A model generated the notes under the pieces. It saw nothing but the letters and a program-made list of their open reading frames with translations. It had not been told where the DNA came from and did not search any database. A DNA stretch of 64,000 nt from Bacillota bacterium (GTDB lineage Bacteria > Bacillota > Clostridia > Oscillospirales > Ruminococcaceae), in NCBI GenBank assembly GCA_029572815.1, contig JAKPUQ010000060.1, forward strand, positions 13,274-77,273, given 5' to 3'. The position numbers and the translations under genes are program-made. The stretch's first letter is position 1. Each line of letters opens with the position of its first letter. Shown one piece after another: positions 1 to 64,000 of this stretch.

Positions 1-9277: not shown

Positions 9278-9940
9278 TTACTTCAGAGGGATCACGCTGT
9301 TGAATACAGCATAGAACTTGATAGGAATATGCTTGTCAATGTGACACTTGCCGAAAAACCATTTATCGTATTTGCAGGTCTTGATGACATCTTCAAAGAA
9401 GGCGTGCATTTCCAGCCTTTCGAGAACGTCAACTCCAAGGCACTCCTTCAGTGAAGCAGGGGGCTCATGAGTTATAACATAGTCCACATTGTAGTGGTTT
9501 TCTCTGAGGTGAGCTATGCCCTCGGTTATTTCGGCCTGTGTAGGCTGTTCCTGTGGCCACCAGTCATTATCTCGCCTGAATTCGATATCCTGGCTGTGAC
9601 CGCCGCCGAATGTGAATATCTTTTTCTTCTCGATAGTGTAGACCTGTCCGCGCATGAGATGGACTATATTTGGCATGATGACACGCGCTTTACCGCCATT
9701 CCACTCCTGGGGGCGGTATTTTTCAAGTATGTCGAAGTTTTCGTGACAGCCATCGAGAAAGGCAATAGTGTAGTTCTTGTCCGCCAGTTTTTTCAAGGCT
9801 GCCTTTTCTTGCTTGGAGTTATCCCAGAAAAAGCCGAAATCACCTGCGATAATGAGGGTATCTCCTCGACCGAGTTTTCTGATCTCAGGGCTTTTAAAGC
9901 GAGTAATATCTCCGTGAGTGTCTCCTGTAACGTAGATCAC
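9278..9940 (-). CDS. Calcineurin-like metallophosphoesterase
   Basis: GDTHGD, AGDFG, DGCHEN, THEP, GKCH; GTG start after GGAGG. Confidence 0.85.
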   Translation of the reverse strand: MIYVTGDTHGDITRFKSPEIRKLGRGDTLIIAGDFGFFWDNSKQEKAALKKLADKNYTIAFLDGCHENFDILEKYRPQEWNGGKARVIMPNIVHLMRGQVYTIEKKKIFTFGGGHSQDIEFRRDNDWWPQEQPTQAEITEGIAHLRENHYNVDYVITHEPPASLKECLGVDVLERLEMHAFFEDVIKTCKYDKWFFGKCHIDKHIPIKFYAVFNSVIPLK

Positions 9941-10179
9941 ATTAAAAACCTCCGTTCTTTTGTTCAATTTTATGCGGCTGTATATATTTCTGTGCCGCTC
10001 GTTTTGTATTTATATTGTAGCATATTTTCCTGAAAAGGTAAAGAGGGTTAGAAAAATTTTCTTAAATTTAAAAAAATTTCAGAAACCCCTTTTAAAACAG
10101 AAGAATATCTGCTATAATATAGAGTAGGCTTGTTAAAAGCACATTACAGCGGGCGACCGCATGAAATAGAGGAGAATGT

Positions 10180-11601
10180 ATGAAGAAGTTATTATCTGCG
10201 CTGGCAGCAACAGTAATAGCACTTCCGTTTATATGCAGTATGAGATCTGAGGCGGTCAGCTTTCCGCTTTCCATGACCATAAAGAGCGAGTCTGCGGTGA
10301 TGATAAACCTGGACTCCAACACAGTAATACACCAGAAAAATGCCGATACCAAGCAAATGCCCGGACCTTTGGTCAATATCATGACAGCTGTAGTCTGTAT
10401 AGAGAACTGTACCGACCTGTCGCAGGAGGTCACAGTTGACGAATCAGTATATGAGTATCTGTATAATATCGAATTCCCGGATGATCTTAGATTTGCCGAG
10501 ATAGAGGACGGTGATGTCCTCACCTACACAGATCTGCTTCACGCTATGATGCTTACTTCATCAGTTGAGGCTGCTGAAACTATCGCCTACAAGATCGGCG
10601 GAGGTAATACCACAAAGTTCGTGGAAATGATGAACGAGAAGGCTGCGGAACTTGGCATGGAAGACACTCATTTTACCAATGCCACAGGTATGTATGATCC
10701 CGACCAGTATACAACTGCGAATGACATGATGACACTTTCTGTTTACGCTCTGGGAGTTCCTTATTTTGAAAGTATCGCGACTGCTTTCACATATACCCCA
10801 TCAGTGCCAAATCCTAAAAATCATCCTGAGATGGATAAATGGATATGGACAAATTCCAATGTTATGATGGACAGCCAGGGAGATTACGCTTACAGCGGCG
10901 CCAAGGGAATCAAGACCTCAAATCTCGAGCGTGCAGGCAGAAGTATTGTGACTATGGCAAGCCGTGACGGCAATAAGTATCTGGTAGTTCTTATGAAGTC
11001 TCCTCTGAATAATGCTGAAGGAGACAATACCTTTTACCATATAACAGATGCAATAGCAATGTTTGACTGGGCATTTGATAATTTTTCCTATCAGGTTATA
11101 CTTGCAGATACTGCCGAGGTCGGCGAACTTCCTGTTGAGCTGGCAGAGGGAAATGATTATGTGCTCGCTATCCCAAAGGAGGAATTCACCCTTCTGTGGT
11201 ATGACGAGGTTGATATTTCGATTATAAGCCGCGATAAGGTGGAATGGTACAAGAATAGCCTTCAGGCTCCTGTTGCCAAGGGCGAACCTCTTGGAAAGGT
11301 CACTCTTGAGTACTCAGGTGAAGAGCTGGGCACAGTTGAGCTGGTTGCAGTAAGCAATGTTGAGCGTTCAACTTCAAAATACAATATGTATGTTGCGAAG
11401 ATGTTCACCAAATCCCGCTGGTTCAACAAGGCTCTTATGGTGTCCTTCCTTCTTTGTGCGATCTACATTATGATATGCATTTATTCCTATATAGTTTTCA
11501 AAAGCAAGGCTAAGCCTATGAAGCCTATATACGCAGTCCCAAAGGTCAATGACAAGGACCGCCGCAGACGCAGACAGCAGCATAGCGAAGATGAAAAATA
11601 A
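10180..11601 (+). CDS. Peptidase S11 (Dac-like) protein with degenerate catalytic motifs, a signal peptide and a C-terminal TM
   Basis: The S11 fold is clear from GMEDTHFTNATG and YTTANDM. The catalytic motifs read PGPLVN (for PASxxK), SSV (for SxN) and KTS (for KTG). Confidence 0.85.
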   Translation: MKKLLSALAATVIALPFICSMRSEAVSFPLSMTIKSESAVMINLDSNTVIHQKNADTKQMPGPLVNIMTAVVCIENCTDLSQEVTVDESVYEYLYNIEFPDDLRFAEIEDGDVLTYTDLLHAMMLTSSVEAAETIAYKIGGGNTTKFVEMMNEKAAELGMEDTHFTNATGMYDPDQYTTANDMMTLSVYALGVPYFESIATAFTYTPSVPNPKNHPEMDKWIWTNSNVMMDSQGDYAYSGAKGIKTSNLERAGRSIVTMASRDGNKYLVVLMKSPLNNAEGDNTFYHITDAIAMFDWAFDNFSYQVILADTAEVGELPVELAEGNDYVLAIPKEEFTLLWYDEVDISIISRDKVEWYKNSLQAPVAKGEPLGKVTLEYSGEELGTVELVAVSNVERSTSKYNMYVAKMFTKSRWFNKALMVSFLLCAIYIMICIYSYIVFKSKAKPMKPIYAVPKVNDKDRRRRRQQHSEDEK

Positions 11602-11604
11602 CAG

Positions 11605-11639
11605 AAATACCGTACAGCAGCACTGTACGGTATTTTTTT
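11605..11639. terminator. Bidirectional terminator between the dac-like gene and the amidase
   Basis: AAATACCGTACAG/CTGTACGGTATTT stem followed by a T run. Confidence 0.8.
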
Positions 11640-12375
11640 ATAGAGTGATATAGCGGCTGCTGGAATATCCGTTTATGCCGTTATAGCTCACAACGAACCA
11701 TCCATTTGTCTCGCCGTTTACCATAACAGTCGCTCCATCGGGGGCAGAGCCGATAATATTTCCAGAAAGCCCTGGATAATCCCGTATATTAAGCCCGCTG
11801 CCGTCAGTAGTGACAGTGCCCCAGCGTACTGCTCCTGCGGGAACGAATGGGATACCGAAGTAGTCACAGAGGGAGTCAACTATATTTCGCGCGATATTCT
11901 CAAGGTTGTTCTTGAGCCATGCCTCGTCTGCATAGTTGTCATGGTAGCCAAGTTCGCAGAGCACCGCAACAGCTTTGGTGCGCAGCACCTCTCCGAGAGA
12001 GTAGGTGGGAACAGCTCTTACCTTATCTGGCAGAGGGTACACAGCCTTGAGGTTATTGGCAATAATGTCAGCAAGTCTGCGGCTTTGTCCGCTTTTGGGG
12101 GCGTAGTATATATCTATCCCTCTGAGCCTGCCTGCAAGAGATTCCGGCGCAGCGTTTGAGTGCAATGCCAGATGAACATCATAGCTTCCTGCATTTGAGT
12201 CGGCAATTGCACCTGTAACATTTCTTATGGGATCATTCCTTACGAAACTTATACCGCAGGAGCGGAGATATGGCTCTATCCGGTCGGCAAGGAGATTCAT
12301 ATAAAGCTCTTCATTGCCGTCAGTAGCATACTGGTTCCATTCCTGTGTGGACGGACTTAAAAAGACCATTGGCAT
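11638..12375 (-). CDS. N-acetylmuramoyl-L-alanine amidase (Amidase_3-like) with a C-terminal SH3b domain
   Basis: HLALHSNA, LCELGYHDN; SH3b signature LNIRDYPG...GWFVVSYNGINGY. Confidence 0.8.
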   Translation of the reverse strand: MPMVFLSPSTQEWNQYATDGNEELYMNLLADRIEPYLRSCGISFVRNDPIRNVTGAIADSNAGSYDVHLALHSNAAPESLAGRLRGIDIYYAPKSGQSRRLADIIANNLKAVYPLPDKVRAVPTYSLGEVLRTKAVAVLCELGYHDNYADEAWLKNNLENIARNIVDSLCDYFGIPFVPAGAVRWGTVTTDGSGLNIRDYPGLSGNIIGSAPDGATVMVNGETNGWFVVSYNGINGYSSSRYITL

Positions 12376-12539
12376 ATTATCATTCCTTTCGATGGATATG
12401 AGAAAGCTCTCACTTCATTTTATGCAGAAAGGCCGCAGTTTGATATAATTAATTCGGAGAAATCGTTTGTATGCTATTGACTTTTTGCTTTTAAAGCGTT
12501 ATACTTTAAATGATAAAAGAAACTGGAGGTTTGATCTCA

Positions 12540-13391
12540 ATGAAAATTCTTGTTGTCGGACTCGGACTAATTGGTGGTTCACTTTGTAAGGCACTGAAAA
12601 AATACACATATCACACGGTGGCAGGCTGCGATATAAACCATGATATCGAAAATGCAGCTCTCCGCGATGTTGCTCTTGACCAGGTATTTGACGGAAACTA
12701 TGAGGGCTATGATATAATAGTTATCTCACTTTTCCCTGAGGGAACTGAGCGCTTTTTTGCGGAAAACGCTGCAAAGATCGGAAAAAACACCATCATTACT
12801 GATGTTTGCGGTATCAAAGGCGATTTCTCACAGCGTATGAAGAATATCGCAGAGGCTAACGGTCTCAGGTATCTCGGTATACACCCCATGGCAGGCAAGG
12901 AGTTCGGCGGATACTATAACAGTACAGCTGATCTGTTCGTAAAAGCCAACTTTATAGTTGCGCCTTTTGAGGACAGTACACAGTCTGATGTGGAAATGCT
13001 CAGCGGACTTGCTAAGGAAATAGGTGCAGGCAAGATCGTAGTGACAAGCCCCGAAAACCATGACAAGATGATAGCTTATACCTCTCAGCTTGCACATATA
13101 GTGTCCAGTGCATATGTAAAAAGCCCCGAGTTGGGGCTTGAATGTGGATTCAGCGGAGGAAGCTTCCAGGATATGACCCGTATAGCTACCATGAATGAGA
13201 AAATGTGGACCGACCTGTTCATGCAGAACAGGGAACACCTTCAGTATGAGCTGGACACCCTTATCGAAAACCTTCAGAAATACAGCGAAGCTCTGAAAAA
13301 CGGGGACGCCGACAGAATGAAGGCTCTTATCGCAGAGGGACGCGAACTCAAGGAGGAAAACCTCCGCCACAGAGTCGGTCAGCCTAACTGA
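12540..13391 (+). CDS. tyrA: Prephenate dehydrogenase
   Basis: GLGLIGGSL, HPMAGKE, HDKMIAYTSQLAH, GGSFQDMTRIA. Confidence 0.93.
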   Translation: MKILVVGLGLIGGSLCKALKKYTYHTVAGCDINHDIENAALRDVALDQVFDGNYEGYDIIVISLFPEGTERFFAENAAKIGKNTIITDVCGIKGDFSQRMKNIAEANGLRYLGIHPMAGKEFGGYYNSTADLFVKANFIVAPFEDSTQSDVEMLSGLAKEIGAGKIVVTSPENHDKMIAYTSQLAHIVSSAYVKSPELGLECGFSGGSFQDMTRIATMNEKMWTDLFMQNREHLQYELDTLIENLQKYSEALKNGDADRMKALIAEGRELKEENLRHRVGQPN

Positions 13392-14334
13392 ATAATCTTT
13401 TCTCAAATTCGGGAGTTTTGTCGGTTATTTTCAGCTTGTTGAGATAGCTGAACGCCGACTCCTCAGGCAGGTCGAATCGAAGTTCATATGCACAGAGTGC
13501 CTGACGGAATATGCCGTAGCGCTTGTTTACTGCTATATTACCGTATTTGCCGTCTCCCAGAACAGGCGCGCCAATATGTGCCATGTGAGCTCTTATCTGA
13601 TGTGTTCTGCCGGTATACAGTGTTATTTCCACCAGAGACAGCTTGCCGTTGAAAGCGATGACACGGTATCCTGTTTTGATAGGTTTATAGCCTTCAACAG
13701 GCGAGTCGGAGATCTTTACGAGGTTTCTTGACTCGTCTTTCTGATGATAGGCGGTGATTATATCCTCTTTTTTCGGCGGAGGAGATACTGTGACACAGTG
13801 ATAGATCTTATGCAGCCTGCCGCATCTTATAGCTTCATTTATATCGCGGAGCGCGGCGGCAGTCTTTGCCGCGGTGACAAGACCGCAGGTGTTTCTGTCG
13901 AGCCTGCTGCAAAGGGCAGGGGCAAAGGAACTCTCGCTATCGGGCTGGTATTCCTTCTTATTATAAAGATAATGCTTTATCCTGTCGATAAGGGTGTCTG
14001 TCATAGGACTTCCGTTGGAATGGGAGTCAAGTCCGACCGGCTTGCTGACTATGATGATATTATCGTCCTCATAGACAACATCTATGTCTGCGGTACAGCT
14101 GAGAAAGCTCATATCGTGCTTTTTTTCGGCAGAGACTTCGTCCTTTACATAGACTGTTATCCTGTCACCTGTATTGACACGGTCAGAAATATCGCAGCGT
14201 TTGCCGTTGATTTTTATGTCCTTTTTTCTTATGAGGCGGTACATCATGCTTTTGGGAAGCTCGGGAAGAGCCTTTGATATGAATTTGTCCACTCTCTGAC
14301 CGCTGTCATTTTCATTTATGATAAACTCTTTCAT
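13384..14334 (-). CDS. RluA-family 23S rRNA pseudouridine synthase with an S4 domain
   Basis: S4 motif QRVDKFI, SKPVGL, catalytic RLDRNT, TGRTHQIRAH, GDGKYG. Confidence 0.93.
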   Translation of the reverse strand: MKEFIINENDSGQRVDKFISKALPELPKSMMYRLIRKKDIKINGKRCDISDRVNTGDRITVYVKDEVSAEKKHDMSFLSCTADIDVVYEDDNIIIVSKPVGLDSHSNGSPMTDTLIDRIKHYLYNKKEYQPDSESSFAPALCSRLDRNTCGLVTAAKTAAALRDINEAIRCGRLHKIYHCVTVSPPPKKEDIITAYHQKDESRNLVKISDSPVEGYKPIKTGYRVIAFNGKLSLVEITLYTGRTHQIRAHMAHIGAPVLGDGKYGNIAVNKRYGIFRQALCAYELRFDLPEESAFSYLNKLKITDKTPEFEKRLFS

Positions 14335-14541
14335 GTAAGCTCCTTAATTATTACAAAATTGTATCCATAAGTTACAAAAACATTTCGTAAAATTCTTCAA
14401 TACCTACAAAATTTCATAATAAATTGACTTTTTTGTGAGAAAAAGGTTGAAATAGGATTAATAGTATGGTATAATTGACTAAAAGAATGGCGTTTGTGTT
14501 TTTTCTTTTTTCAACCTTAATGAAAAGGAGTTCGATAAGCT

Positions 14542-16155
14542 ATGAAGATCTGCAAAACTTTACTTTCCTTATTGATCACCTGTGGTGTCATAAGCTCAGG
14601 GGTTGCGATGTCTGCATCGGCAGCCGACTCCAATATATATAATGATAGCACATATTCATCGGAAAGTAAAGAGGAAGATCAGGATACTGTTTCCGAACAG
14701 TTACTTAGAATGAGCGCAAGTCCTTCTGTAGAGCCTGCAACGCAGTCTGAGAATGTGACTCTTCCTTCTCTTGATAATCCCTTCAATGTTTTTGACATCT
14801 ATGATGCGCACCAGAAATATATCAAGCTCCATTCAGGCGACAAAAGCATGATATATAAAAAGGCAGAGGGAATAGATGTTTCCTATGCACAGGGCAAGAT
14901 CGACTGGCAGGCTGTCAAGGACAGCGGCATCGACTATGCTATCATCAGAGCAGGTTACGGAAATGCAAATAAGTATCCTAATCAGGTGGATACATGGTTC
15001 AAATATAATATTGAAGAAGCTACTAAGGTAGGAATGGATATCGGTATCTACTGGTACAGCTATGCAGATGATGTTGAGACTGCAAGATACGAAGCGGAAT
15101 CCTGCTATGAGGTAATAAAGGATTATGATATCAATTATCCTGTTTACTTTGACATCGAGGAACCAAAGCACAAGAACTTTTCAACTGCAAGGGTATCTGA
15201 AATAATAGAATCATTCTGTTCGACTATAGAGTCTAAAGGATATTATGCAGGAGTATATACCTTTGCAAGTCTGCTTAATACCAAGATCTATCAGCAGGTG
15301 CTCGATAAATATGCAGTATGGGTAGCTCACTGGGATGTTCCGGCACCGGGGTATTCCTATAGCTACGGAATGTGGCAGTATCACGCTACAGGCAGAGTAA
15401 ACGGCATCTCTACAGATGTTGACCTTGATCACTGCTATATAAATTATCCGTATCTTATTTCTCCCGATACTTACGTTCCTGACGGAACAGAAACAGACTC
15501 CAGCGACCAGATCTACCCTGTAAGTATTAATAAAGGTGTAGCCAAGGGAATAGATGTTTCTGTATGGCAGGGCAAGATCGACTGGGACAAGGTCAAGGCT
15601 TCAGGTGTTGACTATGCAATAGTTCGCGCAGGATACGGTAATCTTGCAACTCAGACCGATAAGTACTTTGAAGCCAATATGGAAGGTGCCGAAAAGGCAG
15701 GGATCGACTGCGGAGTTTACTGGTACAGCTACGCTTCATCTCCTGAGGACGCTGTTCTTGAGGCAGAAGCCTGCTATGCGGCAATAAAGGATTACAAGTT
15801 TGAATATCCTGTTTACTATGCAGTTGAGGATCCTTCCATAGCTGCACTCAGTAATCAGCAGATAACAGATATAATCAATGCTTTCTGCTCAACTCTTGAG
15901 AAAAAAGGCTATTATGTGGGAGTAAAAAGCTATGCAAACTTCCTAAATACAAGAGTAGATTCTTCCGTATATTCAAAGTATGATGTATGGGTAGCTCATT
16001 ACGGAGTATCAAAGCCTGCATTCAATAATCACTTTAATATGTGGCAATTCTCCAATGAGGGTAAGATCGACGGTATAAAGGGTTATGTAAACTGTAATTA
16101 TGCTTATCTTGATTTCCCCGCCATAATGAAGAGCGCACATAAGAATGGTTTCTGA
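14542..16155 (+). CDS. Secreted protein with two tandem GH25 muramidase domains
   Basis: Signal peptide, then two repeats of GIDVS--QG-IDW / AIIRAGYG / G-YWYSYA / W-AH / MWQ. Confidence 0.9.
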   Translation: MKICKTLLSLLITCGVISSGVAMSASAADSNIYNDSTYSSESKEEDQDTVSEQLLRMSASPSVEPATQSENVTLPSLDNPFNVFDIYDAHQKYIKLHSGDKSMIYKKAEGIDVSYAQGKIDWQAVKDSGIDYAIIRAGYGNANKYPNQVDTWFKYNIEEATKVGMDIGIYWYSYADDVETARYEAESCYEVIKDYDINYPVYFDIEEPKHKNFSTARVSEIIESFCSTIESKGYYAGVYTFASLLNTKIYQQVLDKYAVWVAHWDVPAPGYSYSYGMWQYHATGRVNGISTDVDLDHCYINYPYLISPDTYVPDGTETDSSDQIYPVSINKGVAKGIDVSVWQGKIDWDKVKASGVDYAIVRAGYGNLATQTDKYFEANMEGAEKAGIDCGVYWYSYASSPEDAVLEAEACYAAIKDYKFEYPVYYAVEDPSIAALSNQQITDIINAFCSTLEKKGYYVGVKSYANFLNTRVDSSVYSKYDVWVAHYGVSKPAFNNHFNMWQFSNEGKIDGIKGYVNCNYAYLDFPAIMKSAHKNGF

Positions 16156-16167
16156 TCAATAACACAT

Positions 16168-16204
16168 ATATGCATACCGCGCATTATGCGGTATGCATAT
16201 TTTA
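16168..16204 (+). terminator. Intrinsic terminator after the GH25 gene
   Basis: Perfect 13-bp stem ATATGCATACCGC/GCGGTATGCATAT followed by a T run. Confidence 0.75.
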
Positions 16205-16220
16205 TATTACAGGAGATATT

Positions 16221-19200
16221 ATGGTCGAATTTATAACAGGTCCCGCAGGAAGCGGAAAAACCACCTGTATGTTCGGGCGTATAAAGGACAGATGTCAGGA
16301 GGCTGACAGGCTTTGCATCCTTGTTCCCGAGCAGTTTTCACAGGATTTTGATAAGAAGCTGTACTTCTTTCTCGGAGCTGAGAACTTCAACGAGCTCTTT
16401 TCGCTGAGCTTCACAGGTCTTGCAAGACAGCTTTTTCAGCTATATGGAGATCCGGGTAGAAATGGTGAATACGCTGATGATATGGCCAAGATGATACTGG
16501 TGTATCAGGCTGTTGAAGCTGCTCTTTCACGTCCCGAGTCTCTGGGCAGCTTCCGAAGACAGAGTACACAGAGTGGTTTTGCCGAGGATATCATAACGCT
16601 CATCAGGGATATGAAGCGTATGGGTATCAGCCCTCAGGAGCTCCTGGAACGCTCTCAGCTTCTTGATAAGCGTCTTATGGACAAAACAAGAGACGTTGCT
16701 GCGATATTTCTGGAATATCAGCGCCTTATGGAGGAATATGGCTTCAAAGATGAGCTTGATAATATAAAAGAGGCAGCTTCTGTTGCAAATCTGAATGATT
16801 ACTTCAGGGGCAAAACTGTTTTCCTTGACGAATTTGAGAGCTTTACTGCCGATCAGTATGTCATGATCAAGCTTATTATATCCACAGCTGATAATGTATG
16901 CATAACTCTCAGGACCGATGATATCAATGCAGGAGAGTTCACCCTTTTTGAGACTGTAAATGACACATACCGCAGGATAAATACGATCTGCCGCGAGTTG
17001 GGCAAGGATACAAGAGTAACCGTGTGCAATGAGTGTTATCGTTTCAATACACCTGATCTGACTTATGTCAGCAGACGTTCTCTTGTAAATCTTCCTAATG
17101 AACCGGATAAAGCTCCCAAGGCTGAAAACGTGCATATATTTGAAGCGAGAGATATGTACAGCGAGGCTGAATATGTGTGTGCGACTGTAAAGCACCTCCT
17201 CTATGAGGACAGAGAGCTCAGATATCGCGATATAGCCATAATATCCAATGATATCGCAATGTACTCCGATGTGCTTAAGGCTGCTTTCAAAAGGTACGAT
17301 ATACCGTATTTCCTGAGTCTTGAAAAGCCTGTTTCACATACGGCAGTAATGGTGTACTTCACAACTCTCCTTGACATTCTCGGCAGCAAGAAATTCCGCT
17401 CTGAACAGATATTTCGTCTGGTCAAGAGCGGTCTGCTTGATATTGATCTTACGGAAACTGCACTGCTGGAAAACTATTGTTATAAGTGGGGCGTAGACGG
17501 CGAGGTATGGAATGACCCTTTTACAGCGGAGGACAACGAGCTTGAACGACTTGAAAGAATAAGAAAGAAAATAATAGCTCCGGTTTCTTCGTTGAAAAAG
17601 AAGCTCAGGCGAAATATAGCAGCTTCCGAGATATGCTCGCTGCTCTATGATCACATAGTCAGCTGTGGTGCGGAGAGGAATACCGCAAGGCTGATGGGGG
17701 AGCTTATAAAGCAGGATAAGGATTATGAAGCCGCAGAGCTCAAACGTCTCTGGGGCTGCCTTATAGATATACTTGACAGCATCAGCGATACTCTCGGAGA
17801 CAGAAAAACGAGCTTTTCTGAGATCTCCCGGATGATAAGGTCCATGATCGGGCGTATACAGTATTCAGTGCCTCCACAGACCCTTGATGCTGTTACAGCT
17901 GCATCTGCAAGAATGGCCAGACTTGATTCTCCTAAGATCGTTTTTGTAATGGGAGTAAATGATGGTGACTTTCCTAACCGTATCAGCCTTCACGGCTTAT
18001 TTTCAGAAGCAGACAGGGCTAAGCTGGCTGAGAAAGGCATAGAGCTTTCCACACCTCTTGCTGAGCTGATAGCCTCTGAGAGATTGGTCGTATATAAGGC
18101 AGTATCAGCAGCTTCCCACAAGCTTTATCTGACCTACCCATTGTCTGACTTGTCAGGTCAGGCTAAGTATCCTGCACAGATAGTTGACAGGGTGATCAGT
18201 ATGTTTGGTGATAAAGATATACGTTTGAAAGATGATGAAGTTCCCGTGGAGTACTATGCGGTTACTTTACACTCGGCATTTTATCATTATATGCAGGAGA
18301 TAAGCTCTGATAATTCTTCCGTTGCTTCTATAAAAAAACTTCTTATGGATGATCCCGGGTACAGGAGAAGACTTTCCTATGTTATAAGCAGAAGCAATAT
18401 AAAGCAAGACTATCATATAGACAGTTCTATTATTGAGAAGCTTCAGAACTTTGACCCGTTAAGGCTGTCATCGACGGGACTTGAAGAGTACAACCTGTGT
18501 CACTTCAAGTACTTTTGCGATAAGTGCCTTAGGCTTCATGTCAATGAGAAGGTTGAGCTTGATGCAAGAATAGCAGGTGAGCTGACACATGAGTGCTTTT
18601 ACGGTATTCTTGGCAAACGGTCCAAAGCAGAGTTTATCTCAATGTCCTATGACGATGTTAAAAATGAGATAAACAGCTGTGCAGAGAAATATCGTGAGAC
18701 CGCTCTTGCGGGAGATTTTGGAAAGGATGCTAAATTCGGGCTGATCTATAACAAGCTGACTGAGAGAATGTCAGAGGTCTTTCTGTATACTCAGCAGGCT
18801 CTGATGGCTTCAGACTTTGTACCTCATGATTTTGAACTTGATCTCAGAGAGACCCATTCTGTAGTTCTGCCTTTCGGCAACGGAAGAAGGCTTAGCTTTG
18901 GCGGTATAGTTGACCGAGCCGATATATGCAGAGTGGGAGGAGCAGATTATCTGCGAATAATAGACTATAAGAGCAGCCGTAAGGATATAACTCCCGAGAC
19001 CCTTGCCTGCGGAATAAATATGCAGATGCTGCTGTACCTTTTTGCCTCAACAGATAAAGGCGGTCTTTATGAAGGATTTGAACCGGCCGGTGTGCTGTAT
19101 TCTCCCATCAGGATCTCAAATGTGGAGATAGAAAAGCACAAAGTAGACTCAAAGAACAGCGGCGCTGTAAAAGATTCATTGCGTTCGAGCGGACTGGTTC

Positions 19201-19556
19201 TGGGCGATATGGATATCCTTCAGGCTATGGAGAAGGATGTGCGCGGTGAATTTATACCTGTAAAGCTTGATAAGAATGGCGTCCCTGACAAGAATTCACG
19301 CTGTGTATCTGCGGAGGCTATGACATTGCTCAGAAGTTACACATACGGAAAGCTTGTGACCATGGCAGAGTTGCTGCTGGCAGGAAATGCTGAGGCTGTT
19401 CCGCTGGTCATGGGCGGAAATGTTCCATGTTCATACTGTGATTATATCAATATATGCGATAATTCAGAGCTTCTCAGCAAACGTGAGCCTGATGAGACAA
19501 AGGTCGCAGAGGCTGCTGATATTCTCGGAAGAAAATATGAGAGAGAGGAGGAGTAA
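16221..19556 (+). CDS. addB: ATP-dependent helicase/nuclease subunit B
   Basis: GPAGSGKT, FLDEF, nuclease motif GIVDRAD...IIDYKS, and Fe-S cysteines CHFKYFC and PCSYCDYINIC. Start at 16221 after AGGAG. Confidence 0.9.
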   Translation: MVEFITGPAGSGKTTCMFGRIKDRCQEADRLCILVPEQFSQDFDKKLYFFLGAENFNELFSLSFTGLARQLFQLYGDPGRNGEYADDMAKMILVYQAVEAALSRPESLGSFRRQSTQSGFAEDIITLIRDMKRMGISPQELLERSQLLDKRLMDKTRDVAAIFLEYQRLMEEYGFKDELDNIKEAASVANLNDYFRGKTVFLDEFESFTADQYVMIKLIISTADNVCITLRTDDINAGEFTLFETVNDTYRRINTICRELGKDTRVTVCNECYRFNTPDLTYVSRRSLVNLPNEPDKAPKAENVHIFEARDMYSEAEYVCATVKHLLYEDRELRYRDIAIISNDIAMYSDVLKAAFKRYDIPYFLSLEKPVSHTAVMVYFTTLLDILGSKKFRSEQIFRLVKSGLLDIDLTETALLENYCYKWGVDGEVWNDPFTAEDNELERLERIRKKIIAPVSSLKKKLRRNIAASEICSLLYDHIVSCGAERNTARLMGELIKQDKDYEAAELKRLWGCLIDILDSISDTLGDRKTSFSEISRMIRSMIGRIQYSVPPQTLDAVTAASARMARLDSPKIVFVMGVNDGDFPNRISLHGLFSEADRAKLAEKGIELSTPLAELIASERLVVYKAVSAASHKLYLTYPLSDLSGQAKYPAQIVDRVISMFGDKDIRLKDDEVPVEYYAVTLHSAFYHYMQEISSDNSSVASIKKLLMDDPGYRRRLSYVISRSNIKQDYHIDSSIIEKLQNFDPLRLSSTGLEEYNLCHFKYFCDKCLRLHVNEKVELDARIAGELTHECFYGILGKRSKAEFISMSYDDVKNEINSCAEKYRETALAGDFGKDAKFGLIYNKLTERMSEVFLYTQQALMASDFVPHDFELDLRETHSVVLPFGNGRRLSFGGIVDRADICRVGGADYLRIIDYKSSRKDITPETLACGINMQMLLYLFASTDKGGLYEGFEPAGVLYSPIRISNVEIEKHKVDSKNSGAVKDSLRSSGLVLGDMDILQAMEKDVRGEFIPVKLDKNGVPDKNSRCVSAEAMTLLRSYTYGKLVTMAELLLAGNAEAVPLVMGGNVPCSYCDYINICDNSELLSKREPDETKVAEAADILGRKYEREEE

Positions 19557-19557
19557 T

Positions 19558-22500
19558 ATGGGCTGGACAGAACAACAGCAGAAAGCGATCGATGCACGTG
19601 ATACGTCCCTGATAGTTTCAGCTGCGGCGGGAAGTGGAAAGACAGCAGTCCTTACGGAGCGACTGGTAAAGCTGCTGGCTGATAAGGAGTCGGGAGTGCG
19701 CGCTGACAGAATGGTAGTTGTTACATTTACCAATGACGCGGCGGCGGAGCTGAAAAAACGCCTTGACAGCAAGCTAAGAGCTATGATAAATGATTCTCCC
19801 GATGACAGACATCTTCTGAAGCAGCAGATACTTCTGCAGAGTGCAAGGATATCCACCATTAACTCCTTCTGTTTTGACCTCATAAGGGATAATATCGGCG
19901 AAAACAGCATTACATCAGGGTTCAGCGTGCTTGATGATACTGATAATAAGGTGCTGAGAGCACGGGCTATGGAGGAGCTTCTAAATTATTACTGCGAGAA
20001 TGAGTATGAAAAAATTTCATTTATGTTTGACCGCTTCTGCATCAAGGACGAAAAAAGACTGGTCGAGGTACTGGAACGAGCAGACAGCTTTCTTGCGTCA
20101 GTAGCCCTGAGAGACAAATGGCTTGATACTGCTGTAAAGAAGTATCTTCCGGAATTCAGCAAGTCGGAGTATTGTGTCAGCCTCTTCGAGTCTGTGAATG
20201 CTGAACTTGACAGAGCGGTCAGAGCGGCTGATGATAACATTGGCATGATAAAGCGGATATTCCCTGATATGTCAGTTCCTGCTGCGGAAAAATCCTATGC
20301 TCAGGCGGAAGAGGACTATGACAGGATATCCGGTCTGGCTGATATCTTCAGAGCAAAACGTTTCCCGACTGATGAAGAGGCAGGGCAGGCTCAGGCGTTC
20401 AGCGCACTTGTCAGAGTAGGAAAAACGCCTCATGACAAAGCTCTAAGGGAAATATTCAAGAAAAAACGTGAAATGATAAAGAAGGCTGCTGAAAGAGTAG
20501 TTGGCAGGATGGCTTCTGTTGAGAGTGATTACCGTGAATGCGGAGAGGTCACACAGGTCCTTGTCGAGATGCTGAGGAAGTTTGAGGAGATAGTCTGGGA
20601 GAAAAAGTGCGAGAAGAATGCACTGAGCTTCGATGACGGCGAAAGACTGACTCTTGAGATACTCGCCTCAGAGGACGATAACGGAAGGCTGATACAGTCC
20701 GAAACTGCACGGAGGATCGCAGATTATTATGATATAATCATGATCGACGAGTATCAGGATTCAAACAACAAGCAGGATCTGATATTCAAGCTTATATCCA
20801 AAAACTACAGGCTTGATGAGTCGGGCGAGCCTATGTATGGCGATAATGTATTCCTTGTTGGTGATGTCAAGCAGTCTATCTATCGCTTCCGACTTGCAAA
20901 TCCCCGCAATTTTATAAATACTCTCGGAGCATCGCGGCCGTATTCTCCTGAAAACAGTTCAAAAAATCAGTCTATAGTCTTGAATAAGAACTTCAGAAGC
21001 TCTCCTCAGGTAATAGACTTTGTGAATTATGTTTTTGCGCAGATAATGAGCGAGAACTGCGGCGATATCAACTATACTGAAGATGAAATGCTGCATTTTG
21101 GTGCGGCTCAGTATACGGAAGAGGCATCAGAAAGCAGAAAAGCATGTATAACATTCATAAATGATGATGCTTCGGATGATGATGAACAGTCTGAGGCTAT
21201 CAATCGTGAGGCGGTATTTACTGCTGGCAGAATAGCGGAAATGATCAGAGACGGAGAAACAGTCATCGATAAGGACGGCAGGGAACGTCCGTGCAGGCCT
21301 TCTGATTTCTGTATTCTTGTAAGAAATAATGTACACATAAATATGTATGCTGATGAGTTGAACAAGATCGGAGTACCGGCAAAGGGAAGTGAAGAATCGG
21401 GATATCTCAGATCGCGGGAGATAGCTGTTCTTATTGATCTGTTGAGGATAATAAGTAATCCGCTTCAGGATATTCCTATGGCAGCGGTCATGGCTTCACC
21501 TATGTATATGTTCAGCGTATCAGATATAGCGCTTATAAAATCCTTTGACAGAAACAGGGCGTTGTTTCCGATAATCAGGGGACTTGCTGACGGAGACTAT
21601 CCTGAATGTGATGATATGTTCCTTATAGAAAGATGTGCAGAGTTTCTCGAATCTCTGGATAGCTTCAGACTTGATTCTGTGACAATGACTATTGGAGAAC
21701 TTATTGGCGAGATCTATGACACAACAGATTTTATTTCCGTTATGCAGCTTTATAATGACGGAGATAAAAAGCGTGCCAATCTTCGTGCTCTCATACAATA
21801 TGCCCAGAATTATGAAAGTACAGCGGCTTTTGACGGCTCGGGAGGTCTTAATGGTTTTCTGAGGCACCTTGACAGGGTAATGGAAAATGGCGATTACGCT
21901 CAGGGAAAGGTCTCGGCTTCAGCAGGAGAATATGTTTCTGTAATGACATTGCATCGTTCAAAAGGACTTGAATTTCCATTTGTGTTCATAGCAGAGACGT
22001 CAGTAAAGTTCAAATTTGATTCAAAGCCTGTCATGTGCAGTCCTGACGGCAGGATCGGATATGTTCTATATGATCCTGATATACTAAGAAAATACAAGAC
22101 CTTTCAGCAGGCCATGCTGTCAGCAGAGGAGGAACGTGATACACGCAGTGAGGAGATGCGTCTCTTATATGTCGGACTTACAAGAGCTCAGCAGAAACTG
22201 TTCATTAATCTTAAAAGCGGCGAAAAGGCACTGAAAAGAGTTATAAGCCTTATGGACAGTATAATACTGCAGAGCGGCGATATATCCGAAGCTGTCAGCG
22301 AAGCAAAGAGCTTTTCTGACTGGATGTGGGTAAGTATCCTGCGCGATTCTTGTTTTGCAGATATAGCCGAGAAGCTGGATCTTGAGGCAGAAGGAGTAAT
22401 GCCGTATGCGCACAAAAACACAGACAGCGTTTTTGAATATGAGATAGTCGATGATGTTTCAGTGGAAGAAACTGAACCGGAAGCCGAAACACAGGAAACT

Positions 22501-23196
22501 GCTCCGAATGAGAAAATGATCAACGAGATGAAGGATATAGTCTCCTTTTATTATGACCGTACACTTTCCGAGACGCCTGCAAAGCTTAGTGTAACACAGA
22601 TCACCAAGAAGCTAAAGGATAGAGATGAGCCTTTTGATATGAAACTGAAACGTCCCGGATTTCGCATGGCGGGATCAAAGCTTACGGGAGCGGAAAGAGG
22701 TACGGCTATCCATACCTTCTTCCAGTACTGTGATTTTGAAAAGGCTATTAACAATGTTGACGAGGAAATAGCTGCTGTGTCTGGTAAAGGTTATATCAGT
22801 CAGTCAGAGGCGGAGTCGATTGACAGAGAAAATGTTAGAGCTTTTTTTGAAAGCGGCTTATACAAAAGGATATGTTCTGCAATGGCATATGTGCGTGAGA
22901 AGAAGTTCATGGTGGCAGTTTCAGAACTGGATATCGATAATGAAGCTTTGGACAAGCTGAAGAAGTCTGACGGAATGATAAAGGGAATAATCGACCTGAT
23001 GTTTGAAGAGGAAGACGGAATAGTTATCGTGGACTATAAATCAGACAGGGGAGTATCCCTTGAAAAGCTGAAAGAGCGTTATTCCATGCAATTAAAACTT
23101 TATAAAGCAGCAATCGAACTCACAACAAAGAAAAGAGTAAAAGAAGCATATCTTTACTCTTTTGAGCTCAGAGCTCAGATCGCAGTGGAAATATAA
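19558..23196 (+). CDS. addA: ATP-dependent helicase/nuclease subunit A
   Basis: SAAAGSGKT, IDEYQD, VGDVKQSIYRFR, HRSKGLEFP, LYVGLTRA, GIIDL...VDYKS. Confidence 0.95.
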   Translation: MGWTEQQQKAIDARDTSLIVSAAAGSGKTAVLTERLVKLLADKESGVRADRMVVVTFTNDAAAELKKRLDSKLRAMINDSPDDRHLLKQQILLQSARISTINSFCFDLIRDNIGENSITSGFSVLDDTDNKVLRARAMEELLNYYCENEYEKISFMFDRFCIKDEKRLVEVLERADSFLASVALRDKWLDTAVKKYLPEFSKSEYCVSLFESVNAELDRAVRAADDNIGMIKRIFPDMSVPAAEKSYAQAEEDYDRISGLADIFRAKRFPTDEEAGQAQAFSALVRVGKTPHDKALREIFKKKREMIKKAAERVVGRMASVESDYRECGEVTQVLVEMLRKFEEIVWEKKCEKNALSFDDGERLTLEILASEDDNGRLIQSETARRIADYYDIIMIDEYQDSNNKQDLIFKLISKNYRLDESGEPMYGDNVFLVGDVKQSIYRFRLANPRNFINTLGASRPYSPENSSKNQSIVLNKNFRSSPQVIDFVNYVFAQIMSENCGDINYTEDEMLHFGAAQYTEEASESRKACITFINDDASDDDEQSEAINREAVFTAGRIAEMIRDGETVIDKDGRERPCRPSDFCILVRNNVHINMYADELNKIGVPAKGSEESGYLRSREIAVLIDLLRIISNPLQDIPMAAVMASPMYMFSVSDIALIKSFDRNRALFPIIRGLADGDYPECDDMFLIERCAEFLESLDSFRLDSVTMTIGELIGEIYDTTDFISVMQLYNDGDKKRANLRALIQYAQNYESTAAFDGSGGLNGFLRHLDRVMENGDYAQGKVSASAGEYVSVMTLHRSKGLEFPFVFIAETSVKFKFDSKPVMCSPDGRIGYVLYDPDILRKYKTFQQAMLSAEEERDTRSEEMRLLYVGLTRAQQKLFINLKSGEKALKRVISLMDSIILQSGDISEAVSEAKSFSDWMWVSILRDSCFADIAEKLDLEAEGVMPYAHKNTDSVFEYEIVDDVSVEETEPEAETQETAPNEKMINEMKDIVSFYYDRTLSETPAKLSVTQITKKLKDRDEPFDMKLKRPGFRMAGSKLTGAERGTAIHTFFQYCDFEKAINNVDEEIAAVSGKGYISQSEAESIDRENVRAFFESGLYKRICSAMAYVREKKFMVAVSELDIDNEALDKLKKSDGMIKGIIDLMFEEEDGIVIVDYKSDRGVSLEKLKERYSMQLKLYKAAIELTTKKRVKEAYLYSFELRAQIAVEI

Positions 23197-23197
23197 A

Positions 23198-23229
23198 AAA
23201 AGGCTCCTGTTTTATTACGGGAGCCTTTT
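23198..23229 (+). terminator. Intrinsic terminator after addA
   Basis: AAAAGGCTCC/GGAGCCTTTT inverted repeat. Confidence 0.7.
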
Positions 23230-23388
23230 CAACAACAATTCAACACATCGATTTGTTATATCGCTATAATATAATTCGACTGCTTTGTGCAAATCGTAGA
23301 AATAATATGATTTCGCAAATTTTGTTGACAATAAATGAAATTTGTATTATAATAAAATATACAGAGATATAAAATTTTGAGGTGTAGA

Positions 23389-24471
23389 ATGAACAAAAGA
23401 AGGAAACAAAGGCGCAATGCTAACTTGTTTAAGTCAGGCACAGCGGTTTTCCTTTTAGTTCTTATATTTATCGGCGCTTTTACGGCAAGGTATCTGAACA
23501 GGCGCAGCAGGCGTACAGCTTCTGTTGCAGAGATCATTTCAGATGTTGCCGGAGAAGTTACTACGGGCGAAGTGCCTGTATCTGCCGAAGCTACTACAGA
23601 ACAATCAGAGGAAGCGGCAGTGCCTTTTGTTGTATTTCCTGAAAAGACGGACAAGTCTCAGAAATTCAAAAAGGAATATGACGCTAAAAATGCTATTCTG
23701 ATTAATGTAGACGATAACGAGGTCGTGGCTTACAGGGATGAACACGTACAGTTGTATCCTGCTTCACTTACTAAGATAATGACGCTTGTTATTGCTGTTG
23801 AAAATATAAAAGACCTTTCTGCTACCGTTCCGATAACGTATGAAATGGTAGCTCCATATATAGCTCTGGATGCCTCCAGAGCAGGCTTCGAACCTGATGA
23901 AACGCCAACTCTCAAGGATGTGCTGTATGGCATGATCCTGTGTTCGGGTGCAGATGCATCACTTGCAGCTGCTGAATATGTTTCAGGTTCAGAGGAGGCA
24001 TTTGTGAAGCTCATGAACGAGAAATGCGATGAGATCGGTTTAAAACACACACATTTCACTAATGTTGCAGGACTTCACGATAAGAACAACTATAGTACAG
24101 CAGAAGACATCGCCATTTTGCTGGAATATGCTATCGGGAACGATATATGCCGCGAGATCCTTTCTGCGGTAGAATATAAAGTTCCTCCGACTGAACAGAA
24201 TGCGGACGGACTTGTATTTGAAAGTACTCTGTTCAGCAGGATGTATGGCGATGAAATGCCTGGGGTAAAAGTCCTGGGAGGAAAAACAGGCTTTACGGAC
24301 GAGGCTGGAAACTGTATAGCTACGTTTGCAGAGGTTAACGGAAAAAAGTACATACTTGTGCTGTGCGGCGGAACTACTAACTGGAACAATGTATATAATA
24401 CGCTTAGTGCGTACAGCGAATATTGTGCAGGCGGAAAAGCTTATGAGCCGTCTGATAAAAGAGAAAAATAA
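23389..24471 (+). CDS. D-alanyl-D-alanine carboxypeptidase (peptidase S11), N-terminal membrane anchor
   Basis: Intact PASLTK and GKTG; the middle motif reads SGAD; HFTNVAGLH. Confidence 0.9.
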   Translation: MNKRRKQRRNANLFKSGTAVFLLVLIFIGAFTARYLNRRSRRTASVAEIISDVAGEVTTGEVPVSAEATTEQSEEAAVPFVVFPEKTDKSQKFKKEYDAKNAILINVDDNEVVAYRDEHVQLYPASLTKIMTLVIAVENIKDLSATVPITYEMVAPYIALDASRAGFEPDETPTLKDVLYGMILCSGADASLAAAEYVSGSEEAFVKLMNEKCDEIGLKHTHFTNVAGLHDKNNYSTAEDIAILLEYAIGNDICREILSAVEYKVPPTEQNADGLVFESTLFSRMYGDEMPGVKVLGGKTGFTDEAGNCIATFAEVNGKKYILVLCGGTTNWNNVYNTLSAYSEYCAGGKAYEPSDKREK

Positions 24472-24511
24472 ACAGAGATATATGTAGAACAAATATCGGA
24501 GGATATGTATA

Positions 24512-25483
24512 ATGAAGGAGACAAAGAAAAACAAGCTCAGAATGAGCCGCGTTTTGCTTGCTATGGGCATAATTGTCGGCACTCTTTTTGGCGCTGATTC
24601 TCTCAGAAGAACACTGGCTTCTCAGCAGCCATATAATCTTACAATAAAGGGCGATTTCCGCAATTCTGAAACACACACGGAAGCGTCTACTGGAAGCAGC
24701 CTTAGTTACAGCACGACAGATCAGGCAACAACAGCCTTTGAGGGTGTGAAGTACCTTGGTTACTCTGAATGTGAACTTTTCAAGAAGGATGTTTCGGACG
24801 GAATCCTTTCACTTTTTAATGACAAATCACCTGCAAAGGTTGATAATCAGGGCGTTATGGTGGATCTGGCTGATGAGAAGAATGAATTCTACAGCCTTGT
24901 TGATGAAAATATGGAGCTTAACAAGGATGCTGCTGAGGCTCTTAACCGCATGATGGAAGATTATGCAAACGAAACAGGTCTTGCTGATTTTATAGTTTAC
25001 GGAACTACAGACACATATACCGGCGAGAATTCTTATTGTCCCAAGGCTTTTGCTGAGTCAAAAGCAGGATATTGCGTTGATCTTGCACTTAATGCATACG
25101 GTTCTGTAATTTCTTATGACGGATACGATACAGAGGGCTGGGTTGGAGAAAACTGCTGGAAGTACGGTTTTATCGTAAGGTATCCCGAGGGAAAGAAGGA
25201 GAAGACCGGCTCTGAGTATTGTCCATGGCATCTTCGATATATAGGAGAGATCCACGCAGCTATCAGTACCCAGAAGAAGATGTGCCTTGAGGAGTATGTT
25301 GACTTCCTTGAGCAGTATACATTTGAGGAACCCTATACATTCTCATTCAATGGCGAATCATATCAGATCTATTCTGTGACCGGAAACGAGGACAAGCTTA
25401 CAACGAGAGTACCTATCTCGGGTAATTACGAGCTTTCAGGCGATAACAGAGAAACATTCATAATAACTGCACATAAAGTTTGA
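24512..25483 (+). CDS. VanY/LdcB-like (peptidase M15B) protein with a degenerate Zn site
   Basis: WKYGFIVRYPEGK...PWHLRYIG marks M15B. The SEH motif reads AES and EPWH reads CPWH. Confidence 0.8.
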   Translation: MKETKKNKLRMSRVLLAMGIIVGTLFGADSLRRTLASQQPYNLTIKGDFRNSETHTEASTGSSLSYSTTDQATTAFEGVKYLGYSECELFKKDVSDGILSLFNDKSPAKVDNQGVMVDLADEKNEFYSLVDENMELNKDAAEALNRMMEDYANETGLADFIVYGTTDTYTGENSYCPKAFAESKAGYCVDLALNAYGSVISYDGYDTEGWVGENCWKYGFIVRYPEGKKEKTGSEYCPWHLRYIGEIHAAISTQKKMCLEEYVDFLEQYTFEEPYTFSFNGESYQIYSVTGNEDKLTTRVPISGNYELSGDNRETFIITAHKV

Positions 25484-25488
25484 TGAGT

Positions 25489-25513
25489 GGGAGCAGCTTC
25501 GGCTGCTCCTTTT
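25489..25513 (+). terminator. Intrinsic terminator
   Basis: GGAGCAGC-TTCG-GCTGCTCC followed by TTTT. Confidence 0.8.
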
Positions 25514-25557
25514 CATTTTTTTATATCTTGCAGCATATGATGTCCTGAGGTGATTTT

Positions 25558-26697
25558 ATGCGTTTTTTTCTCAGAGCGGCTGTATTGATATCTGGAATAA
25601 TTATAACAGCAGCGTGGATAATGGGGGCAGGTAAGGCTGATGAAGTAACTGCTTCTGCCTATATCCTGATGGAAGCTGATACAAAAACGATAATAGAAGG
25701 GAATTGCCCTGATAAGAGACTTAACTCGGGCTATCTCAGCAAGCTTATGGGCGTTTTGCTGGTAGCGGAGGATATTGATTCAGGAAAATATTCCGTTAAT
25801 GATATTCTTACTGCCTCGGATAGCGTAACTAATACCAAAGGGTCAGTTATATGGCTTGAGAGTGGAGACACGCTTTCTGTTGACGAACTGCTGAAAAGCG
25901 TTATAATCGGCAATGCTAATGATGCGCTTACGGTTCTTGCTGAGCGCTCATCTGGCAGTGTAGATGCTTTTGTAATGGATATGAATGCAAAAGCGTTTGA
26001 TCTTGGGCTCAGAGATACATTTTTTGAAAGTCCTTACGGATACAGTGGGGAAGCTTCTTACTCTACTGCTCATGATGTTGCGGTAATATGTTCTGAACTG
26101 CTCAAGTACGATTTTCTTCAGCATTATTTCAAAATATGGCGCGATTTTGTCCGTAACGGACAAGTGGAGCTTGTAAGTGAAAACACAATGACACGAACTT
26201 ACAGTGCCCATGCCGGCTTTAAGGCTTGCCATTCTGATATATGCGGGTATTGTATAGCGGAGGCGGGACGTGATGATGACGGTACGGCTTTTGTGGCGGT
26301 AATAATAGGAGCAGAAAGTGCTGAAATGACTTTTAACTTTGCAAAAAATCTGCTTAGAAAAGGATTTAGGAACTATAATGTATCTGATACCATGTTCCTT
26401 GATGAAATGCTAAAACCTGTCATGGTACGAAGCGGTACTGCTTCTGCCGTTGAGATAGGTATCGAAAAGCAGGGGAGAGCTGTAGTTCCAGCAGGCTCAG
26501 CTACTCTCAGAGCAAAGGTGGTTATCCCTGAGTATCTGACTGCTCCTGTACGGGCAGGGCAGCCTGTCGGTACGGCGGCTTTTTATAATGACGATAAACT
26601 TGTTTTTGAGGCTGATATTATAACTAAATCGGCTGTTCCGGAACTTGATTTTGCCTATGTCTTTAGAGAAGTGTTGGTGAAACTGATAGAAAAATAA
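25558..26697 (+). CDS. Peptidase S11 (DacF/DacB-like) protein with degenerate catalytic motifs and a PBP5_C domain
   Basis: ASAYILMEA, FVMDMNAKA--LGL--T-F, STAHDVA, L-APV-AGQ-VG. The motifs read YLSK, NAN and KAC in place of SxxK, SxN and KTG. Confidence 0.85.
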   Translation: MRFFLRAAVLISGIIITAAWIMGAGKADEVTASAYILMEADTKTIIEGNCPDKRLNSGYLSKLMGVLLVAEDIDSGKYSVNDILTASDSVTNTKGSVIWLESGDTLSVDELLKSVIIGNANDALTVLAERSSGSVDAFVMDMNAKAFDLGLRDTFFESPYGYSGEASYSTAHDVAVICSELLKYDFLQHYFKIWRDFVRNGQVELVSENTMTRTYSAHAGFKACHSDICGYCIAEAGRDDDGTAFVAVIIGAESAEMTFNFAKNLLRKGFRNYNVSDTMFLDEMLKPVMVRSGTASAVEIGIEKQGRAVVPAGSATLRAKVVIPEYLTAPVRAGQPVGTAAFYNDDKLVFEADIITKSAVPELDFAYVFREVLVKLIEK

Positions 26698-26748
26698 TGT
26701 TGAAATAGTCACAAATGTACAAATGTTGAAAATGTTATGTAAAGGTAC

Positions 26749-26777
26749 TTGAAAAAAATCAGAAAATATAGTATCAT
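26749..26777 (+). promoter_or_regulatory. Candidate pgi promoter
   Basis: TTGAAA-17 nt-TATCAT. Confidence 0.55.
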
Positions 26778-26832
26778 AAAGATGGTAAATTATATTTGTA
26801 TGGCTTTCCATACATATTGGAGGTAAATTTTA

Positions 26833-28167
26833 ATGTCTTTGAAACTCAACACCAAATACTTGAAGGATTTCGTTAATACTGACGAAATGGCTGGCATCAA
26901 GGCTCAGGTCGAAGCTGCTGCACAGTCCCTTCACAGCAAGACAGGTCTCGGTAATGACTTTTTAGGCTGGGTAGAGCTTCCTACAGCATATGATAAGGAA
27001 GAATTCGCTCGTATCAAGGCTGCTGCCGAGAGGATCAAGGCTAATTCCGATATTCTTATCGTTATCGGTATCGGCGGTTCCTATCTTGGCGCAAGAGCAG
27101 CTATCGAGCTTCTCAAGTCGCCTCTTTATAACAATATGAAGAAGGATACTCCTGATATCTACTATGTTGGAAACAGCATCAATCCTGCTTATCTCAATGA
27201 GATCATTGCTCTGTGTGACGGCAAGGACTTCTCTGTAAACGTTATCTCTAAGTCAGGTACAACTACAGAGCCCGCTCTCGCTTTCCGTATCTTCAAGAAG
27301 ATGGTTGAGGATAAATATGGCAAGGAAGAGGCTAAGAACCGTATCTTCGCTACTACAGACAAGGCAAGAGGAACTCTCAAGAACCTCTCAGACGCTGAGG
27401 GCTATGAGACCTTCGTTATTCCTGATGATGTAGGAGGTCGTTTCTCTGTTCTTACAGCTGTCGGCCTTCTTCCTATCGCAGTTGCAGGCTGTGACATTGA
27501 TGCTCTCATGAAGGGCGCTGCTAAGGCACAGGCTGACTTCTGTGCTGATTTCGATAACAACGACTGCTATAAGTATGCAGCTCTTAGAAATATTCTTTAC
27601 AGAAAGGGCAAGTCTGTAGAGATGCTGGTTTCATACGATCCCAGTTTCGTCATGATGTCTGAGTGGTACAAGCAGCTCTTCGGCGAAAGCGAAGGAAAGG
27701 ACAACAAGGGAATTTTCCTGTCAGCTGCTGTTTTCTCAACTGATCTTCACTCTATGGGTCAGTATATCCAGGACGGTGCAAGGATCCTTTTTGAGACTGT
27801 TGTTGACATCAAGAAGCCCAAGACTGATCTCTTCCTTGAGCCTGATGCTGAGAACCTTGATGGTCTCAACTTCCTTACAAACCAGAATATGTCTGTTGTA
27901 AACAGAAAGGCTTTCGAAGGAACAGTTCTTGCTCATACTGAGGGCGGAGTTCCAAATATCATCCTTGAACTTGATGACACAACTGAGGAGAATGTAGGCT
28001 ATATGATCTACTTCTTCGAGAAGGCTTGCGCTATCTCAGGTTATGTTCTTGGTGTAAATCCCTTCAACCAGCCCGGTGTTGAAAGCTATAAGTCAAATAT
28101 GTTCGCTCTTCTCGGCAAGCCCGGTTATGAAGGCGCAAAGGCAGCTCTTGAAGCTAAGCTCGGCTGA
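26833..28167 (+). CDS. pgi: Glucose-6-phosphate isomerase
   Basis: [46 protein letters not shown]. Confidence 0.97.
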
Positions 28168-28237
28168 TCGGTCTGTTTAGCTCATAATACAAAATATAAT
28201 ACGTCATAAATGCCGAAAGGCACGGAAGGAGTAAATT

Positions 28238-28645
28238 ATGATTAAACTTATTACAGGTAAAAAAGGTACAGGTAAGACAAAGATACTCATCGATCAGATC
28301 AACGATGCTGTAAAGTCAACAAACGGCAACCTGGTTTGCATTGAAAAGGGCGATAATATCAGACGTTCTATCAGCTTCAGAGTAAGATGGTGCGATACAG
28401 AGAGCTTTGCTATCGAAGGCGCAGATGCATTCTACGGCTTTGTAGCAGGTATGCTGGCTGGCAACTACGATATCAAGGACGTTTTCGTTGACGGTATCCT
28501 CAAGATAGTTGGCCGCGACTACGATGCACTCGGCACTCTCTTTGAGAAGCTCGACAAGCTCACAGGCGAAGAAGCAACTGTTGTATTTACAGTTTCTGCT
28601 GATGATTCTGAGCTTCCCGAGAGCGTAAAGCAGTTTATCAAGTAA
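28238..28645 (+). CDS. Conserved small P-loop-containing protein of unknown function
   Basis: GKKGTGKT Walker A-like motif at the N-terminus; VFVDG Walker B-like motif; AAGGAG RBS. Confidence 0.7.
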   Translation: MIKLITGKKGTGKTKILIDQINDAVKSTNGNLVCIEKGDNIRRSISFRVRWCDTESFAIEGADAFYGFVAGMLAGNYDIKDVFVDGILKIVGRDYDALGTLFEKLDKLTGEEATVVFTVSADDSELPESVKQFIK

Positions 28646-28740
28646 TTTAGTATTAAAACCGAAAAAATTTACACCTAACTATTGACATATCTTGTCATCT
28701 GGTGTATAATATATCTTATGGTGCTCTGAAGGATTATAAT

Positions 28741-29202
28741 ATGAAGATCAATTTAAAACAGATATTTGATATCGTTGGAGAATCAAAGAAATTCAGCTAT
28801 GAGATCGAAACCGACGAGCTTGACGGGGTAAAGGGATTCACTTTCAGTTCTCCTGTAAATCTCGAAGGAAGGTTCTATAACCATGCGGGAGTTGTTTATC
28901 TTGAGTATTCTGCCGCTTTTGAGATGCTTCACACCTGCGACAGGTGTCTGAAGGAATTTTCAAAGAACTATGATCTCAGCTTTGAACATATTGTTGTTCC
29001 TTCCGTCAGCAACAGCGATAACGATGATTATATCGTCGCTGACGGCGAGAGCATTGAAGTGAATGAAATTGCACTGACCGATATGCTTCTCAGTTTGCCT
29101 ACAAAGGTACTGTGCAGGGAAGACTGCAAAGGGCTTTGTATGGTATGCGGCTGTGATCTTAACGAAAAACAGTGCGATCATCTTAATAATAATGAGCTGT
29201 GA
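28741..29202 (+). CDS. yceD: YceD/DUF177 family protein
   Basis: CDRCL and LP-K-LC-EDCKGLC--CG-DLN---C; directly upstream of rpmF. Confidence 0.9.
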   Translation: MKINLKQIFDIVGESKKFSYEIETDELDGVKGFTFSSPVNLEGRFYNHAGVVYLEYSAAFEMLHTCDRCLKEFSKNYDLSFEHIVVPSVSNSDNDDYIVADGESIEVNEIALTDMLLSLPTKVLCREDCKGLCMVCGCDLNEKQCDHLNNNEL

Positions 29203-29224
29203 AGCTCTGTAAGGAGGTGCCAGA

Positions 29225-29410
29225 ATGGCTGTACCGAAGAGAAAAACTTCCAAGGCAAGACGTGATAAGAGACGTTCTGCAGTTTGGAAGCTTGAAGCAC
29301 CCGCAATGTCCAAGTGTGATAACTGCGGCGCATATAAGGCTCCGCACAAGGTTTGCAAAAACTGCGGATTCTATAAGGGCGTTGAGGTCCTTAAGATCGA
29401 CGCTGAATAA
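29225..29410 (+). CDS. rpmF: 50S ribosomal protein L32 (Zn-ribbon type)
   Basis: [17 protein letters not shown]...CDNCG...[10 protein letters not shown]. Confidence 0.97.
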
Positions 29411-29484
29411 TCGGCTTGATCCGATAAAAGAGAAGGAGAGGAGGAGAGATCCTTCTCTCCTTTTTAAGTATTTGGAGTTATTTT

Positions 29485-30786
29485 ATGGTTAAGATCAACA
29501 GCGTTATGCATGGCTCTCCGTCGGACAGATGCGGAGTAAAAAAAGACGATATACTCGTTAAGATAAATGGTCATGGTATAAAAGATGTCCTTGACTATAT
29601 GTATTATGCTGCCGATACTGAGGTTTCCCTTGAACTTCTGCGCGACAATAAAACGATCAATCTTGATATCAGTAAGGACGAATACGATGATCTTGGACTC
29701 GAATTTGAGACATTCCTTATGGATAACAAGCAGTCATGCAGTAACAAGTGTGTCTTCTGCTTTATCGATCAGATGCCGCCCGGAATGAGAGAAACTCTTT
29801 ACTTTAAGGACGATGATGCCCGCCTTTCTTTTTTACAGGGTAATTACGTTACACTAACAAATCTTCATCAGGAGGATATTGACAGGATCATTGAGATGAA
29901 GCTTAATATCAATGTTTCTGTTCATACTACCAATCCTGAGCTCAGAGTCAAAATGATGCACAATCGCTTTGCAGGCGAAAAGCTGAAATATATCTGGCAG
30001 CTTGCAGAGAGCGGCATAAAACTTAATTGTCAGATAGTCTGCTGTCCCGGGCTAAATGACGGTGACGAGTTGCGAAGATCACTTACGGATCTTGGTACTC
30101 TTATGCCAAACATCACGAGTATGGCTGTAGTACCGGTTGGACTTACTAAGTTCAGAAAGGGACTTTACCCTCTTGTCGGCTTTACTAAGGAATCTGCCGC
30201 CGAGACTATCGATATTATCGAAGAATTCCAGCAGGTGTTCCTCGAAAAATTCGGTACGAGAACTGTTTTTCCGTCAGACGAGTTCTACCTGATAGCTGAG
30301 CGTGAGCCTCCTCCTATGGAGGCTTATGAGGACTTTTCTCAGTATGAGAATGGCGTCGGAATGCTAAGATCATTGATCGACGAGTTTGACAAGGCCCTGG
30401 ATATGGCTGAGTGGGAGGGCGAAAAACGTCATGTTTCCATTGCAACGGGATATTCTCTGTTTTCAACCATAAGCAGTCTTGCTAAGAAGGCAGAGGAAAG
30501 ATTTCCTGATCTCAGATGTGATGTCTACCGTATCAGGAATGACTTCTTTGGAGAAACTATCACTGTGACAGGTCTGATAACCGCTCAGGATCTTATCGCT
30601 CAGCTTAAAGGAAAAGACCTGGGTGATGAGCTTCTGATCTCTTCAGCTATGCTCAGGCGCGATTCTGATGTTTTTCTTGATGATCTTACAGTTTCTGATG
30701 TGGAGAAGGAGCTCAATGTTAAGCTGACATCCACTAACAGTGACGGATTTGAGCTTCTTGATGCAATAATGGGAATAACCTATTGA
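29485..30786 (+). CDS. DUF512 family protein (PDZ plus radical SAM-like)
   Basis: CSNKCVFCFIDQMP, LYFKDDD-RLSF, ENGVGM; conserved position upstream of der. Confidence 0.9.
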   Translation: MVKINSVMHGSPSDRCGVKKDDILVKINGHGIKDVLDYMYYAADTEVSLELLRDNKTINLDISKDEYDDLGLEFETFLMDNKQSCSNKCVFCFIDQMPPGMRETLYFKDDDARLSFLQGNYVTLTNLHQEDIDRIIEMKLNINVSVHTTNPELRVKMMHNRFAGEKLKYIWQLAESGIKLNCQIVCCPGLNDGDELRRSLTDLGTLMPNITSMAVVPVGLTKFRKGLYPLVGFTKESAAETIDIIEEFQQVFLEKFGTRTVFPSDEFYLIAEREPPPMEAYEDFSQYENGVGMLRSLIDEFDKALDMAEWEGEKRHVSIATGYSLFSTISSLAKKAEERFPDLRCDVYRIRNDFFGETITVTGLITAQDLIAQLKGKDLGDELLISSAMLRRDSDVFLDDLTVSDVEKELNVKLTSTNSDGFELLDAIMGITY

Positions 30787-30882
30787 GTCATACGTCATAT
30801 CATGAATAATATGCGAATATACGAAGCACATTGCTTCTTAAAATAATTGGTTTAAATGAAAAATGCAGAAAGGGGAATTGAA

Positions 30883-32211
30883 ATGCCTTTACCGATAGTT
30901 GCAGTTGTCGGACGTCCTAATGTAGGAAAGTCCACCCTTTTCAACAAGCTTATTGGACAGCGCCTTTCCATTGTTGAGGATACTCCCGGTGTTACCAGAG
31001 ACCGTATCTATTCAAAATGCGAGTGGCGCGGTAAAGAATTCATGGTTGTTGATACAGGCGGTATAGAGCCTGACAGCAATGATGTCATTCTTGCTCAGAT
31101 GAGAAGACAGTCTGAGCTGGCTATAGAGAAAGCAGATGTTATTGTCTTTGTTACAGATATAAGATGTGGTGTAACTGCTGATGACTATGCAGTTGCCCAG
31201 ATGCTCCTGAAGAGCGGCAAGCCCATTGTTCTTGCTGTAAACAAGGTCGATAACCTGGGAGATCCGCCTATGGAGCTCTATGAATTCTATAATCTCGGTC
31301 TCGGAGATCCCTATCCCATATCCTCAGTTCACGGACACGGAACAGGTGATATGCTGGACAAGGTATATGAGAGCCTTCCTGACAGTGAGGAAGCTGAATA
31401 TGACGAGGATCATATCAAGGTGGCTGTTATCGGAAAGCCTAATGCCGGAAAGTCCTCTCTCATCAACAAGATAGCTGGTGAGGAGAGGGTTATAGTTTCC
31501 GATATAGCAGGAACTACCCGTGACTCAACGGATACTGTTATTGAAAATGAATATGGAAAATTCGTATTTATAGATACAGCAGGTATACGCAAAAAGTCTA
31601 AGGTTACTGAAAAGGTCGAGCATTACAGCGTTCTCAGAGCTTATATGGCTGTAGATCGTGCAGATGTCTGTGTTATTATGCTGGATGCTGCCGAAGGCTT
31701 TACAGAGCAGGATTCAAAGGTTGCCGGCTACGCTCACGAACAGGGAAAAGCCTGTGTAGTTGCTGTAAATAAATGGGATCTGATCGAAAAGGACGACAAG
31801 ACCATGCAGGAGTACAGGACAAAGCTGGAGAACGATTTCAGCTTCATGTCATATGTGCCGTTTGTCTTTATATCCGCAAAAACCGGTCAGCGTATAAACA
31901 AGCTTTATGAGCTTATCAAGTATACCTATGAGCAGAACAGTATGCGTATCTCAACGGGAATGCTGAACGATGTTCTTGCATATGCGACTACAAGAGTACA
32001 GCCTCCCTCGGATAAGGGCAGAAGACTGAAGATATATTACATGACTCAGCCCTCAACAAAGCCGCCTACGTTCGTAACATTCGTAAACAGAGCTGACCTT
32101 TTCCATTTCTCATACAGGAGATATATCGAAAATCAGATACGTTCAACATTCGGACTTGAAGGAACGCCTGTCCGTTTCATAGTCCGTGAGAGGGGAGGAA
32201 ATGATAAATAA
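30883..32211 (+). CDS. der: Ribosome biogenesis GTPase Der (EngA)
   Basis: Two G domains: GRPNVGKST/DTGG/NKVD and GKPNAGKSS/DTAG/NKWD. Confidence 0.97.
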   Translation: MPLPIVAVVGRPNVGKSTLFNKLIGQRLSIVEDTPGVTRDRIYSKCEWRGKEFMVVDTGGIEPDSNDVILAQMRRQSELAIEKADVIVFVTDIRCGVTADDYAVAQMLLKSGKPIVLAVNKVDNLGDPPMELYEFYNLGLGDPYPISSVHGHGTGDMLDKVYESLPDSEEAEYDEDHIKVAVIGKPNAGKSSLINKIAGEERVIVSDIAGTTRDSTDTVIENEYGKFVFIDTAGIRKKSKVTEKVEHYSVLRAYMAVDRADVCVIMLDAAEGFTEQDSKVAGYAHEQGKACVVAVNKWDLIEKDDKTMQEYRTKLENDFSFMSYVPFVFISAKTGQRINKLYELIKYTYEQNSMRISTGMLNDVLAYATTRVQPPSDKGRRLKIYYMTQPSTKPPTFVTFVNRADLFHFSYRRYIENQIRSTFGLEGTPVRFIVRERGGNDK

Positions 32212-32885
32212 TGAAACTTTTTCTTTCTATCATTGCTGCCGCATGTCTTGGTTATTTTCTTGGCAGCCTTAATTTCTCCATCATTGTTGTAAGAATGATG
32301 ACGGGCCGCGATATACGTGACATGGGAAGTAAGAACGCAGGTCTGACAAACACTCTAAGATGTGCAGGAAAGAGCTGTGCGCTCTTTACACTTCTGGGTG
32401 ATCTTTTCAAGGGTATTATTGCGGTTGCCCTTGCAAGAGGATTCTGCCATCTGCTCCACGCAGGTATGATGCCGGGAAATGATACACACTATATCGGATA
32501 TATAGCAGGATTTTTTGCGATTCTCGGACATGTTTTCCCGATATACTACAGCTTTAAGGGCGGAAAGGGAGTTCTTGTCGGAGCAGCTTCTTTCCTTGCT
32601 GTGGATTACAAGGTATTCCTGGCGCTTCTCGCCATATTTGTGGTAATGCTCGCTCTTTCAAAGTATGTTTCGCTTGCATCAATCATCTCAACAGCTTACT
32701 GTCCGCTTGCCACACTGCTAATGTCATGGCTCATTGACGGTTTCTCTTTTGGAAGAAGCTTCCTGTATATGGTTCTGTCACTGCCAATGGCGGCTATGGT
32801 CATATGGATGCATCGCTCAAATATAGAGAGACTTATTGATGGAAATGAGAATAAATTTTCGTTCAATACCATAAATATAAACTGA
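32211..32885 (+). CDS. plsY: Glycerol-3-phosphate acyltransferase PlsY
   Basis: GS-N-G-TN-LR, GHVFPIY--FKGGKGV, YVSLAS, HRSNIERL--G-E. Confidence 0.95.
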   Translation: MKLFLSIIAAACLGYFLGSLNFSIIVVRMMTGRDIRDMGSKNAGLTNTLRCAGKSCALFTLLGDLFKGIIAVALARGFCHLLHAGMMPGNDTHYIGYIAGFFAILGHVFPIYYSFKGGKGVLVGAASFLAVDYKVFLALLAIFVVMLALSKYVSLASIISTAYCPLATLLMSWLIDGFSFGRSFLYMVLSLPMAAMVIWMHRSNIERLIDGNENKFSFNTININ

Positions 32886-32912
32886 GGCTCAATGCGGAAG
32901 GAGTAAAAAGTT

Positions 32913-33902
32913 ATGGCAAAGATAGTTATACTTGGTTCAGGCGGTTTCGGACTCAGTCTTGCAATAATGGCTGAGCGCTGCGGACACGATGTAACTGTAT
33001 GGTCTAAATTTCAGTCTGAGATAGACGATATCCGCTCTCACGGGGAGCACGTTCAGAAGCTTCCCGGAGTACCTGTTTCAGAGAGCATTGCAATGACCAG
33101 CGATATTTCATGTATCAAAGGCTGTGATGTACTTATATTTGGAATTCCCTCGTCGTTTGTTAGGGATGTGGCGAAGTCTGCTGCACCATATGTAGATGAT
33201 AATATGGTTATCGTAAACACAGGAAAAGGTCTTGAAGAGGGGAGTCTCAAGACTCTCAGCGAGGTCATCAAGGAAGAGATACATACAGACAAGCTTGTAG
33301 TTCTTTCAGGCCCCTCTCATGCAGAGGAGCTCGCAAGATGCGTTCCAACTACAATAGTTGCGGCTTCTGAAAACCATGATGCGGCTGAGCTGGTCCAGAG
33401 AGAATTCGGAAACAGCTATCTCAGGATCTATCTTAATGATGACGTCAAGGGCTGCGAGATAGGCGGTGCTCTGAAAAATATCATCGCTTTGTGCGTAGGC
33501 GTCTGTGACGGTCTGGGCTACGGTGATAACACAAAGGCTGCTCTTATGACAAGAGGTATACATGAGATCGCCCGTCTCGGCAAAGCCTGCGGTGCGAATA
33601 TCGCAACATTCAGCGGTCTTACCGGTATCGGAGATCTTATCGTCACCTGTACAAGTATGCACAGCCGTAACAGACGTGCAGGTATACTTATCGGTCAGGG
33701 GGTTTCTCCTGAGGAGGCTGTTGAGCGTGTTGGCACTGTAGAAGGTTACTTCTGCTGCAAGGCTGCATATGATCTTGCCAAGCGCCTTGGCGTTGAAATG
33801 CCTATTACGGAGCAGCTCAATGAGGTGCTTTTCAACGGCGGAGACGTAAGGCTTGCTCTCGGCGCGCTCATGAACCGTCCGCAGAACTATGAAGAAATAT
33901 AA
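32913..33902 (+). CDS. gpsA: NAD(P)H-dependent glycerol-3-phosphate dehydrogenase
   Basis: GSGGFG, LSGPSHAEE, GGALKNII, GDNTKAAL, GDLIVTC-S-HSRNR. Confidence 0.96.
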   Translation: MAKIVILGSGGFGLSLAIMAERCGHDVTVWSKFQSEIDDIRSHGEHVQKLPGVPVSESIAMTSDISCIKGCDVLIFGIPSSFVRDVAKSAAPYVDDNMVIVNTGKGLEEGSLKTLSEVIKEEIHTDKLVVLSGPSHAEELARCVPTTIVAASENHDAAELVQREFGNSYLRIYLNDDVKGCEIGGALKNIIALCVGVCDGLGYGDNTKAALMTRGIHEIARLGKACGANIATFSGLTGIGDLIVTCTSMHSRNRRAGILIGQGVSPEEAVERVGTVEGYFCCKAAYDLAKRLGVEMPITEQLNEVLFNGGDVRLALGALMNRPQNYEEI

Positions 33903-33927
33903 GCATTACTTTACGAGGTGAGTTCAA

Positions 33928-35466
33928 TTGATTAAAATATGCGATTACAGAGGACATATCCGTAACTGGAGAGGGCTTTGCGAGGAGCTTGGCATTGACG
34001 GAACACTCTCAAGAGAAGAACGTGAAAAGGCCATTATTGTAAAGGCTTATGAAAAATGGGGCAGGAAAATGGCTGACCATTTTTACGGAATGTTTGCATT
34101 TGCTCTGTATGACACAGAAAATGATAAATATTTCTGTCTGAGAGACCAGTTTGGCACTAAGCCCTTCTACTACTATATCACAGCCGATAACAGACTGCTC
34201 TGCGGTACATATATCAGGGACATCATGAAGCAGAAAGGCTTTGTGAAGGAGCTGAATGTTGATATGCTCCAGATCTACATGACTCTTACATATGTAGCAG
34301 GAGAGGACACCTTCTTCAAGGGCGTTAAGAAGCTTATGCCCGGACACTGGCTGGAATTTGAGAACGGAAAGCTTACTATCGGTCGCTACTGGACCCCTGA
34401 GTTCAAGGCTGATGACAGCAAGTCCCTCAATGACTGGGCTGATGAGATACATGATACCCTCAAGAACATCTTCCCTGAAGTAAAGGATCAGGACGAAACA
34501 GCCGAATCCTTCCTTTCAGGCGGCGTTGATTCTTCCTATGTACTCGCAATGTCAGATGCTAAAAGAGCTGATTCCTGCGGTTATGATGAGGAGCGTTTTG
34601 ACGAGTCAAGGGTAGCTGCAAAGACTGCTGAGCTGCTCAATGTAGAGCACAGCGTTGCAAATATCCAGCCTAAGGACTTTTTCGACATTGTTCCTTTTGT
34701 TATGTACAATATGGAGCAGCCACTCGGAGATGCTTCGGCTATCGTATTCACTCTTGGCTGCAAGGCAACAGCCGAACATACAAAGCTCTGCTATTCAGGC
34801 GAGGGCGCAGATGAGTTCTTCGGCGGATACAATATGTACAGAAATGCTGAGCGTTATGGCGAAAATCTCAAGACATTCTATGTCGGAAATACCAATATTA
34901 TGAAGGAGGATGAAAAGCAGCGTATACTCAAGCATTATGATCCCTCAGTGCTTCCTGTAAACCTTGTAAAGTACATCTATGACGAGACAGAAGGTCTTGA
35001 CCCCCTCACAAAGATGTCAGATGTTGATATACAGATCTGGCTTGAGGGAGATATTTACCTTAATGTTGACAAGATGAGCACTGCCTGCGGACTTGAGATC
35101 CGTATGCCTCTCACTGACAGAAGAATATTTGATATAGCTTCCCGTATGCCTTCAAAGTACAAGGTGAACGAGGAGACAAACAAAGTTGCATTCAGAACTG
35201 CCGCTGCAAAGGTTCTTCCTGAGGAGATAGCCTTCAGAAAGAAGCTCGGCTTCATAGTTCCGATCAGGATATGGCTTGCAGACGAGCGTTATAATTCTGA
35301 TGTACGAGCTAAGTTCAGCAGTGATATGGCAGCTGAATTCTTCGATCTTGATGAAATAAATGCTATATTCAATGACTATATCGGCGGAAATTCCGATAAC
35401 TGGCGCAAGGTCTGGACCATTTACACCTTCCTTGTATGGTATGAGGAGTACTTCGTAAAGAGATAA
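33928..35466 (+). CDS. Asparagine synthetase B-like amidotransferase with a truncated glutaminase domain
   Basis: GMFAFALYD, RDQFG-KPFYY, LSGGVDSS, SGEGADEFFGGY, DKMS...E-R-P. There is no N-terminal Cys-Gly. TTG start after GAGGTG. Confidence 0.85.
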   Translation: MIKICDYRGHIRNWRGLCEELGIDGTLSREEREKAIIVKAYEKWGRKMADHFYGMFAFALYDTENDKYFCLRDQFGTKPFYYYITADNRLLCGTYIRDIMKQKGFVKELNVDMLQIYMTLTYVAGEDTFFKGVKKLMPGHWLEFENGKLTIGRYWTPEFKADDSKSLNDWADEIHDTLKNIFPEVKDQDETAESFLSGGVDSSYVLAMSDAKRADSCGYDEERFDESRVAAKTAELLNVEHSVANIQPKDFFDIVPFVMYNMEQPLGDASAIVFTLGCKATAEHTKLCYSGEGADEFFGGYNMYRNAERYGENLKTFYVGNTNIMKEDEKQRILKHYDPSVLPVNLVKYIYDETEGLDPLTKMSDVDIQIWLEGDIYLNVDKMSTACGLEIRMPLTDRRIFDIASRMPSKYKVNEETNKVAFRTAAAKVLPEEIAFRKKLGFIVPIRIWLADERYNSDVRAKFSSDMAAEFFDLDEINAIFNDYIGGNSDNWRKVWTIYTFLVWYEEYFVKR

Positions 35467-35471
35467 AAACT

Positions 35472-35502
35472 AAGCCCGTGAGTATACGCTCACGGGCTTT
35501 TT
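35472..35502. terminator. Bidirectional terminator
   Basis: AAGCCCGTGAG/CTCACGGGCTT followed by a T run; lies between convergent genes. Confidence 0.8.
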
Positions 35503-35505
35503 GTA

Positions 35506-35817
35506 TCATTTTTTCTTTTTATCAGGTAGGGCTTCATATAACGAAGTAATGAGCTGGTTAAGAAAAGCTTTGTCATCAATTTCAGTTACCAGTATCATTT
35601 CCTTAGCTCCGTCATATGGCAGTTCAAGCGGCGCATCGGGCATTATTTCTTTAGCAGCTTTTACATTTTTAACAAGAAATCTGTCATCATAAATGCCGCC
35701 GATTATTTTGCTTTGGTAATAAATGATATATTCACCCATCATTGCTCTGTAAGCAAATCCTTCAAGTTCTGAAAGCTGTTCCAGTATAAAGTTGAGATAT
35801 TCCTTGCTTGAAGCCAT
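35506..35817 (-). CDS. TfoX/Sxy N-terminal domain protein
   Basis: Y---MMGEYIIYY--KI-GGIYDDRFLVK, PYDGAKEM; start after GGAGG. Confidence 0.85.
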   Translation of the reverse strand: MASSKEYLNFILEQLSELEGFAYRAMMGEYIIYYQSKIIGGIYDDRFLVKNVKAAKEIMPDAPLELPYDGAKEMILVTEIDDKAFLNQLITSLYEALPDKKKK

Positions 35818-35885
35818 AATTGCCTCCATAAAGCTGATATAAAAAGATACTTCCGATAACCGGAAGCATCTTGTAATATTGTTGA

Positions 35886-37079
35886 TTATTCAAGAATGGG
35901 AAGGCAAGCAAGTGCTCCGAGCTCCTTAGCCTTAGCTTCTGCCTGAGCAAAAGTGAGTTCTTCATTGGTAACAAATGACATACCATTGTCATTATTGTAA
36001 ACTTCAACTCCCTCGATGGATGAACCCGAAGGAACTCTGAAGTACCAGCGTGACTTGAATTCGCTTATCTTTGAAACAAATGAGTCATCAGATGAAGACT
36101 CCCATGACTGAGATAATACCGTTACCTTGTGCTTTACAGCTTCAATAACATCTCCCAGTACTGCGCTTGCAGTAGGAAGCTTTCCTGCGCCTCTGCCGTA
36201 GAACATTGCCTGGTCGATACCGTCACCGTAAACGAGAACTGCATTGAATACATCATTTACGCCGGACATTATATTATCATAGGAAACCAGTGTAGGCATT
36301 ACACAGGGGAGAATATTGCCGTTTTCAAGTTTAGTAACAGAAGCTACAAGCTTTATTGCATAGCCGAGTACATCTGAAGCTTCAACGTCGCAGAGCTGAA
36401 TGTCCTTTATTCCCTTAGTATATACGCTCCTGGGATAAACGTGTTTGCCGAAAACAAGTGAAGATATAATGCATATCTTGCGGCAGGCGTCATGACCTTC
36501 GATATCAGCTGTAGGATCCTTCTCAGCATATCCGAGCTCCTGTGCAAGCTTCAGAGCTTCATCAAAGGGCATATTATCGTTATACATCTTTGTCAGGATG
36601 AAGTTTGTTGTACCGTTGAGTATACCTGCAACCTTTGTAATATCATTAGCTGCAAGGCAGCGGTGAAGGGGTCTGATTATCGGGATAGCACCGCCGACGC
36701 TTGCTTCAAAGAAGAAGTTGCAGTTGTGATCCTTTGCTGTTTTCAGAAGAATATCGCCTTTCTCAGCAACCAGCTCCTTGTTTGAAGTGGAAACGCTCTT
36801 ACCCTTTTCCAGGCAGGCTTTAACGAAAGTGAAAGCGGGCTCGACACCTCCCATGCACTCTGCAACAGAAATTACTTCGTCATCATTGAGGATATCATCA
36901 AAATTCTTAGTGAACTTATCGGCGTAAGGAGAGTCGGGGAAATCTCTGAGATCCAGGATATACTTTATATCCATTTCCGTACCTGCACGCTTTTCGATAC
37001 TTTTCTTATTCTTATAGAAAAGCTCAACAACGCCAGAGCCTACAACACCGTGTCCTAAAACTGCAAATTTAACTGACAT
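35886..37079 (-). CDS. hom: Homoserine dehydrogenase
   Basis: GHGVVGSG, SNKEL, FEASVGGAIP, GILNGTTNFIL, GYAEKDPTADIEGHD, GRGAG. Confidence 0.95.
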   Translation of the reverse strand: MSVKFAVLGHGVVGSGVVELFYKNKKSIEKRAGTEMDIKYILDLRDFPDSPYADKFTKNFDDILNDDEVISVAECMGGVEPAFTFVKACLEKGKSVSTSNKELVAEKGDILLKTAKDHNCNFFFEASVGGAIPIIRPLHRCLAANDITKVAGILNGTTNFILTKMYNDNMPFDEALKLAQELGYAEKDPTADIEGHDACRKICIISSLVFGKHVYPRSVYTKGIKDIQLCDVEASDVLGYAIKLVASVTKLENGNILPCVMPTLVSYDNIMSGVNDVFNAVLVYGDGIDQAMFYGRGAGKLPTASAVLGDVIEAVKHKVTVLSQSWESSSDDSFVSKISEFKSRWYFRVPSGSSIEGVEVYNNDNGMSFVTNEELTFAQAEAKAKELGALACLPILE

Positions 37080-37099
37080 AAAAAGAAAACCTCCGTAAA

Positions 37100-37543
37100 C
37101 TATTCGGCTGAGAGGATCTTGACCTCTAAAACGCCGTCTAGTTCAGTAATTGAATTTAGTGCGGCGAGTTCTTCATCATACTCGCCGGTTAGCCTGAGTG
37201 ATATATTGACAGCAGCCGCGCCGTCCACGGGGATACTCTGATTAACAGTCAAAATATTAGCATTCAGGTTATGAAGGAAAACAAGAGCGCTTGACAGAAT
37301 ACCGGGACTATCACTGAGAAGGAGATAGATATTGACTATCTTTCTGTTAAAGAGCTCCTCATAAGAAAAAACGCTGTCCTTATATTTGTAATAAGCACTT
37401 CTTGAAATGCCGATACGTTTACAGGCTGAGGCGAAGCTTTTTTCGCCTTTCTGCGCCATCAATTTTTTTACCTCAAGGACTTTTGTGAAGACCTCAGGAA
37501 GTATTCTTGCGTCGGCAACGATAAGCTGTGATTTTGTATCCAT
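37100..37543 (-). CDS. HTH-ACT domain protein (PheB/ThrR, UPF0735 family)
   Basis: LPEVF-KV...GISRSAYYKYKD followed by an ACT domain (NILTVNQSIP); directly upstream of hom. Confidence 0.85.
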   Translation of the reverse strand: MDTKSQLIVADARILPEVFTKVLEVKKLMAQKGEKSFASACKRIGISRSAYYKYKDSVFSYEELFNRKIVNIYLLLSDSPGILSSALVFLHNLNANILTVNQSIPVDGAAAVNISLRLTGEYDEELAALNSITELDGVLEVKILSAE

Positions 37544-37607
37544 AGTAAATCACCTTTTGTTTTTTTGAAAAAATCGTCCACCACTGATGAACAATTGTAT
37601 TCTACTT

Positions 37608-37636
37608 AATTACTATAACATTTTTTTTGACTTTTG
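37608..37636 (-). promoter_or_regulatory. Candidate promoter of the ACT-hom unit
   Basis: On the minus strand: TTGACA-17 nt-TATAGT. Coordinates are approximate. Confidence 0.55.
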
Positions 37637-37717
37637 TCAAGACTAAAAAAATCAAGTTTACTCCGGCTAATTTATATATATTGCTATGAAAAAGTCCGCA
37701 GTTTTCTGCGGACTTGC

Positions 37718-38992
37718 TTATTTATCAGCTTCACTCAGAAGCTTTTGTCTGTACTGATATGCAGATTGCTCCTGCTTATTTTCACCATAATGATAGTAAA
37801 CGCGGTCTTTAAGTGCATCAGGGAGATATTGCTGTTTTACATAGTGATTGGGGAAATCGTGGGGATAGAGATAATGCTGCCCCACAACCTTAGCGCCATT
37901 GCCGTCAAAGTGAACGTTTTGGAGATGTCTTGGAAAATCAAGAGCATCGCAGCTTTTCAGATCGTCCAGAGCGGCATCAATAGCCATGCAGGCACTGTTA
38001 GACTTCGGAGCTGTAGCCATAAGGATTATTGCTTCTGCAATTGGCAGCTTAGCCTCGGGAAGTCCTAACTGTAATGCCGAGTCTACGCAGGCTTTCACAA
38101 TAGGAACAGCCATAGGATAGGCAAGACCTACGTCCTCTGAAGCAATACAAAGCATTCGCCTGCAAAGTGAGATAATATCTCCTGCGGCTATCAGACGTGC
38201 AGCATAGTGCAAAGCTGCATTCTCATCAGAACCGCGGACAGATTTATGAAAAGCTGACAGGATATCATAATGCTGGTCTCCGTCACGGTCATAGCGCATA
38301 TTGCTGCGCTGTGCAAGAACTTCGAGGGAGTCCTCGGTTATGGTTACTTTACCGTCAGATGGCTCTCCGCAGACGACTGCAAGCTCAGCTGTGTTCATTG
38401 CCTTGCGGACGTCACCGCCGCAGCTATAGGCTATACGGGTTATAATGTCATCGGAAGCTTCTATTTCGTAGCCGTTTTCCTCCGACATGATTCTGAAAGC
38501 GCGTTTTATCGCAGGTATGAGCTGCTCGGCAGTAACAGGCTTGAACTCAAAAACAGTGCTTCGGCTTATGACAGCATTATATACTGCGAAATACGGGTTT
38601 TCCGTAGTTGAAGCAATAAGTGTTATCTCGCCGTTTTCGATGTATTCCAGAAGACTCTGCTGCTGCTTTTTGTTCAGATACTGTATCTCGTCAAGATAGA
38701 GCAGTATACCGTTTTCGCTTCTGAATGTGCCTATCTCGGCAACTACGTCCTTGATATCGGAAAGTGAAGCATTTGTGCCATTGAGCTTATACAGTGACAT
38801 ACCGCAGTTTTCGGCGATAATGCGCGCCACAGTAGTCTTGCCTACGCCTGATGGACCATAGAATATCATATTCGGGACTGTTCCGCTTTCGATTATGCGG
38901 CGAAGTGGCTTTCCCTCACCGAGAATATGCTCCTGACCGACAACATCGGTAAGAGTTTTCGGGCGTATTTTATCGGCTAATGGTGCAGACAT
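37718..38992 (-). CDS. rarA: Replication-associated recombination protein A (AAA+)
   Basis: PLADKIRP, GPSGVGKTT, LDEI, STTENPYF, SAFHKSVRGSD, ASEDVGLA. Confidence 0.95.
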   Translation of the reverse strand: MSAPLADKIRPKTLTDVVGQEHILGEGKPLRRIIESGTVPNMIFYGPSGVGKTTVARIIAENCGMSLYKLNGTNASLSDIKDVVAEIGTFRSENGILLYLDEIQYLNKKQQQSLLEYIENGEITLIASTTENPYFAVYNAVISRSTVFEFKPVTAEQLIPAIKRAFRIMSEENGYEIEASDDIITRIAYSCGGDVRKAMNTAELAVVCGEPSDGKVTITEDSLEVLAQRSNMRYDRDGDQHYDILSAFHKSVRGSDENAALHYAARLIAAGDIISLCRRMLCIASEDVGLAYPMAVPIVKACVDSALQLGLPEAKLPIAEAIILMATAPKSNSACMAIDAALDDLKSCDALDFPRHLQNVHFDGNGAKVVGQHYLYPHDFPNHYVKQQYLPDALKDRVYYHYGENKQEQSAYQYRQKLLSEADK

Positions 38993-39010
38993 AGCAGTTC
39001 TCCTTTCATT

Positions 39011-39361
39011 TTACTTTGCAGGTGCAGTCATTTCAATGTGATTGCCCTCAGGATCAACAAACTCTGCCACCCAGTTATTTCCTATGCGGGTTATCGGGAA
39101 GCAGATGTCTTTTCCCCTAAGCTTGACATCAAGAAGTTTGAGATCGTCAACGCTGAAACTCGGTATGCAGTTGCTTCCGAATTCGTGAGTTTCGTTAGTA
39201 AGTTTATAAGCGAATAATCCAAGACGGAAGCCGTTTACTTCAAAAACACTGTACAATTCATCTCTTTCAGTAACTTCCTGTTCAAAAAATTCCTCATAGA
39301 ACTTTATTGCTCTATCCATATCATTTACGCAAAGATAGAGTGAATTAATGTGAATATCCAT
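39011..39361 (-). CDS. VOC/glyoxalase family protein
   Basis: V-DMDRAIKFYE-FF and F-DPEGNHIE. Confidence 0.85.
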   Translation of the reverse strand: MDIHINSLYLCVNDMDRAIKFYEEFFEQEVTERDELYSVFEVNGFRLGLFAYKLTNETHEFGSNCIPSFSVDDLKLLDVKLRGKDICFPITRIGNNWVAEFVDPEGNHIEMTAPAK

Positions 39362-39376
39362 ATTAAATACCTTGTT

Positions 39377-39817
39377 TTATGATAATCGGAGTATGTATTG
39401 TTTGTTTACAATATCCAGTGCCCAGTTCTGCATTTCCCAGAACATTTTTCCTTTGATATTTTCGTAATTGATCCACAAGAATTCATGGTCATTTTCTGTC
39501 GGTGAGGATACTTTTGAAGTAAATTCACCTGTGTAATAGGTCTGGACGGGGTGAAAATAACCTATTTCGTTGTGAAAGCAATAGGTCTCGGCAGAGCATA
39601 CTTTTGCTTTTACAGAAACTGTATATCCTGTTTCTTTATGACTTTCTCTTTTTACGCAATCAGAGTGAGATTCATCATTTTCTATTCCGCCGCCAACAAA
39701 GAAATAACCTTTAGGAGTATGTATCACACCGATCTTTCCATTGCAGACAGGGATAACGTATGCGCCCTCTCTGTCGCAGTATTGTATGTTTTCTTTTGAT
39801 CCGAATATCCTGTGCAT
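39377..39817 (-). CDS. NUDIX hydrolase
   Basis: Nudix box GGIENDESHSDCVKRESHKETGY, with one conserved Glu read as Lys. Confidence 0.8.
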   Translation of the reverse strand: MHRIFGSKENIQYCDREGAYVIPVCNGKIGVIHTPKGYFFVGGGIENDESHSDCVKRESHKETGYTVSVKAKVCSAETYCFHNEIGYFHPVQTYYTGEFTSKVSSPTENDHEFLWINYENIKGKMFWEMQNWALDIVNKQYILRLS

Positions 39818-39874
39818 AATATTTTCTATAAAATAAGGGGACGGACAGTTCGTCCGTCCCTTGATGATTATTGA

Positions 39875-41131
39875 TTACTTATAAAGAGGGAACTTCTCGC
39901 AGATAGCGTTTACGCCTGCACGGATCTCATCAGCCTTGTTCTCGAAATCTGTAGCGCAGAGGTAGATGTACTCAGCGATCTTTTCCATTTCCTCAACACC
40001 GAGGCCTCTTGTTGTAACAGCAGGAGTACCGATTCTGATACCGCTTGTTACGAAGGGCTTCTCAGGGTCATTGTGGATAGCATTCTTGTTTACTGTGATG
40101 TAAACCTCGTCCAGTCTGTGCTCAAGCTCCTTACCTGTGATGTTGAAGGGACGGAGGTCAACCAGCATGAGGTGGTTGTCTGTACCGCCGGAAACGAGGT
40201 TGAAGCCTCTCTTGAGGAGACCGTCAGCCAGAGCCTTGGCATTTGCAACTATTCTCTGCTGATATTCCTTGAACTCTGGCTTGAGAGCCTCGCCGAAGCA
40301 TACAGCCTTAGCAGCAATAGTGTGCATAAGAGGACCGCCCTGTGTTCCGGGGAATATAGCAGAATTGATCTTCTTAGCCAGGAACTCGTTGTTTGTAAGG
40401 ATAAGTCCGCCTCTTGGACCGCGGAGAGTCTTGTGAGTTGTAGTAGTGACAATATCAGCATAGAGAACAGGGGACTCATGACAGCCTGCTGCAACGAGAC
40501 CTGCGATATGAGCCATATCTACCATAAGGAGTGCGCCGACTGCTCTTGCTATCTCGGAAAGACGCTTGAAGTCGATAGCGCGGGGATATGCAGAAGCACC
40601 TGCAACGATAAGACGGGGCTTAGTCTTGTTTGCAAGCTTGTAAAGCTCATCATAGTTGATAGTCTCTGTCTCGTCGTCAAGACCGTATGAAACAAAGTTG
40701 AAGTACTTACCGGAAAGGTTTACGGGTGAACCGTGTGTAAGATGACCGCCGTCAGCAAGGCTCATACCGAGAACAGTGTCACCGGGCTGAAGAACTGCAA
40801 AGTAAACAGCTGTATTAGCCTGAGCACCTGAATGGGGCTGAACGTTAGCATATTTAGCACCGAAGAGCTTGCAGGCTCTCTCGATAGCGATTTCCTCTAC
40901 CTCGTCAACGCACTGACATCCGCCGTAGTAACGCTTTCCGGGATATCCCTCAGCATATTTGTTTGTAAGAACGCTTCCCATAGCAGCCATAACAGCAGGG
41001 GAAACGATATTTTCGCTTGCGATGAGCTCGAGATTTCTCTGCTGGCGAGCAAGCTCCTTGCCCATAGCCTCGCCTACAGCAGGATCATAGCCTTTAACGA
41101 AGCCGATTGAATCCATAAGATCGTTGTACAT
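39875..41131 (-). CDS. glyA: Serine hydroxymethyltransferase
   Basis: [24 protein letters not shown] Lys in [22 protein letters not shown]. Confidence 0.97.
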
Positions 41132-41181
41132 TATAAGCACTCCTTTAAAATAGTGAATTTGCGCAAATGCATTACTTTATA

Positions 41182-41210
41182 ATTATACATTAACTTTCCT
41201 GAAATTTCAA
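41182..41210 (-). promoter_or_regulatory. glyA promoter
   Basis: On the minus strand: TTGAAA-17 nt-TATAAT with an extended TG. Confidence 0.7.
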
Positions 41211-41274
41211 TAGGAAAACAGAAAAAAGTTTACAAACAGCAAAAAAACTGCCTGTCAGTACTTTTTTGCGAAAG

Positions 41275-41946
41275 TCAGGCAGTCTTATTCCGTTTTTTCA
41301 GTTTCTTCATTATGCGCAGAGATGCTTCAATGTGCATTATCCAGTGTCTTGAAAACGGCATTTGTATAAGTCCGCGTATATCCTTGCTGCACCAGTAATC
41401 GATAAGCCAGACAGCATTTTCGTCAGTACTTACAGTATTAAGCGAAATAAGAAGGTCTTTCTGTTCGGGAGATATTTTATTTTTCAGCATATCAAAGGGG
41501 AGTTTTGACAATACAGACTCTGTGCTCTTCTTTACTTCAACGATGTATGTATATAGTTCATCAATATTGAGTTGTGCAGAGAAATCGGCAATATCCTGAC
41601 CGACAAGTTCATTACCTGTTGTTATTATCGGAGAATTGATACGTTTCTTGTAGTTTCCTTGAAAAAATATCTGCTCATCACCATTTATAAGAGTGTGAGC
41701 TGCTATATCTTCGATACGGAATATATGCCAGAGGGAATAGGCGATAGTTTTACTGTGGTATCCCTCTGCATTAATAAACGGGATAGCATTGAAGTCCTCG
41801 CGTTCCAATTCATCTTTGAACGAAAGTACAGTCTCCATAAGATCTTTTCTGAGTTTAAACAGTGCACCTATTCCGTCATTATATGTATCCTTTTTCCTGA
41901 GAAATGACTGCATGGATTTGTTAAGCTCTGACCATTCTTTGTTCAT
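41275..41946 (-). CDS. DinB/YfiT-like helical protein
   Basis: KTIAYSLWHIFRIED and a C-terminal H---H pattern typical of the DinB superfamily. Confidence 0.55.
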   Translation of the reverse strand: MNKEWSELNKSMQSFLRKKDTYNDGIGALFKLRKDLMETVLSFKDELEREDFNAIPFINAEGYHSKTIAYSLWHIFRIEDIAAHTLINGDEQIFFQGNYKKRINSPIITTGNELVGQDIADFSAQLNIDELYTYIVEVKKSTESVLSKLPFDMLKNKISPEQKDLLISLNTVSTDENAVWLIDYWCSKDIRGLIQMPFSRHWIMHIEASLRIMKKLKKRNKTA

Positions 41947-41963
41947 AGATACATACCTCTGTA

Positions 41964-42920
41964 TTATTTTGCACCGAGTATCTTATCGTAATCGAAGAAG
42001 TACTCCCAGTCTATAGCTTCTGTAGCTGTTGATGAAACCGCATAATATTTAAGTATTTGTGAAGCATCACGGGCGTCCAGTTTGCCGTCCATATTAACAT
42101 CGGAATGCTTCAAGAGCTTTTCATCTGGTTTGAAGTCCTTTGTTGCTGCCATTTTTGCATAAGCCGCCAGAACCTGGGAAGCGTCTGTGGAATTAATGCT
42201 TCCATCCTCATTCACATCACCGAGATCTCTGTGACAGATGATATCGAAGGTGCAGAGCGCTTTTTGATCTCCGCGGGGATAGACAGTTATCTTAGCGCTG
42301 TCTCCACCGGCAAAAGCTTCCTTCAGCGTAGCGGGCTGGGCGATGCAGCTTGCCGAAATGTCTACTATGCTTTCCTCGGTAATAAATTTGCCGCTGCTGT
42401 CCTTTTTTGGCGTCTGAACAGTCATCTGTATAGAAGCCTCGAGACCTTTCAGCGAAACATTGCCCTTTGTTGAAAAGTATCGCTTTTTCTCAGGCGGCTT
42501 GCTGAAAGTAATGTGGGCTGTTTTGGAGAGCGCGTGGATAGTATAGTCCTTATCAGCAAAATCCGGCTTGATATCCCATGCACAGAAGTCCTGTTCAGTA
42601 AACTCATCAATATGTTTGTGCAGGGAACTCATATTAATTTCCGTGTAATCAATGGGGTCGCCTTCTTCAACTTCAAGAACAGTGAGAGGTTTATTGTCAA
42701 AATCAAGAAAAGTTATATGGTATTTCTTTAATGTGGTAGGTTCAGTAGTAGGTTTTGAAGTATTCTCGCCGATAGTAGAGGAGTCTGCTGAAGCTGCTGC
42801 TTCGGGAGAGGTATCAGCAGACTTATCGCTGTTGCTGTCAGCAGCAGCAGAGACAGCGACGGCTGCTCCTGAGAGAAGCAGTGCGGATATAAATGCAGAG
42901 ATCGAACGTTTTAACATCAT
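41964..42920 (-). CDS. Secreted type-I dockerin protein with no recognisable catalytic domain
   Basis: Signal peptide, Ser/Thr-rich linker, small beta-rich modules, and a duplicated Ca-binding repeat DVNEDGSINSTDASQVL / DVNMDGKLDARDASQIL. Confidence 0.9.
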   Translation of the reverse strand: MMLKRSISAFISALLLSGAAVAVSAAADSNSDKSADTSPEAAASADSSTIGENTSKPTTEPTTLKKYHITFLDFDNKPLTVLEVEEGDPIDYTEINMSSLHKHIDEFTEQDFCAWDIKPDFADKDYTIHALSKTAHITFSKPPEKKRYFSTKGNVSLKGLEASIQMTVQTPKKDSSGKFITEESIVDISASCIAQPATLKEAFAGGDSAKITVYPRGDQKALCTFDIICHRDLGDVNEDGSINSTDASQVLAAYAKMAATKDFKPDEKLLKHSDVNMDGKLDARDASQILKYYAVSSTATEAIDWEYFFDYDKILGAK

Positions 42921-42928
42921 ATTTACAC

Positions 42929-43213
42929 CTAACCGTTTCCTATACAGAATAATCTGCAGAATTTTGAAAGCCTTTCGCATACTCTGGCGTAGTGCTCCAG
43001 AGTTAGTCGTTTAAGCATGAAGTTTGCATATATGAATTTCTGAGTATCAGGATCAAAGGCGTATATTGCATAAAGTATTACCTCATCATCGCCAAGATCC
43101 TTGGCAGCTTCCTCTGCCATTTCACGGTATTCATCAAATCTTTCTTCAATATCCTCGAGTCTGTAAAACCCGTGATAGATAAAATCAATATAGAGGTCGA
43201 TATCGAAATCCAT
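42929..43213 (-). CDS. Hypothetical acidic protein (94 aa)
   Basis: AGGAG RBS; fits between its neighbours with 8-17 nt gaps. Confidence 0.7.
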   Translation of the reverse strand: MDFDIDLYIDFIYHGFYRLEDIEERFDEYREMAEEAAKDLGDDEVILYAIYAFDPDTQKFIYANFMLKRLTLEHYARVCERLSKFCRLFCIGNG

Positions 43214-43230
43214 AATACTCAGCTCCTGTA

Positions 43231-43491
43231 TTATTCTTCGTGCTCCTTATCTGAGGATGCCTCTGTCGGATAACTTGTTTTTTTCTTTCTTACTTTGAAT
43301 GTGATAAACGCCGTGCAGGCAGCTGTAATAATAAAGATGGCTATCATTATAACAGCGGTAGTCCCTTTTGAGATACTGCCGCTTTTTTCTGACTGAGCTG
43401 CAAAAGAGTTTTCGTTTAACAAGAATAATGATGAGAATGCAAAAATAGCAGACATAAAAGCAGAAAGAATATGATTTGAATACTTTTTCAT
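43231..43491 (-). CDS. Hypothetical small membrane protein (signal peptide, one TM, basic stop-transfer)
   Basis: AAGGAG RBS; hydrophobic N-terminus; TM followed by KVRKKK. Confidence 0.7.
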   Translation of the reverse strand: MKKYSNHILSAFMSAIFAFSSLFLLNENSFAAQSEKSGSISKGTTAVIMIAIFIITAACTAFITFKVRKKKTSYPTEASSDKEHEE

Positions 43492-43656
43492 TATACCAGC
43501 TCCTTACAGACGTTAACTCATCAAGAATATTATATCATATTAATCATTTTTTGTCCATAGAGAGAATAATAATAAAAAAGTTAGGAGAAGAAACGGCGTA
43601 AAATAGGGGAATTCAGAGCTGTATTAAAAAAATCCGAATTTTTTTTCAAAAAACCC

Positions 43657-43685
43657 TTGACAAACTGATTTTTGAGTGATATAAT
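43657..43685 (+). promoter_or_regulatory. tRNA promoter
   Basis: Consensus TTGACA-17 nt-TATAAT with an extended TG and an A/T-rich upstream element. Confidence 0.85.
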
Positions 43686-43717
43686 ATATATCGTTGATTG
43701 CGGTGAGCAAAAATCGT

Positions 43718-43793
43718 CTGGGTGTGGCGCAGTTGGTAGCGCGCTACCTTGGGGTGGTAGAGGCCGTGGGTTCAAGTCCCGTCACTCAGACCA
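43718..43793 (+). tRNA. tRNA-Pro(GGG)
   Basis: Acceptor stem CTGGGTG/CACTCAG, D arm GCGCAGTTGGTAGCGC, anticodon arm CTACC-TTGGGGT-GGTAG, T loop GTTCAAGTC, encoded CCA. Confidence 0.96.
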
Positions 43794-43815
43794 GATGCAA
43801 TCAGCATTACCCCAG

Positions 43816-43849
43816 AAATCCGATACTCGTTTGAGTATCGGATTTTTTT
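43816..43849 (+). terminator. tRNA terminator
   Basis: AAATCCGATACTC/GAGTATCGGATTT followed by a T run. Confidence 0.85.
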
Positions 43850-43924
43850 ATACATTGACTATTATATTATAATATGTTATAATAAATTCAGAAAACTGGC
43901 TTTGCCATGATCAAGGAGGAGTTT

Positions 43925-45157
43925 ATGATAGATCGCGATAAGGCATTTCGTATTCTGTCGGATATTGGTCAGGAGCATATATTGAAGTACTATGACGAAC
44001 TGAATGATGATGAGAAAAAGGATCTGCTTGATCAGATAGAGATAACTGATTTTTCTGTCCTCGAAAATCTTGATGCTGAAAAAAACAGCAATTCAGTACG
44101 CGGCACGTTTGAACCTCTCGGTGCTGTTACTATAAAGGATATTGCCTCTGAAAGCGAAAAATATAATTCGATAGGTACAGATGCGATAAAAAACGGAAAA
44201 GTTGCTGCCGTTCTTCTTGCAGGAGGACAGGGCACAAGACTTGGTTTTGATAAACCTAAGGGTATGTTCAATATTGGTGTGGATAAGGAACTCTTTATCT
44301 TCCAGTGTCTCATCAATAATCTTATGGATGTAGTTAAGCTTGCAGGTGCATGGGTCCCTCTCTATGTCATGACCAGCGAGAAGAACAATAAGGAAACCAG
44401 AGAATTTTTCGAGGAAAAGAATTATTTTGGGTATGATCCTTCTTATGTAAGATTTTTCATTCAGGATATGGCGCCCTCTGTCGATATGAGCGGAAAGGTG
44501 CTTATGGAGAGCCGTTCAAAGATCTCGCTTTCTCCTAATGGAAACGGAGGCTGGTTCTCGTCCCTTGTGAGAGCGGGGCTTCTTGATGAAATAAAGGACA
44601 GGGGAGTTGAATGGATAAACGTCTTTGCCGTGGATAATGTTCTCCAAAGAATAGCTGACCCCGGCTTTATCGGAGCGGTTATTGACTCAGGGCTTCAGTC
44701 CGGAGGAAAGGTTGTAAGCAAGGCTTCTCCTGATGAGCGTGTAGGCGTACTTTGTCTCGAGGATGGCAGGCCTTCGATAGTAGAATACTATGAGATGACT
44801 GAGGAGATGCGTACTCTCGTTGATGATGAGGGTGAACTGGCATATAAATACGGCGTTATACTTAATTATTTGTTTAGTGTGGACAAGCTTGAGGAGATAT
44901 GTGATCGTAAAATGCCTGTTCATGTTGTAGAGAAAAAGATACCCTTCATGGATGACAACGGCAATCTTGTAAAGCCTGAGTCTCCTAACGGTCATAAATT
45001 TGAAACTCTCGTGCTGGATATGGTACATATGCAGGACAGCTGCCTTGCGTATGAGGTAGTACGTGAAAAGGAGTTTGCACCTGTTAAGAATGCTGTTGGC
45101 GTTGACTCTGTCGAGTCAGCGAGAGAGCTTTTAAAGGCAAACGGAATTAAAATATGA
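43925..45157 (+). CDS. UDPGP-family nucleotidyltransferase (UAP1/USP-like UDP-sugar pyrophosphorylase)
   Basis: LAGGQGTRLG--PKG, SPNGNGG, VDNVL, VEYYE, KFETLVLD, EFAPVKN. Confidence 0.88.
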   Translation: MIDRDKAFRILSDIGQEHILKYYDELNDDEKKDLLDQIEITDFSVLENLDAEKNSNSVRGTFEPLGAVTIKDIASESEKYNSIGTDAIKNGKVAAVLLAGGQGTRLGFDKPKGMFNIGVDKELFIFQCLINNLMDVVKLAGAWVPLYVMTSEKNNKETREFFEEKNYFGYDPSYVRFFIQDMAPSVDMSGKVLMESRSKISLSPNGNGGWFSSLVRAGLLDEIKDRGVEWINVFAVDNVLQRIADPGFIGAVIDSGLQSGGKVVSKASPDERVGVLCLEDGRPSIVEYYEMTEEMRTLVDDEGELAYKYGVILNYLFSVDKLEEICDRKMPVHVVEKKIPFMDDNGNLVKPESPNGHKFETLVLDMVHMQDSCLAYEVVREKEFAPVKNAVGVDSVESARELLKANGIKI

Positions 45158-45232
45158 TGATACAGCGACACTCTCTTTTGGGGAGTGTCGCTGTGCGTAT
45201 GATCATTTCAGCGATCGGATGGAAACAAACAC

Positions 45233-46964
45233 ATGAAGAAATTACTTAAATACCTCAAAAATTATAAGAAGGAACTTGTTCTCGGACCTTTTTTCAAGCT
45301 TCTGGAAGCTGTTTTTGAGCTTATAGTGCCTGTTGTCATGGCAAGGATAATCGATAATGGCATCGGCAATAACGATACTGCTTACATTATAAAGATGAGC
45401 GGACTTATTGTTGTTCTCGGTGCCAGCGGGCTCTGTTTCGCCCTGACCTGTCAGTATTTTGCGGCAAAGTGTGCATACGGATTTGGCACTGAGCTCAGGG
45501 CTGACCTGTACAGGCATATCAATTCGCTCTCATATGAAAGTATAGACAAGATAGGAACATCATCCCTTGTAAACAGGCTCACCAATGACACAAATACGGT
45601 TCAGAATGGTGTGAATATGTTTATCAGACTTGCTGTAAGAGCTCCTTTCCTTGTTATCGGTGCTGCTGTTATGGCAGTGACTATCGATCTTAAGCTTTCA
45701 CTTGTTTTCTTCGTTGTTGCGCCTCTGATCTCACTTGTTATTTTTTTATAATGAAAAAAATGTTGCGATGTACAAAAAAACTCAGCAGTGTCTTGACAGA
45801 GCTTCGCTTCTTACCAGTGAAAGTCTTGAAGGCGCAAGAGTCATCAGAGCTTTTTCTCGTCAGAATGAGGAGATCGATGAATTCAAGGAAGCCGTTGATG
45901 ATATATCCGAAAATTCCATAGCTGTCGGAAAAATATCTGCCATTCTTAATCCGGTTGCATTCATGGTTATGAATCTGGGGATTGTTGCTGTTATCTGGTT
46001 CGGCGGAAAGAGGGTAGATGTCGGCAGACTCACACAGGGTGAGCTTACGGCTTTTACCAATTATATGACACAGATACTGCTTGCGCTGGTGGTTCTGGCT
46101 AATCTTATCGTGATATTTACAAAGGCTTTTGCCTCTGCAAACAGGATAAGTGAAGTATTTTCGCTCCTTCCTGAGGAGAACGGTACAGTTTGTGAGATAA
46201 AAGATGAGAAAAAAGCGATTATCGAATTCAGCAGCGTGTCATTTGCATATGCTGGTGCAGGAGATTATTCTCTGAGGAATATAAGTTTTTCTGTTATGGG
46301 GGGACAGATGCTTGGCATCATAGGCGGTACAGGCTGCGGCAAATCGACTCTTGCTAACCTGATCCCCTGTTTCTACAGAGCGACAGAAGGAGCAGTAAAT
46401 GTTTTCGGGGTCAATGTAAATGATATTGACAATGAGCAGCTCAGACGCAGGATAGGTATAGTTCCTCAAAAGGCCACCTTGTTTACAGGTACTATCCGCG
46501 AAAATATGAGGTGGCGTAAGTCGGATGCTACCGATGATGAGATAATTTCAGCCTTGAAGACTGCACAGGCGTGGGACTTCGTCAGCAATAGTCCTGATGG
46601 CCTTGATACTGTTATATCCCAGGGCGGCAAAAATCTCTCAGGCGGTCAGAAACAGCGTATTTCCATTGCAAGAGCTCTTGTAGGAAGCCCTGATATCGTA
46701 ATTCTTGATGATTCAACAAGCGCTCTGGATTATAAGACGGATCTTGCTTTCAGACGCGCACTGAGCGAGGACCTTCCTGATACAACTGTTGTAATGATCT
46801 CGCAGAGGACAACTTCTCTTAAGAATGCCGACAAGATCATTGTTATGGACGAAGGAGAGGCGGTTGGTATAGGTACTCATGAAGAGCTTGTACGAAACTG
46901 CGATGTCTATAATGAGATATACAGGTCACAGATGAACGAAAAAGGAGGCAGTACGGATGCTTAA
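45233..46964 (+). pseudogene. Heterodimeric ABC exporter subunit split by a frameshift near 45741-45760 (probably an assembly homopolymer error)
   Basis: The TMD begins in ORF 45233-45751 and continues in ORF 45735-46964, which has GGTGCGKST, LSGGQKQR and LDD. The break lies in adjacent T7 and A7 runs. Confidence 0.85.
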
Positions 46965-48696
46965 AACATTAAAGAGAGTCTTTTCCTATGCTGCTCCGTA
47001 TATGAGATACTTTGTAATGACACTGGCTTTTGCAGCGCTTGGTGTATCGCTTTCGCTGGCTGTACCTGTATTTATCGGAGAAGCTGTTGACTGCTGTATC
47101 GGAAAAGGAAATGTAGATTTTCACAAGCTTGGCATTATCATAGTCCTTCTTGCCTCTATGGTGATTGCGAGCACACTCTTTCAATGGCTCATGATCCTTT
47201 GCACAAATAAGCTTTCTTTTCTGACTATCCGTGATCTCAGATCGGATATTTTCTGCAAGCTTGAACGGGTTCCGCTCAGATATATCGACGGTCATACAAA
47301 GGGCGAGCTTACAAGCCGTGTTATCAATGACATTGAGATCATTTCCGACGGTCTGCTCCAGGGCTTTACCCAGTTTTTCAGCGGTATTATCACAATCATC
47401 GGAACTCTTATTTTCATGATGGTGATCAATTTCAGGATAGCCATTGTAGTTGTCATACTGACCCCTCTTTCATTTATTGCGGCGTCGAAGATCACGAAGG
47501 CATCGCATGATTCCTATATGAAGCAGTCAAGACTGCGGGGAGAGATGGTCGGACTTGCCGAGGAAATGGCTGGAAATCAGAAGATCGTAAAGGCTTTCGT
47601 TTATGATAAGAGAGCAGAGGCGCGTTTTGATGAAATAAATGCTGCATACGGCAAGATCGGTGCAAAGGCAACGTTTTTCAGCTCAATGACAAATCCTACC
47701 ACGAGATTTGTCAACGGACTTATCTATGCAGCCGTCGGGCTCCTCGGAGCACTTGGTGTAGTAGGAAAGTTCCCGATAATAGGCGCTATGACAGTAGGAA
47801 AGCTGTCAAGCTTTCTGGCTTACTCCAACCAGTATACCAAGCCTTTCAACGAGATATCAGGTGTTTTTGCTGAGCTTCAGAACGCTGTAGCTTCTGCGGA
47901 ACGAGTGTTTGCTGTGCTTGACGAGAACGAAGTACCCGATGATTCTGATAAAGATGTTCTTGAAAGTTGTGACGGAACACTTAGCTTTTCAGACGTTTTC
48001 TTCTCTTATTCACCGGATACAAAGCTAATTGAAAACTTCAGCCTTGATGTAAAAAGCGGACAGCGTGTGGCTATTGTCGGACCTACGGGCTGCGGCAAAT
48101 CTACTATCATTAATCTGCTGCTGCGCTTTTACGATATTGACAGCGGAAAAATAGAACTTTCGGGCAAAGATATAAACCGTATTACCCGTGACAGCCTTAG
48201 AAGCTGCTTTGGAATGGTACTTCAGGAAACCTGGGTATTTACGGGAACTGTTGCAGAAAACATAGCATACGGCGCCCCTGATGCTACACGGGAACAGATC
48301 ATCGAGGCGGCTAAGTCGGTTTACGCTCACGGATTCATAAAGAGACTGCCGAACGGATATGATACTGTTATAAGCGAAGACTGTGGATTGTCGCAGGGAC
48401 AGAAACAGCTTATCTGCATAGCAAGGATAATGCTTATGGATCCGCCCATGCTCATACTTGACGAGGCTACCAGCTCCATAGATCTGCGTACAGAGCTGCG
48501 GATTCAGAGAGCTTTTGCAAAGCTGATGGAGGGAAGGACAAGCTTCGTTATCGCGCACAGACTGTCTACAATAAAGAATTCTGATATTATACTCGTTATG
48601 AAGCACGGAAACATAATCGAACAGGGGGATCATGAGCAGCTCCTTGCAAAAGGAGGCTTCTATGCCGAACTTTACAACAGCCAGTTTGCATCGTGA
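46957..48696 (+). CDS. Heterodimeric ABC exporter subunit (TMD-NBD)
   Basis: GPTGCGKST, LSQGQKQL, ILDEATS, IAHRLST. Confidence 0.93.
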   Translation: MLKTLKRVFSYAAPYMRYFVMTLAFAALGVSLSLAVPVFIGEAVDCCIGKGNVDFHKLGIIIVLLASMVIASTLFQWLMILCTNKLSFLTIRDLRSDIFCKLERVPLRYIDGHTKGELTSRVINDIEIISDGLLQGFTQFFSGIITIIGTLIFMMVINFRIAIVVVILTPLSFIAASKITKASHDSYMKQSRLRGEMVGLAEEMAGNQKIVKAFVYDKRAEARFDEINAAYGKIGAKATFFSSMTNPTTRFVNGLIYAAVGLLGALGVVGKFPIIGAMTVGKLSSFLAYSNQYTKPFNEISGVFAELQNAVASAERVFAVLDENEVPDDSDKDVLESCDGTLSFSDVFFSYSPDTKLIENFSLDVKSGQRVAIVGPTGCGKSTIINLLLRFYDIDSGKIELSGKDINRITRDSLRSCFGMVLQETWVFTGTVAENIAYGAPDATREQIIEAAKSVYAHGFIKRLPNGYDTVISEDCGLSQGQKQLICIARIMLMDPPMLILDEATSSIDLRTELRIQRAFAKLMEGRTSFVIAHRLSTIKNSDIILVMKHGNIIEQGDHEQLLAKGGFYAELYNSQFAS

Positions 48697-48699
48697 TAG

Positions 48700-48723
48700 A
48701 AAGGCTTCTTCGGAAGCCTTTTT
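48700..48723 (+). terminator. Intrinsic terminator
   Basis: AAAGGCTTC-TTCG-GAAGCCTTT followed by TT. Confidence 0.8.
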
Positions 48724-48752
48724 ACTTATACCAAATTTACTTTGTTTAATTC

Positions 48753-48781
48753 TTGACAAACTGAATGAAATGTTGTACAAT
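48753..48781 (+). promoter_or_regulatory. Aconitase operon promoter
   Basis: TTGACA-17 nt-TACAAT with an extended TG. Confidence 0.75.
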
Positions 48782-48819
48782 TAGAATGTATTCTTATGTA
48801 TTGAAAGGAATGATCTTCA

Positions 48820-50757
48820 ATGGGCTTAACTTTAACAGAAAAGATACTCAGAGCACACCTTGTTGACGGCGAGTATGTCAAGGGACAGGAGATCGGTATC
48901 CGTATCGATCAGACCCTTACACAGGATGCAACAGGTACAATGGCATATCTCGAATTTGAGGCAATAGGTGTTCCTCGTGTAAAGACCGAGCGCTCGGTCG
49001 CTTACATAGATCATAACACTCTTCAGAACGGCTTTGAGAACGCAGATGACCACAGATTTATCGGAAGCGTTGCAAAGAAGCACGGTATTTACTTCTCACG
49101 TCCCGGCAACGGTATCTGCCACCAGGTACATCTTGAACGTTTTGGTATCCCCGGAAAAACTCTCATCGGTTCTGACAGCCATACCCCTACTGGCGGCGGT
49201 ATCGGCATGATCGCTATCGGTGCAGGCGGACTTGATGTTGCCGTAGCAATGGGCGGCGGTGCATACTACATTACCTGCCCGAAGGTAGTTAAAGTTGAAC
49301 TCACTGGAAAGCTTCAGCCCTGGGTAGCTGCAAAGGATGTTATCCTCGAGGTCCTCAGAAGAATGTCTGTAAAGGGCGGCGTAGGAAAGGTCATTGAGTA
49401 CTGCGGCGAGGGCGTAAAGACACTTTCGGTTCCTGAGAGAGCAACTATTACAAATATGGGTGCAGAGCTGGGTGCAACAACATCTGTATTCCCTTCGGAC
49501 GAGATAACAAAGCAGTTCCTCAAGGCTCAGAAGCGTGAAGAGGTATGGACTCCTCTTGCTGCTGATCCTGATGCAGTTTACGATGAAGAGCTTCATATAG
49601 ATCTCAGCAAGCTCGTTCCTCTTGCAGCCTGTCCTCATTCTCCTGACAATGTAAAGAGCGTCGAGGAGATCGGAAAACTTAAGATAGACCAGGTTTGTAT
49701 CGGTTCATGCACAAATTCTTCGCTTCTTGATATGCTCAAGGTAGCTCATATATTAAAGGGCAAGACAGTTAATCCCGACGTTTCTCTTGCTATTGCTCCC
49801 GGCTCAAAGCAGGTTCTCAATATGCTTGCTCAGAACGGTGCGCTTTCTATACTCATAGATGCAGGTGCAAGAATTCTTGAGAGCGCCTGCGGTCCTTGTA
49901 TCGGTATGGGACAGTCGCCTAACTCAAAGGGCATCTCACTCCGTACCTTCAACAGAAATTTTGAAGGACGCTCAGGCACAAAGGACGGACAGATCTATCT
50001 GGTATCTCCTGAAATGGCTGCTGTTTCCGCTCTTACAGGTTATCTTACAGATCCCAGAGAGCTGGGCGATATGCCTGACTTCAAGCTTCCCGAGGAATTC
50101 GTTATCAACGATAACATGATAGTTCCTCCTGCTTCTGAGGCTGATATGGACAGCGTTGAGATTCTTCGCGGTCCCAACATCAAACCCTATCCCGAGACTT
50201 CACCTCTCCTTGAGACTATTGATGCTCCCGTATCACTCAAGGTTGGCGATAATATCACAACCGACCACATCATGCCTGCCGGTGCAAAGATCCTTCCTCT
50301 GCGTTCAAATATCCCGAAGATCTCACAGCACTGCTTCGCTGTATGTGATGAGAGCTTCCCTGAGAGAGCAAAGTCTCTTGGAAAGAGCATCATAGTAGGC
50401 GGCTCAAACTATGGTCAGGGCTCCTCAAGAGAGCATGCTGCACTTGCACCTCTTTACCTTGGCGTTAAGGCTGTACTGGTAAAGTCATTCGCAAGAATAC
50501 ACCGTGCTAACCTCATTAATGCAGGTATTCTGCCCCTCACATTTGTGAATGAGGCTGATTATGACAATATTGCCCAGGGTGATGAGCTTGTTCTTGCAGA
50601 TGTAAGAAAGGCTGTAGAGGACGGCATGTCCGAGCTTACAGTTGTTAACAAGACAAACGGCAAGGAGATCCCTGTACTCTGTGAGCTTTCAGGTCGTACA
50701 AAGGATATCATGCTTGCAGGCGGACTTCTCGACTATACAAGAGAGTCAATGAAGTAA
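48820..50757 (+). CDS. Aconitate hydratase (short anaerobe type)
   Basis: QDATGT, IDHN, GICHQ, GSDSHT, Fe-S cysteines in GSCTN and CGPCIG, ITTDHI, NYGQGSSREHA. Confidence 0.92.
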   Translation: MGLTLTEKILRAHLVDGEYVKGQEIGIRIDQTLTQDATGTMAYLEFEAIGVPRVKTERSVAYIDHNTLQNGFENADDHRFIGSVAKKHGIYFSRPGNGICHQVHLERFGIPGKTLIGSDSHTPTGGGIGMIAIGAGGLDVAVAMGGGAYYITCPKVVKVELTGKLQPWVAAKDVILEVLRRMSVKGGVGKVIEYCGEGVKTLSVPERATITNMGAELGATTSVFPSDEITKQFLKAQKREEVWTPLAADPDAVYDEELHIDLSKLVPLAACPHSPDNVKSVEEIGKLKIDQVCIGSCTNSSLLDMLKVAHILKGKTVNPDVSLAIAPGSKQVLNMLAQNGALSILIDAGARILESACGPCIGMGQSPNSKGISLRTFNRNFEGRSGTKDGQIYLVSPEMAAVSALTGYLTDPRELGDMPDFKLPEEFVINDNMIVPPASEADMDSVEILRGPNIKPYPETSPLLETIDAPVSLKVGDNITTDHIMPAGAKILPLRSNIPKISQHCFAVCDESFPERAKSLGKSIIVGGSNYGQGSSREHAALAPLYLGVKAVLVKSFARIHRANLINAGILPLTFVNEADYDNIAQGDELVLADVRKAVEDGMSELTVVNKTNGKEIPVLCELSGRTKDIMLAGGLLDYTRESMK

Positions 50758-50780
50758 TACTGCTTTAGAGGTTACTAATT

Positions 50781-51011
50781 ATGCGCTTACCGGATATGCT
50801 TATTGACAACGAATTATTTGCAGGCAGGATCGTAAGACTTCCAAGAACAGGAAAAGACTGGGCTGTACTCATTATAGCTATAGTCATTTGGTTCCTGTTG
50901 TCTCTTCTGTTTGAAAAGAAGTTATCAAACATGAAAAGAGAACACAGACGAATAGTTGAAGCTGTTTGTATGCTTGTGATCGTTATATTACTGGAACTGC
51001 TTATTTCTTGA
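50781..51011 (+). CDS. Hypothetical 76-aa two-TM protein
   Basis: GAGGT RBS; fills the gap between the aconitase gene and icd; two hydrophobic stretches. Confidence 0.6.
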
Positions 51012-51033
51012 AGTACAAAGGAGGTACAATCCA

Positions 51034-52245
51034 ATGGCTAAAATAACCATGAAAACACCGCTGGTCGAAATGGACGGCGACGAAATGACAAGAATTCTCT
51101 GGCAGTGGATCAAGGAAACTCTTCTTGAACCATATGTAGAGCTTAATACAGAATACTATGATCTCGGTCTCAAGCACAGAGAGGAGACCAAGGATCAGGT
51201 GACGCTTGATTCTGCCGAGGCTACAAAGAAGTACGGTGTAGCTGTAAAGTGCGCGACTATTACACCTAACGCTGCGAGAATGCCTGAGTATAATCTCACT
51301 CAGATGTGGAAGTCTCCTAACGGAACTATCCGTGCAGCGCTCGATGGTACTGTTTTCCGTACACCTATCATCGTAAAGGGTATCGAGCCCTATATCCCTA
51401 CATGGACAAAGCCAATTACTATTGCCCGTCACGCTTACGGTGATGTTTACAAGAATACCGAGATGCGCGTAAGCAAGGGCAGTAAGGCTGAACTGGTTGT
51501 AACTGACGAAAACGGTAACGAGACCCGTGAGCTTATCCATGAGTTCACAAAGTGTGACGGCATAATTCAGGGACTTCACAATCTCGACGCTTCTATCGCA
51601 GGTTTTGCAAGAGCTTGCCTTAACTACGGTCTTGATCTCAAGCAGGATGTATGGTTTGCTTCCAAGGATACAATTTCAAAGAAGTATGACCACCGTTTCA
51701 AGGACATCTTCCAGGAGATCTATGATAACGAATACAAGGAGAAGTACGAGGCTGCCGGCATCGAATACTTCTATACTCTTATTGACGATGCGGTTGCAAG
51801 AGTTATCCGGTCAAACGGCGGATACATCTGGGCTTGCAAAAACTATGACGGCGATGTAATGTCAGATATGGTATCTACAGCTTACGGAAGCCTTGCTATG
51901 ATGACTTCTGTTCTTGTTTCGCCTGACGGAATATATGAGTATGAGGCTGCACACGGAACTGTTCAGCGCCACTATTACAAGTACCTCAAGGGTGAGGAGA
52001 CATCGACAAACTCTGTTGCAACTATCTTTGCATGGAGCGGAGCTCTCAGAAAGAGGGGAGAACTTGACGGAACTCCGGAGCTCTGTGATTTCGCTGATAA
52101 GCTTGAGAAGGCTACTATACAGACTATCGAGGACGGCGTTATGACAGGTGATCTTTATCTTATCTCTAAGCTTGACAACAAGAAGAAGGTTGATTCCAAG
52201 ACCTTCCTTGACGAGATAAAGATCAGACTTGATAAATTAATGTGA
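51034..52245 (+). CDS. icd: NADP-dependent isocitrate dehydrogenase
   Basis: [46 protein letters not shown]. Confidence 0.96.
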
Positions 52246-52266
52246 TAAGAGAGAAGGCATACAGCA

Positions 52267-52914
52267 ATGTCAAAAAACTCAATATCCAACTCTGTCATAA
52301 GAAGGCTTCCGAGGTACTATCGCTTTCTCGGGGAGCTCGAGAACAACGGATATGTTCGTATATCTTCAAGAGAGCTGTCGGAGAAAATGGGACTTACCGC
52401 TTCACAGATTAGGCAGGACTTTAACTGCTTCGGTGAATTCGGACAGCAGGGCTATGGCTATAATGTAAGTGATCTTCGCCTTGAGATCGGCAAGATCCTC
52501 GGCCTTGACAAGCAGACGCCGATGATCCTTCTTGGTGCGGGAAATCTCGGAAAAGCAATTGCTGCCCACATAGATTTCCATAATAAAGGCTTTGACCTTA
52601 TTGGTGCCTTTGACATCAACGAAGAGCTTATTGGCAAGGAAATAGGCGAGCTTAAGGTCAGAAGTATTGACGAGCTCAGCTCCTTCTGTGCCGAAAACAA
52701 GCCTGTTGCGGCTATTCTCTGCGTTCCGATGCAGGCTGCCGAAAAGCTTGTAAATACACTTATCGGCTGCGGCATCAAAGCTTTCTGGAACTTTACACAT
52801 TATGACCTCAAGGTCACTCATAAGGATGTGGCAGTTGAGAATGTACACCTCGGCGATAGTCTTACAACTCTTTCTTACGGACTTAACAATATAGAATTGA
52901 CTGAAAAAAAGTGA
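52267..52914 (+). CDS. rex: Redox-sensing transcriptional repressor Rex
   Basis: RRLPRYYR, ISS-EL, QIRQDFNCFG-FGQQGYGY, GAGNLG. Confidence 0.96.
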   Translation: MSKNSISNSVIRRLPRYYRFLGELENNGYVRISSRELSEKMGLTASQIRQDFNCFGEFGQQGYGYNVSDLRLEIGKILGLDKQTPMILLGAGNLGKAIAAHIDFHNKGFDLIGAFDINEELIGKEIGELKVRSIDELSSFCAENKPVAAILCVPMQAAEKLVNTLIGCGIKAFWNFTHYDLKVTHKDVAVENVHLGDSLTTLSYGLNNIELTEKK

Positions 52915-52920
52915 TCTTTA

Positions 52921-52953
52921 AAAACGGAACAGAGCGGATCTGTTCCGTTTTTT
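52921..52953 (+). terminator. Terminator after rex
   Basis: AAAACGGAACAGA/TCTGTTCCGTTTT followed by TTT. Confidence 0.85.
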
Positions 52954-53325
52954 TATCAAACGAGTGTGAAAAAATTATCAATGTTTTTCACGTGATATAT
53001 AAAATAAAGAATTTTCAAATTCCAAAAACGAATTACTGATTCATGTGGTTCACGGATGATTTTTTATTTCATGGTGTTATTGATCAGGGGGATAAAACTG
53101 CTTTTCACCATTTTGAGTTTCGGTTATATTAGTCATGGCTGTTGAAAAAGCAAAGTTTGTAAGTCAAATGCAACAAAAATAATTCTTGACAACCCCGGAA
53201 TTTGTAAGCAGCAAAAGAGTGATATAAAAACAAATATATCATTTTTTATATGTGGCTATCTTAGTGTGATCACATCTTTGTTAATTATATATCAATATCT
53301 GAATACCGATATTCTTAAACTGAAT

Positions 53326-53354
53326 TTGAATTTATCCGAAGATACTGGTATACT
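53326..53354 (+). promoter_or_regulatory. Candidate promoter of the fumC-hdr-flx-frd operon
   Basis: TTGAAT-17 nt-TATACT with an extended TG. Confidence 0.6.
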
Positions 53355-53434
53355 TATAATGTATAGTAATGTTGAAACAGGTATAACTTTGTCGCAAGAC
53401 TTGTTATACAAGATCATCAGGGGAGAGGATAATT

Positions 53435-54811
53435 ATGGATTTTCGTATCGAACATGATTCAATGGGCGAAGTAAAGGTGCCTGCTGATAAGTACTGGGCT
53501 GCACAGACTGAACGCAGTCATGAGAATTTTCTTATCGGTGTAGGCATAGAGACCATGCCTAGAGAGATCACTCATGCCTTTGGAATCCTTAAAAAGGCTG
53601 CAGCTCTTTCAAATCATGAGCTTAAGCCTGAAAAAATGACCGATGAAAAGCTGAATGCTATATCTCAGGCGTGTGACGAGGTTATAAGTGGCTCACTCAA
53701 TGATCATTTCCCCCTTGTAGTTTGGCAGACAGGAAGCGGCACTCAGTCAAATATGAACGCCAACGAGGTCATTGCCAACCGTGGAAATGAGATCGCGGGA
53801 GCAAAGCTTCTTCACCCTAATGATGATATAAACATGAGCCAGTCTTCAAATGATACCTTTCCGACTGCAATGCACATCGCAGCAGTTATCGCTCTTGAAG
53901 ACAAGGTGATTCCGGCTGTTGATGTACTCATCGAAACCTTCAAGCACCTTGAGACCGAAAACGAAGGTATAGTAAAGAGCGGAAGAACACATCTCCAGGA
54001 TGCAACTCCTATAAAGTTCTCTCAGGAAATAAGCGGTTGGAGAGCTTCGCTTGAAAAGGACAAAAAGATGATACTTTCAGCCTGCGAAGAGCTTAAAGAG
54101 CTTGCCCTCGGAGGTACAGCTGTCGGAACAGGTCTGAATGCTCCCAAGGGGTTTGCTGAGAAGGCTGCTGAGAATATAAGCAAGCTTACAGGAAAAAAGT
54201 TTATCACTTCTCCCAATAAATTCCATTCCCTCACATCAAAGGACGAGATAGTTTTTGCACACGGAGCTCTCAAGGCTCTGGCAGCTGATATGATGAAGAC
54301 CGCCAACGATGTAAGATGGCTTGCTTCAGGTCCCAGAGATGGTCTTGGAGAGATCTTCATTCCCGAAAACGAGCCCGGTTCGTCTATCATGCCCGGTAAG
54401 GTCAATCCCACACAGTGCGAACAGGTAACTATGGTAGCCGTTCAGGTAATGGGCAATGATGTTGCAGTCGGTATGGCTGCTTCACAGGGCAATTTTGAAC
54501 TGAATGTATTCATGCCTGTGTGTGCATATAACTTCTTACAGTCTGCAAGGCTGCTTGCTGAGTCCATCATGTCTTTCAACAAGAACTGTGCCGTGGGCAT
54601 TAAGGCAAATAAGGAAAAAATGCATCATAATCTTTACAATTCCCTTATGCTTGTTACAGCTCTTAATCCCTATATCGGATATGAGAATGCTGCAAAGACA
54701 GCCAAGAAGGCGTTCAAGGATAATATTTCTCTGAAGGAAGCCTGCGTTGAACTCGGATTTCTTACTGCCGAAAGGTTCGACGAGGTGTTCCATCCTGAAG
54801 AAATGGTTTGA
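53435..54811 (+). CDS. fumC: Class II fumarate hydratase
   Basis: HDSMG, WQTGSGTQSNMN, SSNDTFPT, GRTHLQDATP, GSSIMPGKVNPTQCE. Confidence 0.97.
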   Translation: MDFRIEHDSMGEVKVPADKYWAAQTERSHENFLIGVGIETMPREITHAFGILKKAAALSNHELKPEKMTDEKLNAISQACDEVISGSLNDHFPLVVWQTGSGTQSNMNANEVIANRGNEIAGAKLLHPNDDINMSQSSNDTFPTAMHIAAVIALEDKVIPAVDVLIETFKHLETENEGIVKSGRTHLQDATPIKFSQEISGWRASLEKDKKMILSACEELKELALGGTAVGTGLNAPKGFAEKAAENISKLTGKKFITSPNKFHSLTSKDEIVFAHGALKALAADMMKTANDVRWLASGPRDGLGEIFIPENEPGSSIMPGKVNPTQCEQVTMVAVQVMGNDVAVGMAASQGNFELNVFMPVCAYNFLQSARLLAESIMSFNKNCAVGIKANKEKMHHNLYNSLMLVTALNPYIGYENAAKTAKKAFKDNISLKEACVELGFLTAERFDEVFHPEEMV

Positions 54812-54835
54812 TATTATACGAAAGGAAGCGTACAA

Positions 54836-55633
54836 ATGGAAACTTTTACCTATTACCCTGGCTGTACGCTGAGAACCAAAGCAAAGGACCTTGATACATA
54901 TGCAAGGTTCTCTGCGGAGGCTCTCGGTATCTCTCTTGAGGAGCCTGCTGACTGGCAGTGCTGCGGCGGAGCTTATACTACGGCTAAAGACGAGATCGCT
55001 ACTAAGCTTTCAGCTGTAAGAACTCTCAACTCGGCAAAGGTCAGCAACAGACCTCTTATCACAGTCTGTTCAGCCTGTCATAATGTTATCAAACAAACTA
55101 ATTATGATATTCTCCACGACGAGGAGGTGGCTTCCAAGGTCAATAATTACCTGAAGCTCGATGAACCTTATAACGGGGAGACCACTGTATACCACTATCT
55201 TGAGATGCTCCGTGATGTAGTCGGATTTGACAATCTTGCACAGAAGGTAGTAAATCCTTTCAAGGGCAAAAAGATAGCTGCATACTATGGATGTCTGCTG
55301 CTTCGTCCTTCAAAGACTCTTGCTATGGACGATCCCGAAAATCCTTCGATCATGGAAGATTTTATCAAGGCTATCGGCGGAACTCCAGTCATATATGCTC
55401 AGAGGAATGAATGCTGCGGAGGCTACATTACACTCGAAGACAAGGATCAGGCAGCTAAGAGAAGCGGAGCTGTTATGAGCTCTGCTGCTGATCAGGGAGC
55501 TGATATGATCATCACTGCCTGTCCTCTTTGCTTGTATAATCTCAAGAAGAACTCAGGCTCAGAGCTCCCTGTTTACTACTTTACCGAGCTTCTCGCAGAG
55601 GCTCTCGGCGTGAAGGAGGAAAGCAATGAATAA
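54836..55633 (+). CDS. hdrB: Heterodisulfide reductase subunit B-like (two CCG domains)
   Basis: YYPGC...WQCCGG...CSAC and YYGC...ECCGG...ACPLC. Confidence 0.92.
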   Translation: METFTYYPGCTLRTKAKDLDTYARFSAEALGISLEEPADWQCCGGAYTTAKDEIATKLSAVRTLNSAKVSNRPLITVCSACHNVIKQTNYDILHDEEVASKVNNYLKLDEPYNGETTVYHYLEMLRDVVGFDNLAQKVVNPFKGKKIAAYYGCLLLRPSKTLAMDDPENPSIMEDFIKAIGGTPVIYAQRNECCGGYITLEDKDQAAKRSGAVMSSAADQGADMIITACPLCLYNLKKNSGSELPVYYFTELLAEALGVKEESNE

Positions 55634-56009
55634 GAATTTAAAGGAACAGGTCCTTCGTGCCAGCGGAGTAAATGTACTCAAGTGTATGCGCTGCGGAAAA
55701 TGTTCGGGAACCTGCCCCTCATATGACGAGATGGAATATCATCCCCATCAGTTCGTCTACATGGTAGAGCGCGGCGATATTGAGACTCTGATGAATTCAA
55801 AATCCATATACAAGTGCCTTACCTGCTTTGCCTGTGTTGACAGATGTCCCAGAAACGTAGAGCCTGCTAAAGTAGTGGAAGCTGTAAGACTTGCGGCTGT
55901 ACGTCAGCAGGGGAATAATCATATGAATCCCAATCAGATACCTGAAATGCTTGACGACGATCTGCCTCAGCAGGCTATCGTAACAGCTTTCAGAAAGTAC
56001 ATTAAGTAA
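55626..56009 (+). CDS. hdrC: Heterodisulfide reductase subunit C-like (2x[4Fe-4S])
   Basis: CMRCGKCSGTCP and CLTCFACVDRCP. Confidence 0.9.
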   Translation: MNKNLKEQVLRASGVNVLKCMRCGKCSGTCPSYDEMEYHPHQFVYMVERGDIETLMNSKSIYKCLTCFACVDRCPRNVEPAKVVEAVRLAAVRQQGNNHMNPNQIPEMLDDDLPQQAIVTAFRKYIK

Positions 56010-56024
56010 GGAGGAGATCACACT

Positions 56025-58016
56025 ATGCAGAGAATAGGCGTTTTCGTCTGTCATTGCGGAACGAATATCGCTGCAACAGTCGATGTTAAAACTGTTGCGG
56101 AAGCTCTCGGTCACGAGCCCGGCGTGGTCATCTCTCAGGATTACCAGTATATGTGCTCTGAATCGGGACAGAATCTTGTAAAGAATGCTATTAAGGAACA
56201 TAATCTTACAGGTGTTGTTATCTGTTCGTGTTCACCAAGAATGCATGAAAATACATTCAGAAAGGCAGCTGCGGCTGCCGGACTCAATCCCTATCTCGTT
56301 GAGATAGCAAATATCCGTGAGCAGTGCTCGTGGATACACAAGGATATTGCAACTGCCACTGATAAGGCAATAATCCTCGGTAAGGCAGCAGTTGCGAAGG
56401 TACACCTCAATGCTCCTCTTACAGCAGGCGAGAGTCCTGTAGCAAAGAGAGCTCTTGTCATAGGCGGAGGAATCGCAGGTATACAGACTGCCCTCGACAT
56501 CGCTGAGGCAGGCTTTGACGTTGATATCGTTGAGAAGCAGCCTACAATAGGCGGTAAGATGGCACAGATAGATAAGACCTTCCCCACACTTGACTGTGCT
56601 GCTTGTATCCTTACTCCTAAAATGGTTGAGGCTTCACAGAATGAGCATATAACTATCCACTCATTCAGTGAGGTCACAGATGTAAAGGGCTTTGTAGGAA
56701 ACTTTACAGTTACTATCAAGAAAAAGGCACGTTACGTTGATGAGACCAAGTGCACAGGCTGCGGTCTCTGTACGGAGAAATGTCCCATGAAGAAGGTGCC
56801 AAATGAGTTCAATATGGGACTTGACAACAGGACGGCTGTTTATATTCCTTTTGCTCAGGCGGTTCCGAAGGTAGCAACTATCGACCCTAACTACTGCATG
56901 ATGCTCAAGAACGGAAAGTGCGGTGTCTGCTCAAAGGTCTGCTCAGTTGGAGCTATCGACTATAAGCAGCAGGACCGTTTCATCGAGCAGAAGTATGGTG
57001 CTATCGTAGTTGCAACAGGCTTCAATCCTATCAAGCTTGATAAGTATGATGAATTCGCATATAATCAGTGCCCTGACGTTGTTACTTCTCTGGAGCTTGA
57101 ACGTCTTATGAACGCTGCTGGTCCAAACGGCGGAACACTTCTTCGTCCTTCCGATAAGACACATCCCCACAAGATAGTATTTGTACAGTGTGTAGGCTCC
57201 AGATGCGACGACAGCAAGGGTAAGCCTTATTGTTCAAAGATCTGCTGTATGTACACCGCCAAGCACGCAATGCTTATCCGTGAGAAATACCCTGATACAG
57301 AGGTATATGTATTCTACATAGATGTTCGTACTCCCGGCAAGAACTTCGATGAATTCTACCGCCGTGCAGTTGAGCAGTACAATGTTCACTACATAAAGGG
57401 CATGGTCGGAAAGGTAACACCTCGTTCCGACGGCAAGATAGATGTACAGGCTTCTGATCTTCTCGCCAATGAACAGCTCCATATTGATGCTGATATGGTT
57501 GTCCTGGCAGCAGCCATCGAGCCTGACAAGACTGCACGTCCTCTTGCTACTATGCTTACAACACAGATGGACACCAACGACTTCTTTACAGAAGCTCATC
57601 CTAAGCTTCGTCCTGTAGAGAGCGCTACAGCGGGTATATTCCTATCAGGTGCTTGTCAGGGACCCAAGGACATTCCCGAGACAGTTGCTCAGGCAAGTGC
57701 AGCAGCTGCAAAGGCTATCGGTCTTCTTGTGAAGAACAGCATAACCTGCAATCCTTGTGTTGCTCATTCAAATGAGCTTATGTGCAACGGATGCTCGTCC
57801 TGTGAAAAGGTTTGTCCCTACAGAGCTATCACTTATGAAGATAAGGAATTCAGAATGCCTGACAGAACAACAGCTATACGTCGTGTTGCAAGTGTCAACC
57901 CTGCGGTATGCCAGAGCTGCGGTGCTTGTACAGTAGCTTGTCCTTCAGGCGCTATGGACCTTAACGGCTTCTCTAACAGTCAGATCATGGCGGAGGTAGA
58001 CGCAATATGCAAGTAA
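56025..58016 (+). CDS. hdrA: Heterodisulfide reductase subunit A (FAD, Fe-S)
   Basis: GVFVCHCG-NI, CSCSP, NIREQCSW, GGGIAG, KTFPTLDCAACILTPKM, an inserted ferredoxin domain, QCVGSR...CSKICCMY, GACQGPKDI and a C-terminal ferredoxin. Confidence 0.96.
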   Translation: MQRIGVFVCHCGTNIAATVDVKTVAEALGHEPGVVISQDYQYMCSESGQNLVKNAIKEHNLTGVVICSCSPRMHENTFRKAAAAAGLNPYLVEIANIREQCSWIHKDIATATDKAIILGKAAVAKVHLNAPLTAGESPVAKRALVIGGGIAGIQTALDIAEAGFDVDIVEKQPTIGGKMAQIDKTFPTLDCAACILTPKMVEASQNEHITIHSFSEVTDVKGFVGNFTVTIKKKARYVDETKCTGCGLCTEKCPMKKVPNEFNMGLDNRTAVYIPFAQAVPKVATIDPNYCMMLKNGKCGVCSKVCSVGAIDYKQQDRFIEQKYGAIVVATGFNPIKLDKYDEFAYNQCPDVVTSLELERLMNAAGPNGGTLLRPSDKTHPHKIVFVQCVGSRCDDSKGKPYCSKICCMYTAKHAMLIREKYPDTEVYVFYIDVRTPGKNFDEFYRRAVEQYNVHYIKGMVGKVTPRSDGKIDVQASDLLANEQLHIDADMVVLAAAIEPDKTARPLATMLTTQMDTNDFFTEAHPKLRPVESATAGIFLSGACQGPKDIPETVAQASAAAAKAIGLLVKNSITCNPCVAHSNELMCNGCSSCEKVCPYRAITYEDKEFRMPDRTTAIRRVASVNPAVCQSCGACTVACPSGAMDLNGFSNSQIMAEVDAICK

Positions 58017-58453
58017 ATGAAAATAAAGAGTTTGAACCGCTGATCGTTGCCTTCTGCTGTAACTGGTGCTCATATGCAGGAGCCGATCTTTCGGGAACAA
58101 ACAGACTTAATTATCCTACAAATGTAAAGATAATCAGAGTGCCCTGCTCATGCAGAGTAAACCCTATGTTCATTCTCAGAGCCTTCCAGCGCGGCGCTGA
58201 CGGAGTTATCCTCTGCGGCTGTCACCCCGGAGACTGCCATTATACATCAGGCAATTATTTCACAAGAAGAAGAATGACACTCCTGTTCAGTATGCTTGAT
58301 TTTCTCGGAATAGAGCGTGACAGAACAAGGGTAGAGTGGGTATCGGCTGCTGAAGGAGCTAAATTCGCGGCTACAATGAATGAGTTCACTGAGGCAGTAA
58401 AGAAGCTCGGACCTAACCGCAGATTGGAGGATTTACGATGCAGGAAGCAATGA
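58007..58453 (+). CDS. mvhD: MvhD/FlxD-like [2Fe-2S] subunit
   Basis: AFCCNWCSYAGAD, IRVPCSCRV, GADGV---GCHPGDCHY--GN, WVSAAEG. Confidence 0.92.
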   Translation: MQVNENKEFEPLIVAFCCNWCSYAGADLSGTNRLNYPTNVKIIRVPCSCRVNPMFILRAFQRGADGVILCGCHPGDCHYTSGNYFTRRRMTLLFSMLDFLGIERDRTRVEWVSAAEGAKFAATMNEFTEAVKKLGPNRRLEDLRCRKQ

Positions 58454-59409
58454 TAAACAGAGCAAAGCAGCTTCTGGCTGACGGCACCGTAAACCGTGTA
58501 ATCGGCTGGAAGAGGGGAGAGTTCGTGTATGATGTTACTCCCGCAATTTTTGAAACTGCCGAGGAGCTTGATGCTGAGTTCGTTTACGACGACTTTACGG
58601 CAGCAAACGTATCAAAATATCTTGTAAAGGAATGTAAAAAGGAAGGCAAGATTCTTGCTTTTTTGAAGCCCTGTGATACTTACAGCTTTAATCAGCTTAC
58701 CAAGGAGCACAGAGTTGTACGCGATAACGTTTATATTATAGGAATTCCCGGTGGTCCCAAGCTTGATGCCGAAAAGATAAAGGCAAAGGGAATCACAGGC
58801 ATACTTGGCGCTAAAAACGATAACGGAACATTTGTTATAGAAACCCTCTATGGTGAGGAGAAAATGCCTTATTATGAAGCCCTCAGTACAAAGTGTGAGA
58901 GCTGCAAGAGCAAAAAACACGTTGTGTATGACGAGCTTATCGGTGATGACGGAGAAGTTCTTGAGTCTGACCGCTTCGATATGGTGGAGAAGCTTGAGAA
59001 TATGTCTGCTCAGGAAAGATATGACTTCTGGAGAGAGCAGCTTTCCAAATGTATCCGCTGCAATGCCTGCCGTAATGTCTGTCCTGCCTGCACTTGTGAA
59101 AAGTGCGTGTTCGATAATCCTGACTCAGGCGTTGAGAACAAGGCTCCCGCAGACAGCTTTGAGGAGAATATGTTCCACATAATCCGTGCATTCCATGTTG
59201 CGGGAAGATGTACGGACTGCGGCGAGTGCTCGAGAGTTTGCCCTCAGAATATCCCGCTTCATCTGCTCAACAGGAAGTTCATCAAGGACATCAATTCTCT
59301 GTATGGCAATTATCAGGCAGGTGAGGATACTACCTCAAGAGCTCCTCTTAACGATTACAAGACCGATGACTGCGAAGCAAGTATCGTTCATGAAAGGGGA
59401 GTTGAGTAA
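58438..59409 (+). CDS. flxC: FlxC-like 4Fe-4S protein
   Basis: CIRCNACRNVCPAC-C--C and RCTDCGECSRVCP; position matches hdr-flxDCBA clusters. Confidence 0.75.
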   Translation: MQEAMINRAKQLLADGTVNRVIGWKRGEFVYDVTPAIFETAEELDAEFVYDDFTAANVSKYLVKECKKEGKILAFLKPCDTYSFNQLTKEHRVVRDNVYIIGIPGGPKLDAEKIKAKGITGILGAKNDNGTFVIETLYGEEKMPYYEALSTKCESCKSKKHVVYDELIGDDGEVLESDRFDMVEKLENMSAQERYDFWREQLSKCIRCNACRNVCPACTCEKCVFDNPDSGVENKAPADSFEENMFHIIRAFHVAGRCTDCGECSRVCPQNIPLHLLNRKFIKDINSLYGNYQAGEDTTSRAPLNDYKTDDCEASIVHERGVE

Positions 59410-60428
59410 TGCTGAAAATATCACTTGATAGAATAAATGAACTCTTTGAAGCTATCTCAGCTTCTCAGACGCTGTATATCCCCACAGACCGTGAGGACGG
59501 TGCTGCTGAATACAGAAAGTACGAGAGTGGCATGAAGCTCAGTAATGCCCTCAATACAGTAAGAAGTGCCAAGGACTTCTTCTTTCCTCAGACCGAAAAC
59601 CTCGTTGACTTCAAAATGGAAGGCAAAAATATCGAGGTAATAGATATTCGCAAGGAATCAGAAGATTTTGTTATCTTTGGAGCACGTGCCTGCGATGCAA
59701 GAAGCTTCACTATTCTTGACAAGGTCTTTCTTGCTGAACCTGTGGACAGCTACTATAAGACACGCCGCGAGCATGGTACAGTTGTAACTATGGCTTGTAC
59801 ACGTCCTTCCGAGACCTGCTTCTGCGGAGTTTTCGGCATAGACGCTACAGCTCCCGAGGGCGACGCTGCCTGCTGGAGCGACGGTGAGAGCATTTTCTTT
59901 GAGGCTCACAACGAAAAGGGAAAGAAATTCATTGACTCTATCTCATCTCTTCTTGAGGATGGAGATACCGCAAAGCTTGAGGAGACACGTGAAAAGACCA
60001 GAGCTATTCTTAAAAAGCTTCCTCTTGCGGGTCTTTCTACCGAGTCATTCGGCGGCGAACGCATGATGGAGCACTTCAACTCTGAAAAGTGGGGAGAACT
60101 TTCAGAGAGCTGTCTCGGCTGCGGAACCTGTACATTTGTATGCCCCACCTGCCAGTGCTATGACATTAAGGACTTCAATACCGGTCACGGCATAAAGCGC
60201 TTCCGCTGCTGGGATTCATGTATGTACTCCGATTTCACAAAGATGGCTCATGGTAATCCCAGACTTACCCAGCTTGAGCGCTTCCGCCAGAGATTTATGC
60301 ATAAGCTTGTGTATTTCCCTGCGAACAATAACGGCGAATTCGGATGTGTAGGCTGCGGAAGATGCTTATCAAAGTGTCCGATTTCCATGAATATCGTCAA
60401 GGTAATGAAAGCATTGGAGGTAAAGTGA
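59409..60428 (+). CDS. flxB: FlxB/AsrA-like 4Fe-4S protein
   Basis: G-R-CD, C----ETCFC, CLGCGTCTFVCPTCQC, RCWDSC, CVGCGRCLSKCP. Confidence 0.78.
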   Translation: MLKISLDRINELFEAISASQTLYIPTDREDGAAEYRKYESGMKLSNALNTVRSAKDFFFPQTENLVDFKMEGKNIEVIDIRKESEDFVIFGARACDARSFTILDKVFLAEPVDSYYKTRREHGTVVTMACTRPSETCFCGVFGIDATAPEGDAACWSDGESIFFEAHNEKGKKFIDSISSLLEDGDTAKLEETREKTRAILKKLPLAGLSTESFGGERMMEHFNSEKWGELSESCLGCGTCTFVCPTCQCYDIKDFNTGHGIKRFRCWDSCMYSDFTKMAHGNPRLTQLERFRQRFMHKLVYFPANNNGEFGCVGCGRCLSKCPISMNIVKVMKALEVK

Positions 60429-61255
60429 TGAATAATGATGCATTGATACCTTACATAGGAGTAGTTACCGATATAAGACAGGATACTCCCGACGTAAAGA
60501 CATTCAGGGTAGTTTCTCCTGAGGGCGGTAAGGTATTCGAGCATATGCCCGGACAGTGCGCTATGCTCTCGATCCCCGGTGTCGGCGAGGGTATGTTCTC
60601 AATAACTTCTTCTCCTACAAATAAGGATTTTATGGAGTTCAGCATAAAGAAGTGCGGCTGCCTTACAACATGGCTTCACGCTATGGACGTTGGTCAGCAG
60701 ATAACTATCCGCGGACCTTACGGAAATCATTTCCCGGTCGAGACTGAACTCAAGGGCAAAGACCTGCTGTTTATCGCAGGCGGTATCGGACTTGCACCGC
60801 TTCGTTCAGTTATCAATTATGTCCGCGACAACCGTTCTGACTACGGCGATGTGCAGATAGTTTACGGTTCACGTTCAAAGGACGATCTCGTTGACTACAA
60901 GGAGATAATTGACGAGTGGATGGCTGACGAGGGAATAGAGGTAAACCTCACAATAGACAATCCTCAGGAAGGCTGGGACGGTCATGTCGGATTCGTTCCA
61001 AATTATGTCAAGGAGCTCAATCCTTCCATAAATAAAACAGTTCTTATATGCGGTCCTCCCATAATGATAAAGTTTACTCTTGCAGGACTGAAAGAGCTTG
61101 GCTTTACAGAGACTCAGGTATATACAACTATGGAGCTTCGCATGAAGTGTGCCGTAGGAAAGTGCGGACGCTGCAATATCGGCAGCAAGTACGTCTGCAA
61201 GGACGGACCTGTTTTCCGCTTTGATCAGCTTGATGAGCTGCCTGATGAATATTAA
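60428..61255 (+). CDS. flxA: FlxA/AsrB-like FAD/NAD(P)H oxidoreductase with a [2Fe-2S] cluster
   Basis: PGQ--M, IRGPYGN-F, AGGIGLAPLR, CGPPIM, MKCAVGKCGRC...CKDGPVF. Confidence 0.82.
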   Translation: MNNDALIPYIGVVTDIRQDTPDVKTFRVVSPEGGKVFEHMPGQCAMLSIPGVGEGMFSITSSPTNKDFMEFSIKKCGCLTTWLHAMDVGQQITIRGPYGNHFPVETELKGKDLLFIAGGIGLAPLRSVINYVRDNRSDYGDVQIVYGSRSKDDLVDYKEIIDEWMADEGIEVNLTIDNPQEGWDGHVGFVPNYVKELNPSINKTVLICGPPIMIKFTLAGLKELGFTETQVYTTMELRMKCAVGKCGRCNIGSKYVCKDGPVFRFDQLDELPDEY

Positions 61256-61270
61256 GGAGGAGAATTTAGC

Positions 61271-61954
61271 ATGGATAATATGTTGAATGTTTACCTGTTC
61301 GGCAAGAGATATCAGGTGCCCGCAGGTCTTACGATAATGACAGCTATGGAATATGCAGGCTACGAGCTTGTAAGAGGCTGCGGCTGCCGTAACGGCTTCT
61401 GCGGTGCCTGCGCTACCATTTACAGAATAAAGGGAGAGATAGAGCTCCACGGATGCCTTGCCTGTCAGACTGAGATACAGGAAGGAATGTACGTTGCCAC
61501 ACTTCCTTTCTTCCCGCTTGAAAAGAGAGTATACAATATCGAGGAGATAAAGCCCACACAGCAGATAATGATGCAGCTCTATCCCGAGATATACAGCTGT
61601 ATCGGCTGCAATGCCTGCACAAAGGCTTGTACTCAGGAGCTCAATGTTATGCAGTATATCGCATACGCTCAGAGAGGCGAGTATGACAAGTGTGCAGAGG
61701 AGAGCTTTGACTGCGTAATGTGCGGCGTATGTTCATCACGCTGTCCCGCAGGTATCTCTCATCCTCAGGTAGCAATGCTTGCAAGACGCCTCAACGGAAA
61801 GTATATCGCTCCCGAGTGCGGTCATCTTGCAGACAGGGTAAATGAGATAAACGAGGGTATCTTTGATGAGAAGATAGCCGAGCTTATGACAAAGGCTGTA
61901 GATAACCTTGAAGAGATCAAGGATATGTACAACCATCGTGAGATCGAGAAGTAA
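61271..61954 (+). CDS. frdB: Fumarate reductase/SDH iron-sulfur-like subunit ([2Fe-2S] plus 2x[4Fe-4S])
   Basis: CRNGFCGAC...CLAC, then CIGCNACTKAC and CVMCGVCSSRCP. Confidence 0.75.
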   Translation: MDNMLNVYLFGKRYQVPAGLTIMTAMEYAGYELVRGCGCRNGFCGACATIYRIKGEIELHGCLACQTEIQEGMYVATLPFFPLEKRVYNIEEIKPTQQIMMQLYPEIYSCIGCNACTKACTQELNVMQYIAYAQRGEYDKCAEESFDCVMCGVCSSRCPAGISHPQVAMLARRLNGKYIAPECGHLADRVNEINEGIFDEKIAELMTKAVDNLEEIKDMYNHREIEK

Positions 61955-61966
61955 GGGGGAGAGAAG

Positions 61967-63568
61967 ATGTACAAGATAGAAAAGCTTAATGAACTTGCAA
62001 AGGTAGTTGCAGAGAAAAGAGCTGAGAATGCAGCTCTCGAACCCAGACGTATGACAGCTGAGGAAAAGGACGACCTTCTTGCTCATTTCCACCCCGATTA
62101 CAAGCAGGACGAGTTCACAGTTCTTTCAGCAGGCGTAAATAAGGGCGATAAGGTCCCCACACAGCTTGCAGCTCTTCTTCAGGGCAAGAGCAGGATCACT
62201 GCTGCCGATGTAGACCTGTCAGCTCCCGATTATGATACAGATGTACTTATTATCGGAGGCGGCGGTGCTGGTGCTTCAGCAGCTATCGAGGCTGACGAAG
62301 CTGGTGTCAAGACAATGATCGTTACTAAGCTTCGTATCGGTGATGCAAATACAATGATGGCAGAGGGCGGTATCCAGGCTGCTGACAAGCCCAATGACTC
62401 TCCCGCTATCCACTTTCTTGACGCTTTCGGCGGCGGACATTTCGCTGCTAAGCCCGAGCTCGTAAAGAAGCTTGTTACAAAGGCTCCTGAGGCTATCCAG
62501 TGGCTCAATAAGCTTGGTGTAGAGTTCGACAAGGAACCAGATGGTACAATGGTCACAACTCACGGCGGCGGTACTTCGAGAAAGAGAATGCACGCTGCAA
62601 AGGACTACTCAGGTGCTGAGATAATGCGTACACTTCGCGATGAGGTCATCAATCGTGGTATTCCCGTTATTGACTTCACAGCTGCGATCGAGATAATCCT
62701 TGACGAAAACGGCAAGGCAGCAGGCGCTGTTCTTATGAACATGGAGACCAAGGAGCTTCTTGTTGCAAGAGCGAAGACGGTTATAATCGCAACAGGCGGT
62801 GCAGGAAGACTTCACTATCAGGGCTTCCCAACATCAAACCACTACGGCGCTACAGCTGATGGACTTATACTCGGCTACCGTGTAGGTGCAAAGCTCCTTT
62901 ATGCAGACACACTCCAGTATCATCCTACAGGAACAGGCTACCCTGAGCAGATATTCGGCGCACTGGTTACCGAGAAGGTACGTTCGCTTGGTGCAAAGCT
63001 TGTCAACATAGACGGTGATGTATTCATGCATCCCCTTGAGACAAGAGATGTTACCGCAGCTTCTATTATCCGCGAGTGTACAGCCCGCGACAAGGGTATA
63101 GAGACTAACCTCGGAAAGGCTATCTGGCTCGATACACCTATGATAGAACTTATCCACGGTGAAGGAACTATCGAAAAGCGTATACCTGCCATGATGAGGA
63201 TGTTCGGCAAGTACGGTATCGATATCCGCAAGGAGCCTATCCTTGTTTATCCCACACTTCACTACCAGAATGGCGGTCTTGATATTACTGATGACTGTGC
63301 AACAGGCGTAGAGAATCTTTACGCAGCAGGTGAGGTAGCAGGCGGCATCCACGGACGTAACCGTCTCATGGGCAATTCTCTCCTTGATGTTATCGTATTC
63401 GGCAGAAATGCAGGAATCTACGCATCAGCCAAGGCTAAGGAGTCTTCTGAGCCTCAGGGACTTACTCTCGGACATATTGAGAAGTTCAATAAGGAACTTG
63501 AAGCTGCAGGTGTTGCAGGCGACACAGCTTCACCTATGCTTCTTCCTCATTACGCAAGAAAGAAATAA
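61967..63568 (+). CDS. frdA: Soluble fumarate reductase flavoprotein-like subunit
   Basis: GGGGAG; dicarboxylate-site motifs QYHPT, ETRD, HYQNGG and HGRNRLMGNSL; no His for covalent FAD (ANTMMAEGG). Confidence 0.82.
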   Translation: MYKIEKLNELAKVVAEKRAENAALEPRRMTAEEKDDLLAHFHPDYKQDEFTVLSAGVNKGDKVPTQLAALLQGKSRITAADVDLSAPDYDTDVLIIGGGGAGASAAIEADEAGVKTMIVTKLRIGDANTMMAEGGIQAADKPNDSPAIHFLDAFGGGHFAAKPELVKKLVTKAPEAIQWLNKLGVEFDKEPDGTMVTTHGGGTSRKRMHAAKDYSGAEIMRTLRDEVINRGIPVIDFTAAIEIILDENGKAAGAVLMNMETKELLVARAKTVIIATGGAGRLHYQGFPTSNHYGATADGLILGYRVGAKLLYADTLQYHPTGTGYPEQIFGALVTEKVRSLGAKLVNIDGDVFMHPLETRDVTAASIIRECTARDKGIETNLGKAIWLDTPMIELIHGEGTIEKRIPAMMRMFGKYGIDIRKEPILVYPTLHYQNGGLDITDDCATGVENLYAAGEVAGGIHGRNRLMGNSLLDVIVFGRNAGIYASAKAKESSEPQGLTLGHIEKFNKELEAAGVAGDTASPMLLPHYARKK

Positions 63569-63575
63569 TTAAAAA

Positions 63576-63596
63576 GGGACGCCGTAATGGCGTCCC
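63576..63596. other. GC-rich hairpin with no U tract on the + strand
   Basis: GGGACGCC-GTAAT-GGCGTCCC, preceded by A5 and followed by GAAAT. Confidence 0.6.
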
Positions 63597-63634
63597 GAAA
63601 TATGTATTTATAAAAGAAAGTTAAGTGATAAATA

Positions 63635-64000
63635 ATGGATTTTTTCAACGGAATTCTTTCTATTCACGGCGTTTCATTCCTGATGATCTCGGTAATTGCC
63701 ATTGCTGCTCTCGGTTACATTCTCGGAAGGATTACAATAAAAGGTATCTCTCTCGGTACCGCAGGCGTATTTATAGTGGCTCTTATCTATGGCTGTATTT
63801 TCTATAAACAGCTTTCTGATGAAATAAATACCGACTTCGTAGGAAATGCCCTGAAGATAGTTGACAATCTCGGACTTATTCTTTTTGTGACAGCTGTTGG
63901 CTTTATTGCAGGACCTAATTTTTTCGGCAATTTCAAGAAAAACTTCAAATCCTATGTGCTTCTGGCGATAATTATTATACTCAGCGGCGGACTTGCATGT
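63635..64000 (+). CDS. AspT/YidE/YbjL-family transporter, 3'-truncated by the window edge (not in the ORF track)
   Basis: My translation from ATG 63635 is MDFFNGILSIHGVSFLMISVIAIAALGYILGRITIKGISLGTAGVFIVAL...LGLILFVTAVGFIAGPNFF. G--LG-I-I-GISLG-AGV and GL-LFV-AVG---GP-FF are family signatures. Confidence 0.85.
   Translation, partial: MDFFNGILSIHGVSFLMISVIAIAALGYILGRITIKGISLGTAGVFIVALIYGCIFYKQLSDEINTDFVGNALKIVDNLGLILFVTAVGFIAGPNFFGNFKKNFKSYVLLAIIIILSGGLAC

Follow-up and report, generated by a model that had tools for sequence, protein, structure and literature searches.

An operon of the Ruminococcus flavefaciens group with a candidate route for soluble, electron-bifurcating fumarate reduction

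The locus raises the question of whether malate could be converted to succinate wholly in the cytoplasm, with fumarate reduced independently of quinones and part of the energy of NADH oxidation kept as reduced ferredoxin. The window (the whole 64,000-nt stretch of DNA that was analyzed) belongs to the Ruminococcus flavefaciens group, the host type guessed in an earlier note made from the sequence alone, and it ends in eleven genes that are all encoded on the + strand, as that note had described (Table 1). Their order is FumC, HdrB, HdrC, HdrA, FlxD, FlxC, FlxB, FlxA, Fe-S protein, fumarate-reductase flavoprotein and AAE-family transporter (g1 to g11). The gaps from g1 to g10 are 24, -8, 15, -10, -16, -1, -4, 15 and 12 nt when the conserved g8 start (60425/60428) is used, which bears out the claim that the first ten genes overlap or lie at most 24 nt apart. 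A GGAGG-type ribosome-binding site precedes every one of these ten genes, which are translationally coupled, and a terminator scan of the + strand found no convincing candidate among them, again as had been claimed. An alternative g8 start at the upstream ATG (60344), given by the ORF lister, was ruled out: the start at 60425 follows from the alignment of homologues and from the overlap of 4 nt with g7.

Table 1. Positions of the operon, its genes and its control region in the window.
Feature	Position	Strand	Evidence or remark
Rex, NADH/NAD+-sensing repressor, directly upstream of operon	52267..52914	+	NCBIfam NF003990 290.7 bits (cutoff 233); Pfam Put_DNA-bind_N + CoA_binding
Intergenic control region between rex and g1	52915..53434	+
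rex terminator	about 52925-52950	+	sequence
Rex-box-like sites, two	52964-52981 and 53278-53295	+	motif match
Promoter TTGAAT-17-TGgTATACT	53326-53354	+	promoter scan
Operon span, 11 genes	53435-64000	+	window from Ruminococcus flavefaciens group
g1, class II fumarate hydratase (FumC)	53435..54811	+	TIGR00979 704 bits (cutoff 664.75); Pfam Lyase_1 + FumaraseC_C
g2, HdrB-like, two CCG domains, 10 Cys	54836..55633	+	Pfam CCG x2
g3, HdrC-like, two [4Fe-4S] motifs	55626..56009	+	TIGR03290 HdrC 71 bits (below cutoff); Fer4_8/Fer4_17
g4, HdrA, FAD and multi-[4Fe-4S] flavoprotein	56025..58016	+	NCBIfam HdrA2 801 bits
g5, FlxD/MvhD-type [2Fe-2S] adaptor	58007..58453	+	Pfam FlpD 186.6 bits
g6, FlxC-like Fe-S protein	58438..59409	+	Fer4_8/Fer4_10 dicluster domain at residues 201-303; 16 Cys
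g7, FlxB-like Fe-S protein (sulfhydrogenase beta / AsrA type)	59409..60428	+	Pfam Fer4_22 106 bits
g8, FlxA-like NAD(P)H-binding flavoprotein, [2Fe-2S] site	60425..61255	+	FAD_binding_6 + NAD_binding_1 + DHODB_Fe-S_bind; sulfhydrogenase gamma / AsrB-like
g9, Fe-S subunit, soluble fumarate reductase	61271..61954	+	Fer2_4 + Fer4_7
g10, fumarate reductase flavoprotein, non-covalent-FAD type	61967..63568	+	FAD_binding_2 241.9 bits
GC-rich 8-bp hairpin between g10 and g11	63577..63597	+	-17.5 kcal/mol, z -3.75
g11, AAE-family (Asp-Al_Ex) membrane transporter, cut by window end	63635..64000	+	Pfam Asp-Al_Ex 60.7 bits

The proteins encoded by g1 to g10 have no transmembrane segments and are soluble. 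Searches of the same ten proteins against Pfam and NCBIfam detected no hydrogenase catalytic subunit, no FrdC/D or cytochrome b anchor and no sulfur-metabolism domain, in agreement with the earlier reading, and the domain searches likewise found no DsrC-like or sulfur-metabolism gene in or beside the operon. The HdrB-like protein aligns over its full length with HdrB (8RVV_B/5ODC_B), including both CCG motifs, which are the sites of the non-cubane clusters, and its 10 cysteines align with 8RVV_B. Its top NCBIfam matches are MFR SdhE (142 bits) and HdrB (129 bits), neither of which reaches its cutoff; the same holds for all NCBIfam Hdr equivalogs with the Hdr proteins of this operon. The HdrA protein was aligned with that of M. 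thermolithotrophicus (5ODC_A) with a score of 689.5 bits (residues 3-660 against 5-648, every Cys motif aligned); with the structurally characterized bifurcating HdrA of methanogens it shares about 60% identity along its whole length. It contains the FAD domain, the N-terminal cluster and both the inserted and C-terminal ferredoxin domains, and is the candidate bifurcation site. The FlxB-like protein matched ShyB (171 bits), HydB (159 bits) and AsrA (137 bits) in NCBIfam, all below cutoff.

The identity of the terminal reductase was examined through g9 and g10. The best structural match of the AF2 model of g10 (pLDDT 85.9) is E. coli FrdA (1kf6_A, E 4e-33), and His319, Arg339, His432 and Arg466 of g10, which are invariant in the family, align with the catalytic His232, Arg287, His355 and Arg390 of that enzyme. 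Asn128, also invariant in the family, takes the place of the covalent-FAD histidine (His44 of E. coli FrdA), as in enzymes acting in the reductive direction only. The protein, named FrdA in the earlier note, thus has all four fumarate-site residues intact, but it lacks the covalent-FAD histidine, has an N-terminal extension of ~90 aa and gave no Pfam match to the C-terminal helical domain (Succ_DH_flav_C), ending ~40 residues past the FAD domain. Its Fe-S partner g9, named FrdB there, is not a canonical SdhB/FrdB: it carries a 2Fe-2S domain and two full CxxCxxCxxxC motifs and matches SdhB only weakly (E about 1e-4), with weak matches also to the N-termini of TfrB and dhsB. The two genes are naturally fused in one relative (P0123) and adjoining in three others (L081, L083 and L086), and are therefore counted as one unit, FrdBA in what follows, a grouping read from these gene arrangements.

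A genome scan returned relatives of g10 in at least 597 species-level genomes, so the system is widespread; the best 80 of these (at least 597) were analyzed for context. Relatives of the flavoprotein are annotated only as 'FAD-dependent oxidoreductase'. The core HdrB-HdrC-HdrA-FlxD-FlxC-FlxB-FlxA-FrdB-FrdA was found in the same order and on the same strand in 58 of 59 genomes of gut or rumen Clostridia, counted among the matches listed as species representatives whose upstream flank spans 7.2 kb or more. FumC stands in front of the core in 53 of 57 genomes and an AAE transporter behind it in 51 of 77, again among the matches listed. Such an arrangement is far beyond chance, and the operon is a real, well-conserved system. 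At the level of sequence, the identity and intactness of the modules, their solubility and their strict linkage can be regarded as established. The elements of the earlier note that are testable in this way all hold: the gene identities, the solubility, the missing quinone anchor, the fumarate site, the bifurcating type of HdrA, the linkage to fumarase and the AAE-family transporter.

The best explanation for these observations, which we regard as somewhat probable, is that g1 to g10 serve to convert malate to succinate in the cytoplasm, independently of quinones, and that NADH would be bifurcated to ferredoxin and fumarate. FumC would convert malate to fumarate, and NAD(P)H, most likely NADH, would deliver electrons to the FAD of FlxA, from which they would pass through FlxB, FlxC and the MvhD-type FlxD to the FAD of HdrA. 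There the pair would be split, one electron moving uphill through the ferredoxin-like domains of HdrA to ferredoxin and the second downhill through HdrC, HdrB and g9 to the non-covalent FAD of g10 and on to fumarate. The net reaction would be 2 NADH + Fd(ox) + fumarate -> 2 NAD+ + Fd(red, 2 e-) + succinate. Calculated from standard potentials, electron transfer from NADH to fumarate yields about -68 kJ/mol and that from NADH to ferredoxin costs about +25 kJ/mol, so that the coupling is feasible. The NADH to fumarate step has elsewhere been listed as -58 (PMC13147460). A precedent for electron flow between a CCG cluster and a fumarate-reducing FAD is offered by TfrB of methanogens (NF004898), of which g9, g3 and g2 are partial NCBIfam matches, since it joins g9-like, HdrC-like and CCG domains in a single polypeptide. 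A more specific version is somewhat less probable than not: the ten soluble proteins may assemble into one complex, and the non-cubane clusters of its HdrB may pass electrons directly to the Fe-S/flavoprotein reductase, with no thiol or disulfide carrier. Flavin-based bifurcation of the Hdr type would then have a C=C bond as its high-potential acceptor, and hundreds of species of gut and rumen Clostridia would form succinate and conserve energy mainly by this step.

One point against this reading is that the reductase is not intrinsically Hdr-dependent, since close FrdBA homologues occur with no Hdr-Flx nearby in L076 (73% identical), L082 and L086, and with just a NuoF-like NADH/FMN subunit in L083-85. 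The latter pairing shows that a simple NADH-to-fumarate version exists, and it might be supposed that the Flx-Hdr-Frd assembly is also a non-bifurcating soluble NADH:fumarate reductase, i.e., a long wire in which the excess energy is dissipated and ferredoxin is not reduced. The enzyme of Hydrogenobacter thermophilus, an irreversible NADH-dependent reductase of five subunits (PMC13147460), is described in such terms. However, a wire of seven subunits would be costly when a three-subunit solution exists, yet the seven extra subunits, among them an HdrA of the bifurcating type that is complete and has its two ferredoxin-like domains, are strictly kept in the 58 of 59 listed genomes, and we consider a non-bifurcating wire unlikely. 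Less probable still is a thiol-mediated coupling, in which Flx-Hdr would bifurcate to ferredoxin and a putative disulfide (of a small thiol or a protein) at HdrB, and the resulting thiol would then drive fumarate reduction as in thiol:fumarate reductase. Published models leave room for 'thiols' or a DsrC-like carrier, TfrA (NF004900) is the top NCBIfam match of g10 (341 bits against a cutoff of 718), and HdrB retains the complete disulfide-reducing site with both CCG motifs, which a mere relay would not obviously need and which counts against the preferred reading. Neither g9 nor g10, however, has a CCG or other thiol-oxidizing domain by Pfam or Cys motifs, whereas TfrB has that domain fused to its Fe-S subunit, and the domain searches found no thiol-carrier gene in the operon. 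As HdrB is the only CCG protein, a thiol loop would have to begin and end at one site.

The substrate of g10 might also be something other than fumarate (L-aspartate as for NadB, urocanate or another enoate), with the link to succinate being coincidental. NadB and urocanate reductase are homologous to g10 with overlapping scores (NadB TIGR00551, 270 bits against a cutoff of 452.75; PDB matches include 5kxj, 1chu and 6t85), and every curated NCBIfam model scored below its cutoff for g10. Against this stand the best structural match, which is FrdA, the frequent fumarase at the head of the operon, the dedicated and sometimes fused Fe-S partner, which NadB lacks, the CitMHS di/tricarboxylate transporter that adjoins FrdBA in L076, and the succinate production known for R. 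flavefaciens; another substrate is accordingly very improbable. Bifurcation of NADH to ferredoxin and fumarate remains the reading that we prefer.

Each module has known relatives. The methanogen MvhAGD-HdrABC complex (5ODC) has homologous HdrA, HdrB (with both CCG motifs), HdrC and MvhD-type adaptor, but there the donor module is a hydrogenase or formate dehydrogenase, whereas here it is Flx, for NAD(P)H, and a fumarate reductase is attached. CoM-S-S-CoB is not known to occur in bacteria, and its cofactors are not known in Clostridia. Methanothermobacter TfrAB is also soluble and anchor-free; in contrast to it, g10 lacks the C-terminal part of TfrA, g9, g3 and g2 carry the Fe-S and CCG functions separately, and electrons presumably come from NADH via Hdr rather than from CoM-SH/CoB-SH. 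FrdABCD and complex II share the fold and catalytic residues of g10 and a partner with a 2Fe-2S N-terminal domain and a dicluster domain, but the operon has no anchor, covalent-FAD histidine or C-terminal domain, and g9 has two 4-Cys motifs rather than the 4Fe-4S and 3Fe-4S pair. FlxABCD-HdrABC of Desulfovibrio vulgaris (Ramos and coworkers, 2015) is built from the seven kinds of protein seen here (NAD(P)H flavoprotein, a pair of Fe-S proteins, MvhD-like protein and HdrA/B/C), whereas in the window the order is inverted (hdrBCA-flxDCBA), DsrC and a sulfate-reduction context are missing, and the proposed high-potential acceptor is fumarate, reached via a dedicated reductase. NADH oxidation by the Desulfovibrio system is 'established' according to the earlier note, but it reportedly follows from genetics and physiology rather than from enzymology.

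The closest counterpart is the 'succinate operon' of Pseudoclostridium (Clostridium) thermosuccinogenes, which comprises one fumarate hydratase, seven Flx-Hdr, two fumarate reductase and one hypothetical or putative succinate transporter gene (Koendjbiharie et al. 2020, PMC7282089). Judged from that paper's description, its composition (CDQ83_RS03315-03365) is the same 1+7+2+1 as in the window. Its genes are regulated together as a single operon, and the organism's production of succinate is suppressed by H2 (PMC7282089). The hypothesis that NADH reduces ferredoxin and fumarate was also published for this organism (PMC7282089, citing the Koendjbiharie & van Kranenburg 2019 preprint), and neither the arrangement nor the mechanism is therefore new (2019-2020), a possibility that the earlier note had rightly allowed for the arrangement. 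The present operon differs in its host, a rumen Ruminococcus of another family rather than a thermophilic clostridium, and in the Rex gene and Rex-box-like sites in front of it and the hairpin before the transporter. An analogous Hdr-Flx/TfrAB idea has been proposed for rTCA symbionts (PMC6315080, PMC11636981, PMC13147460). In the Hdr-Flx/KorABCD/TfrAB clusters that Thioflavicoccus mobilis and tubeworm symbionts carry (PMC6315080, PMC11636981), Hdr-Flx would likewise serve an AB-type soluble fumarate reductase, but those clusters are autotrophic (rTCA) and interleaved with 2-oxoglutarate:ferredoxin oxidoreductase (OFOR), whereas the present operon is fermentative, with fumarase and candidate exporter and no OFOR. 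A relative with a flavoprotein 56% identical to g10 has the order OFOR-HdrA-MvhD-HdrC-HdrB-FrdB-FrdA (L081). Enzymology of an Hdr-Flx-Frd complex was found for no organism in the searchable literature up to 2026, and a survey of that year still terms the idea 'suggested'.

Rex, encoded directly upstream, is a candidate regulator and would probably derepress the operon at high NADH/NAD+. Sites that differ from the Rex box at no more than 2 positions number 5 in the window against 1.29 expected, and both Rex-box-like sites and the promoter are kept in L002 and L009. The g10-g11 spacer is 66 nt long, and its hairpin, which has no U tract 3' of it on the + strand, is possibly an attenuator or mRNA stabilizer. 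The g11 fragment has 4 hydrophobic segments in 122 aa; its full-length orthologue in L002 has 402 aa and two Asp-Al_Ex domains (210 bits) and gave no TrkA_C match, whereas AAE members of ~560 aa (AspT, YidE) have a central TrkA_C/RCK_C region. SucE, the succinate exporter of Corynebacterium, belongs to the AAE family. This kinship and the gene context make g11 a candidate succinate exporter, through which succinate would leave the cell.

The window adds no new idea, but it extends the P. thermosuccinogenes hypothesis to a cellulolytic bacterium of the rumen that is well studied and can be cultivated. Recent fermentation reviews omit Hdr-Flx-linked fumarate reductase; one names only four bifurcating enzymes, this one not among them (PMC11187502), and if the proposal is true it would be the fifth in fermentation. 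Ruminococcus and many gut Clostridia would then couple the making of succinate to ferredoxin reduction and not to quinone-based fumarate respiration. Models of ATP yield and redox balance in rumen and gut fermentation would change. So would predictions of how succinate, and through it propionate, responds to the partial pressure of H2, a point that bears on methane mitigation.

The eleven genes at 53435-64000 lie on the plus strand, and g1-g10 are separated by gaps of only -16 to +24 nt, as the earlier note had described. A GGAGG-like ribosome-binding site stands in front of each of g1-g10. Transmembrane segments were absent from g1-g10, and domain searches of these proteins found neither a hydrogenase catalytic subunit nor a membrane anchor nor a domain of sulfur metabolism, in agreement with the absences claimed in that note. 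The g11 fragment (122 residues) contains four hydrophobic segments. For g8 (FlxA), an upstream ATG at 60344, taken from the ORF listing, was rejected as the start in favor of 60425/60428, because homologue alignments begin there and the resulting 4-nt overlap fits the rest of the operon. The system is intact, genuine and strongly conserved.

Features of the operon, its upstream region and other parts of the window
Feature	Position	Strand	Basis or remark
GH25 muramidase	14542-16155		before the carboxypeptidase row
Very large ORFs	16170-19556, 19387-23196		before the carboxypeptidase row
S11 D-Ala-D-Ala carboxypeptidases and VanY-type gene	23377-26697, 10180-11601		three S11 genes plus one VanY-type; three of the four consecutive
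Dockerin type I-containing protein	41964-42980	-	
ABC exporter, first ORF	45233-45751		ABC_membrane positions 2-159
ABC exporter, second ORF	45735-46964		ABC_membrane positions 168-271, ATPase domain
ABC exporter paralogue, intact	46957-48696		
Rex-box-like site	48742-48759		60 nt before aconitase gene
Aconitase	48820-50757	+	immediately upstream of operon
Isocitrate dehydrogenase	51034-52245	+	immediately upstream of operon
rex, NADH-sensing repressor	52267-52914		directly upstream of operon; NF003990, above cutoff
Rex-box-like sites, rex-fumC spacer	52964-52981, 53278-53295		
g1, class II fumarase (FumC)	53435-54811	+	TIGR00979, 704 bits, above cutoff
g2, HdrB-like	54836-55633	+	two CCG domains
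g3, HdrC-like	55626-56009	+	two 4Fe-4S motifs
g4, HdrA	56025-58016	+	match to 5ODC_A
g5, MvhD/FlxD type	58007-58453	+	FlpD, 187 bits
g6, FlxC-like Fe-S protein	58438-59409	+	dicluster domain
g7, FlxB-like Fe-S protein	59409-60428	+	Fer4_22; kin of sulfhydrogenase beta/AsrA
g8, FlxA-like NAD(P)H flavoprotein	60425-61255	+	FAD_binding_6, NAD_binding_1, DHODB 2Fe-2S site
g9, Fe-S subunit	61271-61954	+	2Fe-2S domain, dicluster domain
g10, flavoprotein	61967-63568	+	FAD_binding_2
g10 N-terminal extension	61967-62240	+	residues 1-90
Hairpin	63577-63597		directly 3' of g10 stop codon
g11, AAE-family permease	63635-window end	+	Asp-Al_Ex; cut by window end

Residues 3-660 of g4 align with HdrA of Methanothermococcus thermolithotrophicus (689 bits), and all cysteine motifs match, including those of the N-terminal, inserted-ferredoxin and C-terminal ferredoxin domains; g2 matches methanogen HdrB along its entire length and retains both CCG motifs. 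Flavin-based bifurcation at HdrA is supported as far as sequence can support it, short of proof.

In an alignment of g10 with E. coli FrdA, the catalytic residues His232, Arg287, His355 and Arg390 correspond to H319, R339, H432 and R466, and the position of the covalent-FAD histidine is occupied by Asn128; the four catalytic positions and Asn128 did not vary among ten family members with identities as low as 38%. An AlphaFold2 model of g10 (pLDDT 85.9, pTM 0.87) had E. coli FrdA (1kf6_A, E 4e-33) as its top structural match, followed by mycobacterial Sdh1 and Shewanella flavocytochrome c3, with NadB in 48th place. A Succ_DH_flav_C domain was not found in g10. g10 scores below the cutoff of every curated NCBIfam model (TfrA, SdhA/FrdA and NadB); it represents a distinct subfamily, whose members are predicted to be soluble and to bind FAD non-covalently. 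Other soluble non-covalent-FAD enzymes of this sort run only reductively, and by analogy g10 is predicted to work in the reductive direction only.

The roughly 90 extra N-terminal residues of g10, which are not present in FrdA, SdhA or NadB, carry a conserved FHPDY...G-N-G-(D/E)-x-VP motif and were modeled with good confidence as two helices and a small hairpin. Of the 18,774 g10 homologues recovered by an exhaustive profile search, no more than about nine clusters at 50% identity have the extension over the full length. The extension may serve to dock g9 or Hdr. g9, the FrdB of the earlier note, is the Fe-S subunit, with one 2Fe-2S motif and two CxxCxxCxxxC motifs; its likeness to SdhB is distant. 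Parts of g9 and g10 type are naturally fused in one homologue (P0123, 727 aa) and are adjacent in distant relatives. In an AlphaFold2 model of an artificial g9-g10 fusion built after P0123, the g9 part had a pLDDT below 50.

With each species represented by one genome, a relative of the flavoprotein was found in at least 597 species-level genomes. Conservation was examined in the best 80 of these (73-96% identical to g10), which are MAGs or isolates labeled nearly all as Clostridia and include Ruminococcus, Oscillospiraceae, Acutalibacteraceae and Yeguia hominis. Within this set, the order HdrB-HdrC-HdrA-FlxD-FlxC-FlxB-FlxA-FrdB-FrdA (FrdB and FrdA being the g9 and g10 types) was kept on one strand at 58 of the 59 loci with at least 7.2 kb of upstream flank; with enough flank, FumC stood in front at 53 of 57 loci and an AAE transporter followed within 2.5 kb at 51 of 77. 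The sole exception among the 59, from Congzhengia (L076:8079-11605), has a CitMHS carboxylate transporter and then FrdB-FrdA; neither hdr nor flx genes occur within 10 kb of the pair. More distant relatives have other partners. One locus (L081:811-9771) reads four-subunit 2-oxoacid:ferredoxin oxidoreductase (OFOR)-HdrA-MvhD-HdrC-HdrB-FrdB-FrdA and lacks FlxABC; three others (L083-85), from what look like proteobacterial sulfur oxidisers, follow FrdB-FrdA with a single NuoF-like NADH/FMN subunit (L083:9366-12891); and in L082 and L086 the pair stands on its own, as one fused protein in L082 (5250-7433). FrdBA therefore looks like a portable reductase module with an exchangeable electron input.

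A Ruminococcus sp. MAG encodes a protein with 99% identity to g10, and R. flavefaciens proteins are 96% identical, which bears out the R. flavefaciens-type host proposed earlier; these matches are annotated merely as 'FAD-dependent oxidoreductase'. The aconitase and isocitrate dehydrogenase genes form the oxidative TCA branch to 2-oxoglutarate and lie directly upstream, so that a split TCA pathway has its two halves side by side, with rex between them. The 520-nt rex-fumC spacer contains the rex terminator, a promoter and two Rex-box-like sites (at most two mismatches to TTGTKAAN4TTMACAA). Five such sites occur in the window against 1.29 expected, grouped in this spacer, and the two spacer sites and the promoter are kept in L002 and L009, which represent two further Ruminococcus species. 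These candidate Rex sites suggest NADH-responsive control of both TCA branches.

Behind g10 stands a strong, perfect 8-bp GC hairpin, GGGACGCC-GTAAT-GGCGTCCC, preceded by an A-run, and a terminator reading is possible on the minus strand only. A plus-strand terminator was rejected because no U tract follows and because in other species, which lack this hairpin, the transporter gene begins about 20-30 nt after g10; the element is at most an attenuator or stabiliser. Elsewhere in the window, an ABC exporter is apparently split into two overlapping ORFs beside an intact paralogue, which may stem from a frameshift or a sequencing error or may mark a pseudogene. The dockerin protein is consistent with a cellulosome-bearing Ruminococcus.

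The NADH-driven bifurcation proposed in the earlier note is the best-supported and best available reading, and is regarded as moderately probable. Fumarate would be made by FumC; NAD(P)H would enter at FlxA, and FlxB, FlxC and FlxD would relay the electrons to the flavin of HdrA, where the pair would split between ferredoxin and fumarate, the latter being reached through HdrC and HdrB, then g9 and g10. Standard potentials are -320 mV for NADH, about +30 mV for fumarate and about -450 mV for ferredoxin, from which the downhill branch was calculated at about -68 kJ/mol and the uphill branch at about +25 kJ/mol. NADH:fumarate is listed at -58 kJ/mol (PMC13147460). Against certainty, FrdBA is also found without Hdr, and HdrB retains a complete disulfide site. 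A non-bifurcating NADH:fumarate reductase is considered unlikely.

A thiol-mediated version is less probable still. Transfer straight from the Fe-S centres of HdrB or HdrC to g9 is favored over a thiol shuttle because g9 and g10 lack a thiol-oxidising (CCG) domain, because the operon has no carrier gene, and because methanogen TfrB joins the same three domain types in one electron path; g9, g3 and g2 each match part of the TfrB model (NF004898). That the flavoprotein acts on a different substrate is highly improbable, and NadB activity was likewise considered and rejected as unlikely.

The note's caution that the arrangement may not be wholly new was justified. A 'succinate operon' has been described in Pseudoclostridium thermosuccinogenes, where the whole unit is up-regulated about four-fold when CO2 is limiting (Koendjbiharie et al. 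2020, PMC7282089), and the same coupling has been proposed for clusters in which rTCA sulfur oxidisers combine flxABCD-hdrABC, korABCD and tfrAB (Rubin-Blum et al. 2019, PMC6315080; Mitchell et al. 2024, PMC11636981), a cluster type that L081 resembles. The arrangement is thus already published, and its interpretation is neither original nor proven. A 2026 survey still writes 'it has been suggested' (PMC13147460), a 2024 fermentation review names only four bifurcating enzymes, with no fumarate reductase among them (PMC11187502), and no biochemical demonstration of a bifurcating fumarate reductase was found in the literature searched. For Ruminococcus, that literature yielded nothing on this link beyond a passing remark on an 'unusual' STRING link of R. 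champanellensis HdrA to succinate dehydrogenase/fumarate reductase, and nothing usable on menaquinone or Rnf in R. flavefaciens. The value of the finding is practical: the system proves widespread among gut Clostridia, and an untested hypothesis is now placed in a classic rumen succinate producer that can be cultivated.

Follow-up and report, generated by a model that had tools for sequence, protein, structure and literature searches.

We suggest that the nine-gene block hdrBCA-flxDCBA-frdBA encodes one soluble NADH:fumarate oxidoreductase, in which electrons would pass directly from HdrA through HdrC, HdrB and FrdB to FrdA, a reading of the sequence that we judge slightly better than evenly balanced. 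The block lies in a 64,000-nt stretch of DNA (hereafter the window) in the order hdrB-hdrC-hdrA-flxD-flxC-flxB-flxA-frdB-frdA, with a class II fumarase gene before it and a gene for an AAEx-family exporter after it (Table 1), and the seven Flx-Hdr genes occur only once in the genome. The overall idea of such an operon is already published, dating from 2019–2020: the 'succinate operon' of Pseudoclostridium (Hungateiclostridium) thermosuccinogenes was proposed to couple NADH-dependent fumarate reduction to ferredoxin reduction (Koendjbiharie et al., 2020, PMC7282089), a design that goes back, as related in that paper, to the preprint 10.20944/preprints201912.0288.v1. In that organism the operon is induced approximately 4-fold under CO2 limitation and succinate formation is abolished under H2 (PMC7282089). 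The published description, with a fumarase, seven Flx-Hdr genes, two fumarate-reductase genes and a transporter, matches the locus reported here. The host, in contrast, is a rumen Ruminococcus, and the PMC7282089 proposal leaves the connection between HdrB and the reductase unspecified. A literature search for 'bifurcating fumarate reductase' found nothing.

Table 1. Features of the putative fumarate-reducing locus and its flanks, with positions in the window.
Feature	Position	Strand	Evidence
rex (redox-sensing repressor)	52267..52914	+	Pfam Put_DNA-bind_N and CoA_binding
weak candidate Rex operator TTGTTAATTATATATCAA, 5' of fumC	53278..53295	+	TTGTTAANNNNTTAACAA with 2 mismatches
fumC, class II fumarate hydratase	53435..54811	+	TIGR00979 704.4 bits (cut-off 664.75)
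hdrB, two CCG (non-cubane cluster) domains, ten Cys, 265 aa	54836..55633	+	Pfam CCG, motifs, AF2
hdrC, 2x[4Fe-4S] ferredoxin-like subunit	55626..56009	+	Fer4_8/Fer4_17; TIGR03290 E 9.8e-20
hdrA, FAD/Fe-S subunit, candidate bifurcating flavin	56025..58016	+	NF040770 HdrA2 801.5 bits, positions 1-641
flxD/mvhD	58007..58453	+	Pfam FlpD 186.6 bits
flxC-like Fe-S protein	58438..59409	+	Fer4 dicluster domains; place in block conserved
flxB-like Fe-S protein (AsrA/HydB-like)	59409..60428	+	Fer4_22 106.5 bits; sulfhydrogenase beta-like
flxA, NAD(P)H/FAD/[2Fe-2S] subunit	60428..61255	+	NAD_binding_1, FAD_binding_6, DHODB_Fe-S_bind
frdB-like Fe-S subunit, 227 aa, [2Fe-2S] + 2x four-Cys [4Fe-4S], no CCG	61271..61954	+	motifs, AF2, Foldseek
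frdA-like flavoprotein, non-covalent FAD	61967..63568	+	FAD_binding_2 (PF00890) 241.9 bits; best NCBIfam match TfrA
GC-rich hairpin, frdA/exporter gap	63576..63596	.	+ strand lacks a T tract
AAEx (AspT/YidE/YbjL) family transporter, candidate succinate exporter	63635..64000	+	Pfam Asp-Al_Ex

The open reading frame of flxA runs from 60344, and its likely start is the RBS-preceded ATG given in the table, which overlaps the flxB stop; the alignment of relatives begins at approximately residue 30. The transporter gene continues past the end of the window and encodes 403 aa on the full contig. Three Rex-operator-like sites occur in the window against 0.43 expected, which is weak evidence for the candidate operator.

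HdrB membership is defined by two CX31-39CCX35-36CXXC motifs (ten Cys) together with the HdrB fold, and the protein has both. The earlier note on this DNA had read two CCG domains with all of their Cys, and the motifs (C10-x31-C42C43-x34-C78xxC81 and C153-x39-C193C194-x34-C229xxC232) and a match to Pfam CCG (PF02754) in two stretches (77.2 bits, cut-off 20.6) bear this out; the ten Cys are invariant among 51 HdrB sequences from frdBA-containing loci. An AF2 model (pLDDT 90.4) superimposes on methanogen HdrB (8RWN_B, 5ODC_B) with TM 0.88–0.89 at 2.4–2.6 Å, and the full-length alignment to methanogen HdrB has E 3.5e-34. Agreement with relay-type domains is lower (LutA TM 0.72, EtfD TM 0.66). The scores fall below the cut-off both for the CoB-CoM heterodisulfide reductase equivalog TIGR03288 (129.5 bits, cut-off 345.15) and for the Type E SQR/MFR anchor SdhE, NF042965 (142.3 bits, cut-off 500), although the latter is the top NCBIfam match. 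By sequence, the protein is an HdrB homologue that is not assignable to CoM-S-S-CoB reduction. The methanogen HdrABC-MvhAGD and related Hdr complexes (5ODC, 8RVU, 7BKB) share with this system an HdrB that aligns from end to end as well as homologous HdrA and HdrC subunits; unlike them, it would take electrons from NADH via Flx rather than from H2 or formate, and its acceptor is most likely fumarate via FrdBA rather than CoM-S-S-CoB.

A structural precedent for a relay role of an HdrBC-like module is the ETF:(methyl)menaquinone oxidoreductase EMO/EtfD (PDB 9OJN), where the non-cubane clusters are pure relays from the partner flavin, the distal cluster is one Cys ligand short, and the substrate cavity is closed off by a His (bioRxiv 10.64898/2026.08.18.745454). 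The HdrB studied here differs in keeping all ten Cys and in having a small residue, A80, at the position of that His, besides its low TM to EtfD. Its ten Cys, methanogen-like fold and A80 make it look catalytic, not wire-like.

The FrdB-like protein carries C39-x4-C44-x2-C47...C65, C110xxC113xxC116xxxC120 and C148xxC151xxC154xxxC158P, and these 12 cluster Cys are invariant in 25 diverse and 59 locus-derived homologues. A CCG motif was looked for in its 227 aa and is absent, confirming the earlier reading that it is limited to the [2Fe-2S] and 2x[4Fe-4S] part. It is not an SdhB/FrdB in the sense of TIGR00384, which is defined by [2Fe-2S], [4Fe-4S] and [3Fe-4S] clusters: the score is 27.4 bits against a cut-off of 88, and the motif for the third cluster contains four Cys. 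Foldseek searches with its AF2 model (pLDDT 89.7) matched RnfC, SdhB/FrdB and HdrC domains; against E. coli FrdB the domains match with a poor whole-chain superposition (TM 0.30). The protein thus contains an HdrC/RnfC-like two-cluster domain of its own. A natural FrdB-FrdA fusion (P0181) was also found.

The FrdA-like partner has an N-terminal extension of approximately 90 aa, and its best NCBIfam match is TfrA (341 bits). Of the features of the SdhA/FrdA type, FAD_binding_2 and the catalytic residues are present, whereas covalent FAD and the C-terminal helical domain (PF02910, no match in this protein) are not. In the alignment to E. coli FrdA (3p4p_A) the HPT His, TEkvR, the HYqNGG His and the hgrNRL Arg are kept, two RD motifs provide candidates for the proton-donor Arg, and an Asn aligns with His44, the covalent-FAD (8-alpha-His) residue. 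Non-covalent FAD and a missing C-terminal helical domain are typical of soluble, succinate-ward reductases. Together with the class II fumC, the kept catalytic residues and the Asn in place of the covalent-FAD His point to fumarate as the probable substrate.

A close analogy is with TfrAB, the thiol:fumarate reductase of Methanothermobacter that Heim and colleagues reportedly described in 1998. Both systems are soluble, the flavoprotein here is most similar to TfrA, and in both a [2Fe-2S] cluster and two four-Cys [4Fe-4S] clusters are followed by two CCG domains, with no [3Fe-4S] or quinone site. The earlier note had described TfrB as a fusion of an FrdB-like region with CCG domains, and the NCBIfam TfrB model (NF004898, 488 positions) fits this, being matched piecewise by FrdB-like at 19-92, HdrC at 132-221 and HdrB at 415-487. 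What differs is that these domains are spread over three separate genes rather than one polypeptide, with the CCG domains on a separate canonical HdrB and an extra HdrC ferredoxin domain; that the scores are far under the cut-offs of the families (NF004898/NF004900); that a CoM synthesis gene is absent; and that the electrons most likely come from HdrA, not from thiols. The notion of a split TfrB therefore stands as a functional analogy and falls as a statement of family membership, since HdrB, FrdB-like and HdrC score 39.8, 35.5 and 29.4 bits, respectively, against 385 for NF004898. No FrdB-CCG fusion occurs among the best 150 representatives.

A second comparison is with the Type E SQR/MFR (SdhABE[F]) and the FrdABEF of Syntrophobacter fumaroxidans, which lacks a transmembrane subunit and is induced on fumarate (PMC2754724; PMC5947623). 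There too an SdhB type with a four-Cys third cluster is paired with an HdrB-like CCG subunit, but the presumed partners are quinones (or possibly DsrC) and there is no HdrA or Flx. The FlxABCD-HdrABC of Desulfovibrio vulgaris, for which DsrC is the proposed acceptor (Ramos et al., 2015, as cited in PMC7282089), has all seven subunit types found here, including an NADH-binding FlxA and an MvhD-like FlxD next to HdrA. Here, in contrast, two fumarate-reductase genes are invariably attached, and DsrC/TusE is missing: PF04358 is absent from the window, as the earlier note had stated, and the genome-wide search for dsrC/tusE that it proposed found none in the assembly, which is 98.3% complete and is the basis of all genome-wide absences given here. 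The supposition that such bacteria do not make CoM agrees with the absence of ComA (PF02679) from the genome, the control M. jannaschii being positive. Nor was a second CCG protein found; HdrB is the sole carrier of this domain in the genome, so that a separate CCG-containing TfrB, which would have spoken against the pairing of HdrB with FrdB, does not come into play.

Their conservation supports the view that HdrB(C) works as one functional unit with FrdB(A). The nine genes keep one order in every Clostridia locus covering the block (90/90, from many families); among related loci, fumC immediately precedes hdrB in 76/90 and an AAEx gene immediately follows frdA in 50/80. In a phylogenetic profile of 399 sampled Clostridia genomes, in which about a quarter of the species have the operon, HdrB is present in 96/97 FrdB-positive genomes; the one genome with FrdB only has a contig ending inside the operon, the five with an HdrB orthologue only are all incomplete assemblies or contig edges, and one has only a divergent HdrB. 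Among more distant metagenome relatives (45–55% identity), frdBA lies beside Hdr genes in approximately 28 of approximately 40 informative loci, and in 11 of these distant loci it is immediately 3' of hdrC-hdrB, mostly with a stop/start overlap or at most 30 nt, an hdrC-hdrB-frdB-frdA arrangement with translational coupling in distant lineages. Units related to frdBA-hdrCB occur in sediment and gut metagenomes.

Whether the two halves of this unit communicate through a carrier or by contact had been posed as a choice, and the balance of evidence tips towards direct electron transfer. With a thiol/disulfide intermediary, which we consider rather unlikely, HdrB would, like its methanogen and Desulfovibrio counterparts, reduce a small-molecule or protein disulfide and the resulting thiols would feed the fumarate reductase. 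The complete set of Cys and canonical fold of HdrB, with the CoM-site position apparently unblocked, are consistent with this, as are two distant four-gene hdrC-hdrB-frdB-frdA clusters (L196, L220) with HdrA and Flx genes absent nearby, which require an electron entry site, the CCG domain being that of TfrB. The P. thermosuccinogenes paper, too, mentions electrons passing to 'ferredoxin (and thiols)' (PMC7282089). However, HdrB is the only CCG protein of the genome, and the FrdB-like and FrdA-like proteins have neither a CCG domain nor, in the homologue alignments, conserved extra Cys, and therefore nothing with which to re-oxidise a free thiol. The missing DsrC/TusE and ComA, and the lack of a conserved small carrier gene across the 90 syntenic loci, argue the same way. 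Direct wiring, to which we give somewhat more than an even chance, is accordingly favoured over the doubtful thiol shuttle because FrdBA lacks a thiol-oxidising site, but this is only a lean because HdrB still resembles a canonical catalytic HdrB; that the non-cubane clusters of such a protein, with its open-looking site, purely relay electrons from HdrC to a docked FrdB seems to us evenly poised.

In a third wiring, which lies outside the choice posed in the earlier note, electrons might leave the Hdr module before reaching HdrB, with FrdB docking on HdrC (or HdrA) and HdrB forming a structural, regulatory or alternative-acceptor side branch. Two distant loci (L184, L191) combine HdrA-like, MvhD, HdrC-like and frdBA genes with no CCG gene within 20 kb, so that HdrB is possibly non-obligatory for feeding FrdB, although in these metagenome contigs the HdrB gene could sit elsewhere in the genome. 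The HdrC/RnfC-like domain within FrdB also fits such docking, and the mirror-tree partial correlations of FrdB, weak evidence in themselves, are highest with FrdA, FlxA and HdrA, not HdrB (the HdrB-FrdB value of -0.09 is uninformative, as the known HdrB-HdrC contact likewise gave no signal). Against this, HdrB is found in every one of the block-spanning Clostridia contigs with every cluster ligand kept, and translational coupling links hdrB to frdB in many distant lineages; we regard this arrangement as unlikely.

Still less probable, in our estimation, is that two separate enzymes are merely co-transcribed, Flx-Hdr serving another acceptor and FrdBA working independently on ferredoxin or another donor. 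One locus (L176) does have frdBA alone, with Hdr and Flx genes absent for 10 kb on each side, but the strict gene order and co-occurrence described above speak against independence, as does the absence of a visible alternative Hdr acceptor in the genome; moreover, the electron-input modules vary across phyla, yet Hdr genes keep recurring next to frdBA. That the physiological fumarate reductase should be a conventional membrane-anchored SdhC-SdhA-SdhB on another contig (C73:1626-4413; its anchor is His-rich with 5 TM segments, its SdhA has the C-terminal domain, and its SdhB passes TIGR00384 at 122 against 88 bits), and that some other substrate is used by the FrdBA-like pair, we find scarcely credible, as this set is strain-specific (found, at 51% identity, in 1/18 other congeners, against 16/18 for the FrdB-like gene), the genome has no UbiA/MenA prenyltransferase (14/14 control genomes are positive), and the FrdBA-like pair is flanked by a bona fide fumarase and the AAEx exporter.

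In the directly wired complex that we favour, NADH would be oxidised by FlxA, and FlxB, FlxC and FlxD would carry its electrons to the HdrA flavin (FAD), where bifurcation is probable by analogy with HdrABC-MvhAGD and FlxABCD-HdrABC. The uphill electron would go to ferredoxin, to be re-oxidised by Rnf or hydrogenases (the genome encodes Rnf and two [FeFe] hydrogenases). The downhill electron would first cross HdrC (two [4Fe-4S] clusters) and HdrB (two non-cubane clusters), then the FrdB-like protein (two [4Fe-4S] clusters and the [2Fe-2S] cluster), and would reach fumarate by way of the non-covalent FAD in FrdA. HdrC, HdrB and FrdB would thus jointly fill the role of the single-polypeptide TfrB of methanogens, with electrons entering from HdrA instead of CoM-SH/CoB-SH and a diffusible thiol being unnecessary. 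The sequences themselves show the gene content, the cofactor motifs, the synteny, the co-occurrence and the lack of DsrC, ComA, UbiA and a second CCG protein and, as regards bifurcation, the homology of HdrA and the presence of ferredoxin sinks. We infer that the subunits assemble into one complex, that it bifurcates and that HdrB touches FrdB, and the coupling of ferredoxin reduction to succinate formation is probable by the same analogies.

Ruminococcus flavefaciens is a major rumen fibre degrader and succinate producer, and the complex would be the genus-wide succinate-forming enzyme of this quinone-less Ruminococcus. The spread of the operon among the sampled Clostridia species, together with the frdBA-hdrCB units of metagenomes, gives the question a wide reach. 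If the proposal is correct, these organisms would make succinate with energy conserved, NADH and fumarate giving reduced ferredoxin and, through Rnf, an ion gradient; fumarate would be a new acceptor class for flavin-based electron bifurcation; and the target of Hdr would be identified for organisms that lack CoM/CoB and DsrC. Should HdrB act as a relay, this would be the first HdrABC-type bifurcating complex with an organic C=C (fumarate), not a disulfide, as its high-potential acceptor, and, by implication, the 'missing heterodisulfide' of many Hdr complexes in bacteria and archaea would not exist.

Between a class II fumarase gene and an exporter gene lies an uninterrupted and mostly overlapping series of genes in which an HdrBCA-Flx module is followed by FrdB-like and FrdA-like proteins. 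The genome is of Ruminococcus flavefaciens type: among named proteins, the best matches are R. flavefaciens 'FAD-dependent oxidoreductase' sequences (95–96% identity), and neighbouring genes bear dockerins. Two other assignments were ruled out: the lyase gene passes the fumC cut-off and not that for aspA (aspartase), and an L-aspartate oxidase, NadB, is encoded separately on contig C3 (PRK06175, 463 bits), without an Fe-S partner, so that the FrdA-like protein is not this enzyme. The rex gene lies ahead of the series, between the aconitase and fumC operons, and the window holds three Rex-box-like sites where 0.43 are expected.

Features of the operon, of its surroundings and of related loci (window positions unless a contig or locus is named)
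Feature	Location	Strand	Details
Split ABC transporter gene	45233-46964		172-aa ORF (ABC_membrane positions 2-159); overlapping 409-aa ORF, TTG start (positions 168-271 plus ATPase domain)
Candidate Rex box	48742-48759		18-mer upstream of aconitase gene; 2 mismatches to clostridial Rex box
Candidate Rex box	53278-53295		18-mer 140 nt upstream of fumC; 2 mismatches to clostridial Rex box
fumC, class II fumarase	first in series, from 53435	+	TIGR00979, 704 bits, over cut-off
hdrB	54836-55633, follows fumarase	+	two CCG stretches (Pfam/NCBIfam)
hdrC, then hdrA	after hdrB	+	Pfam/NCBIfam
MvhD/FlxD protein gene	after hdrA	+	Pfam/NCBIfam
Two Fe-S protein genes, FlxC and FlxB type	after flxD	+	Pfam/NCBIfam
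flxB stop/likely flxA start overlap	60426-60430		TGATG; GGAGG ahead of start
flxA, NAD(P)H/FAD/[2Fe-2S] protein	after FlxB-type gene	+	Pfam/NCBIfam
FrdB-like, [2Fe-2S] plus dicluster protein	61271-61954, after flxA	+	227 aa (Pfam/NCBIfam)
FrdA-like, FAD_binding_2 flavoprotein	after FrdB-like	+	533 aa; top family match TfrA, 341 bits
FrdA N-terminal extension	61967-62236		residues 1-90, Cys-free, ahead of FAD fold
Hairpin between frdA and exporter gene	63576-63596		perfect, 8 bp, GC-rich: GGGACGCC-GTAAT-GGCGTCCC
AspT/YidE-family transporter gene	last, beyond window end	+	403 aa in contig
RnfD	C116:2840-3760		380 bits; operon's own contig, ~10 kb upstream of window start
SdhC-SdhA-SdhB (L011)	C73:385-4413, outside window		anchor 178 aa, 5-TM, His-rich; SdhA 518 aa with C-terminal domain; SdhB 236 aa
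frdBA with giant HdrA-like proteins	L184:3-9849		metagenome contig
HdrC-HdrB fusion ORF	L185:976-2412		479 aa
HdrC-HdrB fusion ORF	L213:1670-2941		424 aa

Several smaller features were seen along the way. A longer flxA reading frame from 60344 probably does not mark the true start, since its alignment with relatives begins only at about residue 30. Related FrdA-like genes align with the window FrdA along its entire length, and its N-terminal extension of about 90 residues possibly serves in docking to the Hdr/Flx part. The hairpin ahead of the exporter gene has no T tract on the + strand and may act in processing or attenuation, fixing the exporter-to-enzyme ratio. The apparent split of the ABC transporter gene suggests a frameshift, or an error of assembly, near 45735-45751.

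The earlier note had read both CCG domains with all their Cys in HdrB and no CCG domain in the FrdB-like protein, and it was right on every point that the sequence itself can show. HdrB carries the motifs C10...C42C43...C78xxC81 and C153...C193C194...C229xxC232, and the FrdB-like protein a C-x4-C-x2-C...C [2Fe-2S] motif and two complete CxxCxxCxxxC motifs; the cluster Cys of both are invariant across diverse homologues. HdrB aligns over its full length with methanogen HdrB (E 3.5e-34), and its AF2 model (pLDDT 90.4) gives TM-scores of 0.88–0.89 to 8RWN_B, 5ODC_B and 7BKB_B, and of 0.72 and 0.66 to the relay-type domains of LutA and EtfD; it is a canonical HdrB. Apparent in-frame stops within HdrB matches arose where the alignment had overrun a natural stop codon. 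The model of the FrdB-like protein (pLDDT 89.7) matches RnfC, SdhB/FrdB and HdrC domains only piecewise in Foldseek, with low TM-scores (0.25–0.34) because its two domains match different proteins, a result that supports the architecture only.

The same note had proposed that HdrB and the FrdB-like protein are a split TfrB, the methanogen thiol:fumarate reductase subunit in which an Fe-S region is fused to CCG domains. As a functional analogy this is good, since the operon has the same cofactor series as TfrB and type E SdhB, but as family membership it fails, HdrB being a canonical HdrB. The TfrB profile is matched piecewise by the FrdB-like protein, HdrC and HdrB, each of which falls an order of magnitude under the cut-off of the TfrB model; the FrdB-like protein fails the SdhB/FrdB model too, and the operon has an HdrC domain without counterpart in TfrB. 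In TfrB as in type E SdhB the third cluster is of the four-Cys kind, and a CCG partner takes the place of the quinone site. The CCG partner of type E SdhB is SdhE (PMC2754724).

The linkage of HdrB to FrdB in Clostridia is nearly complete. Of the 399 genomes sampled, 97 gave a FrdB-like protein, at 64–80% identity, with a gap below that extends down to noise; at least 571 species genomes have a relative, and the genome-contig scan retained close relatives only (at least 74% identity). The order hdrB-hdrC-hdrA-flxD-flxC-flxB-flxA-frdB-frdA is identical in all 90 loci with a contig that covers it from end to end, with fumC directly upstream in 76 of these 90 and the exporter directly downstream in 50 of 80. 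A search for HdrB in the same 399 genomes gave 102 positives, 96 of which also have the FrdB-like protein. In the sole FrdB-only genome the contig is broken within the operon, the five HdrB-only genomes that carry the same orthologue are all incomplete assemblies or contig edges, and just one genome has a divergent HdrB (32% identity). As the HdrB-only cases are almost all assembly gaps, such an HdrB practically never occurs without the FrdB-like gene among the Clostridia sampled. In the HdrB tree the nine-gene HdrBs of Clostridia form one clade (support 99), the outgroup being a single non-Frd HdrB. A natural FrdB-FrdA fusion of 727 aa confirms that pair, and no FrdB-CCG fusion was found among the 150 best representatives. 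Mirror-tree partial correlations over 94 loci were 0.42 for HdrA-HdrC and 0.30 for both HdrA-FlxD and FrdB-FrdA; that for HdrB-FrdB was -0.09, but the known HdrB-HdrC contact was missed as well (-0.06), which takes the weight from this negative value.

More distant contexts came from a metagenome scan seeded by homologues of 40–50% identity, which yields neighbourhoods only, on contigs without taxonomy or a whole genome. Eleven loci carry hdrC-hdrB-frdB-frdA, by itself or followed by hdrA-mvhD, and others are arranged as hdrCB...hdrA-flxDCBA-frdBA or hdrA-mvhD-frdBA. Of the roughly 40 loci that are informative, about 28 have Hdr genes, and where hdrB directly adjoins frdB the two mostly share a stop/start overlap (ATGA) or are no more than about 30 nt apart. 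At L184 and L191, frdBA stands beside giant HdrA-like proteins (over 940 to 1100 aa), MvhD, an FrhB/FdhB-like Fe-S protein and a double HdrC-like protein, which is a different electron-input architecture on the same reductase module; L176 has frdBA alone. No CCG gene lies within 20 kb of frdBA at L184 and L191, and the lack of a nearby HdrB in these three loci is not readable as absence, because they are metagenome contigs and not whole genomes. Across the metagenome loci, therefore, the electron-input module varies and the Hdr-to-FrdBA link recurs, as would be expected of an FrdBA that serves Hdr-type complexes as their terminal acceptor module. Natural HdrC-HdrB fusion ORFs also occur in two frdBA-containing clusters.

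As to how the electrons reach FrdB, we lean towards direct wiring through HdrB. Direct transfer is favoured because, with a shuttle, the reductase would have to offer a second site for thiol oxidation, and FrdBA has neither a CCG domain nor additional conserved Cys. Cryo-EM of EMO/EtfD shows HdrBC-like modules in which the non-cubane clusters do no more than relay electrons from a partner flavin; in these relay-type domains a distal-cluster Cys is lost and the CoM site is blocked by His (bioRxiv 10.64898/2026.08.18.745454). The operon HdrB, in contrast, has lost none of its ten Cys, carries Ala where that His would sit and resembles catalytic HdrBs most closely in structure, which would suit a thiol or protein carrier between HdrB and the fumarate reductase, as would the stand-alone hdrCB-frdBA clusters, which require some electron entry point. 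Such a carrier is nonetheless unlikely. The earlier note had named a separate CCG-containing TfrB elsewhere in the genome as evidence against its reading, and had asked after dsrC/tusE-like genes; in the 98.3%-complete draft the CCG domain is confined to the operon HdrB, neither DsrC/TusE nor a CoM synthesis gene (ComA) was found and the Hdr and Flx genes are single-copy, so that the genome offers neither a separate TfrB nor any thiol partner known for Hdr, nor does any conserved small gene accompany the operon in the 90 loci. That FrdB draws electrons from HdrC or HdrA and not via HdrB, as suggested by the CCG-less loci, is distinctly unlikely.

With direct wiring through HdrB as the preferred reading, NADH would be oxidised at FlxA and its electrons handed on by FlxB, FlxC and FlxD to the flavin of HdrA, where bifurcation would send one electron to ferredoxin and the other through HdrC, HdrB and FrdB to the FAD of FrdA and on to fumarate. 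This FAD is non-covalent, since Asn stands in the place of the His that would link it. Ferredoxin would be re-oxidised via Rnf or hydrogenases; besides RnfD, the genome has a second, weaker RnfD/NqrB-like gene (contig C205) and two [FeFe] hydrogenases. Succinate would leave through the AAEx (AspT/YidE-family) transporter, and Rex would tie expression to NADH/NAD+. The components, with their cofactor motifs and linkage, are as observed; from them we infer complex formation, bifurcation, the stoichiometry (predicted at 2 NADH to 1 fumarate to 2 one-electron ferredoxin equivalents) and an HdrB-FrdB contact.

The same operon is the 'succinate operon' of Pseudoclostridium thermosuccinogenes, in which seven genes for an Flx-Hdr complex and two for a fumarate reductase are joined by those for fumarate hydratase and a putative succinate transporter, and it is about 4-fold up when CO2 is limiting (PMC7282089). 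According to that paper, a 2019 preprint proposes a novel fumarate reductase taking part in electron bifurcation, and older data cited there have H2 abolishing succinate formation. Our literature search found no purification or assay of an enzyme of this type. An operon of this kind has thus been proposed before, and its biochemical function is predicted. What is added here is the near-perfect co-occurrence of HdrB and FrdB in Clostridia, an hdrCB-frdBA core that distant lineages keep in translational coupling, the genome-wide lack of a thiol partner and of quinone synthesis in a 98%-complete draft, and the contrast of this canonical HdrB with relay-type domains of known structure.

A UbiA/MenA-type prenyltransferase was not found in the genome and is present in all 14 control genomes. 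The organism is apparently unable to make its own menaquinone (or haem O), which would leave without endogenous quinone a second, conventional fumarate reductase/succinate dehydrogenase set, the SdhCAB of contig C73. This set, which adjoins an ArsR regulator and a heavy-metal P-type ATPase fragment, is probably accessory or acquired, because a search of 18 other congeners found it in just one, at 51% identity. The FrdB-like gene is present in 16 of the 18, which makes the Hdr-Flx-Frd operon the genus-wide candidate for succinate formation.
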